From Amphiscolops sp. MND2022 (lineage: Eukaryota), in assembly GCA_964187785.1 (NCBI GenBank), contig OZ076410.1, positions 31,992,001 to 32,056,000 of the forward strand: 64,000 bases of DNA, in the 5' to 3' direction. This document shows, piece by piece, positions 1 to 64,000 of the stretch. A program made the position numbers and the translations under genes. Numbering within the stretch: position 1 is the stretch's first letter; every line of letters begins with the position of its first letter. Under the pieces are notes generated by a model. The model had not been told where the DNA came from. It saw only the letters and a list, made by a program, of their open reading frames with translations, and ran no database searches.

Positions 1-46
1 TGTCAAGCCTGAATCTAGTGCGTCAGCAAAACATAGATTTCATCGC

Positions 47-702
47 TTGGTTTTTGACCCGGAACGCCAAAAACTACCAGACTTCTTAGAAGAGTTACAG
101 GAAAGCGCCGAAAAAGCTTTCGGTGACATTGCATCACAAATGATAGAAAGGCTATTATATGCAAAAATGCCACCACACTTGAAACGTTCTATTAATCAAG
201 CCTATCTTGAGAATGGAACATATGAGCAAATAGTCCGACATCTCGAACGAGAGATGGAATTAAACGGACTTGAATCAGAAGACACTGGCGTTAAAACGCA
301 AATGGCAGTAATAAACAAAACAGCAGAAGACAAATCGACGCAGCAGAAAACTGCAACAACAAAAAAGAAGCAACAAACATCAAAAACTGTGCCAACAATA
401 CATTGCAAGATGATCAATGTCGTTATTGTAAAAACACAGGGCACAAGGCAGCAGACTGCGCTAAACTAGCAAAACGTCGTAAGTTGGAAGAAGACCCTGA
501 TGCCATACGCTGTGCGCATTGTAACGCACCAGGACATGAGGAACCAACATGCTACTTCGGAGCAAATATGGAAAATCGCCCCCCGAAGTGGACACTAACC
601 GAAGCACAGAAAAAGCTCATTGAACATTACAAAAACTCCAACAAACATATTAACCCGAAAGCACACCGACAACAACTTTCATCATCGAAGGATTTAAACT
701 AA
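47..702 (+). pseudogene. gag: Gypsy gag, C-terminal part, split by a 1-bp deletion near 393
   Basis: ORF 47-469 (capsid-like YAKMPPHLKRSINQAYLENGTYEQIV) and ORF 403-702 with CX2CX4HX4C knuckles CRYCKNTGHKAADC and CAHCNAPGHEEPTC. Adding one base at CCAACAATA joins them as ...KTVPNNTLQDDQCRYC. Confidence 0.85.
690..702 (+). promoter_or_regulatory. -1 ribosomal frameshift slippery site at the gag/pol junction
   Basis: G GAT TTA AAC TAA: the heptamer T TTA AAC (693-699) lies immediately before the gag stop. The -1 frame is open from 654 straight into pol. Confidence 0.8.
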
Positions 703-3700
703 TAAAGCCACGCCCTACAAAACCAGAGGAAAAAGATGACTGGCAGCATCCAACACCTCACCCAATAAAAACAAACACTTTCACACAACACACTGACTCT
801 CAGACTCCAGGAACTCAACAAAACGAACCAGAAGATGATTTGTATGAAATATACAGAGACGCCCCTGACAGATACATAACCACAAATCTTGAAATAAGTA
901 GCGAAAAAACACCAGAAAATCTGTTTGAATCTGAAAACGAAACCTCACCTCAAAATTTACCAGAACCTCTTCCGAAAAACAATTTTGAACCTCTCCAAAC
1001 ACAAGACTCACCTGTAGTACCAACCGAACCTGCATCAATACAAAAACAACCACTCATAGATGATGAAATTCAAAATCATCTTACAATTAATAAAGACACA
1101 GATATACCAATGCTTCTTTTATCAACCAACCTGACGCTAAAAAGCAAGCGACATGTGTATTATGTTCCAATGGATTTTGAAAAACTTACACTCGACGGTC
1201 TAATTGATACCGGAGCTCTCACGAGCGCAATATCGGAACAAGACCTAAATAAAATCAAACTTCTTGCACCAGAAGCAATAACAGACTCAGGTCCCGCACC
1301 CAATTTTCAAATAATGGTAGCAAACGGACAATTGGAAACACCAATCGGAACAGTCTGCCTAACATTCGAAGTGGCAGATTTTATGTTTAAAGAAAATTTC
1401 ATCGTCATGAAAATTTTACCGAATCCTCTAATCGGACTTTGTTTTTTAAAAAGGAACAATGCCATTTTCGACATCCGACAAGGAATATTGACTTTTCCAC
1501 ATTTATCAATGCAACTGAAACCAGAACACAGTCTTCCAACACGACAATCAACACCACTACTTGCAGAAGCAACATACACACTGCAACCAGGTGAAACAAT
1601 GCTCATCGCAAGCAGAATGCCGCATTTAATTGATCATGACGCAACAGGCATAGTAACGCCATCTATGCACCTTGAGGATCTTGACACACTTTTCCTAGTA
1701 TCTTCCCTCTGCACAGTCAACAATAACGCAGTCGGGTACCAGATCTGTAACTTCTCAGAACTACCATATACGATCACAACAGACACACATCTAGCCGACT
1801 TTCGAGTCTTAACTCCAGAACAATTGAAACACATCAAACCAATTAACCCTTCAATGCTAACATTCATCATGCACCAACATACTGAAGTTACGGACGTATA
1901 CCTTAATGAACTTCTAAAAGTAAACAACAAAGAAGACAAAACGGAACAATACTGGTTTCCAACACCGGAACAACCTGGAGACCCCACAACATACACACCC
2001 ATTCAGAAACGAATATTTGACGAACTAGTGGAACTTCAAACACTAGAAAAACTCAACCCACAAGACGACGAAAAATCACGCAAAACATTTCTTGACAATT
2101 TCGGTTGGAGTGACACAACACTCACACTGTTTGAACGACAGAAGGTAGAAGAACTGCTGGTTGAATTTCATGATATTTTTGCCAGACACCGGTTTGACAT
2201 CGGGACAAATAGAGAATTCAAAGTCAAACTCACACCAAATGATGACCGACCAGCATATAGTCAAAGTCTTCCAACTCCGATCAACCTAAAAGACGACATC
2301 ACGGTAGAACTTGCCCTACTTCACAAATATGGTATAATAACAACTCTACCGTTCTCTAAATACGCAAGTCCAATTTTTGCACAACGAAAACCTAATGGTC
2401 GTTTGCGACTCTTAGTCGATTTGCGCAAGATAAATAATCTCATCTCTGAAGACTACGTAAATAACAATCACCCAGTCAGTACACTATCCGATGCAGCCCA
2501 ACATATGGCCGGAAAGAAATTATTCTGTAAACTTGACTGTTCACAAGCGTACCACTGCCTTCAGATGGCAGATTACCAATCAATTCAGATGTTGGCCTTT
2601 AACTTCGCTAGCCGAACTTTTGCGTATCGACGATTAGCACAGGGCCTTAGTCGATCACTTTCAGCATTCTCTAGTTTCATACGAGAATACTTAGACACCC
2701 TCATCAAAGCAGACCAATGCGCCCAATACGTCGACGACATCGGAATCGCAGCAAACACAGTGTTACAACTGTGTATAAACATCCGAGCAGTCTTCGAATG
2801 TATACGGAACGCAGGACTGAAATTGTCAATGTCAAAGTGCCATTTTGGAGTCAAACAGGTCGATTTCCTGGGAAGAACGATCACACCCGAAGGAGTTTCT
2901 CCCCAAGTAGACAAAGTCAAAGATTTCTTAACGAAACTTAAATTCCCCAAATCCAAAAAAGGCCTTCAAAGGTATATTGGGTTTCTGAATTATTACAGAA
3001 ATTATATACCACGCCTTTCGGAACGACTCACCCCTTTCTTCAAACTACTGAAGGAAACCAACAAATTCTACATTTCTACCGAACTTACAAGCAATTTTGA
3101 ACAACTAAACAACCTTCGCCTTCAATCTTGCCAGATGACGCTCAAACAACCACTTAAAGACAAACAACTAATCGTCATGTCCGATGCCAGTTTCACAGCT
3201 GCAGGATATGCGATTATGATCGAAGACGACCCTCAACAAAAACTACAATCAAAACGCAAAACATACGCACCAATAGCTTTTGGCTCAAAAACTTTCAACC
3301 CAACCCAATTAAAAATGTCAATATATGCGAAGGAGTTTTTAGCCATCTTCTTTGCATTCTCAGAATTTGGGCACCTAATGTGGGGAAGTACCTTTCCTGT
3401 AATTGTCTTTACCGACAACCGTGCAGTTACGAGGTTCTTCCAAACAAAACTCATTCCTCCTGCACTATGGAATGCATGCGACTACGTCCTACAGTACAAT
3501 TTCGTTATAGCACATGTTGCAGGAGCAATGAACACAGCCGCAGATTTTCTGTCGCGAACAGAAATCAACCCGACAGAGAAACTCGAGATGAACATACGCA
3601 ACGACATACAAACAAAAGCCATCGAAGTTAATATTCAATCCTCTGGCATAACAGAAGAAGAACACATCTACCTCCTCCCCGAGGATGAAATTGATGAAAA

Positions 3701-5612
3701 AACACATTGGGAACAAAAAGATAATATTAGAAATCAAGCACAGACCGAAACTCACAATGAACCAGAAAATGAAATAACCGAATTACAAAACTTTCACAAA
3801 CCAACAGCTGGTACGACAAACTACCGCGAAGGACATTTCCGAGACAACGCAAAAATCCGACTCGAACAAAATAATGACCCAGTCCTTCGTAACCTCCGAG
3901 CAAAAATAGAAGGTGAGCCTTTTCATGAATCAGCGTTCACACAAGACAATCGCTATCAACATTACCTACAAAACATACCCCGCAACGAAATCCGCCAGGA
4001 CATTCTTGTACGAAAGTACTACAATGATATCGGACAAATCTCACACTACCAAATACTTCTACCAAAACAGCTTCTGGAAGAATTCCTACAGGCGTTGCAT
4101 GGACACAACGCAAACCACCCAGGAATAACAAAAATGATTCAAGAAGCACGCCAGAAATACTATTACCCATGCTTAGCAAAACACATCAAGAATTGGGTAC
4201 AAAACTACCAAATGTGCATTCAGAACAAAAGAATTAACAACGATTTACTAAAAACAGAACTTCTTAATTGCCCAGAATGGGACCTTGGTCCAGAAGACAT
4301 ACTTCAAATGGACATATTACCGAATCTTCCGCCTACTGGAGGTTTCGATAACATCATAACAGCAATTGATGTCTTTTCAAGATACTTATTTGCTTATCCA
4401 ACAACTCGGATCACAGCCCCTACAGTCGCAAGAGTCATTATGGACATTTTGTGCAAACACACATACTTACCAACAACCATAATAACTGATATGGGCACTC
4501 AATTCAACTCACAAATTACTCGAGAGGTAGCAGCAGTGCTTGGTGTTGAGCTAAAACATGCTTCGACAAAACATGCACAAACAATCGGCATGCTAGAACG
4601 CACTCATGCTACAGTAAAAGCACATTTGAAAGCAGCAACTGGTGAATTCCGTAATAATTGGCACAAATTTCTACCACTTGCTGTCCTAAACCACTACACA
4701 ACGTATCATGCCAGCTTAGGATGCGAACCCACCCGTGTGTTTCACGGCAAAATACCACATAACATACTAGACTACAAGCTAGGCTACAATCCTAATCCGC
4801 GGTATACTCCACAAACTGACATTGCAGAAGAAATACAACGACGAATGGAGATACTCAATGACCAAACCAAAAAGAACATCATGCAGTCATACTTGAAGTA
4901 TAAAGCATACTATGACCGCAAGCCAAAAGCGGCACCGCTTACAACAACAGACTATTGCTACATACTGAACCCAAAAGCAGACACGCAAGCAACGAAAATC
5001 CCATTCAGGGAATTCCGTTGGATCGGTCCCTACAAAGTCGAAAAAGTCCTACCTAACAATAACTACATTGTACGTAGGCTTGGGACAAACAAAACACAAT
5101 TACTACACCGACAACGTTTGAGAAAATTTACACCTAGCGCACCACTAGCAGATAATTTTGTCAAAGAAACAGACTGGCAAAAAGACGACAACATAATAGT
5201 AACACATGATGATTTGTACGCTCACACTTGGGATACAAATTTCGGTACAAACCCATTTGATACTGAACTCCCTGATACTGAACAGGATGACATACAAGAA
5301 TATGTCCCGATAAACCACCCACCCTCCCTCGAAATTTCAAAAAACAGTGGGGGATCCCCGGTAGAACAAACTACCGTTCCTAATGAAGAAACCCTACCCG
5401 AAAATACAGAAAACGAAATTGATGCAAATGATAATCAGCAAGATTTACAACCTAACACTACTATTGATGCAGAAAAATCCCCAGAAAATACAGATGAAAA
5501 TCAAGAAAATGATGAGGTTCAAAAAGAAAAAACCCCTACCAATACACGTGGTGAAAAATATAATTTACGACCTAACCCAAACCCCAATTTCTCAGATTCA
5601 TACAGATACTAA
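693..5612 (+). CDS. pol: Gypsy Pol polyprotein (aspartic protease, dUTPase-like spacer, RT, RNase H, integrase with GPY/F)
   Basis: LIDTGA protease, QYVDDIG RT, VMSDASF RNase H, HGHNANHPG...NYQMC zinc finger (first Cys is Tyr), QMDILP / ITDMGTQF / MLERTH DDE triad, WIGPYKV. The frame is uninterrupted (ORF track 840-5612). Confidence 0.95.
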   Translation, partial: FKLIKPRPTKPEEKDDWQHPTPHPIKTNTFTQHTDSQTPGTQQNEPEDDLYEIYRDAPDRYITTNLEISSEKTPENLFESENETSPQNLPEPLPKNNFEPLQTQDSPVVPTEPASIQKQPLIDDEIQNHLTINKDTDIPMLLLSTNLTLKSKRHVYYVPMDFEKLTLDGLIDTGALTSAISEQDLNKIKLLAPEAITDSGPAPNFQIMVANGQLETPIGTVCLTFEVADFMFKENFIVMKILPNPLIGLCFLKRNNAIFDIRQGILTFPHLSMQLKPEHSLPTRQSTPLLAEATYTLQPGETMLIASRMPHLIDHDATGIVTPSMHLEDLDTLFLVSSLCTVNNNAVGYQICNFSELPYTITTDTHLADFRVLTPEQLKHIKPINPSMLTFIMHQHTEVTDVYLNELLKVNNKEDKTEQYWFPTPEQPGDPTTYTPIQKRIFDELVELQTLEKLNPQDDEKSRKTFLDNFGWSDTTLTLFERQKVEELLVEFHDIFARHRFDIGTNREFKVKLTPNDDRPAYSQSLPTPINLKDDITVELALLHKYGIITTLPFSKYASPIFAQRKPNGRLRLLVDLRKINNLISEDYVNNNHPVSTLSDAAQHMAGKKLFCKLDCSQAYHCLQMADYQSIQMLAFNFASRTFAYRRLAQGLSRSLSAFSSFIREYLDTLIKADQCAQYVDDIGIAANTVLQLCINIRAVFECIRNAGLKLSMSKCHFGVKQVDFLGRTITPEGVSPQVDKVKDFLTKLKFPKSKKGLQRYIGFLNYYRNYIPRLSERLTPFFKLLKETNKFYISTELTSNFEQLNNLRLQSCQMTLKQPLKDKQLIVMSDASFTAAGYAIMIEDDPQQKLQSKRKTYAPIAFGSKTFNPTQLKMSIYAKEFLAIFFAFSEFGHLMWGSTFPVIVFTDNRAVTRFFQTKLIPPALWNACDYVLQYNFVIAHVAGAMNTAADFLSRTEINPTEKLEMNIRNDIQTKAIEVNIQSSGITEEEHIYLLPEDEIDEKTHWEQKDNIRNQAQTETHNEPENEITELQNFHKPTAGTTNYREGHFRDNAKIRLEQNNDPVLRNLRAKIEGEPFHESAFTQDNRYQHYLQNIPRNEIRQDILVRKYYNDIGQISHYQILLPKQLLEEFLQALHGHNANHPGITKMIQEARQKYYYPCLAKHIKNWVQNYQMCIQNKRINNDLLKTELLNCPEWDLGPEDILQMDILPNLPPTGGFDNIITAIDVFSRYLFAYPTTRITAPTVARVIMDILCKHTYLPTTIITDMGTQFNSQITREVAAVLGVELKHASTKHAQTIGMLERTHATVKAHLKAATGEFRNNWHKFLPLAVLNHYTTYHASLGCEPTRVFHGKIPHNILDYKLGYNPNPRYTPQTDIAEEIQRRMEILNDQTKKNIMQSYLKYKAYYDRKPKAAPLTTTDYCYILNPKADTQATKIPFREFRWIGPYKVEKVLPNNNYIVRRLGTNKTQLLHRQRLRKFTPSAPLADNFVKETDWQKDDNIIVTHDDLYAHTWDTNFGTNPFDTELPDTEQDDIQEYVPINHPPSLEISKNSGGSPVEQTTVPNEETLPENTENEIDANDNQQDLQPNTTIDAEKSPENTDENQENDEVQKEKTPTNTRGEKYNLRPNPNPNFSDSYRY

Positions 5613-5847
5613 AAACAGAAGACTACTGAGACTCAACTTTCTCTTACTAACATTCCGATTCAAAATTCAGTAAATAGAAATAAATACGGAAACAAAAGGT
5701 CTGAAGATAGAAGTAATTGACATCAGACATTAGTCTAAAAGAAACAAGTGTAATTGTTCTTAACTGGCGACCCTGACTTAGAAGTCAACTTTTTCTTCTT
5801 TCCGCTGGCATCAGAGGTAGTAGAATCTGGGAACAATGGACAGTCGA

Positions 5848-8800
5848 CTAGTCAACGAACCACAGGGCTGGGCTCTTGGGGCAGATTAATCTTCTCAGGA
5901 GATTTGCTTGGAGTGCCGCACTAGAACCCCGACTCGAATCGGACTTAGCTTTATCCTCAGTGGGCATCCAGGGTTTTCCCTCCTCCGGAGCGCTCTTGCT
6001 ATAATATGCCTCCAACGATGAGCGAATCTCAAGGCGTTTGAAATAGCTGGAAGACAGCAAATGCCAAACTGAGAATTTGCGCTTGAGTAGGAGTCCTGGC
6101 CCATGAGAAAGCAAATCGAAAATACGAGGCAGCGAATTTGGAGACAAGAATAAACTTTCAACCTTCTGAACAGAGGCGATAGTACACTGAAGACTCCTGA
6201 CGGCAGATGAGAATTCATTGGCATCGGATTTGAGTCCGGGCATGGGAACAATAAATAAAGGAGGAGAGATACTAGGGTTTCGCAAGGTTTCACAACAAAT
6301 GCGGAACAGACGAAACAATTCGATACGACTTTGTAGTTCGTAATGGCAAGAGAAGAAGCTCACCCATTCTTTGTTGTTACAAATCTTGTCAGATGGGAAT
6401 TTTGTAATCTGAGAACAATACTCGCTAACAACTACAGGCTTGATGTGAGGCGCGATCCATTTCTGTTGGACGAAATATCCACATAAAAGTTGAATAGAGT
6501 CCACATAATGGACTTCACTACCGCCCAACACCACAGCTTCATCGAATGATGATAATCCTCTGGAAAACGAAGAGGTGGCCAACTCGCTAGTCAGCAGAAT
6601 CTTTAGGAAACAGCGATAGAAGGAGATAACCTGGGCAATGAAACGTCTCGGAGTAGGAATCTTGCTGTCGTTGATGAGATTAGATAAGTCCCGATCCAGC
6701 AAGAACTCATCAACAGTTTTATAAGGCAGGGTTTCGTCGTCCATGTTTAGGGAAAGGTAACTATCCCAATCTGCAACATTCCCGAGGTGAGTGGTTGAGA
6801 AAATTGCTTGCAATTGAGAATACACGAAGACACAGAACTGGTTATACAAGCGGAAGCCCCCAGAGATTGACTCATGTACTTCTTTGAAGGCCGAGTTGTA
6901 TTGGCTGAGGATGTTCCGTGTGATGATCAGGCGAATGACAAAGACACGGTCTTTGATAATCAAGTCATCCATCCCACCTGGCTGAAAGGAAAATACAAAC
7001 GTTCAAACTATGATCAGAAGCCTGAGCCTAGGTGGAGGTTAAAGCTAAAAATACAAACCTCTTGCATATGAAACCGGTAGGCATGTACACGTCTGCTGTC
7101 ACAAAGATGAACAACTACTCGGTCCCAATTCGTGATCACATGATCCAGGATGACGACAGCTTGATTTAGATCATACTCCAGACTAGTGATTGCCTAAAGT
7201 AAGACAATGGCGGTGAAAAACAACCAATTAAGGATTGAGACACAAAGGCACGCGCAAAATATGATGAGTAAACATTATGCAATAATGAACAATCTTTGCA
7301 CGTGCAAAAATGAAGAAACCCAGTACAAATGCGAAACAACAGATATGATGACTCAGAATTCCTAGCGATGATGATTCAGACATAATGATCGAGATAAAAG
7401 TTTTTCTGAGAAGACAATTATGCCGCATCATGCTGCAAACTTCAAGAAGTATGACAAACAATTTACAATGGAAAAGCAAGAAAAAAGTCAAAAAGCATTA
7501 CATTTGCATACAAATTGGCAAAAAGAAACGAAGATGGTCAAAAATACAAAAATCACCAGGTTTAAAAGACTGAGGAAATTTTGGTGGAGAAACATGAAAT
7601 CCCCTGGAATCATTAAATTGGTGGTAGCCCGAGAGACAAATTGAAAAGTTTCATTTAGAAATTTAGAACATACAATAAAATACCAAGTGGAAACAAAAAT
7701 ACAAAGGATAGTAACCTTCTGGAAATCGGGCAAAGCTGTCAACCACGTGCTCCCAATGGCAGAGCGCAATCTCATTATCAGGAAATCCAGAACGCTGCGG
7801 AAATCAAAACGATCAAGAATCTGCACAGAAGGGACCAAGAGGGCACTCTCCAAGTCTTCCGCGTCAAATTTAGGAACTGAGCAGATCCGCTGGTGCTGAG
7901 GAAGGATCCGGGAGAGTGAATATGTAAAGCGTCGAGTGAAGCCTGTCACAAACTGCAGTTGAACATCTTTATCAAGTAGGGCCAAAACCCCACTAATTGG
8001 AGGGATGAAGACTGCGGGACAATTCGTCCGACTTGGGTATACTGCAATGCACATACTGTGTAGTGAGTTGCCCGCCCAGAAGTTCACATAAAGCTTTGTC
8101 TCAGTTGAACATGGCGTAATCCGAAGGGAATAACTCTTGGACGTCTCAATTGAATTAACACAATAGGAGAGCAGTTCACGGAACATGTGTGTCAGCATCC
8201 CCTAAACAGAATAAGCATTATATAATACGAAAGACAATGCAAGAATTGGCTAGTTGATGAAAGAAACTATACCCACCAAGACTCGATGTGGTTGCCAATC
8301 ATACTGTGATATAGGCTCTGTAGTTTTGGTTTCTTGGACCAGATCGTGCCAGAGTGCTATCAAGACATCTAATTTGCCTCCATGGATGAGTCCGGTCTTG
8401 AGGAGAGTGAGCTGTGAGTGCGTCTCTTTGTCTGGTTGTTTTGTGCCCGTCTCCTGTGGGGCTTCTAGTTGTCCAACACGGAGGTAATAATCGCCCAGCT
8501 TGGGTGCTATGGGATACTCTCGCTTTGCCCTCTCCTTTGCATATTTCAGAGCCATACCGGTTAACTCGTTACGATACTTGTCATATAGTGGCAACCCAGG
8601 AGTTTCCATCCTTATTCGGTGCTCTTTCACTAGGTGGGCATCAGTTCGGTAATGGCTCAAAATTTCTAGTGGTCCTTTTGTCATGAGGGAGAGCTCCACA
8701 AGACACACACGACAACGATATTTGTGAGGATACCGTGCGGCATCCGCCGGGGCTGTGACGAAGTACTTGAGGATGGGGTATTTGTGGTACATCCATCCTG

Positions 8801-10075
8801 CTAAAGTGTGTCTCGGTTTAGCACGTTTTCCTACTAGCTCATTCTTCTCTCGTTTTTTCTGCGCCTTGATGGGTTTTTCGTCAATGATAGCAGACCCGTC
8901 AGAAGATGAGTATTCCAAATCAGAATCGTTTGATGAATCTGTAGAACTGGGACTACGTTTTCTTTTCTGCTTTATCCGAGTCTTTTCTGACCCCTGCGGC
9001 CCATTGTATGACATTGTTGGTTCAAGCCTGGAAACAGGGTTTATCTTTTCGGGTGGCGTTCGCACCGCCTCCACACTGGTTGCAGCCTTCTTGGAGAGTA
9101 ACGTCGTTTGTTTCAAAACCTTTTTAGGCATTGTGCTAGCTACCGGAGTTGGGTGGTCACCAGATCCTGATAGAATGCTCTTGGCTCGGATCCGAGCACT
9201 GGCCTCCTCAGCTGCTTCTGATAAAAGTCGCTCTAATCTATTTTCCCCAGTATCCTTAGGACTTTCTTGGTTAGGTGGGAGCAAAGGAAATGGACTGACT
9301 TTGTCTTTGTCCTTGTTTTGAGGTTTATCTTTGTCGAGATTTGCCGTAGAAATGAAGCGTGTGAAAGGTGACCCTTTGTTGGCAACAGTCCCCTTCGTAG
9401 GAGTGTCTCTAGGTTTAACTTCACCTTTCTCGCTTGGGGAAGCAACGGGTGCTGATCCTGAAGAACATGGCAAAACTCCGCTCACAGGTGCGTTAACCAA
9501 AGGGGCAATCTCTTGTTGGACGCAGTCTTTAACGGGATCGCATGATTGCTGATTTGGCTGGTTGACTTCCTCTACAATTTCGACAAGTTCGGAGAAATTA
9601 TCTTCGATTAGAACTTGAGGAGTCAAATTAGGAGGGACGTGAAATTCAGCTAACGTTGATCTTTGAGAATGATCTGGCAACGAGACTGATTGCTGAATCA
9701 CAGGCCCTTTGCTGGTCCTCGTGAATCTTCGAATACTGACTTGCGGTTGAGATGGGGAAGAATCTGAAACAAATTGAACTTGAGCTGAAATCAGCAAACA
9801 GGAAGTTGATATTTCCGCCAAAAATTTGAAAACCGGAAGTTGACAAATCAGAAGATAGTCGACATAAATGCAAGTCTGGCCAACTCGCATTAAAAAATCC
9901 GTGATATCACAAAGAAAACAAAATACAGTCTGATTTTAATCAGAAGAACAATCAAAAATTCAAGCTTACCGCATGGTTCTGCAGTAGAAGATGAGCGAAG
10001 ACTCATCATCGACCTCGTCCTTTTCTTCGGGGGAGTTGTTTTCCGCCGGGAATTGGAAGATCGTGGTGCCACCAT
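5848..10075 (-). CDS. Predicted 5-exon antisense cargo gene, about 1120 aa; C2H2/BED-like zinc finger plus hAT-transposase-like body
   Basis: Exons 10075-9970, 9784-8277, 8201-7716, 7193-7059 and 6981-5848 are joined by GT-AG introns of 185, 75, 522 and 77 bp, all in compatible phase. The zinc finger is YRCRVC...LSHYRTDAH. Confidence 0.7.
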
Positions 10076-11160
10076 TTCCACTTGACCAGGTGAATTATGA
10101 ATTAACCGTGGATAATAAATACAAATCGAAACGCAAATAGATAGAAATTAGTTTGAAAATAATCTATGGACTACAAATTCGAAAAGTAAAGCTGAGAAGA
10201 AGTGGATGATTAGAAAATTGGGAGAAAAGTACGACAAAAATTGACTCACAAACAGATTTCACTCAGACTACAAAAACAAACAATGTTGCGGCGTGGCTTA
10301 CAGCTGAACAAATTCTGAGCATGACAGATTAACATATTTGCGCAAATGCCGCGCACTGATTGGATGAGCTTGTCACGGACCAATCGACTCTGCCAGAAAG
10401 ATTGGCGGCGTGAGCGGCAGTACTGAAACGAATTACGCATACATGATGCTCCGCCCCCTAGTGGCAGATTAGTGTCATTTGCGGAAATGGACAGCATCAA
10501 GCAATACAGAATTAACTGAGATTGACCTAAAACAAATCAACACCACATGACTACATGTTTTATTTTATTGATAACTGACCATCATGCATCAAATATCTGA
10601 CATATGTATGCTGAAATAGACGTCATGAAGCAGTGTGTACATGATTTAAAGGAGTGAATTAAATTACTTTAACTCTGAAACTTGACATGTATTTTGATTG
10701 AAAGTCATGTAATTTGGTTTTATTTTTACTTTTGTTGGTGATATGATTTAAAACGCATGCTATATTTCCATAAAAGGAAATCTTGTAAATTCCGGAAAAT
10801 AAAAATCAAGTTCCCAAAATTCACCATGTAAAACCTCATTCATATTTGTTTACAGTCGATTATTATGCTTTTGCCATCTCGAATGGAAATTTAACACCCT
10901 TATCCGCCATGTATGGTAGTTGTAAAGAAGACATCATTTTGTTGTGAAGCTATTTAAATAAGATTGAGATATCATCTAATGCTTACCCCAAAATTGCCGG
11001 GAAAAGGGTTAACAAGAAGAGAGATGACTCTACAAACTACATACCTTATTTGGAAAACCCGGGAGAATAGTCAAATTGTGAAGAAAAACGGAAAGGATTC
11101 ATTCAGTCAAAACTTTCTGAGGAAAGCAGTTGAAACCTTAAAATCCAAACGAAAAGCAAA

Positions 11161-12297
11161 ATGTCAAGAAGCTCAAATCTCTTCACCATCGATGAGGATA
11201 TGCAATCCATCTCCACAAATTCCCCTGGATTAATTAACATATCCAGTGACTCTGGGTAAGAATTTGTAACCGAGCAGTCATACGTCGACCCAATTGACTT
11301 GAGATTCAGAGCTGGAGGACCACTACAGGATCCAATGTTGGCTTTTGTCAACGAGGATGCGGCTAGGCTGTTCGCGGTTAGTGAAACAGCGTCGAGAGAA
11401 GATTCTTTCATCGACGTTACCGGAACTGACATTGAAAGAGAAATACTGAGCACAATAACTGAAAACACTGAACTACCAGACTTTTCGCTTTCATCATTTG
11501 TCGAATCAGACGAGAGCAATGAAGACAATTTACTGTTAAACGCGGACTTTGCAAACGTACCAAGAAATAGTTATGGTAGGCCAGTAGTCACTGTTCCCCC
11601 GATGCGCGCTGGAGAAGTAATAACACAGATGCCTCCACTATCACAAAAAATGCCAACAACCCCTTGAGTGATCTCCATAGAAATGGTCCGATAAGACCAG
11701 TGCCAATAACTCCAATGGTGATACCCCAAGAAATTCCGACCGCTAATCAACCGCATCAAAATAACCGTACTAGAGGGATTCTACAAACGCCCTTAAGGGA
11801 CCAAAACTTTAACCCAAATACTCAACAGCACATGTCTACCTTGACTAGCCGTGGAGCGATCCCTTTCCAACATGCTGGAATAACCAACATACAACATCCC
11901 GGTAACCTAGATAACTCTGGATATTATTACAACTCCGCCGGGCAACTATATTTACCCTCAAGGTGTACACAACAACCCCGGGGAAGCCGAGACTCACCCT
12001 ACCCAAGCATACAGCAGTACGCAGGAACAGCCGATCCACAGAAGGATGCAGCTTAACCCGCCTGTAATGCCTCACGTTCAGGGAAACTGTCACTGGTGTG
12101 GAAAAACCTATGACGAAGTAGCCCTTGACGCCTTAGCAGCTTACACGATTGCCACCGAATACCCAGGTGAAACAGTGCGAGACCGGAACATCAGGTCACG
12201 AGCCTATCTAGATGGGTTCGAGGCTGCACTCATTTGCTTCAAAAATGCTGGCCTGTCACAGCCTAGAGCTTGTGCTGGACCCGCGGAGCAGCGATAG
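11161..12297 (+). pseudogene. Decayed sense cargo ORF (about 375 codons), acidic/Ser-Pro-Gln-rich with a C-terminal CHWC motif
   Basis: ATG at 11161 (MSRSSNLFTIDED), in-frame TAA at 11257, same frame continues to 11667. One-base shifts then link ORFs 11664-12056 and 12046-12297. Confidence 0.55.
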
Positions 12298-12944
12298 AGG
12301 CAAATGACTCGACCATCTAGCATCTTCTTAAATTAAAGCAAACTCTTTCATTCTTTAAACTTGTACTACGTGGATTTGTATGTAACTTTTACTTAACAGC
12401 CTTGTGTAAATTTGTTCATTATTTTAATCAATTGCAGCTGTGGAATAACATTTGTTTAACAATCGGCTTACTAAACATTGCAAGGTGTTAATAAAATTGA
12501 AGTGTGTGATTGACTAGTGTGATTTATGATGAAATGCATAAATTATGCGCGAATTGCGTAGTGCAGTGATATGTAAGGACTAATGTTTGAGCCAGTCTAC
12601 CACACCAAGCTTGAAGTATACTGCAGCATAATTACACTTTTCCAACTTGCTAACTACATCATTTTGGAGTATGACTCATTGGATTGAATGAACCACACGT
12701 GCAGTACTACGTCGGGATTAACATTAGCGTTAAATATGAGTCATACTACATGATGCCGTGACTTTTCATTAACGATGGAACGGAATAATGCAGTTAACAT
12801 ATTAACCAATCAAAATGCAGAAAGCATACGTCATGTAAGAATCTATTTATAACCATGATGCAAGAACCTATTTTTACATTGAACTGAACCCTATTTTTAG
12901 ATATTGCGTAAATATGATGTCAGCGTGACATTCAAAAAATGGGG

Positions 12945-13378
12945 TGTAATGTTACTAAAAATAGTTTGAAAAAGGGAGAGTAAGAACTCATAAAATTAAC
13001 TCAGTCAAGAAAAAACATTCATACTGATCAGACCTCCTTTTTCACCCTTCAACTTCTATTCTAATTTCAATGATTTATTTCTGTACACGAATTTACCAAC
13101 TCCACTTTGTCTTACTGAATCCAACAAACTAATTAAAATTCTTCTCTCCAAAACATCGTTTTCACCTAACTATGATGGGAAACAGAAAGAATAGGAGATC
13201 TAGACGGATTCAATCACCTTCGCTTGAGAGAGAACTGAGTGCATCAGAAATAGAGACATCACAAGGCCATCTAATTTAAACGAACTAAGAACGCCGATGC
13301 AACCTTTGAGCATACAAAACATCGATTTAAATGACTCTGTGGTCATAAATGAGAATCGCACACAAGAGGATTATCACA
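12945..13378 (+). repeat. 3' LTR (434 bp) of the large Gypsy element
   Basis: TGT...ACA termini, preceded by a polypurine tract. It ends exactly where similarity to the duplicated segment at 17057 begins. Confidence 0.75.
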
Positions 13379-13820
13379 CGTGCGAATGACTATTGAAACT
13401 GCGGACAGCGCAAATCATCAATAGTAAACATTCAGAAAGGAGCCGTTTGCAAGATAGCTGTGCAAGAAACGCGACGCTCAAAATAATCAAGTCCTAATGA
13501 AACACAAAAAGCAAAATAGAAATAGATTTTTGAAGCAATTTTTTTTGGTAATCAAAATATAGATGAAACTTCCAGGGTATAGTCCATTTTTACTTCGTTT
13601 GAAGAGTGTTCTTCTACTTCTTCAGACAAATGTTACACACCTGCAACTGAAGTCAAGCTGCTTAAAGTCAAAACAATTCCCTTTATTCAATGACATTTTG
13701 CCAATTACCAGTCCGACTCAGGTATACAGAACGTCTGAGATGCAGTATCATGAAGAAATATAAGTATCCCCCGCAAGAATTATTGTTTAGTCACGTTTTC
13801 AAGGATCTGAGTGTAGATCC

Positions 13821-14032
13821 TGTTGTAATCTCTTTGCTTGACAAGAATTACACAACATAAAACTGTATTTGTCTATCTATCTTTTTGTACTGAACAAAGA
13901 TAAGTTTATTGAGTATAGACAATAGTAGCAGGTACTAAGGACGTGTAGACTATTAAGTATAATAACATCAAACAATGATAAATGTCTGTCTATGATTTGT
14001 CCTCTAATTCTAGCTCTTTAGCTACTACTTCA
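13821..14032 (-). repeat. Solo LTR (212 bp) with 5-bp TSD GATCC
   Basis: Same sequence as the LTRs at 17499-17710 and 19409-19620. GATCC lies at 13816-13820 and 14033-14037. Confidence 0.95.
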
Positions 14033-14179
14033 GATCCTAAACTGGTTTACTGTTTCAAACAGTATTTATATTCGGTCCTGGACTTCATGCTTGATGGCCT
14101 CAAATTCAATATCAAAAAATATCAACAGGCCGGTAAAAACATTAAACTAATAGCAAAACGAATATGGAACTATTCGCGA

Positions 14180-14485
14180 ATCCAAAACAGTTAGTGAGGA
14201 AATCCAGCTTGATTCATTGGCCCTTTGGCAGGAGACCCTGAGAACATTACTTATTGCTCGTAGCTATCGAAAATTTCTCTGAAAATCTAACATTAAAACT
14301 TGTAACATGCACTGGACCGAGAGGTGTAGAAAAGTGTTTGCGAAAGTACATCCGTGACAACAGAATCTCGCCAATAATAGGAGCAGACCAAGCGTCGGCA
14401 TTCATGTGAAAGGAGATAAAAAGGAGATGATTTCGTAATACGGCAAATTGTTTGCTCGATGTACGATCATCAAGGAAGCAGGATA
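14180..14485 (+). pseudogene. Old degenerate Gypsy integrase fragment (second copy about 19770-20073)
   Basis: Frameshifted translation EIQLDS.GPLAGDPENITYLLVAIENFS...GADQASAFM resembles the rve core (compare IALDFADPF...YLLVSIDHFS at 37405-37785). Confidence 0.55.
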
Positions 14486-15241
14486 TTGGACAAACTGCGA
14501 GCACTAATAGCAGGATAGTATACACGAATTACGGAGACGTTTATGTTTCAGTTTAACGAGGAACGAGGGAAGGTAGTTGGTGTAGAATAAATTGTACACA
14601 AGAACCGCTGGTCGCAAGGTTCAAAATGTTTCCGGAATTATCCTCACGACAAAAATGCTCAGAAAGCCATGAATCAAAAGCGCAGTTTGGAAAACGACAT
14701 TCCGAAAAAGCAGATGTCACAGCGAATACAGTTTCAAAATTCAGTCGGAAACGATTTGGCAATCATTTTTAATTAGGTACAGTAAAAAAAGTACAGTAAA
14801 AAAGAGAGACATCAAAGACGACGTTCTGTACAACCTAAGTTCATCGCAGTAGAAAGAGAAAAGTATAGAACCGGTACGCTAGATCAATGAGCGAAAACAT
14901 CAAAAAAGAAAATTTCCAGATGCCGAATTTGGACAACATAATGCGCAAGTGAGCCAAAACAGTCACCATCGAAAGATTCGAAAGCATATGGATCACATCT
15001 GTTGGTTTAAAACACGTGTTTGGGCAAGATATTTCAAACCTTAAGTGTGCAATATATTGTAACTTCACGAAAATTATAGGACAGTTTCAAGAAAAGTATA
15101 GGACAGTTTCAGAAAAGTGCACAGAAGAAAATCTCAACTACAGCAGGATAAGTACAAAATAGCGAGAAACGAAATCAAGTGGCGCGGATCGAGTTATCAG
15201 GAAAAGATGTGAACAGCACAACGATAAAATACAGCCCGAGT

Positions 15242-16375
15242 TGACAAACCAGGGAAATCCATCGGTGGCCACCGAGCTTCCACCACAGTTCCATCGGTGG
15301 CCACTTCGGTGTCCGTAACAGTTTTTGCGGTGGCCACCGATGAGCTATAGGTGGGGACCGGTGGGCCACCGATGGACCGGTGGGCTACGTTGTGCCGTCG
15401 ATGAAAGGTCCACAAAAGTTGGTTACCCTAGTTGAAACTGCGGAAAAATTTCACAAGCACAGGTATACATGCATTGATCATCTTCGAAAACTTTTGGAAG
15501 TCGTAACGAGCAAGATCATTAGTAAATTCCTACAGAACGAAGATCTAAAACTTATGAAAAACACCAGAAGAAGATCTGAAGTCACCGAAAAACCACCGGA
15601 ATAAGATCTAAAATGACTGGAAAAAACACCGGCAGAAGATCTAAAATCCCGGAAAAGAACACAGGAAGAAGATCTTAAATTACCAAAAAACACCGGAATA
15701 AGATCCAAAATCACCGAAAAAACATCGGAATAAAATCTAAAATGACTGGAAAAAAGACCGACAGAAGATCTAAAAGCCCGGAAAAAAACACCGGAATAAG
15801 ATCTAAAGTCACCGAAAAACCACCGGAATAAGATCTAAAATGACTGGAAAAACACAAGAAAAAATCTAAAATCACTGGAAAAAAACACCGGAATAAGATC
15901 TAAAATTATCGAAAACCAGTGGAGTAAGATCGAAGAACCACTGAAATAATATCTAAAATCACCCAAAAACACCGGATTAAGATCTAAAATGACTGGAAAA
16001 ACACCAGAAAAAGATCTAAAATCACCCAAAAAAATCACTAGAGTAAGATCTAAACTCACTAGATAACCAGTGGAAAAGGTTTTTTGGACACGATTTGAAG
16101 CTGCAAACAGGGTTTACAGATACTTCAGAACCTGTCCTTATAATTTTCCCATTTTGTTAGGCTTTGATGCATTAAGGTTGCGAATATCGTCTCATGGTAT
16201 TTCGTGTACCAACATTCAGTTGCTAGAAACGTTGAACGAAATTTTCACTTTCGAAATTTTCGAATTTTCCACCGATGGACCATCGGTGGGAAAGCCTCCA
16301 CGTAAGCTAATTTCCCCCCACTGATGGGCATTGGTAGTCCACCGATGGCCACCCATGGATTTCCCTGGGTTGTCA
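15242..16375. mobile_element. Non-autonomous TIR/foldback element with an internal minisatellite
   Basis: About 30-bp TIR TGACAA(A/C)CCAGGGAAATCCAT(C/G)GGTGGCC and many subterminal CCATCGGTGG/CCACCGATGG motifs. TSD not resolved. Confidence 0.7.
15539..16060 (+). repeat. Degenerate minisatellite of about 31 bp, about 17 units
   Basis: Recurrent AAGATCTAAAAT(G/C)AC(T/C)GGAAAAAACACCGGAAT, with an AGATCT core in most units. Confidence 0.9.
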
Positions 16376-18039
16376 GTACGGGAGGGCATATCAGAAAAGA
16401 TGACAAAAAACTTGAAGGACTTGAGATCCTACTTAGGGGCAGGTAACCAACTAGTTACAGCTAGTTGAAATGTAATCAATAATTAGCAACATGAGCTGAA
16501 CCATTTAGAGGAAAGAAAAAAGAAACTGGGAATGGAAGCATGACGTGACTTTTGACCGGGTAAAAAATATACAGAAACCTAATAAACTTTAACGACACTA
16601 GCTACGAAGAATTGAGCGCACTATCGATACGCTACAAAAAACGGGTTTCAAGATCGAGAGCTACTTTCATGTGCGTCGCGATAGTTGCTCGACCACGAAT
16701 CTGAGTGTTCAACAACTCAACTGCAACCACTTTCCAAAGTTTGGACAGTCGAGCACTTTAGAAGCTACATAAACGGAGTGACGTTTGGAGTGGTCTCTGC
16801 CTACCAAGTACCAAAAACAGCGGTGAAAAGTATCCACGGGACTCGGGAACCAAACCTACTCGAGTCTTCTCACTAGCAAGATCGTCAGAAGTTCACCGTT
16901 TGACATTGATGTTGTTCACCAACATGGGCGAGCAATGGAAAATAGCGACTTTTCATCGAAGCGCTCTAGTGTAAATCACGAAAAAGAGTAGGCTATTACC
17001 CAGTCAGAGACTAAACAAATAGTCAATCAACCAATAAAAAACCAGCAAACTGAGAACGTGCGAATGACTATTGAAACTGCGGACAGCGCAAATCATCAAA
17101 CGTAAACATTCAGAAAGGAGCCGTTTGCAAGATAGCTGTGCAAGAAACGCGACGCTCAAAATAATCAAGTCCTAATGAAACACAAAAAGCAAAATAGAAA
17201 TAGATTTTTGAAGCAATTTTTTTTGGTAATCAAAATATAGATGAAACTTCCAGGGTATAGTCCATTTTTACTTCGGTTGAAGAGTGTTCTTCTACTTCTT
17301 CAGACAAATGTTACACACCTGCAACTGAAGTCAAGCTGTTTGAAGTCAAAACAATTCCCTTTATTCAATGACATTTTGCCAATTACCAGTCCGACTCAGG
17401 TATGCAGAACGTCTGAGATGCAGTATCATGAAGAAATATAATTATCCCCCGCAAGAATTATTGTTTAGTCACGTTTTCAAGGATCTGAGTGTAGATCCTG
17501 TTGTAATCTCTTTGCTTGACAAGAATTACACATCATAAAACTGTATTTGTCTATCTATCTTTTTGTACTGAACAATGATCAGTTTATTGAGTATAGACAA
17601 TAGTAGCAGGTACTAAGGACGTCTAGACAATTATGTATAATAACATCAAACAATGATAAATGTCTGTCTATGATTTGTCCTCTAATTCTAGCTCTTTAGC
17701 TACTACTTCACTCCCCCCTCCGCGATTGGATGATAGTTGACCAATGAGGGAGACTTGTTCTTTATGGCGGTTTTCCGTCCATAGCGTTTTTGGTATGTTC
17801 GCGGTGGTCCGCGTTTCATCAGCTGTCCGGTTGAAATGTTCTGCCTGGACTGGTCCTTCCGTTGTGTCGTTTAGTACTCGACGCTGCTGGTCTTTTCCCG
17901 AGTATCTTCCTCGATTTCTGGTGTCTTCTGGGCGTTTAGTCTGTTTACGGTGTTTCCTGTAATCAGATGTTATGTGATTATTGAATCTAATAATGGGGTT
18001 TGTTTTTGTTTGTCTTTTCGATCTACGCAAGTTGTGTTC

Positions 18040-18590
18040 TTTTATTGCGGTTAATTTGTCTTGTAACGGTCTAATACCGTTTTGGTCAATTCTGTGGCCG
18101 ATCCACTCTATATCGGTTTTGAAAAGCTCGGATTTGTTCTCGCTTAATCTGTAACCCGCGTTTTCTAGTCTTGTTAACACATCGGGTAATTCCTCCATGT
18201 GTTTCTGTTTTGAGCCTTTAGTTACTACTATGATGTCATCCAGCCATGCTGGATGTTTATTTTCCAGTGTTTGGTCAATTTTCTCTTGAAAAATGGTCGG
18301 TATGTCCGCTAACCCGTAAAATCCTTTTAAAAAGCGGTAGTAGCCGGTAAAATTACCTCCGGTCACCGCGAATATACAAAGGTCCATTGCTCGTTTTGAT
18401 AATTGTAATTAACCGTACGCATAGTCTAGATCGAACTTTGAGATCCAGATTTCATCTGCCGGTCCGTCGGCTATTTTTGTGGAGATTCTTGAAATCAATT
18501 CCTCCATATTTGGCAATTGTGTTTTCCTTTTTACCGTTATCTCGTTTAGTTTCCGAGAGTCCAGGGCTATTTTTACCGATTTGTTCTTTG
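18040..18590 (-). pseudogene. pol: Gypsy RT fragment with a WLDD active-site motif
   Basis: KIALDSRKLNEITVKRKTQLPNMEEL, SKFDLDYAYG, YGLADIPTIFQEKID, HPAWLDDIIV (18235-18246), EWIGHRID. Confidence 0.85.
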
Positions 18591-19351
18591 GTGGGTTTGA
18601 ATTTTCTCTTTTCTACGTGTCTGATTTTCTTTTCTTCGTCGGTTTCTGGAGAATCGTTCAGTTTTTCATACATAAACTCGTGTATGGCGTCTGTTATTGC
18701 TTCAACTGACATGTCGCCTTTGCGTATCTTCTTTTTCAGCTCATAGTCTCCAGTTGACGTCCCTATGAGTGATAAGAATTTAGATGCAAGTAATTCTGCG
18801 GCTCTGATGTTTTCGAATTCAGAGTTCTTTTCGATTTCCAGAATTCTTTTCCATACATCTGTTGCCGTTTCTCCGTTTTCTCTCTTCAGGTCGAAGAAAT
18901 CGGATCGGCTGTGTTGTACGTTCCGTTCCGGTGTGTAATGTAACCGGAATAGGGCGCATAGTTTGTGTAGTGGAAGGGAGCTCGGTTCTCTTTCTCTTAC
19001 CGTCTTGGTCATTTCGGTAAGGGCGTTTTGTCAGATTGCCCAAAGGAAGATGTCTTTTAGCTCGGTTTCTAATTGTTCCCGATATTGTGGTAAGAACTCT
19101 TTGGAATTTACCATCGGTGAGATGTCAATCTCTTTCGTCATTTTCACGTATTGGACGAATTTTCGCCACCACAGGTTTGCACTTGTGCTATCATATTTTT
19201 CCAGACTTGGTATGGATAGCTTTTGGGTACAAGTCCGTTCGCCCGTTCTCATTGAAGTTTCATTGAGCGGTGGCCGGGTACTTGAAGATTGGTCCAGTGA
19301 CCGGTTGGGTTGTTCACCATTCGTGGGTGGTGTGATGTGAGATTCGTCCAT
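18590..19351 (-). pseudogene. gag: Gypsy gag with a premature TGA at 19031
   Basis: MDESHITPP...WWRKFVQYVKMTKEIDI...FLWAI*QNALTEMTKTVRE...RNVQHSRSDFFDLKR. ORFs 19031-19432 and 18452-19012 are in the same frame. Confidence 0.75.
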
Positions 19352-20599
19352 TTTCGATAATCGTTTGTAATAGTTCTTGGCTAAGTGTAAGTTAGCCTGA
19401 CTGCGCCATGTTGTAATCTCTTTGCTTGACAAGAATTACACAACATAAAACTGTATTTGTCTATCTATCTTTTTGTACTGAACAAACATCAGTTTATTGA
19501 GTATAGACAATAGTAGCAGGTACTAATGACGTGTAGACAATTAAGTATAATAACATCAAACAATGATAAATGTCTGTCTATGATTTGTCCTCTAATTCTA
19601 GCTCTTTAGCTACTACTTCAGATCCTAAACTGGTTTACTGTTTCAAACAGTATTTATATTCGGTCCGGGACTTCATGCTTGATGGCCGCAAATTCATTAT
19701 CAAAAAATATCAACAGGCCGGTAAAAACATTAAACTAATAGCAAAACGAATATGGAACTATTCGCGAATCCAAAACAGTTAGTGAGGAAATCCAGCTTGA
19801 TTCATGGGCCCTTTGGCAGGAGACCCTGAGAACATTACTTTTAGCTCGTAGCTATTGAAAATTTCTCTGAAAATCTAACATTAAAACTTGTAACATGCAC
19901 TGGACCGAGAGGTGTAGAAAAGTGTTTGCGAAAGTACGTCAGTGACAACAGAATCTCGCCAATAATAGGAGCAGACCAAGCGTCGGCATTCATGTGAAAG
20001 GAGACAAAAAGGAGATGATTTCGTAATACGGCAAATTGTCTGCTCGATATACGATCATCAAGGAAGCAGGATAATGAAGAGGTTATCAAGACCTGTCAAC
20101 GAAAGGCTCAGAGCGAATTGAAATACTAGTCGTGAAAAAAACTACTTGTTTTGTGAGCTAAGTAGAGCGCTAAGTATCAGAAAGGGTGAAGATCGGACAT
20201 CACTGTTTGAGAAACATACGTGTAAGAGACCATTATGACGATAGCACGGTTTTTGTCAGCGACAGACAGAGAAAAATGAACTTGACTGGCATATTCTAGA
20301 AACAAAAAGAAAATCACTGGAGAAACTAGTGGCACCGACAGATTCGTTTCTGCAGCCAAGACCAGTGAGGTGACCATGTCCAAACAAAAAATCAGAGAGA
20401 GCAGCAAAAGCCAAAACGAGCCAAGCCGTATGTCATGAAGGAAATGAAACCGAACAGAAGGATAAGATATTCGCGGAACTGCAAAACTTGCTAGTTAAAC
20501 TTTTTCAAACTCAGTTGTATCTTTTTCATTTATTTATCAATTGCTAAACCTGTAATTTGTGTTCTTCCATATATTGCTGTTCGTATAAAAAATACTCAA

Positions 20600-21243
20600 T
20601 GGTACAATTTTTTTCGGGGGAATGTGATAGAAAGCCAAAAGAACAGGTAGTCTTTTGACTAAGTACCTGCCAGTTGTACAAATTGTTCAACCGATAGAAT
20701 GAAGATCGCCATTACGGTCTTGGTGAAGATTGAATGAATTGAAGTACAGTTGATTTGAAAGCAATTTGACCTTAGTAATGTTTTTGGTTTGACGTTTTCA
20801 CGTTTTCTCGGAAAAGGTGCTATTTTTATTAGATCATGACAATATTTTTTGGCTTATGTTGAGTCCTTCGCAAAAGTTCGTTTATTGCGACCAGATTTAT
20901 AATGTGCCCCGGATTCAAAGTGCTAGGTCAAGTGCTTTCCTCCTGGGAGTCATTGATAGTCACATTGAGTCACAAGTTCCAATCTACTTGGTCAACTTGG
21001 TTTTGAAGATTTGAATGGGTCAACCAGATTGAAACAGATTGAAAATTATCCTACCCATTGGCGGTGCACTTAAAATGGCACCAAATTTTATATTTTGAAT
21101 TTAGCTGAAGTTCTAAAAGATAGCTTTGAATTTTCTTTTTTAATTGGCTTGGGTCAAGGAATGCTCGAACAACCAACACTGAACCAAAAAAATTGAGAAT
21201 TCAATAAAATACTAGGAGTGCGTAAACTTTTGGTACCCAACTG
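20600..21243 (-). mobile_element. Possible decayed Tc1/mariner 5' remnant
   Basis: TA-flanked Tc1-like terminus CAGTTGGGTACCAAAAGTTTACGCAC ending at 21243. No partner TIR found and only a faint transposase-like translation. Confidence 0.3.
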
Positions 21244-21643
21244 TAGAGTAGATCTAGGGTCTGATAGAAAAATTGGAAATCCAGCTTGAACTAAGTCATT
21301 TAATGAAAAAGGTAATGGTAACTAATTGTCTGAAGAGACAAATGGCTTCACGATGACGGTAATTCACGAAGTTCAAAATGCTATCAAAAGTGCCATAAAT
21401 GTGACTGTGATACCTTCAATTCAATGTGCAGTAAGTACGGCACACAATAGTTTTAATGGAACCATGACCGTGGTATATTCAATAAACCGTATGTATAGAG
21501 CTGTAGACTGTCAAGACTGTGGTCTCCTATTCAATTGGAAGAAACAACACAGTGAGGTGTTGAATCATTGTGAAAACCATAAAGTCCCCACAGCATACAA
21601 AAAAATTCATCGACACTTTTCGATATTCTCAACCCATAAGAGC

Positions 21644-22137
21644 AACAAGGTGGGAACGTCTCAAGTCGGCGCTATATCTAAGGCTCAAAAGGCGCAGTTT
21701 TTAAAATATGTCTAGGACGTTTTCGTGAAAAACTCCATTTTTCGAACTTCCGCCTCCTCCTTGATAAAACGCAATATAGTTCGGATATAACGTCAAAAGT
21801 TCGGATATAGCGCTTTACTCCGGATATTACGAGGGGAGACTTCAATAAAATTGAAAGGGGACCTTTTGGAGACAAAAAAATCGAAAAAAAGTCGCACAGT
21901 GCCGAAAAAAATTGAAGGGGGCTTTAGTCTCGTCCGGTTTTGCATGTTACGTTTAAAAAGTGAAAAACGAAAGGGGGACCTTTTTTAATAATTTGGATGC
22001 CGTTATCAGGTAATCGTTTAGTTGAACAAATTGAACAAAAATTTCGTCGCATTCCAGACTGTCTCGGAAAAAAAAACAAAAAAAAACGAGTGACTGTAAT
22101 AGTCGGGCTTTTTTATTTAACGAAAACGCCTACCAAA
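21644..22137 (-). mobile_element. Helentron/HINE-like non-autonomous repeat, reverse copy
   Basis: AACAAGGTGGGAACGTCTCAAGTCGGCGC terminus (21644-21672). The interior is similar to 42170-42350 on the other strand. Confidence 0.5.
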
Positions 22138-22366
22138 AACACATGTTCCCTAAACAATACCTTTCTTCTAAGAATACCGCAGGCTACCAAAAGTTTATGC
22201 CCAGCAATTTCTTTTCGGTGGAAGCGGTGAATATGAGACGCCTCTCTGCAAGATCAGTCTCACAAAACTTTTGAACAGATCAATCAGATACCAACAACCA
22301 ATCATAACTTTGTTGATATTTAATATTCTCAAAGTTTTGAGCTTTTAGAAGTAACAATTCGTTTTT

Positions 22367-23290
22367 AGTCGGCGCGTACGTAAAAGCCGACTATAGCAGT
22401 GGCGTTTTTTAAGGGACGCAATGTGGCATATTTAAGTGAAAATAATCAATACAGCCACCTGGCGACAAGTTAACCCGGATTTTCTGGAGTCTTAGAAGCA
22501 GGAGAGCGGTAGCTGGAGTCCCATTCTAAACCAAAAACTTTTCATGCTTGGAAAAGTAGAGGGGAGAACAAAGGCGCCCCTTTGAGTTTTTTTGGAACAA
22601 TTCAACTTTTTGTGAACTTTAAAAACCAAAATGCAGAAACGGAGCATTTCGCGAGCATATAATTGTTTTACGGCACAGTGCGCTTCAACGAAAATTCGTC
22701 ACAAATTTCTTATAAAATGTTTCCGGGAAAAAGTTTTTCGATTTTTTTTTGGAAATTTCCACATCTTTTGGTTTTCTCAGCTTTTCTGCAAGCAAAACCC
22801 TTTTCCTAGTCTTAAGGGTGACTCCTTTGATTCTTTCTTAGTCCGGAGGAAGTAATGAGAGTTTTCTCAATAAATGTGGAAAAACAACAGTTTCCTGTGG
22901 AGTTTGTTGTCACAATATTGCAGCTTCCGTTCAGAAAAAATTATCTGTCAAACGCTACCCCTTTCATTTTTTTAAAAAAGTAGTTTTTGGATGGAAAAAC
23001 GTTTTCAGAAATTAGAGGGTCTCCTTTTGAGTTGTTCATCACTATGCGACTTTCCCGGTATGAAAAAATATCTCGGCATTTCGGGTTTTTCAGCACTGTG
23101 AGCTTTTTTTCATTTAATCAAAGGTAGCCTCTTAGTTTCATAAATTTTTCAGTGTGAAAAGAACGTTTTGCGTCTTACGGTGGGTATCTTCACCCTGGAG
23201 GTTTCCGGCACTTTGATGAATTTTTGCATATTCAATATAATTGATTTTTTGAACCTTGAGCGGCCGCCGACTTGGGCCGTTCCCGGCTGG
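22367..23290 (+). mobile_element. Helentron/HINE-like non-autonomous repeat
   Basis: TTTT-AGTCGGCGC 5' end and (G/C)CGCCGACT-TGGGCCGTTCCCGGCTGG 3' end. Confidence 0.55.
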
Positions 23291-23646
23291 TGTAAAAGTG
23301 TTTCCGCATTGATGAAATAGAGAACAGTGGGTATCTGTATTGCTTTGTTTTTGAGACCAGTTCGATGAAAAATATAGAAGACTTCTTGGAACAAGGATCA
23401 AGTCAAGGAATATAAATATGCAAAAAAAACACCTTGAAATTTACTAAATTACAGTACCCATGGCGATGGCCTGGATCAAAAAAGCTTGAGACACAAACGC
23501 CGAACCTTAAACTTATACATTAATTTTTTTCTGGTAGCTAAACTCTCAAGATATCTTCAAACTATTTTGAAGATTTATCGGAAGTCGCACTACCAAATAC
23601 AATTGATGTAGAAATTTATGGTTTATGAACATATAGTATATGCTAT

Positions 23647-24201
23647 CCCTAGTTGAGACTGCTGAAAGTTTTTACATGCTGCAGGCCTGCATGCCTGCAT
23701 GCAGGTTATTTTTTTTATAAAACCTAGAAAATTCAGTAAGGTTCTTGTAGTAAATCTTGTAGAATTGGACTGCATTTTCCACTACTGCAATTAAATTTGA
23801 AAATATTCCCCCTTCTTTACGGACACGATCACGTTGCCTTCACACTTTATTTCCTCAACTGCTCATCTGATTTAATCACCGCTTCTCAAATAGGACGGTG
23901 GAAACGACGCTAGTTTGTTGTTTAAATTGTGAATGAAGTTAATTTGCATTAAAATGGCGGTGAAATTATTGACATGTCAGCTGCAATTAAATTAGGAATC
24001 GACGCATAATGAAACTTGCAGAACTTCACGGCTTGAAACTGCTGCCAAAACGTTGATGATTCTTTCAAGCAGCTTGGTGAAAGTTGATGACAACAGAGAG
24101 ATTTCACCGCATTGAAGTTTGCTTAAGGGTTAGAAAATCATGATAAAAGTTGCTGAGAACTCTAAAGAACATGTAAAAAGTTCAAGCATGTTCAACAAGG
24201 G
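23647..24201 (+). mobile_element. MITE-like family of about 550 bp (CCCTNGTTGA termini), copy 1
   Basis: Inverted termini CCCTAGTTGA / TCAACAAGGG flanked by TAT on both sides. Reverse copies at 26186-26735, 28966-29377 and 39856-40375. Confidence 0.75.
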
Positions 24202-25872
24202 TATGTGTTCGTAAGCCTTTGTTACCCTACTGTTATAAACTAAAAGTAAAAACGAAATATGATATTTTTCCCAATTTTTAACAACACCTAACCTCTAATA
24301 CGAATAGCAGAATGTTGTAGAAAAGGACCGACTCTAGAAAAGGACATTTGAAAAGTGGTTGATTTTTGAATCACGCAGTGGAATCAATATTTGAAAAAGC
24401 AAAAATGCGGCTCAAACGCGGGAAACTGATGACTACTGTATAACAAGTTGATCAAAATTGGCCACTGGCGACTGAAAAAAAAAACTAGAATACAAATATG
24501 TGGTTTGAATTTCTCTTCTCTTGTTTCAATCATTTTTTATAAATTTCATTTTCAGTATACCTTAGAGTGAAAAGCAAATCACAAGGTTCTTCTAATAAAT
24601 TGATGGCAATGTAATTTATTTTGAGAAAATTGTCTCCCAAATCGACGATTTGTTTTCCTATAAATCCTTGACTTTAGTCTGGACGCCTGGATACCCATCC
24701 CTAAATTTAATCAGCTCCAATCGAAAGGATAATTGCAACCAATTATGAAACTCTCAAGCCACCAGAAATTGTATAGGAAAATTAAATGCGGGAAAATTTG
24801 CAATTGTGGTTTGTTAAAAATGAAGAAAATGCAGGATTTTGATAGGACAATAATTTCACGACTGACTGTCAGCTTGGCTGTTTTTCATTTCCTAATTCCC
24901 ATCATTTATTGGTAGTGAGCGCAGGTTGGAAACTGCTTTAAAAGCTTCTCAACGCTTACTTACAGTCTCTAACTCTCCTTTTTTGTCTGAGATTCCAAAG
25001 CTTCTCTTTCCAACTAGTATGACCAATAAATAGAATAAAATATGTTCAACTCAAAATTATAAGTTTTCTTTCCATGTTTGTTAGTTAAATAAATTTGCAA
25101 TTTTGTTAATGCTCAAGAAAATTTGAACATTTCGAAAAACCAATTGTGTTTACTTAACAGAATTTTGCTTTTTGGGTTAGAAAAAACCACAAAGCTCTCA
25201 AAATAGACAAATTAGGGCGCGAGAAACAACGATGATACAATTTTCTCCAAAATTCATTTGGTAATTCAAGGAACTTTCCCCAAAAAGAACTTTGGAAAAC
25301 AGAAGAATGAAAGGTCGAAAAGATATATCGCGGAATTCCACCTGAATTAGTATCAAAACCTGGCTTTTTCTTACTTTCCTAAAAAATTTCAATCTACGGA
25401 GAAATTGTGATTTACAAGAAACACTTAACATTATTATAAAAACCGCACAAACTTCCAGACAAATATTCGATTTCTGGGAGAACAATTTTTAATTTCAATC
25501 AGGAAACTTTTTGAATTTTAAATTTTCTGTCCACAAAAATGTGTGTACCTTTCTAATTCCATCCACCCCAGCACAATTTTGGAGAAGTATCGAAGAATAT
25601 CGATGTAACTTTTTGTGTCAACCGACGAGACATCAAAATAAAGGGAATATTTGTCGTAAAAGATATCTGAAGATAATTAGTTTTTTTGAAATTCTTCACT
25701 GGAACAATTAGATTTTTGTCGGGGTTAGGGTTGAAAAAGATTGTGGAAGTTTTCTTGAATTTTCTACTCAAAAACAGAACTACTAGTTGCAAATCCTTTT
25801 TCTGAAGTAGCCGATTCATTGGTCATGCGTATGGTTGTCGTTTGATCAGAAGAAAAAAAGAAGGAAAACAGA

Positions 25873-26020
25873 ATGATGTCATACGGTCAACTGTTTGTCG
25901 CAATCAGCATGAAGTTGTTGCTGTTCAACTTGCTGATCTCCCACTGCTACTCCCAGCGGCCTCACTCGCTCCAGTCAGAACCCCTCCAAGAAAACCCACC
26001 AGACGTCGTTCTCTCCCATG
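25873..26020 (+). CDS. Candidate first exon of a host secreted protein
   Basis: MMSYGQLFVAISMKLLLFNLLISHCYS-QRP (signal-peptide-like) ending at a perfect donor G|GTAAGT (26021). No downstream exon identified. Confidence 0.3.
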
Positions 26021-26185
26021 GTAAGTTTCAACATATTTTGCAATGCCTATGCATGTCTTCCATCCTAACAATCGCTCCATCTTCCATGATAACAACTTAC
26101 GCATTATTAATTCAACCTCTGGCCAGGTCTTGACACGATATCAGAGACCACGGGTTTCTTTTCAACTTTCAATTTTTGATGTCAG

Positions 26186-26735
26186 CCCTGGTTGAAACTT
26201 CTTGAACTTTTTGCATAAACTTTAATGTCGCCAGCAACTTTTATTATGATTTTCTAAAACTCTTACGGAAACTTTAATGCGAAGATATTTACCTGTTGTA
26301 TTCGACTTTCATCAAGCTGCTTGAAAGATTCATCAAAGTTTTGGCGGCAATTTTAGTCCTTGAAGTTTTGCAGGTTTCTTAAAGAAGCTGTTCTAATTTT
26401 AAAAGCAAATAAATCGCTCTCAGTTCAACAGCCATTTTAATGCAAAATAACTTCAGTCACGTAATAAACTGCAAAGTAGCGTCATGTTTAGCGTCCTATT
26501 TGAAAAGCGGTGATCACATCAGATGAGTTGTTGAGAAAACAAAGTGTAAATACAAAGTGGTCGTGTCGGTGATGATGTTGTATTTATTTTCAAATTTAAT
26601 TGCAGTAGTGGAAAATGCAGTGTAATTCTACAAGATTTACCGCCTGCAATGTCACTGAATTTTCTAGGTTTTATAAAAAATTACCCTGCATGCAGGCCTG
26701 CAGCATGTAAAAAGTTACTGCAGTCTCAACTAGGG
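26186..26735 (-). mobile_element. CCCTNGTTGA MITE-like family, copy 2
   Basis: Reverse-complement similarity to 23647-24201 along its length, including the TGCATGCAGGCCTGCAGCATG motif. Confidence 0.75.
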
Positions 26736-27432
26736 AGAACTACTGATCACAGTATTCCAAATGTTCTGGCTATCTGTGGATTTTTAATCGAATGCAGATT
26801 TTTTCTATTTCTAGTTCAGTGCAGAGTCTTCCAGTGTTGCGATTTTGAAGAGTCTTTCAGTTTCCTAACAAAACGCCCACTGAGCAGCGGGGTATTTTTA
26901 GCCCCGAACTATTTTAGTGAAGACATGTCTTTAAAGCTCGAACGTAGACAAGTTTTGGTTATCCTATCCTTTATTAAAAACATTCAATATTTCTCTAAAA
27001 AACTTTATGCTGAATTGGTAATTCTTGTTGAAAACTGTGGAACTTGAAAAGTGAGAAAATTTTGACGCTTGTTTGTTTCCTTGATACCCGCTGTCTTCTC
27101 AAGAGAAATATTTTTCACATACAAGTAAATCCTGTTAAAAAATTGTTGAAACCTGGATACTCAAGGTCAGAAGAAATCCAAAAATTGTAGGCAAACTGCA
27201 TGAAACAGTTGATAGTTGAGAAGAAAGAGGAACAGAGTACCTCTGCTGTGTGGAGACCGAATGAGCACTGTGCATTTCGTGCATTTCTAAACTGGTGCTA
27301 TTCCCGGATACTATTTCTATATAGCAAGTTACAGAGTCATACTTGCAGCCAAATTGTCAAGCGATTGTGTGATTTCAAAGTAACTTCCTCAAATATTTGA
27401 AGGTCTAATACCACGCTGTAATTTGTTTTCTT

Positions 27433-28058
27433 CGAATGTGGCAGATTTCGTCCCAGACAGATTTCGTCCCACGTCGAATTTTGACAGATTTCGTCCCAAA
27501 CAGATTTCGTCCCATTTTTAACAGATTTCGTCCCATTCTAGACAAATTTCGTCCCATTCTAGACAAATTTCGTCCCATTTTTGACAGATTTTGTCCCGGA
27601 TTACGGGAAATTATTCTATGCTATACACAAAATTAAACGCTAATCGGTATAATCAATTCGGTGATTCTTCATTCGGTGCTGTTACAGCCAATACGTATGG
27701 AACTTGATTTTTTTGAAGAGGTTAGCATATGTTTTGTATGACTCGGTCGCTTCTCTCCCTTCGCCAAGTAGCAACATTGAGGCATGGTCATATGGCACGT
27801 GGCTCCGCTTCGCTTCGCTCCTGCATTTAGGGCACTAGGGGTATGTGAACATAGCTGACTACGTTATAATAATTATTTGGGACGAAATCTGTCAAAAATG
27901 GGACAAATACTGTTTTAATGTTAAAAAATGGGACGAAATCTGTGTGGGACGAAATCTGTGTGGGACGAAATCTGTGTGGGACGAAATCTGTGTGGGACGA
28001 AATCTGTCAAAATTCCACGTGGGACGAAATCTGTTTGGGACGAAATCTGTCACTCCCG
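27433..28058. mobile_element. Foldback element with tandem CAGATTTCGTCCCA arms
   Basis: Left arm repeats CAGATTTCGTCCCA and right arm repeats TGGGACGAAATCTG. The flanks share GTTTTCT. Confidence 0.8.
27676..27877 (-). repeat. GCGAAGC-containing repeat of about 200 bp (copy 1)
   Basis: Reverse complement of 30863-31060. Ends are AATAATTATT and the hairpin GCTGTAACAGC. Confidence 0.8.
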
Positions 28059-28965
28059 TTTTCTCGTTTGCACCGTCGAAGACGTTTTGTTGCTCATGAT
28101 CATACACGTAAGCTAAAACAGAAGTGCAGTGGTGAGTTGAGAGCGATTCAAACATTCATACTGCACAAACACAATCGTAAGGCTGTGATAGTCCTACACC
28201 ATGATCCCTGAAGTTACAACTTGACATCATTTTACATGGTTTACAAAATTTTTTTGTTTCTCAGGTTCTTCAACCGAAAGTTTGCCAAGTAGCCTAGTAT
28301 TCCTTTAATATGGTTTTCATTTCTGGATTTAGCTACCCACCGAATCCAAAGTCGTTTTAAAACATCGAAAAACAATAGAATTTTGAAGTTTCGTTTTAAC
28401 ATTTATTTTTCTGACTGAAAATTAGCTTCCTTTTGAATGGTTTGCTAAAAAGGAGCTAAATAAGTCGTCTTTTAGATCTAGATCTTCTTCTAAGTTGGAC
28501 AAAGGCAGCAGTTGAGTTCAATTCACGCAATTCTTATGAGAAAAACTGAATCGTTTTCCAAAACAAGTCTCACAATGTTTGTATTTGAACTATGCGAACA
28601 TTCACGATGAAAAACTGCTACCATTACACCAAATTAATATCAAATGGTCAAAAATTTCAATTGTAAACAATTTCAGTTCTGTTTTAAGTTTTTTTGTGAC
28701 TTTTGAAAGTATGAACGTAATATTTGGCTCATTGAAAAGCTTGCTGGAAGTGTGAATGTTTTTTTTTCGGACAGTGTGATTCTTCATGACCACCAAAACA
28801 ATTGAAAAATGAACAGAAATTGCATCTAAGTAAAAACTGGAAGAAGTTTTGCTTTCCGTGGCCGTATTCATTCGATTATTTCATCCAAAAATCCTAAGTG
28901 ATAGTCATTTTTTCATGGTTGAATTTGAGATTTTTTTATTTCACAGGACCAATCGATAAGTGTAG

Positions 28966-29377
28966 CCTGGTTGAATCTGCTTGACTTTTTTGCATGTACT
29001 TTAATGTTGCCAGAAATGATTTCCTAAAACTCTTACAGAAACTTAAAAGCAAATAAGTTGCTATCACTTTTACTGCTAATTTAATGCCAAATAATCTCCG
29101 TCGCGAAATAAACCGCAAATTAGCGTCATGTTCTGCGTGCTCTTTGAGAAGCGGTGATCACATCAGCTAAGTTGTTGAGAAAACATTGTGTGAATGCAAA
29201 GGGATCGAGTCGGTAATGAAGTGGAAATTATTTTCAAAAGTATTGCAGTAGTAGAAAAAGCAGTGTAGTCGTAGATGATTTACCTCCCGAATATCACTGA
29301 ATTTTCTATGTTTTATAGAAAATGACCCTACATGGAGGCCTGCAGCATGTTAAAAGTTCCTGCAGTTTCAGCTAGGG
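28966..29377 (-). mobile_element. CCCTNGTTGA MITE-like family, internally deleted copy 3
   Basis: Shares both ends and internal motifs with 26186-26735. Confidence 0.65.
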
Positions 29378-29524
29378 TACTGCGATTAAATTGCCGAAAA
29401 ATTGAGTTTTTCATGCTTTTGTGTGGTCATTTTGATGTTTTTTCTCAACGTAAATTTTTGGGATGCTTTTAGTAGAAGCGCATGGGATAACTAGTTGTTT
29501 CGTCATTCAACTTTGTGGATCATA

Positions 29525-30669
29525 CATTATTGTTCACTAAAGCGATTGACAAATGCAATCTCAAGCAAAATTAACAACCAGTCAGTTGTTACTTCATTCG
29601 TTTGAAACTTCATGTGAGAAATGGTCAAACAAACAGATTCACACCTTGTTGCTCAAGTTAAAATTCTCAGAGATGAAGGGCTTACCTTCCAAGTCATATC
29701 TGAGAAACTTGGTCCTAGAAATCGGCAAGCAGCGTTTAGCGCCTATTCCCGGTAGCTCAGAAATTCGTCCTATGAACCAAGAAAGCCTCCCGGAAGACCA
29801 TCAAAGCTAACTGACAGAGAGAAAAGGCAACTTGTATCAATTTCTCGGGGTCAACCATTCCTCTCATTCAGCAAAGTAAAGAACATTTACAACAGTTTTT
29901 CTCCCCGTACAGCAATTGGAAGGTACTTGGTTAGAAAAATTTTGAAAAAATACAATTTACGAAGACGAAGTGCTGCAAAAGCGCTCCAATTGGCAAGAAT
30001 ACAGCGACAAAATAGAGTTGACTGGTGCAGACGTCGTTTTTCATGGTCTGTGGAGCAGTGGCGTCATTTTTTCAGATGAAGTCCGTTTTTGTCTGAGAAG
30101 TGACGGAATTGTCAAAGTTTGGAGACTCCAGCACAGACGGTTCGACCCCCGATACACGGTGAAAAAATCAAAAGATCGAAGATCCATGATGTTCTGGGGG
30201 TACATTCGCCACGACGGGTACCGCCTTCTCCTGAGATGTCCCGAACCATTCACTAGTAGTGATTATCTAATTTTTTTGGAAATCGCTAAAACCGCTATGA
30301 TTGGGGGAAATTTCATTTTCCAAGACGATAACTGCCCTGTACATAGAAGTCATGCCGTCTAAGAATGGTTCCACATCTCCAATGTACCAATTATCACTTG
30401 GCCCCCTTACAGCCCGGACCTAAACCCAATCGAAAATGTATGGGCCTTTATGAAAAAGAGACTGTCTCAGGAAGTGAGAACCTGGGAAACCTTGGAAGCA
30501 GATGTATGGGAGACATGGAATTCAATCCTTCAAACCTTTATAGACTCACTTTTTTGTTCTAGGCCCCGTAGAATTAGAAAATGCCTCCAAAATCGTGGAT
30601 CTATAATAAATTATTGATCCCTACTTTTTTAAAATTCGGACTTGTCAACAACTTTAGTGAACAATAGTG
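29525..30669 (+). mobile_element. Tc1-family DNA transposon (1145 bp), defective
   Basis: TIRs CA(T/C)TATTGTTCACTAAAG...TTGACAA with a TA duplication on both sides. Confidence 0.9.
29670..30617 (+). pseudogene. Tc1 transposase, DD34E, with stops and frameshifts
   Basis: FSDEVRF, MMFWGYI, FQDDNCPVH, WPPYSPDLNPIENVW. 34 residues lie between the second D and the E, with an in-frame TAA inside that span. Confidence 0.9.
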
Positions 30670-30772
30670 TATAATCTATACACTTTCTAAAACTGTTCAA
30701 AAAAAACGAAAACGATTGAACATTAAAAAAATTTGTTGTACATTCTTGGATCTTTTTTCTCGAAAAAAATTG

Positions 30773-31210
30773 GGTACTCCTGACTAAGTGTGGTCCCAAG
30801 CAATTTCTTCTTACTAAGTGTGGTCCCTAAAATGTAAAAGTGGTCCCTGCATATTTTGTCAGAATAATTATTATAACGTAGTCAGCTCTGTTCACCTACC
30901 CCTAGTGAACTAAATGAAGGAGCAAAGCGAAGCGGAGTGACGTGCCCTATGGCCATGCCTAAATGTTGCTACTTGGCGAAGGGAGCGAAGCGACCGAGCC
31001 ACACAACAAATATGCTAACCTCTTCAAATCAAGTTCCATACACATTGGCTGTAACAGCACTAAAATCTATTAAATTGAATTCTGCTGTTTTGAACTACAT
31101 GTAATGTTTGCTTTACGTTGGCTATTCTAAATTTGCTAGGGACCAAACTTAGTCAGGAGTTTCCAGGCCGGCTGCATAAATTTTGTAGGGCACACTTAGT
31201 CAGGAGTACC
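30773..31210. mobile_element. MITE with perfect 20-bp TIR and 8-bp TSD
   Basis: TIR GGTACTCCTGACTAAGTGTG, TSD AAAAATTG (30765-30772 and 31211-31218), subterminal CTAAGTGTGGTCCC repeats. Confidence 0.85.
30863..31060 (+). repeat. GCGAAGC-containing repeat of about 200 bp (copy 2)
   Basis: Reverse complement of 27676-27877, embedded in the MITE at 30773-31210. Confidence 0.8.
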
Positions 31211-31509
31211 AAAAATTGAATTACTCTACAAGTACATGCGCTATGAACCTAATGCTATGGCAGTTGGATTCGGTGGAAGAACGTTTGTACCTTGGGCTTC
31301 GAACTGAAACAGGGCAAAAATAGAAAATAGAAAGGAAACGCGACAGTTCGTAATTTTCTATTCACATATGGAATACTTGTTTGAATTATTTTGAAATATT
31401 TTTCGGTCAAGAAACCTGTAAATATGATTATACATCGCCTTATGCCGTGGTAAGTACCATATTGCACATCATTTTTTAAAAGAACATCCATCTCTTTGAG
31501 TTAATTTTT

Positions 31510-32168
31510 AGTCGGCGCTTTGTAACATAAAACGCGACAATAACAGTGGCTTCTCATCGTGTTTCTGTTTCAATCCGGTCGAAGTGACAATTTTCATTCC
31601 GAATGCAAAAATTTCACGAAATTTCAATGAAATAGCAAACTATTCGGAACGGTCCTCCTTCTGAAATTGTGACATTATTTTTTTCAATTGAAAAAATATG
31701 AGTATTTCTTTCGGTTCTGTAAAACTCTTTTCCGGAAAAAAAATCAATTTTTCAAAAGCGTCCTTGTTAGGTGTTTTTATATTTTTGGATTGGAAAAAGC
31801 GTTTTTAAGCCCAAAGGCTGTACGACCTCTTTTTCAAAATTTTTCCAAAGCGTCTGGTTTGTTTGGTTCGTTTAGTTATAAAATAACCTTTTCAAGACCA
31901 ACGGGTCCCCGGGTTTTTTCGACACCATGCGACTTCTTTTTTGGGAAAAATATTATTTCACAAAATTGTTCTCGTTTTGGGGTTTTGATGTTTTTGGTGG
32001 GGAAAGAGGCAGAAAAGCTTTGGTTTTTTGATCTTTCTAGTGATAGTACTTTGGTTATTTGGTACTTTGAGTGTGGGAATTTATTCAAAAAAGAAACCTT
32101 GACGCTTTGAACATCTTGCTTTTTTGAGCTTTAAGCGGGGCGCCGACTTATGACATTCCCAGCTTGTT
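31510..32168 (+). mobile_element. Helentron/HINE-like non-autonomous repeat
   Basis: TTTT-AGTCGGCGC (31510) and GCGCCGACT-TATGACATTCCCAGCTTGTT (32140-32168). Confidence 0.55.
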
Positions 32169-32280
32169 CTCTTTAATCCCACCCTCTTATTTTTCATTTT
32201 AGAAAACCCGAACAAAAACACATGGAAAAATAGTACAAAAAAGTTGTTTCTTTTATTTCGTTGTTACTTAAGTATACTTA

Positions 32281-32620
32281 AATTCAAACATATGAAACGT
32301 TAGCAAAGCAACATTATTTATCATTACTGTGAAATTCATGGTTATTTGCTGCCGGAAACTTATCGTGATTTAAACATTTTGGAGACCCATGATTATGGTT
32401 GAGGCCTTTTCGCGCAGCTTGAATACGCAAAATCTGTCCTATGATCGAAAAAATCTGTGCAAACAGGAGGAATAAAAGTAACGATACATTCATTATAATG
32501 GGTCATAGTCATGGGTCTCCAAAATGTTTAAATCACGATAAGTTTCCGGCAGCAAATAACCATGAATTTCACAGTAATGATAAATAATGTTGCTTTGCTA
32601 ACGTTTCATATGTTTGAATT
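32281..32620. repeat. Perfect 112-bp inverted repeat with a 116-bp spacer
   Basis: 32281-32392 is the exact reverse complement of 32509-32620. Confidence 0.95.
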
Positions 32621-33699
32621 ACACCGCGGTATTTTATTAGTTGAACTACTCGCGGGCAATGTATATGAATTAGGTTATTTAAATTAAGTATAAATTATCT
32701 GAATTAATTAAACTATAGCATTTCAAAAAATAAAGTAAAAAATAATTATAATAATAATAAAGTTATGTGCCGGCATCAGAACAATGGCTGCGGTTGAACA
32801 GTTCAACCTTCATATATGTATTTTGATTCTGTTGGGATTACCAATTGCTATTTTAGCAAAAACGTTTTAAAACTTTTTTTTGTATGGAAATTCACTATCA
32901 ATAAACTGATCGAGGGTTTGTTATCACTACAACTGTTCATCTTTTTGAGGCGCCCGGAGCTGTGATCTTGAGAAACGAAACACATGATAACATCAACGAC
33001 AAAAATTTCAATCCTGATTCTCGTAATTTGTGGTCAAAGATACTTTAAGGCACTTTTGCGAGAAAAAAGTCTGTTTCTAGAGCCCGACTGACGAAACAAA
33101 CCCGAGTTTTAAAAATAGTCAAAATGGGATCTTTTTGAAAACCTTTTTTAGTCCACAAGTGTCACTCAGAAGCTATTTAGTCTTTACTCATTTCAATAAT
33201 GGAAAGAGTATTCCAGAATTTGGCGTCACCTGTGAGCGAAAAGTTCACTCCGAGAAGGCGATTGTGGTAGAGCTGAAGATGTCATGTCAAAAGAGTTGTG
33301 TGATCATAGTTAAGTATGTATTTGTCAACAACCTGTCAATTTTGGCATAACATCAAGATACGAACTCAATTCACAGTCTCATTTCCATTCTCTTCCAACA
33401 TTACTGCGAAGTTTATTAGTCGTTACCATGTTGCTGCGAGCAATTGATGAAGAAAACTCCAATTCACCACTTCTAGGCCTACTTCTGGCAAGAGGCAGAA
33501 AAACCCCATTTACAAGTGGGAGCGACGGGCGCAATTGGTTGCGGTGCGGTGTTGGCTCACCATTTAATTTCAATAACAAAAGGCAATCATCCGACCAGCA
33601 AAGCCCCGAGTAGCAGCATTGATGAGAAAACTGGAAGAACCCGCAAAAAGAAAGGTAACAAGTGTGTTATACATTTCAATTGGGATAAAGGCCAGCAAG

Positions 33700-35450
33700 A
33701 TGTCTTAATGGACAAACTTCATATCGCCATAGGTTTTAATCTCGCAAACAAAGCTCACAGAATATTTCACAGTTTTAGGAAACTTTTGAACGATCCAGAG
33801 GAAAAATACGATTTCGGAAATCAATGAGAAGGCCTACAGTATATGTCATCTTTGTACAAAATATCAAAAAAAGAAATTCGAAAAAAGCTCTATACAGAGC
33901 CAAAAGATAATCCAGGGGAAGCTCTCATTATTCACAATTGCTTTCGAAAACAAACAGAAGAGACCAAAAAATTATTAGAACATAAATCAAGAGCCAAACA
34001 TGTATGTTTGCTCAAAATGTGGCAATTGACAGATAGACATGACACGAGAGAATGCTGGAGATGCAGTGCTGGAAACTTCACGCTAAACCATCTAAAGAGG
34101 TGCAAAGAACCGGACGCCATGTGTAACTACTGCAGTAGAAAATGTCATCTGGAGCGTGTATGTAGTCAGAAAAAGAACACAAGGTACAGGCACAAACCAG
34201 CAATTTGGCAAATCCAGAGGAAGTGGCAATTGAGTGCAATTAGTCGATCAAGATGAATATGACGAAGAAAATGAAAATTGCATGTACCTGGAAGTTGAGA
34301 ACAGATTGGTGAGGAAATTTCGCTTGACATTTCCGGTGCATTTCAAACTTTTTATCAAAGAAAAGTTTTCGTTAGTATCCGTTGATAACAATTCTGAAAG
34401 GCCAGATCCGTTGTTTTTACCAAATCCACTGCTGAAAAATTGATCGGGTTGTTGGAAGAATATAAAGCTGCAATGGCGTTCGGAAACGAACTAGAACAGA
34501 TCTAGGAACAGTGTTTAGGAATTTCAAGCTGTTTTGCAATCCAGCATGTATCTTGTCCAGTGAGAGACCATGGAGGAAATGGAAAAGTAGACAGCAAGAA
34601 GGGTGAATTAACGGCTTGAAAGAAGTTTTGATATAACGTGACAAAAGTGAGATTTGAAACAAACTTTTAAAATCGCGCACAGAAAAAGATTCAGGTGGTA
34701 AGTCAGGTTTTGAAAGGCAAGTCAGAGAATATACTAAAACCTCATATGAACGAAAAGTGTATTTTAGAACAAGATCCTCAAACTGAAAGATTTAAGCGAA
34801 GACGCGGACTCAGCCGTCTTTATTCGTGAGAGGGTAAGTGGAACAAAGCCTGAAAGGTCCCTAAAAATCAAAATAAAATTTGTGGACCAATGAAACCACA
34901 CCCCACAATTTTGCCCAAGTCCGAAAGAGCACCATGTTCTCAAAATGGGATGTCGCAGTGGGTTAAGAAACGACGCGACACAGAAAATTGCCAGGTTAAA
35001 ACAAATTAGGAAAGCGGGAGTAAAAGCCAAAGATGGGACAAGCGACAACATCGAGAAAAACCCAAAAGAAAGAAAATCGACAATTCATCCAAGACAGTAG
35101 TGATGAAATGGGGCAGCAACCGAAAGAAAGCCGAATGTTGGAATCCAGTGAAGGCTAATGGGAAACGAAGCTCGACAAGCCAAGACAACACCATGCAAGA
35201 AAGTGATACTCCGGAAGAATTTACAGAAAGGGAAGTGAATGTGGAAGATTATGGAGTGGACAAGCAGCTGTCGAAACATTGAACATCCTCTTGAAGATCC
35301 ACAAAATGGGAGACAAAATTTGCAGGTCAGAGATAGTATCGAAGAAACCCGATCAATAGGGATATATAACAGTGAGGTAACATCCAGTCAAGAAGTAACT
35401 AGTCTACCAAGTGAATTGGAGATATCTAACCGGAATATCAAGTGAACAGG
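33700..35450 (+). pseudogene. Heavily decayed, deleted Gypsy internal region (gag knuckle and pol remnants)
   Basis: CWRCSAGNFTLNHLKRC and CNYCSRKCHLERVC (CX2CX4HX4C) in ORF 33843-34256, with many stops downstream. Confidence 0.55.
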
Positions 35451-35875
35451 GAAGCCTAAAAAGTCAAGAAATTTCTGAAACCACATGCGCTCACATTGAG
35501 AATGTTGTAGAAACATTTAGTTTTGATTTCAACTAGCCCCAATTCGTTGTTCTCATTCGCTAGTATTACCAATCCTTGTTGTTGAATTTATTTAAAATAT
35601 TTTTCATAAAGCAAAAAGATGTTTCAGTTTCAATCTCAAACATTTGAATAACCTGAATTTTTGCAAAAGAAACAGTCGTCTCAAAAATTTCTGTTTTGCC
35701 AAAATGCTAAAATGTTAATAAGATTCACATGAATATGGCCCGTCAAAGATTTTGAGCTGAGCAAGAAGTGAAGAAAAATTGAATTGCAAAAACTCGTTGC
35801 AAAAACGTTACTAGCAATTATGCACATTGATTTCTCAAAAAAGACAGAATGAATGAACGAAAACTGATATAGCAT

Positions 35876-37870
35876 TGTAGTATGATATACCGATGTAGAG
35901 GATTAAAAATGTATTATACAGTATGATGAATTGAAGTGTTTTTCAGAACGTGTATCTTTTCTCAAGGCTCTGTGGCAACTGGCGGTAGCATAATAACCTT
36001 AAGCTAGATTTTTGACAGGTAGTGTTGATACATATTTACAACTGACAACTTTAACACTTTCATGACTTCAATAACATCTACCACATTCCCCGTTTTGGGA
36101 GAATTTGGACATCAATTAATCCTAACTTTATACAACAGGTACTTCACTAATAAAATTAACAAACAGAGTTAATACTGGTAATACAGGTAAACGGAAATGG
36201 TAAGGGTTTAATGTTTCAGTGTAATGTTTTAATTGCTTAATGTTTCAGTCTAATTTTCTGACTCCGTGTCCAGTTGAATCAGATCAATCCAATATCGTTT
36301 TGTGGGCATTTGGACTCTCTCTGATGTTCTCTTGATGGGTTTTTTCAGATTTTCATCTATTTTCCATTTCCTTGTAGCCTTTATGGAGCAAGTCGCTTTC
36401 TCGGGGTTCTGCGCATTCCCCGTCTGTTTGTCAGGGGCACCTCTCTGCTCCTCCCCCTTCTTTCCGCTGATTTCCTCTTCTGTGTTGCTTGCTGTTATGT
36501 ATACTACGGGGGGACGCGCCTCTTCCTCGCTGTTCATCTCGAATGCTACTGTCGCAAACTGCAGGGCAGTTTTCTTGTGGCTCGTTCTACGCTCTTTCTT
36601 GCACCCAGTGCTGTCCGAATCTGATGTGGTCTCGATTTTGCTCTTTTTTTCTTTTTGCTTGGCTCGGTACTGATGTTGTAGAAACTTTGCTTTTGCGCTT
36701 TTGTTGCGATGGCCACATATCGCTTCGCATACAGTTTCAGTTTGCTGGATCCCTCAGGCAGCATGGTGATTGTGTGTGCTGATTCTTTAATTTTTCTTTC
36801 GGCCTTTTTGTGAAAGGCTCCTCGCAGTTTTGTTCCTCTAGCCCTTTCTCTGACCAGGACTGTGGAATCTAACTCGTCTTGGAAGTCCGAATTGTCATAT
36901 TGAAGGTCCGCGTCCTTTTCTGAAATATCCAGCAGTTCTGAGACTAAGTTGGTTTTCACCGTGTAAGGTTCCCTTCCTCATTGCTTTTTCAAAGGGCGAA
37001 CTACCGTCGTTCTTTTTGCTTATGCGTAGGGCATTCAAAGTTTCCGACAGTCCTGATTGGTCCTTTGTTACTATTATTCGTTTATTCGTTCGCAAGCGTT
37101 CCTTGATCGTTCTTGAGAGTCGTTCGATTTTGCCATTTCCCTCATGATTGGTCCTGATTGGTCCTTTGTTACTATTATTCGTTTATTCGTTCGCAAGCGT
37201 TCCTTGATCGTTCTTGAGAGTCGTTCGATTTTGCCATTTCCCTCATGATTGGTCCTGATTGGTCCTTTGTTACTATTATTCGTTTATTCGTTCGCAAGCG
37301 TTCCTTGATCGTTCTTATGTGTCGTTCGATGTTGCCATTTCCCTCATTTCCATCACCGGGCAAGTTTTATGTTCTTTTCTAAATTGTCTACAAAACCGGG
37401 CGACTTATTCACTTACAAACACTGTGCCGGGGTCTGTTCTTTTTTTTGGGACTCCAAATTGACCAATGTATTGTTTCAAAACTTCAATTACTTTTTTCGT
37501 AGTCGGGCAACGTAAGAATTTTGCGTGCGGCCATCCCGAAAAATGATCGATTGATACTAGTAAGTATTTATTTCCTTCCTTCGCCTTTTGAAAGGGGTCG
37601 GCAAAATCTAATGCTATTTCCTCATTTTGCTCTTTTGTTTTAGAGATGTTTCCCGTTTCTTTTTGGCTTGGGATACATTTTAATTTCTCACTTGATTGTA
37701 AGCATTTCTCACAAAGGCGCGCTTGATCGATCACCTCTCGGTGAATTCGGGGCCACCAAATGTCACTCACTATCGATATCATCACATCGCGACCGTTTTA
37801 TTGTAATTTTTTACATTTGCGATAACACGTTGTATCGTTTTGTCGGAGAAGTAGTTTGCCGGTAACAATC
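35876..37870 (-). mobile_element. 5'-truncated Gypsy element: integrase remnant, PPT and 3' LTR (35876-36085)
   Basis: IWWPRIHREV...CEKC, IALDFADPF...YLLVSIDHFSGWP, TDPGTVF, GNG.IER. On the minus strand PPT AAAACGGGGAA precedes TGTGGTA...TACTACA (210 bp). Confidence 0.8.
37051..37346. repeat. 101-bp tandem triplication inside the integrase remnant
   Basis: TCCTGATTGG starts at 37051, 37152 and 37253. Confidence 0.95.
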
Positions 37871-39855
37871 TCTCATTGAGCAGTTGAATCGCGGAATTTT
37901 AACTCATGCTTGTTTTGTTTAAATTAGTGGCACAATGAATCTTACTTGACTCCCGCGAATTGCGTTCGTCCCGCTCTCTGATTTTTTGAACCAACAGCAA
38001 ATTTTCCACTGCGCGTCTTGTCATCGATCTAACTAAAACATAAACAAGAGGAACAGCCCCAATGGGGTCCAATGTTTGCAATGTTCCAATTTTTGCCATT
38101 TATGGCCAGCTTCTTAATTTAGAGATTACACTTAGTCCTCAGAAATTACGTACCTCAAACTAGCGTTTCGTAGCATCGATAGGGGAAGTTATAAAAATCA
38201 AATGCTGCTGCAAAAGTTTGCGCGCTTAATCACAAAGTTGTCAAATTTTCAAAGGGGGGAGAATATTCCAGTGTTTGATGACTTTGTTGTGTTTCAACAA
38301 ACGTAACGAGGATTTTAAGCAGGAGGAATTTGAAATTCAAAAGATGGTTAATCAAAAGCACTGTTTACTTCGCGCATAATTCAGTGAAGAAAAAAGCATT
38401 CTTAAAAAACAGGAAACATAAATCGAAAAATGTTCTGTGCAATCATTCAGCTAGTTTCTCCAGAGATCAAAGCAGATATGCATTAACTTCTGTGGCGAAT
38501 AAAATCCTCCTGCTTTTTCTCCATAATTGATGTTATGCAAATATCGAGTCTTTTTACCAAATTTGCAATGTTTAAAAAACAGATTTGTAATCATTCTATC
38601 AGCGATTTTTCAAGATCTTCCAGTCATCAAAACTTCGCTAAAAGACGGAGTGATTTCGCTATAAAGAGGTTCTTCTAAAGTTTTTCAAAAATCATCAAAA
38701 AATTTATATAATTGCTTGAATTTAGAGACACAATACTGTTCCAGAAGCTATCATACTTGAATTCTGTTTTTAAAGTTACAATTGCAATTTTCTTGGAAAA
38801 GGCAAAAGCACATATAGATGCATAGCAAGCCGATAACTTCAAAAAAAGCAAGATACATAGCAAAGATATTAAGATCACAAGTGTATTATACATGTACATA
38901 TGGTACAATTCAACAAGTGAACATGTAGAACCTCGGGTATTAGTGTTTTGTTGAGACTCGAAGCAGATTGAAGAAAAACTATTTTAGGAAAAAAGCAAAA
39001 CTCAAGTTACTACGTTAGAAACTACTCAATCTTCTTTAGAAAGAGAAAGTAGGCTCCTCATTGAGAAAGTTAGATATTTGACCGCTCGTTAGTTAGTTGA
39101 ACCAATCGTGACCATTCAAAAATTGACATTTCCGGCTACAACGAACTCATCAATCTCATTCGCAAATAAATAAAAACTTAGCACTTCATATGAAATCTCT
39201 ACCACACACAAAAAAACAAAAAAACTAATGTTTTGTTTCATTAAGAAGGATCCCTCCCTCTTGAAAAACCAAGTGCTTTTAGGGATCCTTTTAATAATTT
39301 AAAATATTGTTGGTAATTTATGCCCTCTGATAAATTGAATTATTATTATTATTCTGTGACAAGGAAACATTTTCTGGACCTGTTGCAACGTGATTATTGA
39401 TGTTACTGCTTTCCACGCAACGAATCATGCATGTTAAGAATAAATAGTAATCAAAAGTATTAAACACTGTCTAGAGCTCAGGTTGAATTAAACGGTAACA
39501 ATGATAGCTCAGCCGCATCTTTAAATGCAAAAATTGTGTTATCGGTGGTCTCTATGGTTATAATGGAGACAAAGAAACCCCTTGGGGTCATGCTGAAATG
39601 GAAACCTGTATCATGTTCAGGCATATTGCTAAAATGTCTGGGTAGTTATGAATTTCATCTGAATCTAATCATTTCGTAAATTAAATTAACTCAATCGATA
39701 ATTCCGATGATGCCTTCTAGTTTTTCCACGGACCAGAAGATTCTTTCATGGAGCACAAATGTTGATTGAAGTACTAGAAAGTTTCGTTATTCACGGTTGC
39801 ATATTAAAATCCCCTCGATTGAAAGAATCAAAACACGGTTTGTATGACTCGGAGT

Positions 39856-40375
39856 CCCGGGTTGAAACTGCTTGCACTTTTTACAAGTTTTGTAGGTTAC
39901 CTATCTAAATTTCAATGATTTTATAAAATTCTCACAGAAACCTCCATGCATTAAAACTTCACTGATTCCATTTAATTTTATCAAGCTGCCTATAAGATGC
40001 ATCCTAAATTTGGCGGCAATTCTGCGCCGCAAAGTTTTGCAAGTTTCATTAAAACGCTGTTCTAATTTTGAAAGCAGCTCAGACCTTCGATTTTAATGCA
40101 AATAAACTTCAGTCACATTATAGGTTTCAAAATAGCGTCATATTCAGCGTGCTGTTTGACTAACGGTGATTACATGAGGTACTTACTTGAGAAATTTACG
40201 CATGAAAACTAAGTGATCCGCGGCGGCTAAGAAGTGGAAATATTATCAGTTTCAATTCAAATAGTGCAATGTAACCTTACAAATTGTTTCCAAGCAGGCT
40301 CCCGGAATTTTCCATGTTTTGTAAAACATTAGCCTGCATGTTTTCATGTAGCATATAAAAAGTTCAAGCAGTCTG
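39856..40375 (-). mobile_element. CCCTNGTTGA MITE-like family, older copy 4
   Basis: CCCGGGTTGAAACTGC start and internal similarity to 26186-26735. The far end is degraded. Confidence 0.6.
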
Positions 40376-41986
40376 AAGTTTCAGCGAAAAAGAAGGTGGA
40401 AATCGGAAGGGATCTTTATTGATTATAATTCTAGAAACTTATATCATGCAAGATAGTGTGACGGGCAGGTTTGATGTTTCGATGCTAAGTAACGTTTGAG
40501 TCCTGAATTGCAACTACGCTCTCTTTGCGTCCTCATTGGGTGTGTGATAGTTGTTTTCTGAAAAATTTATCTATTGATACCCAATGGGATTAACTTTTAT
40601 CTATCATCATTTAACCTTTTTCTAAACAAAAACTTAATGGTTTTCTAAAAATCTCTGGATAAAACTCCGGGTGAGGTGCACAATATGAGAATCAAGGGCA
40701 AGTTGAAAAAGATTACAAAGTGCACTCGAAAAAGTGTTGGAATATGCAACCTTTTGGCCAGCGTTTCAACCAACGGCATCACTGCAAAAAATCCTCAGCT
40801 GATCTCAAACGGGTTGTTGATTTTCAGACAGTTTGATAAACTTCGACACATCTACGGAAATCTCAAGCACAGAAAACATAAAATTTCCTGAAAATCATAC
40901 TGAAGCGTTTCCCGGATTCAATGCAGCAAGCGATTTCTTGAAATTCCATGCAAAAACAATATGATTGTATACGATAGTTTCATGGCGTTTCCGCTATTGC
41001 ATCCAACCACGATGAAAGACATACAATGTCTCTTTTGGTATAACTGCATTAAACCTGACAATTTATTTCGTCGGTCACAAAAACGCAATGAATTGAGTTC
41101 GACAAAGCTTCGAAATTCATATGAATTGAACTTTGATTATATAAACTCTGTTTAATTAATGGGAAGATACCGTGCGGTGTGAAACATGCGCAATAAGCCG
41201 ACAACCCTTCAATTAACAATCAACTACACGGAGTCAAAAACGATAGTCGAATTGCCTGATTGCTCATTTGGAGCCACTTGTTTCAATACTGAAAAGCAGC
41301 AAATCAAAATACCTTTTTTGTCGGCCTAATGGGCTGGTGTTTCAATTGCCATTCGGCGTAACGCAAAACCTCCACAAGGTAAAGACCTTGTTACAGCCTT
41401 TTCAATTTCGTCAATTTAATGTTAATTTAATGGGCGAAGAATAGATAATACACCTCTAGAAAAATGATTTAAGCAAAACGGCCTGAAAGCCTATTCGTTA
41501 CTTAAGTGAAGGGACATTTGAAATACAGCACCAAAGTTTTGGCAACGCAGTCATTTTATGTACTTGATGGAGGGTCTAAGAGTTTGAATTTGAGTCGTAT
41601 AACTTCAAACAACTAAAATTCAAACTGTTAGAAACTCCATCAAGTACATAAAATGACTGGGTTGCCAAAAAGTTGGTTCTGTATTTTAAATATCCCTTCA
41701 CTTAAGTAAAGAACAGGCCCAAATAGGTTAACCCAAATTGAACTTATGCTCTGGAAAATAGAAACAAACAATCGTCCTTTTTGACAATTGGTGTAGCTTT
41801 TGACTACGTTATCATAACTTTTGTATTTAAAGATTACATCAGGTTGGCTTGATTCCATCCGAAACACCATGTTTTTACATGCTTGGAATCGCATGGAAGA
41901 TATGGGTGTCCTGATTTTATGTGTGGAATCATCTAAGTTCATCATCGGTGTGCTAAACAATGTATTTATCACCTGGTTCTATTTTT

Positions 41987-42400
41987 AGTCGGCGCTTCAT
42001 GATGTGAAACGCCACTATAATATTGACTCCCTTTAAAATTTATTTAAACTTTTTTCTCAATCCACACGAACTGACCAAAATAGTTCTGCCAAAAGTTATA
42101 CGAAATTTCAAGGCATCAAATTGTACTATTTGGCCAAGGGAGCTGAACTATGAGGATTGTTCTTTTTTTAGCATAACGTACAAAACGGACGAGACTAAAC
42201 GTCCCCCTTTGATTTTTTTGGCACTGTGAAATGTTGTTTTCTCGAAACTTTTTTGAAGTCACCAAAAGGTCTCCCCTTTAATTTTTTTTGATATTTTGCA
42301 ACAGAATGGTTGTTAAAAACCCCAAAGGGTCCCTTTAGGTTTTTAGTGAAATCCTTTTGCTGTTTTTGAACCTTGACCGGGGCGCCGACTTGTGCTTGTT
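41987..42400 (+). mobile_element. Helentron/HINE-like non-autonomous repeat, short copy
   Basis: TTTT-AGTCGGCGC (41987) and GCGCCGACT-TGTGCTTGTT (42382-42400). Confidence 0.55.
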
Positions 42401-43254
42401 GAATTTACATGGAATACTTATGAGTTTGGATCTGGATTAGCATTGTGGAATTTTTTTTAGATTTGCTGACTTATTCAGTTACGCCAAACAAAACCAGGTC
42501 ATAAAACGTCAGAATTATCAGACTTTTTTCTGATCAATTGATATTTTGTTCTTTGAACGATAGTTCGGCAGCTCCGCAATTTTCTGTGTTAATGGGTGGT
42601 ATCTATGTTCATAGTCTTATTTCGTTCGAAAACGTCTGATTAAAAATGCATTTACGTATCCATTATGTGTTCACTTGCCTTTTGCCTTTAAGACACTTTT
42701 ATTTTTTCCCTCATTCAATTCTAATAAATGGGATGACGGGAAACTAATCAGTCGTCGATGCATTTCTTTAAAAAGTGCTCACAATACGATACTTTGAATA
42801 CTCAATTCAACGACGAAAAGAACAGCTTCATAACATATATTTTCCTAGAAAATCTGAAACTCTATCAAAAATGCCGAAAATGAAAAAAAAAACAGTTTGT
42901 TGGACTGTATAAACCACAATTTTTGAGATTTTTGCGCAAAATTTGAACATTTCTAAATGTTTATTGTGAAAATGCTCAGAGCCGCAAATATCTTATTGCT
43001 TAGTAGGCATATTATTTTTGACGGGGAATTTTTCCGTAACAAAAATGATCATTTAAACAAATTCTTCATTTTTGCATAAAAATGCCACACTTAAAGGGAC
43101 TGTTTTCACACCAAAAGGGAATGGTTATATTACTATAAGTCACACCAAATCTTCGAAGTCTGTTTCTTGGACAAACATCTGAGGATTTTTCAACAGATAT
43201 CAGATTTTGAAAAGTTATGAAAAGAGTCATTATAAATTTTCGGCGAGTCAATCA

Positions 43255-43690
43255 AATGCAAGTGCAGGCTCTTTTCTGTTTTCCCCCCACCACCAAAATT
43301 TTTGAGAATAACTTTCCTTAAAAACTTTAGACTAGCCTAATTAAAAGTAAAACCTTTTTTCATAACAGGACGTTAAAATCTATTAGAGTAGTTTTCCGCT
43401 TGAACAAAACATTGTTCACACATTTTGACTATAATTATGCTCGTATTAAGTGTTTATTAATGACTCAAAACAGGAAGCTGTTGATTTCTTCATCAAAAAT
43501 GCGTCCCTACATAGGGAAAAAGTGTGAACAAAGTTTGTATCTGAGTCCTAAACTGAGAATCACCCTGAGAATAAATTTAAAACTGAAGCTTTTTGGTTTG
43601 TATTCAAGTCCATTTGTTATGAGATTTTCACTAATTTTCCAAAAAATTTTGGTAGTGGGGGGAACAGAAAAAAGCCCAAATGCAATCCGA
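43255..43690. repeat. Imperfect inverted repeat of about 45 bp, possible old MITE
   Basis: TTTTCTGTTTTCCCCCCACCACCAAAATTTTT near 43270 versus AAAATTTTGGTAGTGGGGGGAACAGAAAA near 43650. Confidence 0.45.
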
Positions 43691-46600
43691 GAAATGAATC
43701 ATCAGTTCGCTTGTGCAGGACTTGGATGATTGTGACAACATAAGCGTTTGTTCAATTATTGCGAGAGTGCGAAAATCATTGAGGTGTAAGAATCGGCGAC
43801 CTTTTCCTTCCTCTTCCCACACCGAATCTCGATTTCGGCCTTTAAAGTGATTAAAAAGTGTCTTATTCAATATTAAACCAAGAATAGCTAGATTTTAGTA
43901 AACAAATTGTTATGAGGGACAAACTTTTGATTGACATTTCCTGTGACGTTGCAAATTTAGTGGTGAAATTGGTGTCAATACCACCACTGCTAAAAATCAC
44001 CTTTTGACTTTTTAAGACCGAGGCTGTTGAACGGACATTCCAATTTGATGATATGAATTTTCGATCCAATATTTCTCTCACCGTTTGTGTTTTATTGAGT
44101 AACTTTTGATGCGCATCGAAATGAAATGGATCTACGTCAGCTCTCCGTTATCATTACACTCTCAATGTCGCTGGAAAACTCACCACACGCAATAAAAAGC
44201 TCCCTAAATGGCGCATATACTCGTTGATGTGGAATTGAAAGTTTGAACGTTTAATTTTATTGGATATTGAAAGTAAGGCATTTCAAGAAATGAAATACTT
44301 TATGCACAAAGTAACCAATAAGAATTACATTGCTTTCGAAAACGTTTCTCAAAAATTTTTGCTGCAAAGGATGTTTTTTGTTTCGACGCTTTTCAAATCG
44401 ACGCTTTCTCTGATAAAAAATCTATATCAGTAGCTTTATGTTTCAAAATTTAGAAAATTTCGAGAGACTCATAAATGGATTGAACTAATGGATGATTGAA
44501 ACTAGTGCAAAATCTTTAGGATTAACCTTCTCGGAGCAACTGGCAACAAATCTATAGTTTACAAAGATACCACGATCCACATAATAAAGGTGTGATTCAT
44601 TTTTATATAGCTGGGATTGCAAGTTGTGTTATGTTACCAAAAACATCCAAAACTTTCTCCACACATGCAAGATCTATAAACATTTTTCTAGACATAGAAT
44701 ATTGCGTCTTTTATGTACAATGAATTAACTGTTCGACTATCCATTTCAAAAACATTTACTACTCGAGCTTTTTCTCGGTTTATTTAAAAAATGTTTCATA
44801 TTGTGTCGCTAAATTCATGACTTCACTTGTTTTTTTTTTTAAAAAAACTTGAATTAATAATTTATCTTAGCGTTCAGAAAACCTTGTAAGGTCTCCAGAA
44901 GATAACGACTTTTCTTTTATGTAACAAATATCAATTGTCGTGGTAAATTTTTTGGACAAGAACCTGCGGTTATAAACTTAAAAGCCATTAATTTGATTAC
45001 CACGTTTTTCATGTTCGCCACTTAACTTCTTTTTTGATTGCCTGGCGAACGAACACAGGTGTTTCGCAAAGTTTGCAATCAGTTAACACACGATGAATTT
45101 CCAGTCAGAAGATGACGCAGGGATCTAATGAACCATGTGAATTTTTTTTCGAATCTCCAGATCAAAAAACAATATGTAACGTCCACCAGCCTGGTGACCA
45201 AAGATTCGTTCAAAAGAACGCACAAAAAATGGTGCGACCTTGCAGATCGGCAGGTACCCAAAATCACTACAGAAGACAAAAAACTGTGAATGCACCCCAT
45301 CCCCCGACTATCCCACATACCCACATCAACGTGTCCAGCCCTGCATTTCTCAGAATGGCATGAATAAGCGCTGCAATTGGTTGGAAACAAACGACTTGAC
45401 CCCCCCCCCCCAGCTCGCATCATTTTCCAAGCAAGAGTCCTTTCCTGAAAAATTAAGTTCTTTATACATTGTGGTCAATAAAGGCCTTTTTGAAGTATTT
45501 GGCGATATGACCAACTATCAATGACAATGATCTACGTGAAAATGGAATCTGACAAAAGTCGAAATCAAAAACAATTGTACCAATGAACATACCAGACACA
45601 TACGACAAACTCACCGAAAATCTACGATGCTAGCATTTTGATATTTTTGCAACAACGACCAAGCTTTTTGATATTTTTGTCGAACATCGACAAAAGGGCG
45701 GTCGAAAATTTCGAAAGCACCAATTCATCGGAGAACAGAGCAAATGATTACAAGTCCGACACATATTAGAACTCAACCGAACTACATTAGACGAACACGA
45801 CAAATCACGAAATGATAAACAAAAAATAAGCGCTACTTTTAACACGAATAACTGTTATGAAACAACTACTTGGCGTATACTGGTCAGGCGAATTACCAAT
45901 CACTCAAAATCTAATTAGAAGAAAAAGTTTCACAAAAATACAAAACAACACCAAGCTATTTCAAACGCAGAAGTGTAAATCCTGCTTAAACCTGAATACT
46001 AACCGCTGAAGAAAACAATGGTTCGTGTCAAAATTTAAAGAAACGGTGGGAAAAGGCGGAATATTGGAAATCGCTCTAACTCCAAACGTATCTTCAGAAA
46101 ACAATCAGAATCGTTTTCTGAAGCATCGTTCGGAGTTAGAGCACATGCCAAACACGTGAAAAAAACTAGACCGATAAAAAACAGAAAAGCATAAAACCGA
46201 CAGTGAATCACTCGAGCGATCAGAGGAAAGATCTTAAAGTATGCATAGCGTCAATTAACCAAAGTTCGAGAAAGAAAAAACCTATTATAAAAGAATCCAA
46301 TGTGAAGAAAACAAATGATCCGCATAAATGTGGCAAAGACTAAGCCCCAAAACGAACCTATCAACCGCTCTACACTGAACCTACTGAATGGAGGAGCACA
46401 TATCACTGTCAATTATATGAAGCTGTTTTCAACAAACTCTAACCATATCCGTTGTCTAAAAACATCAATGTTGTGTTTAAGTTACTTCAGAATAGATTCT
46501 TCATTGCACTACCTGCTTTTATGTAAAAACATGTCGCAGGCTGCCGCCTGCGACGGCAGTCGATACCAAGTAGCCCCTAATGACAATAATCTGCCTTTCA

Positions 46601-46797
46601 TACTCGGAGTACTACCACTGTAATTACGGGACCGTAGGTCCATTTGCCTATGAACTTTTTAGACTTGAATTTGTACGTTTCACATTTAAAATATTATATA
46701 TTACTGTTTTTGACTATGTAAAATACACTAATACTAAAAAGAAATGGATTGGTGATGCTTTTTAGAATATTAATCGAAACAAGTACTGTAAAATAAC

Positions 46798-48063
46798 TGT
46801 ATGCAATACAGGAAACGAGTTTGAAGTGAATTTCACTCTAGTCAGTTCGACGCGCAGTCCCTGATGGTTATTGACCACCGTACGGACCACCAGTCCACTA
46901 TGCTGTTGTCTGCTAATAATATCTAGTCAAGTGGACTACCAGTCAGGCCATGCTGTATTTCTCTCATACAGAATATTAATTGAACAAGTGCTTGTCTTTT
47001 AAACCATTTGCCATATAACTTAAAAGGCAGACCGCCTTCCAGCCCCCATTCTGTTTCTAGATTCCAAGCCAAATCGGTGCTATTTTTAGACATGACCTTA
47101 GTTTTTATTTTTAGGAACAGGTTCATCACAATTTTGCTAGTCATGCACTATTTACTATCAATAGCTGATCCCCGTAGTCCAAAGGACACAACTTTGAATA
47201 CGACGCTACAAATCAGTGAACACAATCTGTTGCTCATTAGCGAATGTTCACCATATTCTAATTCTACTTTACGTTCTCTCAGTTCGAATTTAGTTGACAA
47301 ACAAGAACTCAGATTTAATCATTCTCGAGTATTGAAGTTTTCAAATGCCCTCAATAAGGAAACAGAAGGCCAAGGAGAAAATGTCTAAACAATCGCACGT
47401 AATGGTTGACTTAGAAAATATGGATATAATGTTAGAAAAATACTCTAGAAATTACCTAGACTGTCAGTCAGGTGAGAAAGAAACTGAACAAGGGATTGCA
47501 AGCAGGTAATCCTATTCAGCGAGATCGTCAGATATTTGATTAATGCTGATTGTCGGGAGAACAGCGAAGTTACCATAGAGACCGCAAGGAGGATTAACAA
47601 TGAAATCACCAATCAGGTTACTAGGAAACTAAATGAAATTAGAGAAGATCTAAGTAATCAGATTTTGTATGTTATCAACTCAGCAATCGCTGAAAAGATG
47701 CTTCCGAGCATTCAGAATGTACTAAGAGTTCAAAAGTTAGGATCAAACTCCATGAGGGACCACAGGTCCGGAAGGCTAAAGAGGAGCCCCGAAGACACTT
47801 TTAGTAACGTGGACCACAGGTCCGACAGACTGTACAACATCCCTAATGGCCGCCCTGGTCATATAGACCACTAGTCCGAGAGACAAGACATAGGCCCAGA
47901 AGGCCATTTTAGTCAAATAGACCACCGGTCCAGGAGACAAGACAAAAGCCCACAGTGTTGGACCAGCTGGACAACTGCAAACTCAATTCAATATTTAGCA
48001 GTCACGGAGGCTTAAACAGGGAGATCTCAGAAGACTCTCAGGCCAGTGAACAAGATTGCGACA
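46798..48063 (+). repeat. Long solo LTR (1266 bp) with 4-bp TSD TAAC and a gag-like reading frame in its 3' half
   Basis: TGT...ACA termini, TAAC at 46794-46797 and 48064-48067, ORF 47536-47874, 54-bp internal repeats. Confidence 0.65.
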
Positions 48064-48189
48064 TAACAGTTTACAGTGCAGCATATACTAGAAGGAGCAT
48101 TTCGTGTTAACTATTGCGAATTTCAGGAAATAATGAAATCATTTCACAATTTTAGCAATTGGAACTTTTTGGCAATTAGTGGAATTTTT

Positions 48190-48795
48190 TGAGGCGACAA
48201 TTCGACCCAATTAATAAGAGCTGCAATTTGTCCCCAAGTTCATTGCCAATAAAGACCTTCGTCATAATGAATCCGGAAAAATTACAATTAGAGGGAGGTA
48301 CCAACGGTAATTTTATCCTTCTACGACTAGTACGATAAAATGCAATATTTTCTATTTTTTGCCATGTGCGTAAATGAATTCATTTCTAGTTGATTTGATC
48401 ATTTCTTTCATTTCAACCTTCAAAAGTTTGGTAATTAGCAGATCAATTAAACAATTTGGGACGAATACTTGCTTTTTACAAATGAAACGAATTGTCGCCT
48501 TTTTAAAATGGGACGAATTGACGCTTGTGACGAATTGTCGCTTTTTGGAATTTGGGACGAATGGTCGCTTAGGACGAATTGTTGCTTGGGACGAATTGTC
48601 GCTTGGGACGAATTGTCACTGGGGACGAATTGTCGCTTGGAACGAATTGTCGCTTGGGACGAATTGTCGCTTGGGTCGAATTGTCGTTTGGGACGAATTG
48701 TCGTTTGGGACGAATTGTCCCTTCGGACGAATTGTCGCTTGGGACGAATTGTCGCTTGGGACGAATTGTCGCTTAGGACGAATTGTCTCGCAACC
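48190..48795. repeat. Foldback-type element dominated by a 17-bp tandem array (TGGGACGAATTGTCGCT)
   Basis: Array at 48457-48790 and an inverted unit GCGACAATTCGACCCA near 48195. Confidence 0.8.
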
Positions 48796-49684
48796 AAATT
48801 TTAGATTGATGAAAAACTAATTAACTGGTGAATTGGTTGACTAGTTAACTGGTCCAGACCCAAGCGCAAAGCGACATATCATCACAAAAAACGATTTTTG
48901 GAAACGTCAATCTGAAAAGCAAGGTGAACAATTTTGTATACGAGTTTTTGGAAGCGTCCAAAGTGTTGAAAAAATTGTCAAATCGATCATCCATCATTGT
49001 ATCTAACTCAAATTTTATCATTTTATCATCGAAAGCAAGTACAGCACCTTTTCAAAATCCTTTTCAGCAACTAAAGGAGGTAATTACCTTCTTTACTAGT
49101 TGAAACGGATAAAAATCTTAAGCTTTCCTTTTGCTCGCGACTGTTTTTTGTTGCGAAAGTACTAATTGATTCGCAAACGTGTCGAAGGGTTTTGCCCACT
49201 ACAATCTATTTTCTCGATAAGGATGGGAAATAATACAGTCACTTAGTTTATGAAAGCCTTCGTTTGTATCAGAGAATTGATAATATTTTTCAAAGTGAGT
49301 TTTTGCGATGCTTTAAAACTCTTTTATCGCGAACTTTGTGCTTCGCCATTTGCTAAGAATATGTTAATCATTAGTCAACGAGTGTTAAAACTTGGAATCT
49401 GATAACGTTTCAAGAAAAACGTATCAGCTGCGCAAAAAAGAAAATCTACCAGAAAAACACAAGAAAATGGTGCGCTAATGCTTAATGTTTCCCAACTAGG
49501 AAAAAATTCTTTTCGGAACATTTTAATGTTCTACTCTAAGAGGTGTAAAATCTGTCTTGGTATTTGCGGTCTTTGATGAAAACATGAACGGGACAGTCTT
49601 TTGCTCGGACTCGAGTTATTTGCTAATTAATATGCCATGGCATGGAAGGAATGACATTTTCGAAGGTGAGAATAAAAGATCCCA

Positions 49685-52600
49685 TTGAATAGTTGAATAG
49701 TTTAATTTATTGACGATTATAAATTACATTACTTCTATGAAACATAAATACATTGAAGATATATTATCGTCAAAAGGACGAAGAAAGAGCTTTTCAGCTC
49801 GTCAATTAAGTCTTCGCCCCGAGAACCAACATGCTTTTTTAAGAGAAAAAAAATATATAGGAGCTGTGTAGGAGAATTTTGAAAATTTCAAAATCATTTG
49901 AAAGTCAAAAATAAACATTGAACAAGTCTCTGTTGTTCGAAACATAATTATGAGCAATACCGTTTATGAGGTTTTTTGTTGCATTTTCACTTAAGTTTTT
50001 AATATTTGATGGGATAAGATCGAGCGTTTTCAACCAATTGTACGTTTTCACAATTGAATTTTTTAACGATCGCCGTTTAGTTTCTGTTCTGCTGAAAGTT
50101 ATTTTCAGTAAACCTCTTTTTCTTCTGCGGGTGTTTATATCGGGCGGTATGAAACTACCGGCCACAAAGTCAAACGGCGAATTACCCCTCAATTGTCGAA
50201 ATAATTCACATACGAGTTCAGCAATATAGGTTTCATGAATTGTCAGTATGTTATGTGACGCATACACATTTTCTAGTGAGTCTGTTTGCTTCTTAAAGAA
50301 AATTGCCCGTAATATCCTTCGTTGCGCTTTTTCGATAGGATCCAAGTTCGTTTTTGCAGTTGCACCATAATTCATTAGGCCATATTTGATTATTGGTTTA
50401 GCTATGGTTTTGTAAAACAGTAAGAGACATCTCGCGGGAAATATGTGCCTTACCTTATACATCAAACCACAAAATTTATTCAGTTTCTTTGTTACGTATT
50501 TAATATGCTCTTTGAAATTGAGTTTCTCGTCAATTTTGACACCAAGATATTTACAATGATCTTTTAGTGAAATTCTCTGGCCAAAAGCTTCTTCGCTAAG
50601 AGGTCGAGCACGACCGAAACAAACATACTCACATTTTCCTATATTGACAGTTAGTTTATTCTCATTAAACCAGTTCCTAAGATTTTGGATATCATTGCAA
50701 ATTTCCTCAGATGTATTTTGGCCAATATTGTAGACGGTTGTATCATCTGCGAATAATGTTATCATGCTCAGATTGCATTCCTTTGGTAAGTCGTTAATGT
50801 AAACGAGAAATAGAAATGGTCCGAGAACAGAACCTTGTGGAACACCAGTGTTTATACTTAGAACATCCGATTTTTTTCCATCCTGTAATACATATTGTTT
50901 CCTATTTGAAAGATAATTTTTGATGATGTTGAAAATTGGCTCTCTGAAGCCGTATCTATATAGCTTTTGCAAGAGGATAGAATGATCAAGTGTATCGAAT
51001 GCCTTTTCTAAATCAATAAAGCAAGCGCTGCCAGAGCGCCGTTCATCAATTGCATTCCTTATATAATCCGTTAATTCAGCTACCGCGTGATTACAACTCC
51101 TTTTACTGCGAAATCCAAATTGATTTTTCGAATATAAATTATATTTGGTAAAATACTTATTCATTTGTTTATGAAGTATTTTTTCAATTATTTTGCCTAT
51201 TGGACTCAAGAGGCTTATGGGACGATAGTTCTCGGGATTTGTTTTATCGCCTTTTTTATACAGTGAGATTACTTTTGCCACCTTCAGACAGTCAGGAAAT
51301 GTTTCCTCCTCTATGCATTTGTTCACAATTTTGCATATATATGGCTCGATAACAGGGGAACATAGTTTTAATATTTCATTGCTTATGCCTGAGGGACCAG
51401 TGCTCCGTTTGTTTTTGAGCTTCTTTAGAATAGCTGTTATTTCATCAATATTTGTTTTATTCAGAACCATACTATTCTCCACAGTTTTTATATTGCTTGT
51501 GAAGTCAGTGTGAGGAATGTTTGAAGAGAGAGTTTGACCAATGGTTGCAAAATGTTTATTCATTTTATTTGCATCGAGGGATCCGTGGACTTGTTGCTTT
51601 TGAACATTTTTATATTTTAATTTCTTATAAATCGTTTTGGATGAAGGATTAGAGCCTAGTTCTTTGAAGTTTTGCTCGCGTTTAGCGTTCCGTATTAGTC
51701 CTCTAATCTCATTTCTCAAGTTCTTTAAGGCTTGACGATTTTGTTCACTAGGATCCTTAATCCATTTTTGAAACAAAAGGTTCCGTTTTTGAATGCGGTT
51801 TTTAATCTTATTATTTATCCAAGGTGAATGTTTCTTTTCACTAGGTGGTTTTTCTGGCGCAAAGCGATCAAGACAGTTAATTATGCAGTCAATTATTTTA
51901 GTTACATAAGTATCAACGTCTGCATTTTCATTGATTTGGCGTAGTTTCTGATCCAGAAGGAAAAGGAAATTAAGAATTTTATTTTTCTTGATATGATTGA
52001 GATTTCTAACAAGTGTATAATTATTATCCGAACTCCTTTTATTTTGTATTCCTAGCCATGATAAATCAGTCTCAATCGCGTAGTGGTCACTGATTGTTAT
52101 TTTCACTGTTTTTGTATTGATCTCGTTGCTGGAAATAATGTGATCTAAGCAAGTTGCCGTCGTACTTGTGACACGTGTTGGTTCGGAGTTTTGTATTTTG
52201 AACCCGTAGGCTGCTAAAAGATTTGTGTAGTTTATCGATTCAGAGTTTTCAATAAGTGTATTTATATTAAAATCGCCGAATATGATGCAATCATTTTTCT
52301 GTGACCTTAAGAAACTAAGAAGCGATTCCATTAATTCAAGAAACTTACTGTAAAGTACGGAATCTGGCCTATAGACAACACAAAAGTTTTTCTTATTGCC
52401 TTTGCTAAACGTGAAAGTTCCTATGAGACATTCAAGTTCACTTTCGTATTCCAGTACCTCGTACGCAATTTCATTTTTAGCGTAGAAAGCTACACCTCCA
52501 CGGATCCCTGTAATTCTAGGTTTCGATTCTATCTCTTGATAACCATTTATATTATAATGAGTTAGTGGGTCGCTTTCTGTGAGCCATGTTTCGGTTAGAA

Positions 52601-52857
52601 AAATCAATTCAGGTAAATATTCCTCCACCTGTAATTCCAATTCTTCAAAGTTATATCTTAGTGAACGTATATTTAAACCAAAAAGAAAAGTCTGGAAAGC
52701 ATGTTGTTGGTTCTCAGTAGATGTTAGATTCATTTAAAGAGTTGATGTTGGCGGTGTTACCGAAATTCCAAAAGCAACATTTGGTATACCCCGCAACCAA
52801 AATTAAACGTCTACTTTCCAAATCATTCATTATGCAATAATTTAAATTGGACACTTA
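49685..52857 (-). mobile_element. Non-LTR retrotransposon (LINE), L2/CR1 group
   Basis: EN-RT ORF, 3' UTR with AATAAA and a short tandem tail (CTATTCAA)2 ending at 49685. The 5' boundary is unclear and interrupted by the BEL element. Confidence 0.85.
49905..52733 (-). CDS. LINE ORF2: APE-type endonuclease plus reverse transcriptase, 942 aa, intact
   Basis: GLNIRSL, FLTETWL, FGDFNIN, CLDHII, SDHY (APE); ENYRPISLL, QFGFR, DLEKAFD, GVPQGSVLGPFLFLVYINDL, LFADDT, KYLGV (RT). Confidence 0.95.
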   Translation of the reverse strand: MNLTSTENQQHAFQTFLFGLNIRSLRYNFEELELQVEEYLPELIFLTETWLTESDPLTHYNINGYQEIESKPRITGIRGGVAFYAKNEIAYEVLEYESELECLIGTFTFSKGNKKNFCVVYRPDSVLYSKFLELMESLLSFLRSQKNDCIIFGDFNINTLIENSESINYTNLLAAYGFKIQNSEPTRVTSTTATCLDHIISSNEINTKTVKITISDHYAIETDLSWLGIQNKRSSDNNYTLVRNLNHIKKNKILNFLFLLDQKLRQINENADVDTYVTKIIDCIINCLDRFAPEKPPSEKKHSPWINNKIKNRIQKRNLLFQKWIKDPSEQNRQALKNLRNEIRGLIRNAKREQNFKELGSNPSSKTIYKKLKYKNVQKQQVHGSLDANKMNKHFATIGQTLSSNIPHTDFTSNIKTVENSMVLNKTNIDEITAILKKLKNKRSTGPSGISNEILKLCSPVIEPYICKIVNKCIEEETFPDCLKVAKVISLYKKGDKTNPENYRPISLLSPIGKIIEKILHKQMNKYFTKYNLYSKNQFGFRSKRSCNHAVAELTDYIRNAIDERRSGSACFIDLEKAFDTLDHSILLQKLYRYGFREPIFNIIKNYLSNRKQYVLQDGKKSDVLSINTGVPQGSVLGPFLFLVYINDLPKECNLSMITLFADDTTVYNIGQNTSEEICNDIQNLRNWFNENKLTVNIGKCEYVCFGRARPLSEEAFGQRISLKDHCKYLGVKIDEKLNFKEHIKYVTKKLNKFCGLMYKVRHIFPARCLLLFYKTIAKPIIKYGLMNYGATAKTNLDPIEKAQRRILRAIFFKKQTDSLENVYASHNILTIHETYIAELVCELFRQLRGNSPFDFVAGSFIPPDINTRRRKRGLLKITFSRTETKRRSLKNSIVKTYNWLKTLDLIPSNIKNLSENATKNLINGIAHNYVSNNRDLFNVYF

Positions 52858-52903
52858 TGTTGCAGAGCAAATATGGTTGAATTAAAACAAACAAAAATCA
52901 AGT

Positions 52904-52974
52904 GACCATAGCACGGTCGGTAGAGTATGGGGCTCGGAATTTGAAGGTTACCGGTTCGATTCCCGAAACCGTCA
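52904..52974 (+). promoter_or_regulatory. tRNA-derived Pol III promoter (A and B boxes) in the BEL LTR; second copy 61678-61748
   Basis: A-box-like TAGCACGGTCGG, B box GGTTCGATTCC (52953-52963) at tRNA-like spacing, TTTTT at 53008-53012. The stems pair poorly. Confidence 0.7.
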
Positions 52975-53195
52975 AATATTTGCTACTTCTGAAAATAGTA
53001 AAATATATTTTTCAAATATCATTCAAATAATTTGCTATCTCGAAACTTTAATTTGTTTAATTATATTTGTAAACAATATTGATCTTTTGCAAGTTGTTTC
53101 GATTTATTCACTGATGTCTTTGAATGTTTAAAATATTGCTAACAAAAAACTCTTTGCAAACGGACTGTATTCACCCGAAGGCTTACAGTTTAACA

Positions 53196-53212
53196 TGGTG
53201 GCCATAGAGAGG
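53196..53212 (+). promoter_or_regulatory. Primer binding site of the BEL element
   Basis: TGGTGGCC... directly after the 5' LTR, complementary to a tRNA ending GGCCACCA. Confidence 0.85.
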
Positions 53213-54021
53213 CATTTTTGGTTATGTCATACCATTTATTTTTGTTTGCTGATTCTTCACTGAGTTAATTCGTACCATTGTGAAATCGAATTGATGACTT
53301 GATAAATCTGCATTACCCGCGTCCCGTCATTCTTGTCTCTTATTTTGGACTTTATGAGGTACGTATACGCGTATATTTATACATTTCACGGAATAATGAG
53401 ATGAATCTGTAGAGACTTGAAATCAACTTGGAATTGATCGCTCACACAAGTTGCCTCAGTAGCGGATACAGCTCGCGTTTGGTACAGCTTTTAGAGAGTC
53501 ACGCTCTTTGCAAAGCTGGTTGTTAAACCACAAGGATTTCAAATAATTGAATATCATAATGCGGACGTTCCAGTTTTATCACAGCTTTATCAACAAATCG
53601 ACTGGCAATCGGTGGTCAACTTAGTCGTCCACGGATCATTCCAGGCAAATATCAAAGACTAATGACAACTGGATTTTACTCAAACTTAGTTATTGCCCGA
53701 AGTCATACCCAAAGCCCTAGTGGGAGCCCCCGAATCCCCGAATGAGCAACCTCCCCCAAAGCTCCAATTGTCCCTGAAAGCCCTGACGCTGCCAACGAAG
53801 CATTCTGGCCGTGAGTAACAATAAAACAGACCTTTAAAATCTCTTGAAATTTTATTCGAGATAGCAAGTTCTTGAGAAAACAAAAGTTTGTCCCGAAAAT
53901 TCAATGTCTTTCTTCTAATGTGAAAAAATCGTTGAAGTTGTGATCCGTGTAGAGAAAAAATTATTGATAAATTCAATTTGAGCAAAGTATTGTTTAAAGA
54001 AAAAAGAAGAGAAAAACACGC

Positions 54022-54630
54022 ATGGTTTTCATATTGGCTGCTAGTTCTTTGCACCATGCAATAAAAACGTTGACTCCTGATGAAAAAGAACATTTCGATG
54101 ACAAAATTTATACCATCCCGGGCCTAAGTCTTAATCCGTTGACGAAAAATCCGAAGAAAATTGTCCAAAATTTACTTTCGAAAGATTTGAAAGATAAAAA
54201 AGACATTGTGATTTGGCATGATGTTTTGAACAATAGTATTTCGAAACATGATAGCAACAATTTCCGTGCGTTATCAGTGTTGGATCTAATTAAAACATTG
54301 AAAAGTCTTCAAGACAAGCTTTGTGCTCTAGTGTATTGCCAACGTTACCGCACCCCGCACATTTTCGAAGAATTGAAAGTTTTGCAAACTGATCATAATA
54401 TCAAAGTGTTCAGTATCGTCAAAGATTTTATATCCGTGAAAAAACAAAAGGATCCCGAGATTCTTAAACAATTCAAGGCGTTGCATCAGAGCCCAGAGCT
54501 TGAACTGAAGAATTTGGATTTTGTTCTTCGTAAAGAGAATGATCTCAGTAAAATAACTGATAAAAGCCGACCCAAACGGCCAAGCAAGCGTGCCCGGAAC
54601 GCTGCTAAGAGAGCCGCTGCCTCCTTTTAG
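54022..54630 (+). CDS. Extra 202-aa ORF in the BEL leader; SGNH/GDSL-hydrolase-like with a basic C-terminal tail
   Basis: FILAASSL (block I-like), IPGLS (II), IVIWHDVLNNSI (III), KALHQ (V), tail RPKRPSKRARNAAKR. Confidence 0.6.
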   Translation: MVFILAASSLHHAIKTLTPDEKEHFDDKIYTIPGLSLNPLTKNPKKIVQNLLSKDLKDKKDIVIWHDVLNNSISKHDSNNFRALSVLDLIKTLKSLQDKLCALVYCQRYRTPHIFEELKVLQTDHNIKVFSIVKDFISVKKQKDPEILKQFKALHQSPELELKNLDFVLRKENDLSKITDKSRPKRPSKRARNAAKRAAASF

Positions 54631-55056
54631 ACTCAGTTGGCTACCCCCCCCCCCGATTCTTCCAGCTGTCGAGACAGTGTCCGAACTTCACTGATCGGTT
54701 GAAGTTTCTTCAGCTCTTCCTCCTTCTTTCAGAGTTGTGTCCAGTCTTTACTGACTGGTTGATACTCTGAAAGATCGTTTCGTCCCTCAGCCGCACCACC
54801 GTCAACTGAGACCGCGTTTCGTCGACGCGACTTTGAGTTTATCGTGTTCCGTCCTCGTAGCCTGTGACTACTTTTAACTTAAAACAAAAAAATCGCCAGT
54901 TTCTTTGTAGAAGCACTGTACAAACACAGTGTTGTCACCGATAAACACCGTTCTTTCTTCTACCGAACTTTTTCTCGAACTGTGTCCAAACTTAATTGTT
55001 TGGTTGACGTCTGAAAAAGTACAAACGCCCACCGATCCTCAAATTTGGCTACGGTA

Positions 55057-58000
55057 ATGTCTGACCCCGTTCACGAAAAGGTGCAAAAGTTGTATGACAG
55101 TCGCGCGAAAGCCGAAGCCGACTTGAACAGATATCAAAGGGACGTGACAGAAGCAGTAAACAATGCCGACAGACGCGTTCGCGTCGAACGGTTGGTCACT
55201 TCTTGCGAAGAGGCTATGACAAAAGCTTTCGCTAAGAACGAACAGCTACTCGAGCTTGCCAAGAAAACCAACGACCCGGCAACTGTCACAGCGGACTTAG
55301 AAAAATGGTTGAACGTCACGAGCATACAAAATGATGAAATTTTGAGAAGCGCAAGGGAATATATCGACCAATGTCCCAAAACAGATAATTCTTCACAAAC
55401 TTCAGTAAAAGCTACCACCGTGAAGACCAAGTCTAGCAAAAATTCAAGCAGCAAAGCGTCGAAAACTTCAAGTCAGCGCCAACGAGACTTGCTTATTGCC
55501 AAACACAAGCGAGAAGAAGTTGAACGGCAAAACGAAGCTGCTTTACGATTAGCTAAGCAAAAGCAAGAGCTCGAGCTTGAACAACTGCAAGAAGAGAACC
55601 GCAAACGACTTGCAGAAGCGCATCTAGTTGAACTTGAACTTCAGGAAGACCCATCTGAAGCTAACGAAGATGCTCATGAGATTCTTTCGCGGTTGAGCAG
55701 AACAACAGATGCTAGCGAAACGCGCCGAGTTAGTGACTGGGTTAACAACTCGCCAATCGTTACCACGACTCAACATGAGACAGTAACAGCAGTGACTGCA
55801 AGTCTAGCGACTTCTGTCGCAAACACTACCGTTTCCATCCCATCTCACCCACCTCTGGTTAATGTCTCTCAGCCGACTTTCACACCAGGTGATCCCAACG
55901 AAACAAACGTGGCAGTACAACTACCAACAACTACCGTTCCATCAATGAGTTTAAATCACACTCCTGCGGTACAAACTCAGACTCCTCCATTGACAGCGCA
56001 AAACTTGGGGAATATCGGACCTTCAACATCAGCTGTCATAGTACAACAACAAGTTCAACCGACAATCATCCCGACCCAAACTGGAAGTTTCAATGCGCAA
56101 GTTTTACCGCCACAAACGACAGCACGGATGCCTACGTTCACAATGCCGGTGAACCACATCCTCCCGAACTTGTCCGCATGGACCTTCCCGAACCCGACTG
56201 TTACCACCGCACCGATTGTAACAACAATTCCGCCCCCGACACAGCCGACGGCACCTACTATCATGCCGTTTGCTCACGCGCCAACCTATGCCGCTCCAAC
56301 CGTACCCGTTACCGCTGGTGGAACTGTTTATTATGTACCCCCAGCAACCGTTACCACGCCAATTGTGTACAGTACAGTAGCACATCCGACGACTTCTCTT
56401 AGTCCAACAGCCGCTACCTTTGTGGCAGCCGGAACGTCAACGACTATGCAACCAAGTACAACCGGATTCACGATACAAGATCTTGCCTTGTTGTTAGCAT
56501 CAACCAAGAAAGACCATTTGCCGGAGTGGAAACTAGCACAATATAATGGTGACCCGATACAATGGCATGAATGGTTTGGCCAGTTCAAAAGTGCCATAGA
56601 CTCAGCCCCACTCACCGATGACGTCAAGTTAACATACCTCAAGACTCTTGTTACAGGTAAAGCAAAAACCGCTATCGCTGAGTTTGCTTACTGCGGAGCA
56701 ATGTATGGAGACGCCCTAAAGACACTAGAACGGAAGTTTGGACAGCCACAGGCTGTAGTAACTGCTTATCTGGATAAGTTAGCAAACTTTCCACCCGTGA
56801 AGATGCACAACAGTGAGAGCATCATCAGTTACTCAGCAACAATCTGTTCTCTAGTTGGGGTCTTCCGCTCTCTAAACTACGTCCAAGACCTGTCAAGCGC
56901 ATCATTGCTTGGACAAGCCGTTCAAAAGCTTCCGCCAAACATGAAAGAAGCATGGTCAATGCACACGGTGAAGCGGACATTGGACAGGCCAACACTGATC
57001 GATTTCAACGATTGGCTCAAAGATAAGGCGGAAGCGCATGAGCGCATGAAGTCTGCCTCAACCAAGCCGAAAACCGAAGACAATACCACTACTGCAACAA
57101 AGACTAAAACTGTCTCCAAAGTTTTTGCCTCGACAGCCTCGTCTAGCCAACAAAGTTCGAACTCGAAGAGTAAAGTGGAACAACCGCCAAACTGTGTCGC
57201 CTGTAAAGACAAACACCCGTTGTGGAGATGTCCAGTTTTCAGAAAAAAGACACCCACGGAGAGAGCAAGAATTGTGGCAGACAATAAGCTCTGCTTTTCA
57301 TGCTTCAACCAAAATCACACGTTTCGCCAGTGCCCGCAACCCCGCAAGTGTACGAAAGATGGATGCGGGAGTTCACACAACACTTTCTTGCACGGAGCCG
57401 ACAGAATATTTGCCAAGAAAGCCACTAATGTGAACAAGGACAAAACTGAAACATCTGGTTGTATTGGGACGTCAATGAACAACGAAAGATCAAACGAGAG
57501 CTCAGGCATGCCCTCCGTTGCCGATGTTAAAGGCCTCTTACAAGTAACGGAAGTTGAACTTCACGCGAATGGCAAAAGTGAAAAAGTCTTAGCACTGTGT
57601 GATTCTGCCTGTAGCCATTCCTGGATCTCAGCAAATCTGGCAACGAAGTTGAACGTTCATGGCACCCCGACCAAGCTTACTGTCCATGGCATAAATTCCA
57701 ACCAAGTCGTAGACACGCAACTGGTGGAGCTTAAGTTGACACCCGTTCATTCGGGTGGCTCTTGCTCTCCCTTTGTTGTTAAACCGTACGTCAGGGAAGA
57801 CCTCAAAGTCGGAACTGACACCATCGATGTCGAACTTTTGAAAACAAAGTACCCCCATTTGCAACCAATCTCTTTGAAAAAGTACAGCTACGGCGATGTT
57901 GAAATGATCCTAGGTCAGGATGTTTTCCACTCGATCCGCCCGCTGGAGTTTTTTGATTCCGACCGCAAAAATGCTCCAGTTGCCGTTCGCTTACCGTTGG

Positions 58001-61000
58001 GTTGGGTTTTGAGTGGGCCGCTCCCCTCGTCCTCAGGTCTCTATTCAACTTGTTTTAAAGCTGTTGCTTCTAACAAGGAATTGGACTCCGAACTTGCCGA
58101 CCAACTCCGAAGCTGGTACGATATCGAATCGTATGGAGCGTACAAACAAGTAGATTCGCGTTCCGCTGCCGATGCGAGAGCGGTGGAAATACTTGAAGAA
58201 ACGACTTACCACGATGGTAACCGGTACCATGTGGGAATGTTGTGGACCGAAAAAGACAGTAGTTTGCCGAATAACTACTTTTCCGCGCTCGTGCAGCTAA
58301 AATCGTTGGAACGTCGCCTCGACAAAGATCCCGAATTGAAACGACTTTACGCCAAAACGATTCACGACGACTTCAACAAAGGTTACATCACCAAAGTTGA
58401 CAAAAGCGACTGTTTCAAATTAGACCAACCCCGCGAGTGGTACCTGCCACATCATCCCGTTGTGCACCCGCACAAACCTGGCAAAGTTCGCAGAGTATTG
58501 AATGGCGCAGCAAGGTTCCAGGGTCAATCTTTGAACAACGCCTTGTTAACCGGACCGGACTTGCTACAAAATTTGATACACATACTGATCCGCTTTCGTC
58601 AACACAAATACGCCGTCTCTGCCGATATCGAAGGTATGTTTCTTCAAGTCGGAGTCATACCAAAAGATCAACCATCACTTCGTTTTCTGTGGCGGGAAGA
58701 CCCAGCTGCAGAAATCGCTGTGTATCAGTACGTCCGGCACATCTTTGGGTCGAAGGACTCACCAACATGTGCGAACTACGCACTGAAGCGTACTGGTAGC
58801 GATAACCAAGACACTTTTCCCCGAAGCAGCGAAAAGCGTTCATCGCAGCTTTTACATGGACGACTACCTGGAGTCAAGCCCTACTGTCGAAGAGGCCAGT
58901 AACAAAGCAAAGGACTTGGTCACACTGCTTGCAAAAGGTGGCTTCAATCTAACCAAGTTTGTCTCCAACATTACCTACCTTCCAGCCGAACTGCAACAAA
59001 GCGGTGAACTAACACCAACCGATGAGAAGGTGATTCCGAAACCAGACGAGTCCTCACATGTCTTGGGACTTAAATGGAATCATGCCTGTGATACCCTCGT
59101 AGTAAGTCGGGGAACGAGCCCCGCTACGAACAAGAAACTTACTCAACGAGTGGTGCTGAGCGTAGTTTCAGCTGTCTACGATCCCATTGGACTCGTTGCT
59201 CCGTTTACCGTCCAAGCAAGACTGTTGTTGAAAGACATCTGGAGATTAAGTGGTCAACAGTGGGATGACGATCTGCCAGACGAAATCGTAACAAAGTTCA
59301 ACGAATGGAGCAAGGAGCTGCCAACTTTGAGCGAAATTCAAATCCCACGGAGTTATTTCGAAGAGCGAGTCGAAACCTTGGAGCTTCATATGTTCGGTGA
59401 CAGCTCTCAAGATGTCTTCAGCGCCGTCGCCTTTCTACGAGGAAAAGTTGCCACCGCGACTGGTTACACCACAGAGTTAGCCTTCGTCTTCGGGAAAGCC
59501 AGAGTGGCACCCATGAAGGCCCTTACAATCCCGAGGCTCGAACTGCAAGCATCGTTGCTTGCCGCACGCCTCCGAAAGGAAATCGAAAATGCTCTAACGG
59601 TCAGAGTTGACAACACTTTCATGTGGACGGACAGTACCACGGTCCTTCAGTGGCTCCATTCATTAGAGAAGCAACCAGTGTTTGTCACTAACCGTGTTGC
59701 CGAAATCCTGGAATTAACAACGGTGGATGAATGGAATTATGTCAAATCAAGTGACAACCCCGCTGATGCAGGAACGCGTGGTCTTTCAGCCAACTCACTT
59801 CGTGACAGTCCCTGGCTCAAAGGTCCTTCATTCTTGCGGACACACGACTGGCCGTTCGAACCACCAAAAGACGTTGAGATCAGATTGAAAGCGAAAAAGT
59901 CGGATCTTCCCAGTTCCGATCAAGAAACTTCGGAATTTTTGACTGCTTTAAGTGCAACTGTGATCGGCATCGCGACAACTTTCGAGTGGCAGAAGTACAG
60001 CTCGTACGAGAAACTTCTGCGCGTTGTTGCTTACATCTTGCGCCTACTACCAAAAAACGAAGGTTACCGATCCGACTCTGGCTTAGTAACTGACCCGAAT
60101 GAAATGCGAAATGCTGAAATGAGACTTTTCTATCTCATCCAACAAGAGTCATTTCCCGTCGAACTGAAGTGCTTGCTGAAACAATCCCCCGTCAGCAACT
60201 CTTCCAAACTCTCCCAATTCTCTCCTTTCATTGGGCCTCAAGGCCTACTGCGAGCAACCGGTCGGACCAAACAACTAACAGTTTCCAACTTCGACGCAAA
60301 ACACCCTATTTTACTGGACAGCCGTCACCCCGCCGTACGCTTGTACTTAGAGCAGCTCCATGAAACGCATTGCCATCAGGGTGTCGACTACATGAGGGCG
60401 TTGGTGCAGCAACAGTTCGCCATCGTCAAGCTTAGAACCGCCCTGAGGTCAATTGTCTCCAAATGTGTCACTTGCCGCAAACGTCGAGCGGAAACTCTTA
60501 ACCCGATAATGTCCGACCTTCCTCGGGAAAGACTGGCATTCAAAGAGCGTCCATTCACGAACACCGGGATCGACTATTTTGGTCCGTTTTACGTAGCTGT
60601 GAAGAGATCAACTGAAAAACGATGGGGATTCCTATTCACTTGCTTAACAACCAGAGCTGTCCACTTTGAAGTTGTTCCGTCAATGGACACTAGTAGCTGT
60701 GTTATGGGGATCGAAAGATTTGCCGCCCGTCGGGGCGTCCCATCTGTTTTGTGGTCTGACAACGGAACCAATTTTATCGCCAGTGAAAAGGAGTTGCTAC
60801 AAAACGTGTCAGCGTGGAATCAACAGACCCTGTCAGAAGCTTTGGTCAAAAAACGGATCCACTGGAAGTTCAATCCCCCCAGTGCTCCTCACCACGGAGG
60901 TGTCTGGGAACGAATTGTCAGGAGCTTCAAACACGTTTTTTATGCAATTCTTGGAAACCGTCGCCTAACGGACGAGATACTAACAACTACCTTTTGTCTG

Positions 61001-61462
61001 GTAGAGCAGAGTCTCAATTCCCGTCCACTAGTACCCGTTAGCGCCGACGCTACGGATTTGGACGCGTTGACACCTAACCACTTCCTGTTGGGAACCGCGG
61101 GTTCCACAATGCCATCTCACCAAAGAGCCGACGTAGACCACAAAAAACGCTACGCACATGCACAAGCGTACTCAGATGCAATTTGGGACCGTTGGTTAAG
61201 AGATTACGTTCCGTCGCTTAACCGCCGTTCAAAGTGGTCAACCCAACCAGATCGAGATCTCAAGATCGGAGACCTTGTCTGGATTGTGGAAACTACGAGT
61301 CCACGAGGACATTTCCCACTTGCACGTGTGGTTAAACTGAACTACGGTACTGACGCAATCGCTCGTTCGGCGGAACTGAAAACCGCAACAGGAAACCTCG
61401 TTCGACCCGTTGTCAAACTCGCACCCGTTCTCCCGTCCCCCGATTCCCCCAATCTTACTTAA
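55057..61462 (+). pseudogene. BEL/Pao gag-pol polyprotein interrupted by one frameshift at 58819-58822
   Basis: Gag core (WHEWFGQF), three Cys/His knuckles, LCDSACSHS protease, FYMDDYL RT, MFGDSS RNase H, HETHCH...CVTC, IDYFGP / SDNGTNF / VWER integrase. Removing one C of CCCC fuses ORFs 55045-58902 and 58856-61462. Confidence 0.92.
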
Positions 61463-62511
61463 TCTGTACTAAGCTCTCGTTTTTGTTCTCGCTTGTAATC
61501 GTATCTAATATGAGTAAAATGTAACATGTACTTCGAAAATCCATGTAAACTGTTTTTCAAAAAAAAAAATTTTTTTTGTTCAGTTTAACGTTCACATTGT
61601 TTTACATTCACATCTTCTTGGGCCCGGAGGATGTTGCAGAGCAAATATGGTTGAATTAAAACAAACAAAAATCAAGTGACCATAGCACGGTCGGTAGAGT
61701 ATGGGGCTCGGAATTTGAAGGTTACCGGTTCGATTCCCGAAACCGTCAAATATTTGCTACTTCTGAAAATAGTAAAATATATTTTTCAAATATCATTCAA
61801 ATAATTTGCTATCTCGAAACTTTAATTTGTTTAATTATATTTGTAAACAATATTGATCTTTTGCAAGTTGTTTCGATTTATTCACTGATGTCTTTGAATG
61901 TTTAAAATATTGCTAACAAAAAACTCTTTGCAAACGGACTGTATTCACCCGAAGGCTTACAGTTTAACAACTTAGGTGGGTCGTTGTGATCTTCTCAGTT
62001 TTTTCTACAAAGGGACTCCCAACAAATTTTGACAAAAAACTACAACCTATGGCGAACTTTGAAGTTTTCTACAATTGAAGGCACTACTTTTAATAAATAA
62101 AAAAGTAACTAGAAAACTGCAAATCAATTAAGTCGAGGTCAATTCCTGATTGCGTACAATGTTGACGATTCGAATCTTTTCATCAATTGGAATTGCAAAA
62201 ACGCGGAAAATCCTGTTTTGTCAAAAGAATTGCATCCCCTTCAAAAGAGTTGTTCAAATCTCGCTGATGGAGAGGAAGGATGCGAGTCCATTAATCAATG
62301 GAAACTTCCAGCCGAACAAGAACATGAATATGCAATTTTGATTGATTCAATTCACTTTTGTTTCCTCCCAATCAAGCTTTTTTCTCAACTTCGGACGTTC
62401 TTTCAAGAACAACAAAAGGTATTTGTTCTACACTACGGTCTTACAAGTCTTAATTGGCTCAAAAAAAGAATTTAGTGAAAAAAATTAGCCAAATCAATAC
62501 TTATAATAGCG

Positions 62512-62731
62512 AACCAATTCGGAACTTTGATGTGTTCAGTCAAGAAAAACCTAGTATTTGACCAAAGGGTTACATTTTTGCATTTTTTTGGCATTGAGAT
62601 TTGTCAAACTTTTGATGAAAATTTTCATAAAAAGTTTGACAAAAATCAATGCCGAAAAAATGCAAAAATGTAACTCTTTGGTCAAATACTAGGTTTTTCT
62701 TGACTGAACACATCAAAATTCCGAATCGGTT
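62512..62731. repeat. 220-bp spacerless palindrome
   Basis: 110-bp arms centred on ATGAAAA|TTTTCAT (62621/62622), about 7 mismatches counted by eye. Confidence 0.95.
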
Positions 62732-63293
62732 AACATTTTAGAAGACATTGCGCTTTTTTGGCCGGAATATTTGAATTTCTAATTTCATAATCGAAAAAAA
62801 TTGGTTCAGTGCGTTTTATCAGAAAGTGCGATAAATCTGACCAATTGCTAAAAGATGAAGCCTTGGCTAGGTTCGAACCCCCAACAAGATGAATCAAAAA
62901 CGAGAAAGCCAAATCACTTTTTTATACGTTATATCCGAAAACAGCATTTGCAATTGGTACGGTTCTCTTTGAGACGAAGATAGCGTCGGCTCTGTCTGAA
63001 TTCAAACCCCAAATTTAGCCTAGCAAGACGCAAATATAAAAGAAAGGAAAAACGCTTTAATATGAATTTGGGCGGAATATTCGGATCACGAAAATTGATG
63101 TCGGTTTGGAAAGACCGCTAAGGGTCGAAGTTTTCTAGTTTTTGATTTCAAAGATAGAAATATTGTTTTCGTGATGAAATCCCAATATTCGCCATCAAAC
63201 CAAATCACTTCCTTGATTGAAAGTTAGGAAACTCTTAGAAAAGCGACCATTACGGTGACAGCTAGAGAAAAAAACTTTCGCATTTTTCAAAAA

Positions 63294-63306
63294 GCGCCGA
63301 CTAAAA
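63294..63306 (-). repeat. Isolated terminus of the AGTCGGCGC Helentron-like family
   Basis: GCGCCGACTAAAA. The partner end was not recognised. Confidence 0.4.
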
Positions 63307-64000
63307 GCAGACTAATAAATTATAAACATATACATCAATATGGGCATTAATGCCTACCTCAAGCTGCACGAATTTTTATAAACCATTAGGCCATCACATA
63401 CAAACAAAAAACAACGACTTTATTAATGAAATCGAAAAAAAACTTCACGTAAACAGGAAAATCGAAACTTGAATATATTTAAAAAACTCGTTTCTTCTCA
63501 GTCTAGCAGAATACTTTTTTCCCAATAAAATCAATTTTCATCGAACTTTGATGTAGTTTGTCGGCGAACCCTAAAACAAGCATTAAAACGTCTTTCAGGT
63601 CTTTGAACAGCATAGTGATTCTTTTAATCTTAGCAACACATCGTTTCCTTCTGTTCCGATGCCATTTTGGGCTCTGTTTGCTCAATTATGAAAATTTTGA
63701 TTGAGTTTATGCAGACAGTGAAAGACCAAGTACCAAGACTGTTGACCTGATTGAATTAGCCTTTTTTGGTTCTGCCTTTTTTGTTTATGAAGTTTGATTG
63801 GACGGTTCAATCATTGTCTTTAAAACAAATTGAAGCCCTGGTGCTTCAATAGTTATTACCTAGGTGCTCACATTTCCAATACCTTATCATAACTAAAGCG
63901 TTGCGGTTGTTTTGTCAAAATAAACAATTAAACTGGATTGTCTTCAGATACTTTTGTTTACTAAGAAGAATTTAGCTGCATTTTTAAGTCCCGTTTTTGA

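Follow-up and report, generated by a model that had tools for sequence, protein, structure and literature searches.

A family of Ty3/Gypsy-type LTR retrotransposons carries, between pol and the 3′ LTR, a head-to-head pair of accessory genes: an intron-rich gene on the antisense strand, likely a captured hAT-type DNA transposase judging from predicted folds, and a sense gene that ends inside the LTR. The copy described here lies in the window, by which we mean the whole stretch of 64,000 nucleotides that was analysed. Its features are, in window coordinates except for the 5′ LTR:

G000:C2:31990473-31991597: 5′ LTR, 7 differences from the 3′ LTR (99.4% match)
2-702, plus strand: 3′ part of gag, two CCHC knuckles (zf-CCHC E 0.0013), overlapping pol in another frame
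654-5612, plus strand: pol, open, 1,652 codons, protease-RT-RNase H-integrase
5848-6981, minus strand: antisense exon 5, aa 739-1115, predicted all-helical
7059-7193, minus strand: antisense exon 4, 45 aa
7716-8201, minus strand: antisense exon 3, 162 aa, predicted RNase H-like core
8277-9763, minus strand: antisense exon 2, a Ser/Pro/Lys-rich part that varies, followed by a BED-like zinc finger (aa 386) and helices
9764-9969, minus strand: antisense intron 1, unusually well conserved from type to type and holding several CCGGAAG/CAGGAAG-type motifs
9970-10075, minus strand: antisense exon 1, start codon, basic
10290-10420, no strand: conserved block between the two starts, with motifs that we take to be CCAAT boxes and a GC-box-like motif
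11161-12297, plus strand: sense accessory gene, one exon, 379 aa in sisters, ending inside the LTR
12241-12253, plus strand: tract at the PPT position, AAAAATGCTGGCC, which has pyrimidines and encodes FKNAGLS of the sense protein
12254-13378, plus strand: 3′ LTR, TG...CA, 1,125 bp, delimited by self-comparison
12934-12947, plus strand: supposed 'PPT + TG', an internal U3 motif of one LTR type and not a boundary
13379-13383, plus strand: target-site duplication CGTGC, with the same CGTGC before the 5′ LTR

The element is a member of a Ty3/Gypsy-type family, its gag being followed by protease, RT, RNase H and integrase in that order. In a PDB search the best match of the RT had E 8e-30 (7kse), and the Ty3 polyprotein had 1e-20. 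The gag frame is shifted in the window copy, and gag forms one frame of 444-447 codons in 16 of the 35 copies having both genes. Its end within the pol overlap reads GGATTTAAACTAA (685-702), a possible −1 frameshift slippery site.

The ends of the element were found by searching the 1.07 Gb genome with 12930-13400. Of 474 candidates 40 were scored; one lay 13.8 kb upstream, and many elsewhere came in pairs. A preliminary description, made before these comparisons, had placed a PPT at 12934-12944 and the LTR start at 12945. Both were misplaced: the repeat common to the two LTRs begins at 12254, no LTR beginning at 12945 was seen among the 40 candidates scored of 474, and the purine tract lies about 680 bp inside U3, where it is present in both LTRs of 15 of the 17 close copies (the window element and 16 sisters chosen by LTR match) and was not found in most other LTR types. 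Because the LTR starts at 12254, the interval from pol to LTR measures 6,641 bp rather than the 7.3 kb or so first given. Other early claims held: no LTR lies directly behind pol, which ends at 5612 with the 3′ LTR only at 12254; a matching 5′ LTR (99.4% identity) is present upstream, with CGTGC on both sides; and the total length, put at more than 13.4 kb, is 14,906 bp. This is a large Gypsy-type element, as described, although 'giant' was generous, the accessible part of a review reserving the term for elements above 20 kb (PMC6431247).

Close copies range from 14.3 to 19.8 kb, mostly 15.6-15.8 kb. An exact 5-bp target duplication flanks 15 of the 17, whose target sites share no common 5-mer, and the LTR pairs are about 97.5-99.8% alike within copies, meaning that the insertions are recent. 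The sister LTRs are 1,486 bp long; the window copy lacks some 360 bp of these in both its LTRs. The antisense and sense regions are present in 16 of the 16 sisters, two of which have internal deletions in the antisense gene, so that the cargo is no one-off insertion. At the place expected for a PPT stands a conserved A-rich tract, pyrimidines included, with a putative priming role. The PBS, TGGTGACAGGAG, follows the 5′ LTR in all 17 close copies. A tRNA-like 3′ end complementary to it occurs 32 times in the genome, against 0 for a control; no complete tRNA gene was found at the three such loci scanned. These fragments, with a genomic CCA end (L060-L062 and 29 other places), are possibly primer copies left behind by reverse transcription.

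Some rearrangements were seen along the way. The element sits inside a locally duplicated unit of about 3.7 kb (13378-20076 plus the upstream flank), and an empty duplicate of its target site, with a single CGTGC, lies at 17057-17061. Two copies have internal tandem duplications, of 4.5 kb spanning the antisense gene (G000:C12:54212600-54233550) and of 2.1 kb around the promoter (C13:45947800-45967100), and one (C1:47813300-47832300) has a third LTR and part of the sense gene duplicated. Elsewhere in the window are tandem arrays at 15557-16060, 37050-37352 and 48501-48838 (units of 32-33, 101 and 17 bp), and an identical direct repeat of at least 300 nt, 8,774 bp apart, that flanks a GC-richer stretch (52857-61930) and is possibly a second young LTR element.

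As had been noticed, the antisense gene ends tail-to-tail with pol, less than about 240 bp away (stop at 5848, a gap of 235 bp), and the two accessory genes start head-to-head, at ATG 10075 (minus) and ATG 11161 (plus). What had escaped notice is that the antisense gene has four introns in the window copy, and that gag and the sense gene are no longer intact there. With predicted splicing, the exon model (10075-9970, 9763-8277, 8201-7716, 7193-7059, 6981-5848) encodes 1,115 aa with zero internal stops, the final residues of exon 5 differing in frame from the sisters. In alignments of 11 to 19 diverged copies the exons are conserved, the introns drift and the borders are GT/AG. Over 37 copies, canonical sites were found at 257 of the 265 scored for introns 2-5, a count that leaves out sites with a poorly aligned flank; for intron 1, 11 copies were inspected visually. 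The length of exon 3 is 486 nt in 29 of 36 copies, and that of exon 4 is 135 nt in 35 of 36. In most other types a further, fifth intron splits exon 5 at about 6900. It is found in the most distant aligned copy and precisely absent in 10 of the 37, all of the window's lineage, a loss most simply explained by a spliced antisense RNA that was copied and recombined. A second intron loss seemed to have occurred in a distant family, but the intron proved to be present, in frame and free of stops. The introns persist because they are not spliced out of the sense genomic RNA. At 7400-7430, within intron 3, most types keep a short and nearly palindromic block, TGCAGCATGATGCGGCATAATTG (minus strand), the intron otherwise drifting.

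Purifying selection acts on both accessory genes. Antisense dN/dS, measured against a moderately diverged copy, is 0.10-0.26 by exon (leaving out two 13-codon rows of a frameshifted copy), and between types pS is 0.66-0.95, at or near saturation, with pN 0.11-0.29. For the sense gene, close pairs give a pN/pS of 0.17-0.19 and distant pairs 0.32-0.56. The sense gene stops 44 bases into the LTR and, counting from the first Met, encodes 375-383 aa in 15 of 37 copies; the window frame is interrupted by a stop near 11257 and by small deletions near 11648 and 11953. Its homologues, down to 31% identity, share an N-terminal hydrophobic-acidic motif (19 of 21 homologues), which we take to resemble a SUMO-interaction motif, a low-complexity middle and a C-terminal CxxC domain of about 75 aa. 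The protein is largely disordered, with no Pfam, PDB or named match. The preliminary description saw no env, and indeed neither accessory protein has a signal-like or transmembrane-like segment by hydropathy, nor a Pfam match; the best 19-residue Kyte-Doolittle means are 0.73 for the sense protein (in a sister copy) and 1.38 for the antisense protein. No polyadenylation signal for the antisense gene was found after pol, and the sense AATAAA is not kept in all types. Conservation from type to type of both intron 1 and the CCAAT-box block suggests an internal promoter that may be bidirectional; intron 1 may have a regulatory role.

The origin of the antisense protein was approached through predicted structure. 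Its C-x2-C-x16-H-x5-H pattern at aa 386 is conserved, matches a BED-type finger profile weakly and aligns with that of Hermes. The folded model, made from the natural frame of a distant family and including 24 intron-coded residues, has an RNase H-like fold in the exon 3 core. In a wide structure search with this predicted model Hermes ranked first, and it alone aligned from finger through core in one piece. No conserved acid follows strand 1 or strand 4 of the predicted core in 15 sequences, and the third triad position was not located; the protein thus does not show a DDE catalytic triad and is predicted to be catalytically dead. The exon 5 model is all-helical, of low confidence (pLDDT 45), and resembles generic helical bundles only. 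It gave no Foldseek match, and PF05699 was not found in exon 5. In the ESM Atlas, finger plus core had no usable match, and the weak helical-bundle leads for exon 5 (top 0.90, recognition 1317) were set aside as uninformative; a PPR repeat match in PDB sequence profiles (E 1e-4, three weak pieces) was judged to be chance.

Sequence searches yielded less. Neither accessory protein reached the cut-off for any family in Pfam scans, including TRP28 (PF04195), the mark of the Retand/Tat lineage, for the antisense protein, and plant mobile domain or VANC for both. Homologue searches returned only unnamed ENA proteins (43, 52 and 2 matches, the last among 8,000 candidates scored); beyond this genome, these searches found antisense homologues only in ENA contigs resembling the same family. 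Host hAT frames retrieved by PF05699 had no convincing profile match to the antisense protein, the PF14291 profile had zero matches anywhere, and no repeats of at least 40 bp, the length sought, lie within 5613-12944. Host transposase-like frames with a similar zinc finger do exist (L158:1030-2325, minus strand, and relatives, with no Pfam match and 60 genome matches).

The module extends across the family. Exon 5 matches at least 111 places in the genome and exon 3 at least 151, at 34-100% identity, and twenty further copies chosen across this range have the same gene order, as far as their matches were listed. So do 10 of 10 distant relatives, with antisense exons 36-55% identical; nine of the ten have an LTR pair inside the fetched stretch, and in one relative the sense gene matched at its end only. 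This shared layout bears out the two-gene accessory module proposed at the outset. Exon 6, compared in 34 copies, sorts into nine types, 19-41% apart, on RTs that differ by a median of 5% and at most 14%, and among the 87 pairs with RTs less than 3% apart, 41 have antisense exons more than 25% apart. For four pairs pol pS is 0.20-0.26, against the 0.66-0.95 of the cassette. Identity switches sharply just after the pol stop and near 10276. The LTR types, about 70% alike, assort independently of the antisense type, so that a pairing of the two was rejected; nor does variation in the sense gene track that in the antisense gene. Taken together, comparison of the copies indicates that recombination swaps antisense cassette, LTR and gag-pol backbone independently.

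Our favoured reading, to which we give about an even chance, is that a captured hAT-type transposase, predicted to be dead, binds DNA in the nucleus, regulates the chromatin of its own element and keeps that element expressed. A transposase that is dead and yet keeps its finger is most simply a DNA-binding protein. Antisense orientation lets the introns survive reverse transcription of the sense genomic RNA, and an internal promoter between the starts would have both mRNAs made apart from it. The protein, with its predicted BED-like finger, RNase H-like core and long helical part kept and its catalytic aspartates gone, would bind short motifs in the non-coding 3′ region; the sense protein, through its acidic SUMO-interaction-like motif, may be the chromatin-facing partner; and the fifth intron would have disappeared when the gene recombined with a spliced antisense copy. 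In distant relatives, 7-mers of a CCGCATA/CATCATA-like group are enriched in the last 4.2 kb (up to 34 versus 5 in shuffles, the motif having been chosen from the data in which it was counted), as they are more weakly in the close family (4-11 versus 3-4); pol is not enriched. The same predicted fold could also belong to an integration helper that attaches to target chromatin or to the ends of the element's DNA and guides or chaperones the integrase, given that hAT proteins bind DNA ends and oligomerise. Such roles have been suggested for plant antisense ORFs (PMC7264820). However, free exchange of the cassette between backbones and LTR types fits poorly with tight contact to integrase and ends, the target sites have no 5-mer in common, and we regard this reading as improbable.

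The depth of the antisense types on near-identical RTs, and the synonymous gap between cassette and pol, would suit a self/non-self or copy-control system (immunity, exclusion, subfamily competition), with types held by frequency-dependent selection like incompatibility alleles. Yet no specificity is needed if recombination has recently carried one gag-pol backbone through old lineages; the sample of 37 includes 20 copies selected for their antisense divergence, the 17 selected by LTR holding four types by themselves; and the sense gene does not follow the antisense gene. We think this no likelier than a role in integration. The gene might instead be a real accessory gene of other descent, from a MULE/IS256-type transposase, a duplicated integrase or an RNase H-like host gene. 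Ties in one predicted-fold comparison, the lack of a sequence-level match to host hAT frames or beyond the finger, and homologues found only in contigs resembling the same family point that way. Against it stand the first rank of Hermes and its alignment in one piece, and an order of finger, helix, core and helical region, which is the architecture of hAT proteins; a non-hAT origin seems unlikely. Hardly credible is a one-off nested DNA transposon, a neutral passenger or a cryptic envelope, even though some copies have nested insertions and the sense gene occupies the place of env: every sister and distant relative examined has the same layout, with purifying selection and splice sites kept, neither protein has a signal-like or transmembrane segment, and family-wide conservation already refutes it unless the proteins are membrane-bound. 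Going beyond the favoured regulator, one may tentatively imagine, at rather less than even chances, an LTR clade that domesticated a DNA transposase as a multi-exon DNA-binding anti-silencing or self-recognition factor, with a SUMO-facing partner and one bidirectional promoter, its many ancient alleles passing, like immunity cassettes, from one near-identical backbone to another.

Antisense genes in a long pol-to-LTR region (2.9-6.6 kb in Retand) have been described in plant Retand, Grande and RIRE2, bean PvRetro13-type elements and fungal Boty, according to the accessible text of PMC11963269, PMC7264820 and PMC4093653. There too, as far as that text goes, the antisense gene is family-wide and under its own promoter, with a proposed nuclear, DNA-binding, regulatory role. 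The plant proteins are nuclear where tested and mostly without similarity to proteins of other elements (PMC7264820). The antisense proteins of these elements carry TRP28 or SMC-like domains, whereas the present family has no such Pfam match and differs in its four to five spliceosomal introns, predicted transposase fold, swappable deep alleles and head-to-head sense partner running into U3. With hAT transposases (Hermes, PDB 8edg/2bw3/4d1q) the antisense protein would share the predicted order of BED-like finger, RNase H-like core and helical region; unlike them it lacks conserved catalytic aspartates, has a variable N-terminal extension of 350 aa and is encoded inside an LTR element, not between inverted repeats of its own. 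Retroviral nef overlaps PPT and U3, and the sense gene likewise codes through the PPT position into U3. HTLV-1 HBZ is likewise a spliced antisense regulator in the part of PMC11963269 available. In contrast to nef and HBZ, the family has no env and no sequence relation to either, and its antisense promoter would be internal rather than in the 3′ LTR. Transposon-borne accessory proteins tied to silencing, and domain traffic between class I and class II, are likewise known, in the accessible text, from the plant mobile domain, common to Gypsy and MULE elements (PMC5418596), and from VANC, sequence-specific anti-silencing proteins whose targets are short repeated non-coding motifs (PMC5735166); neither is there described as a transposase derivative within an LTR element. 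Burro elements of planarians are likewise large invertebrate Gypsy-like elements with extra coding capacity, but exceed 30 kb, have env-like sequence and place extra domains in the sense polyprotein, no antisense gene being reported in the accessible part of PMC6431247. In the open literature searched, we found no LTR element whose antisense gene is rich in introns, derives from a transposase, faces a head-to-head partner and comes in swappable alleles.

In practice, LTR annotation can be led astray by a purine tract followed by TG. The antisense accessory genes so far known in LTR retrotransposons come mainly from plants and fungi, and one review describes both their origin and their function as unknown (PMC7264820). 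The present family supplies a candidate origin, a class II transposase, and an intron-rich gene carried through an RNA life cycle, and its natural allele swaps make the antisense function testable. If the captured-transposase reading is true, transposase domestication, usually credited to hosts, would be done by other mobile elements too, one kind of element having, unusually, kept the enzyme of another kind to regulate itself.

Follow-up and report, generated by a model that had tools for sequence, protein, structure and literature searches.

Features of the locus

The window, by which we mean the whole 64,000-nucleotide stretch of Amphiscolops sp. MND2022 DNA that was analyzed, opens inside a young Ty3/Gypsy LTR retrotransposon. 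This element carries, in antisense to pol, a five-exon gene at 5848-10009 on the minus strand with a predicted product of approximately 1,100 amino acids, which we call the cargo (Table 1). The initial annotation had placed the cargo between 5848 and 8800; the peptides that it quoted were all found on the minus strand within that span, in exons 2, 3, and 5, but the gene continued past 8800 to 10009. The carrier pol had the Pfam domain order PR-RT-RH-IN, as in Gypsy, and there was no Pfam chromodomain match in its integrase. The 5' LTR and the primer-binding site, which begins TGG, lay upstream of the window start (locus L001).

Table 1. Positions of the carrier element and the cargo gene in the window
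Feature	Position	Strand	Evidence or remark
gag, 3' part	1..702	+	split over two frames in the window copy
pol (protease, RT, RNase H, integrase)	654..5612	+	Pfam RVT_1, RT_RNaseH, Integrase_H2C2, and rve above cut-off
Cargo exon 5: helical insertion domain and C-terminal hAT helices	5848..6981	-	
Cargo exon 4: 45 amino acids, helical	7059..7193	-	AG/GT retained in 35/37 and 36/37 copies
Cargo exon 3: putative RNase H-like core	7716..8201	-	predicted as a helix, three strands, and a second helix
Cargo exon 2: Ser/Pro/Lys-rich low-complexity stretch, then zinc finger and lead-in helices	8277..9784	-	open frame, composition
CCHH zinc finger YRCRVC...HYRTDAH, end of exon 2	8637..8720	-	
Cargo exon 1 (predicted)	9970..10009	-	ATG at 10009 or 10006; least certain exon
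Second accessory ORF	11161..12297	+ (sense)	broken in the window copy; divergent from the cargo start
3' LTR	12254..13378	+	TG...CA ends; 99.4% identical to the 5' LTR over 1,126 bp
Target-site duplication of the carrier, 5 bp	13379..13383	+	same 5 bp precede the 5' LTR

Both the antisense cargo gene and the second, sense ORF lie between pol and the 3' LTR. The second ORF encoded 385-388 amino acids in five sister copies and 352-368 in farther lineages, and its conserved C-terminal CxxCG domain extends into the 3' LTR. It gave no match in Pfam, and it tracked the backbone (82-96% DNA identity) rather than the cargo allele. No clear polypurine tract was found at 12236-12253, upstream of the 3' LTR; the same stretch is coding sequence of the second accessory ORF. 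Each LTR of the window copy measured 1,126 bp, about 360 bp less than the 1,487-1,506 bp seen in sister copies, and similar pol backbones carried at least two LTR types that were about 70% identical to each other. The source genome (G000) is 1.07 Gb in size.

Exon structure of the cargo gene

The cargo introns are of the GT..AG form. Exon 3 encodes YSLRITPCSTETKLYVNFW, and SFDEAVVLGG...VVSEY...ELFRLFRICCETL is encoded in exon 5. Among the divergent copies L051-L090, compared at aligned exon ends, the splice dinucleotides were present at the same codon positions in 34/35, 34/36, 34/35, 35/37, 36/37, and 36/38 copies. The proteins of these copies were mostly just 50-70% identical, yet their splice sites were conserved, which indicated that the gene model is not due to chance. 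The exon 2 donor GT was present in 34/35 copies, and the N-terminal part of this exon could not be aligned between alleles. For exon 1, the donor GT at 9969 was kept in 11 of 13 aligned copies; 7 of 20 copies did not align there. Over approximately its last 20 codons the window copy departs from the family reading frame, and it does not have the basic tail that most of its close sisters carry.

The number of introns varied among lineages. In five loci of distant lineages (L173-L177) the gene was free of introns and consisted of one frame of 863-904 amino acids, which aligned collinearly with exon 5 (HHalign 97.6%) and exon 3 (89.2%). The lineages at L161-L172 had about two introns. Around window position 6900, 34 of 38 divergent copies (L051-L090) showed a donor-like GTTAG or GTAAG and an extra intron after residue 27 of exon 5, and this intron was missing from the subfamily of the window. 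An antisense gene has a transcript of its own; by the logic of LTR replication, splicing does not remove its introns from the genomic RNA, and they survive reverse transcription.

Relationship to hAT5-type transposases

Profile comparisons supported a relationship of the cargo to hAT5-type DNA transposases, and the closest kin found appeared to be a DDE-intact hAT5-type family (L182-L205). This family was sought under the hAT hypothesis and not blind, by a search that was seeded with a hAT motif and that led from one locus through its frame to 27 matches. The members are DNA transposons with SFDE, MDG, CxxH, and (V)ESGFS motifs. In 11/11 copies examined, the ends were CAGGG...CCCTG, with target-site duplications of 5 bp (seven copies) or 6 bp (four copies); L183 was omitted, its 5' end being rearranged. 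According to PMC9004415, 5-bp duplications, unusual among hATs, mark hAT5. We set the label hAT5 by this description, which the duplications of 5-6 bp match. The initial annotation had named an 8-bp duplication as a mark of an ordinary hAT, and this criterion was set aside, as the duplications of the donor type are 5-6 bp long.

In a HMMER scan of 2,356 ORFs from 71 loci, a 211-row cargo profile gave E values of 1.1e-7 to 6.2e-7 with six hAT5-type ORFs and of 0.0012 with a further, N-terminal ORF, and the best ORF from 50 ordinary-hAT loci and the best reversed ORF reached E 0.13 and 0.56, respectively. The best E values were 1.3e-5 with a profile from source-genome rows alone and 0.0034 with one from spliced near and far lineages alone. 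With HHalign, the C-terminal part was aligned with the hAT5-type family at 94.4% (E 8.8e-8, score 67 versus 16.5 or less in 20 shuffles) and the region from the finger to strand 1 at 32.8% (E 4.6e-4, score 37.4 versus 20.6 shuffled). Comparison with an independent full-length hAT5-type protein, L206, gave 86% (E 5.2e-6, score 57.9 versus 22.1 in eight shuffles). L206 (L206:494-2584, JAMJIN010000304.1) is a hAT5-type transposase of 697 amino acids with its DDE intact; it comes from a 2.6-kb contig that is filed under a bacterial MAG but is probably eukaryotic carry-over. The significant alignment spanned the zinc finger to strand 1 and the helical insertion to the helix before the third acid; the cargo and the hAT5-type transposases (L182-L205; L206) are collinear in the finger, the lead-in helices, strand 1, and the insertion helices up to the pre-E3 helix. 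In the middle of the RNase H core, the HHalign alignment was not significant (score reached by 3 of 30 shuffles; 3 of 4 blocks in another comparison).

The hAT origin proposed by the initial annotation was therefore borne out by the deep family profile (HMMER E 1.1e-7; HHalign 94%). The suggested kinship with ZNF862 and with TTF or BED proteins gave way to hAT5 as the closest relative found; the cargo profile reached just 0.1% in HHalign with the Ac/hobo-type hATs of the same genome. The hAT5-type profile itself matched Ac-type hATs weakly (E 0.0045). Window-family exon alignments by themselves showed no significant match to the hAT5 profile, and shallow exon profiles showed none to Ac/hobo-type hATs. 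The Pfam search that had been proposed as a check detected no significant family in the window exons, 17 family proteins, or 36 full-length members, so that the hAT link was visible to the deep family profile only. Pfam was also blank for the DDE-intact hAT5-type proteins, which indicated that Pfam is blind to the hAT5-type group. A search of the genome for DUF4371 gave no match anywhere, controls included.

Structure-based searches provided leads. When the relative P0195, which has the finger and the core in one frame, was submitted to ESM Atlas, clusters were obtained at 0.90-0.95, and a hAT-related family or clan was common to all ten of the best family-bearing matches; since one in three shuffled proteins likewise scored ten of ten, the result is a lead. 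Exon 5 gave just helical-repeat leads below 0.9, and no longer homologues of this exon turned up in a search for them. In the fold check proposed by the initial annotation, low-confidence AlphaFold models of exons 3 and 5 (pLDDT 48-50) brought up Hermes chains only at Z 2.9-3.3 and ranks 11-37, in the right register (model residues 1-82 on Hermes 149-243). Sequence searches of the PDB found no hAT; a PPR match (E 5e-8), whose target was a designed repeat protein, was discounted as a probable helical-repeat match.

Zinc finger and catalytic residues

The four CCHH ligands of the finger were kept in 98/105, 98/107, 101/111, and 103/114 rows, respectively (>90%), and HHalign aligned this finger with that of the hAT5-type transposase. 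There was no Pfam support for a BED or TTF subtype; the hAT5-type finger showed a sub-threshold zf-C2H2_jaz match (E 0.61).

The catalytic acids are probably missing from the cargo, as the initial annotation had held: in columns whose mapping is weakly supported for the first two Asp (D1 anchored by the N-terminal alignment, D2 and also E3 at positions that we infer), Asp occurred in 1/44 rows at D1, with Glu in five, and in 1/42 rows at D2, where the following Gly was retained in 30/42. In the window copy, the D1 and D2 equivalents are Thr (8117-8115 and 7946-7944, minus strand), and the E3 equivalent is likely Pro (6264-6262, minus strand). The mapped E3 was Pro in 32/40 rows in the ungapped register; three residues past it D or E stood in 24/39 rows, and an alternative register would place E3 on a column with D or E. 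No CxxH was found at the mapped place in cargo rows. Neither was there a hAT5-type terminal repeat in the carrier element, and none of the 25 longest inverted repeats flanked the cargo gene. Judged from these alignments, the cargo protein has likely lost DNA cutting. Unlike hAT5 elements, the cargo lacks termini, a target-site duplication of its own, and DDE and CxxH at the mapped columns; its introns number up to five, its N-terminus is long and disordered, and it moves inside an LTR element.

Distribution of the cargo and selection on it

Among 80 loci picked by the cargo, pol was adjacent and antisense in 77, sense in 0, and missing within 10 kb in 3, in agreement with the capture by an LTR retrotransposon that the initial annotation had suggested. 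These loci comprised 40 copies chosen from 110 matches, with open frames favoured, and 40 further loci from searches with divergent database relatives (20 of 150 and 20 of 150 matches). The RT identity of cargo-bearing lineages to the window ranged from 98% down to 68%, and the capture of the cargo is therefore old. First-look searches returned 5,119-6,433 cargo candidates each, which are candidates and not copy numbers. Remote relatives (P0158-P0231) were present in database records, and the best identity of P0231 in the source genome was just 37%, which suggested that the family likely reaches other genomes. Metagenome and viral scans found neither relatives nor donors of the cargo. Several of P0158-P0231 appeared to stop at one common exon boundary, and copies with internal tandem duplications of the cargo region were seen in the source genome at C12:54208000-54237999 and C13:45945000-45964999.

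The cargo is kept intact by purifying selection. When exons 3-5 of 29 copies were compared with the window, dN/dS was 0.15-0.32 in all eight copies with measurable dS (0.09-0.61). The seven closest copies gave values of about 1-2 or undefined, on very few changes, and in the other 14 synonymous sites were saturated (pS 0.78-0.86, pN 0.18-0.20) and dN/dS was unmeasurable. The cargo dS was likewise saturated in 38 of 39 further copies, with a pol dS of 0.04-0.67. The finger region evolved most slowly (median dN 0.18 versus 0.28), and the disordered N-terminus changed most.

Exchange of cargo alleles between backbones

The cargo is an exchanged cassette, and its alleles are older than the backbones that carry them. 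One element, L088, was 98-99% identical to the window in gag, PR, RT, IN, and LTR and 96% in the second ORF, versus 65-72% in the cargo exons, and its exon 2 N-terminus could not be aligned with that of the window; its LTR pair is 99.8% identical, which marks a young element. In a pair comparison in which 23 of 60 loci passed the completeness filter, 21 of 78 near-family pairs had RT DNA at least 95% identical, and the cargo DNA of 14 of these 21 was less than 75% identical. One RT cluster held at least five cargo clusters, and several alleles resided on young elements with LTR pairs of 97-99.8% identity. AU tests on 15 rows, for clades that were named after the trees had been seen, showed that the RT data reject three cargo clades (p 7e-61, 3e-9, and 0.006) and that the cargo data reject two RT clades (p 5e-38 and 2e-5). 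LTR types assorted independently of cargo alleles. Selection could be the driver of the swapping, which could also be partly neutral.

Possible function of the cargo

We tentatively favour, with a confidence a little short of even, the interpretation that the cargo is a spliced antisense accessory gene, related to hAT5 and likely non-cutting, whose protein would bind DNA of the element and sustain its transcription against host silencing. In this view an ancestral carrier received a hAT5 element in the interval from pol to the 3' LTR; the insert would then have been stripped of its termini and catalytic acids and yet retained. The conserved finger end may dock on a target common to the family, and the variable helical and disordered parts may contact host chromatin or silencing factors; rare cargo versions would be favoured, and template switching would move old alleles onto whichever gag-pol backbone is spreading. 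A finger that evolves slowest and an N-terminus that evolves fastest fit a constant DNA target with variable protein-facing surfaces. VANC-type systems have target-motif arrays. In the cassette, no allele-specific repeated motif stood out in a k-mer look, nor was a hAT5 subterminal motif enriched in the element, and both results count against a regulatory role. The independence of LTR type from allele argues against strict allele-to-target co-evolution, and since a transposase activates its own termini, a regulatory cargo must have acquired a new target. It is possible, but on balance doubtful, that a hAT was domesticated here by a retrotransposon and not by the host, as an exchangeable specificity cassette whose ancient alleles are swapped under frequency-dependent selection in an arms race with silencing or rivals, and that this aided expansion to thousands of candidate loci.

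The coexistence of many alleles would also be expected if each allele repressed competitors, either sister families or hAT5, and spared its own element, like incompatibility groups. The five or more cargo clusters in one RT cluster, the 14 of 21 RT-similar pairs with divergent cargo DNA, the synonymous saturation between alleles, and the presence of several alleles on young elements agree with such exclusion. However, no allele-linked self signature was found, and the protein is probably too diverged from resident hAT5 transposases for mixed-multimer poisoning; we regard this explanation as unlikely, with some weight of its own. The retained DNA-binding finger and transpososome-type scaffold, together with an integrase devoid of a Pfam chromodomain match, could instead point to a tether, a non-cutting transposase that would hold on to the integrase complex as well as to target DNA or chromatin and so steer insertion to safe sites. 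An integrase partner would not be expected to have alleles only 50-70% identical on integrases mostly >90% identical, swapped without the integrase, and the 3' flanks of 6/6 copies had no sequence in common, which makes a tether quite unlikely.

A role in the RNA or particle (packaging, export, or a piRNA decoy), with the finger binding RNA, would suit the long disordered Ser/Pro/Lys-rich N-terminus, the basic tail, and the zf-C2H2_jaz match of the related hAT5 finger, but this match is not significant and the ancestor is a DNA-binding enzyme, so we consider it improbable. The chance that the cargo is simply a nested hAT transposon of the usual kind, or a relic that the element carries along neutrally, appears next to negligible. 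Real hAT5-type elements are present in the genome, and dN/dS of the seven closest copies was near or above 1, on very few changes; however, the position and orientation were fixed in 77/80 loci, dN/dS was otherwise 0.15-0.32, and frames stayed open and splice sites conserved despite synonymous saturation. The initial annotation had tied a nested hAT to an intact DDE triad with terminal inverted repeats, and what was found instead was Asp in a single row at each of the two mapped columns and no hAT5-type terminus in the element.

Comparison with known systems

The plant Gypsy elements Retand, Grande, and RIRE2 (TRP28, PF04195) resemble the carrier in having a conserved antisense ORF in the pol-3' LTR interval (PMC11963269; PMC7264820). 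In these two papers, the Retand-type ORF is proposed to be a DNA-binding regulator, and the origin of such ORFs is called unknown, with no similarity to other TEs. The cargo gave no PF04195 match in Pfam at E up to 10 or 1, and unlike these ORFs it has a traceable donor class, is a spliced gene, and resides in an animal rather than a plant host. Such accessory ORFs in Gypsy elements have long been puzzling, with both origin and function called unknown in reviews, and this one would be traced to a specific DNA-transposase class.

VANC of VANDAL and TnpA of Spm can be likened to the cargo in that each is an accessory protein that binds DNA and activates the element encoding it. A transposase is able to switch on the element it belongs to, and TnpA arose from such an enzyme (bioRxiv 10.64898/2026.08.24.746577). 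As described in PMC13547354, VANC and TnpA reside in DNA transposons, and their source is the element's own transposase or a host gene. In contrast, the cargo would be a class II enzyme at work for a class I element, and the analysis detected no array of target motifs for it. If the favoured regulatory interpretation holds, the idea of transposases as ready-made regulators, so far based on plants and on host genes, would also cover their selfish re-use by a different transposon.

ZBED genes are host-domesticated, hAT-derived DNA-binding genes. Like the cargo, the host-domesticated hATs (CGGBP1, ZBED, DAYSLEEPER) are transposase-derived DNA-binding proteins under purifying selection. CGGBP1 derives from hAT19 (PMC9004415). 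Unlike these fixed host loci, the cargo is multi-copy and mobile, with swapped alleles. Bdelloid rotifer LTR elements have captured ORF3s (DEDDy, GDSL) that occur across TE classes and, like the cargo, are non-env accessory genes in animal LTR elements (PMC5408684). Unlike the cargo, their enzyme motifs are intact, and the word 'transposase' is absent from the main text of PMC5408684. The literature covered, which took in few subscription papers and Repbase reports, yielded no description of an LTR retrotransposon with an accessory gene derived from a hAT, and an earlier account is possible; the nearest parallels were the Retand-type antisense ORFs, TnpA and VANC, and the host-domesticated hATs.

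With its probable hAT5 ancestry, the present case would document how a gene passed from a class II to a class I element and then remained under purifying selection for a long time while its introns changed and catalysis was lost. The swapped alleles are a natural experiment, since elements of one genome that are identical in gag, pol, and LTR allow each allele to be assessed for expression, chromatin state, and insertion sites.

Two further elements were noted in the window. An open 942-amino-acid endonuclease and RT ORF at 49905-52733 (minus strand) was labelled as that of a LINE by reading its translation. At 52857-61930 (plus strand) lies an LTR element that contains two long ORFs and whose 300-bp repeats are identical; its motifs are BEL/Pao-like.
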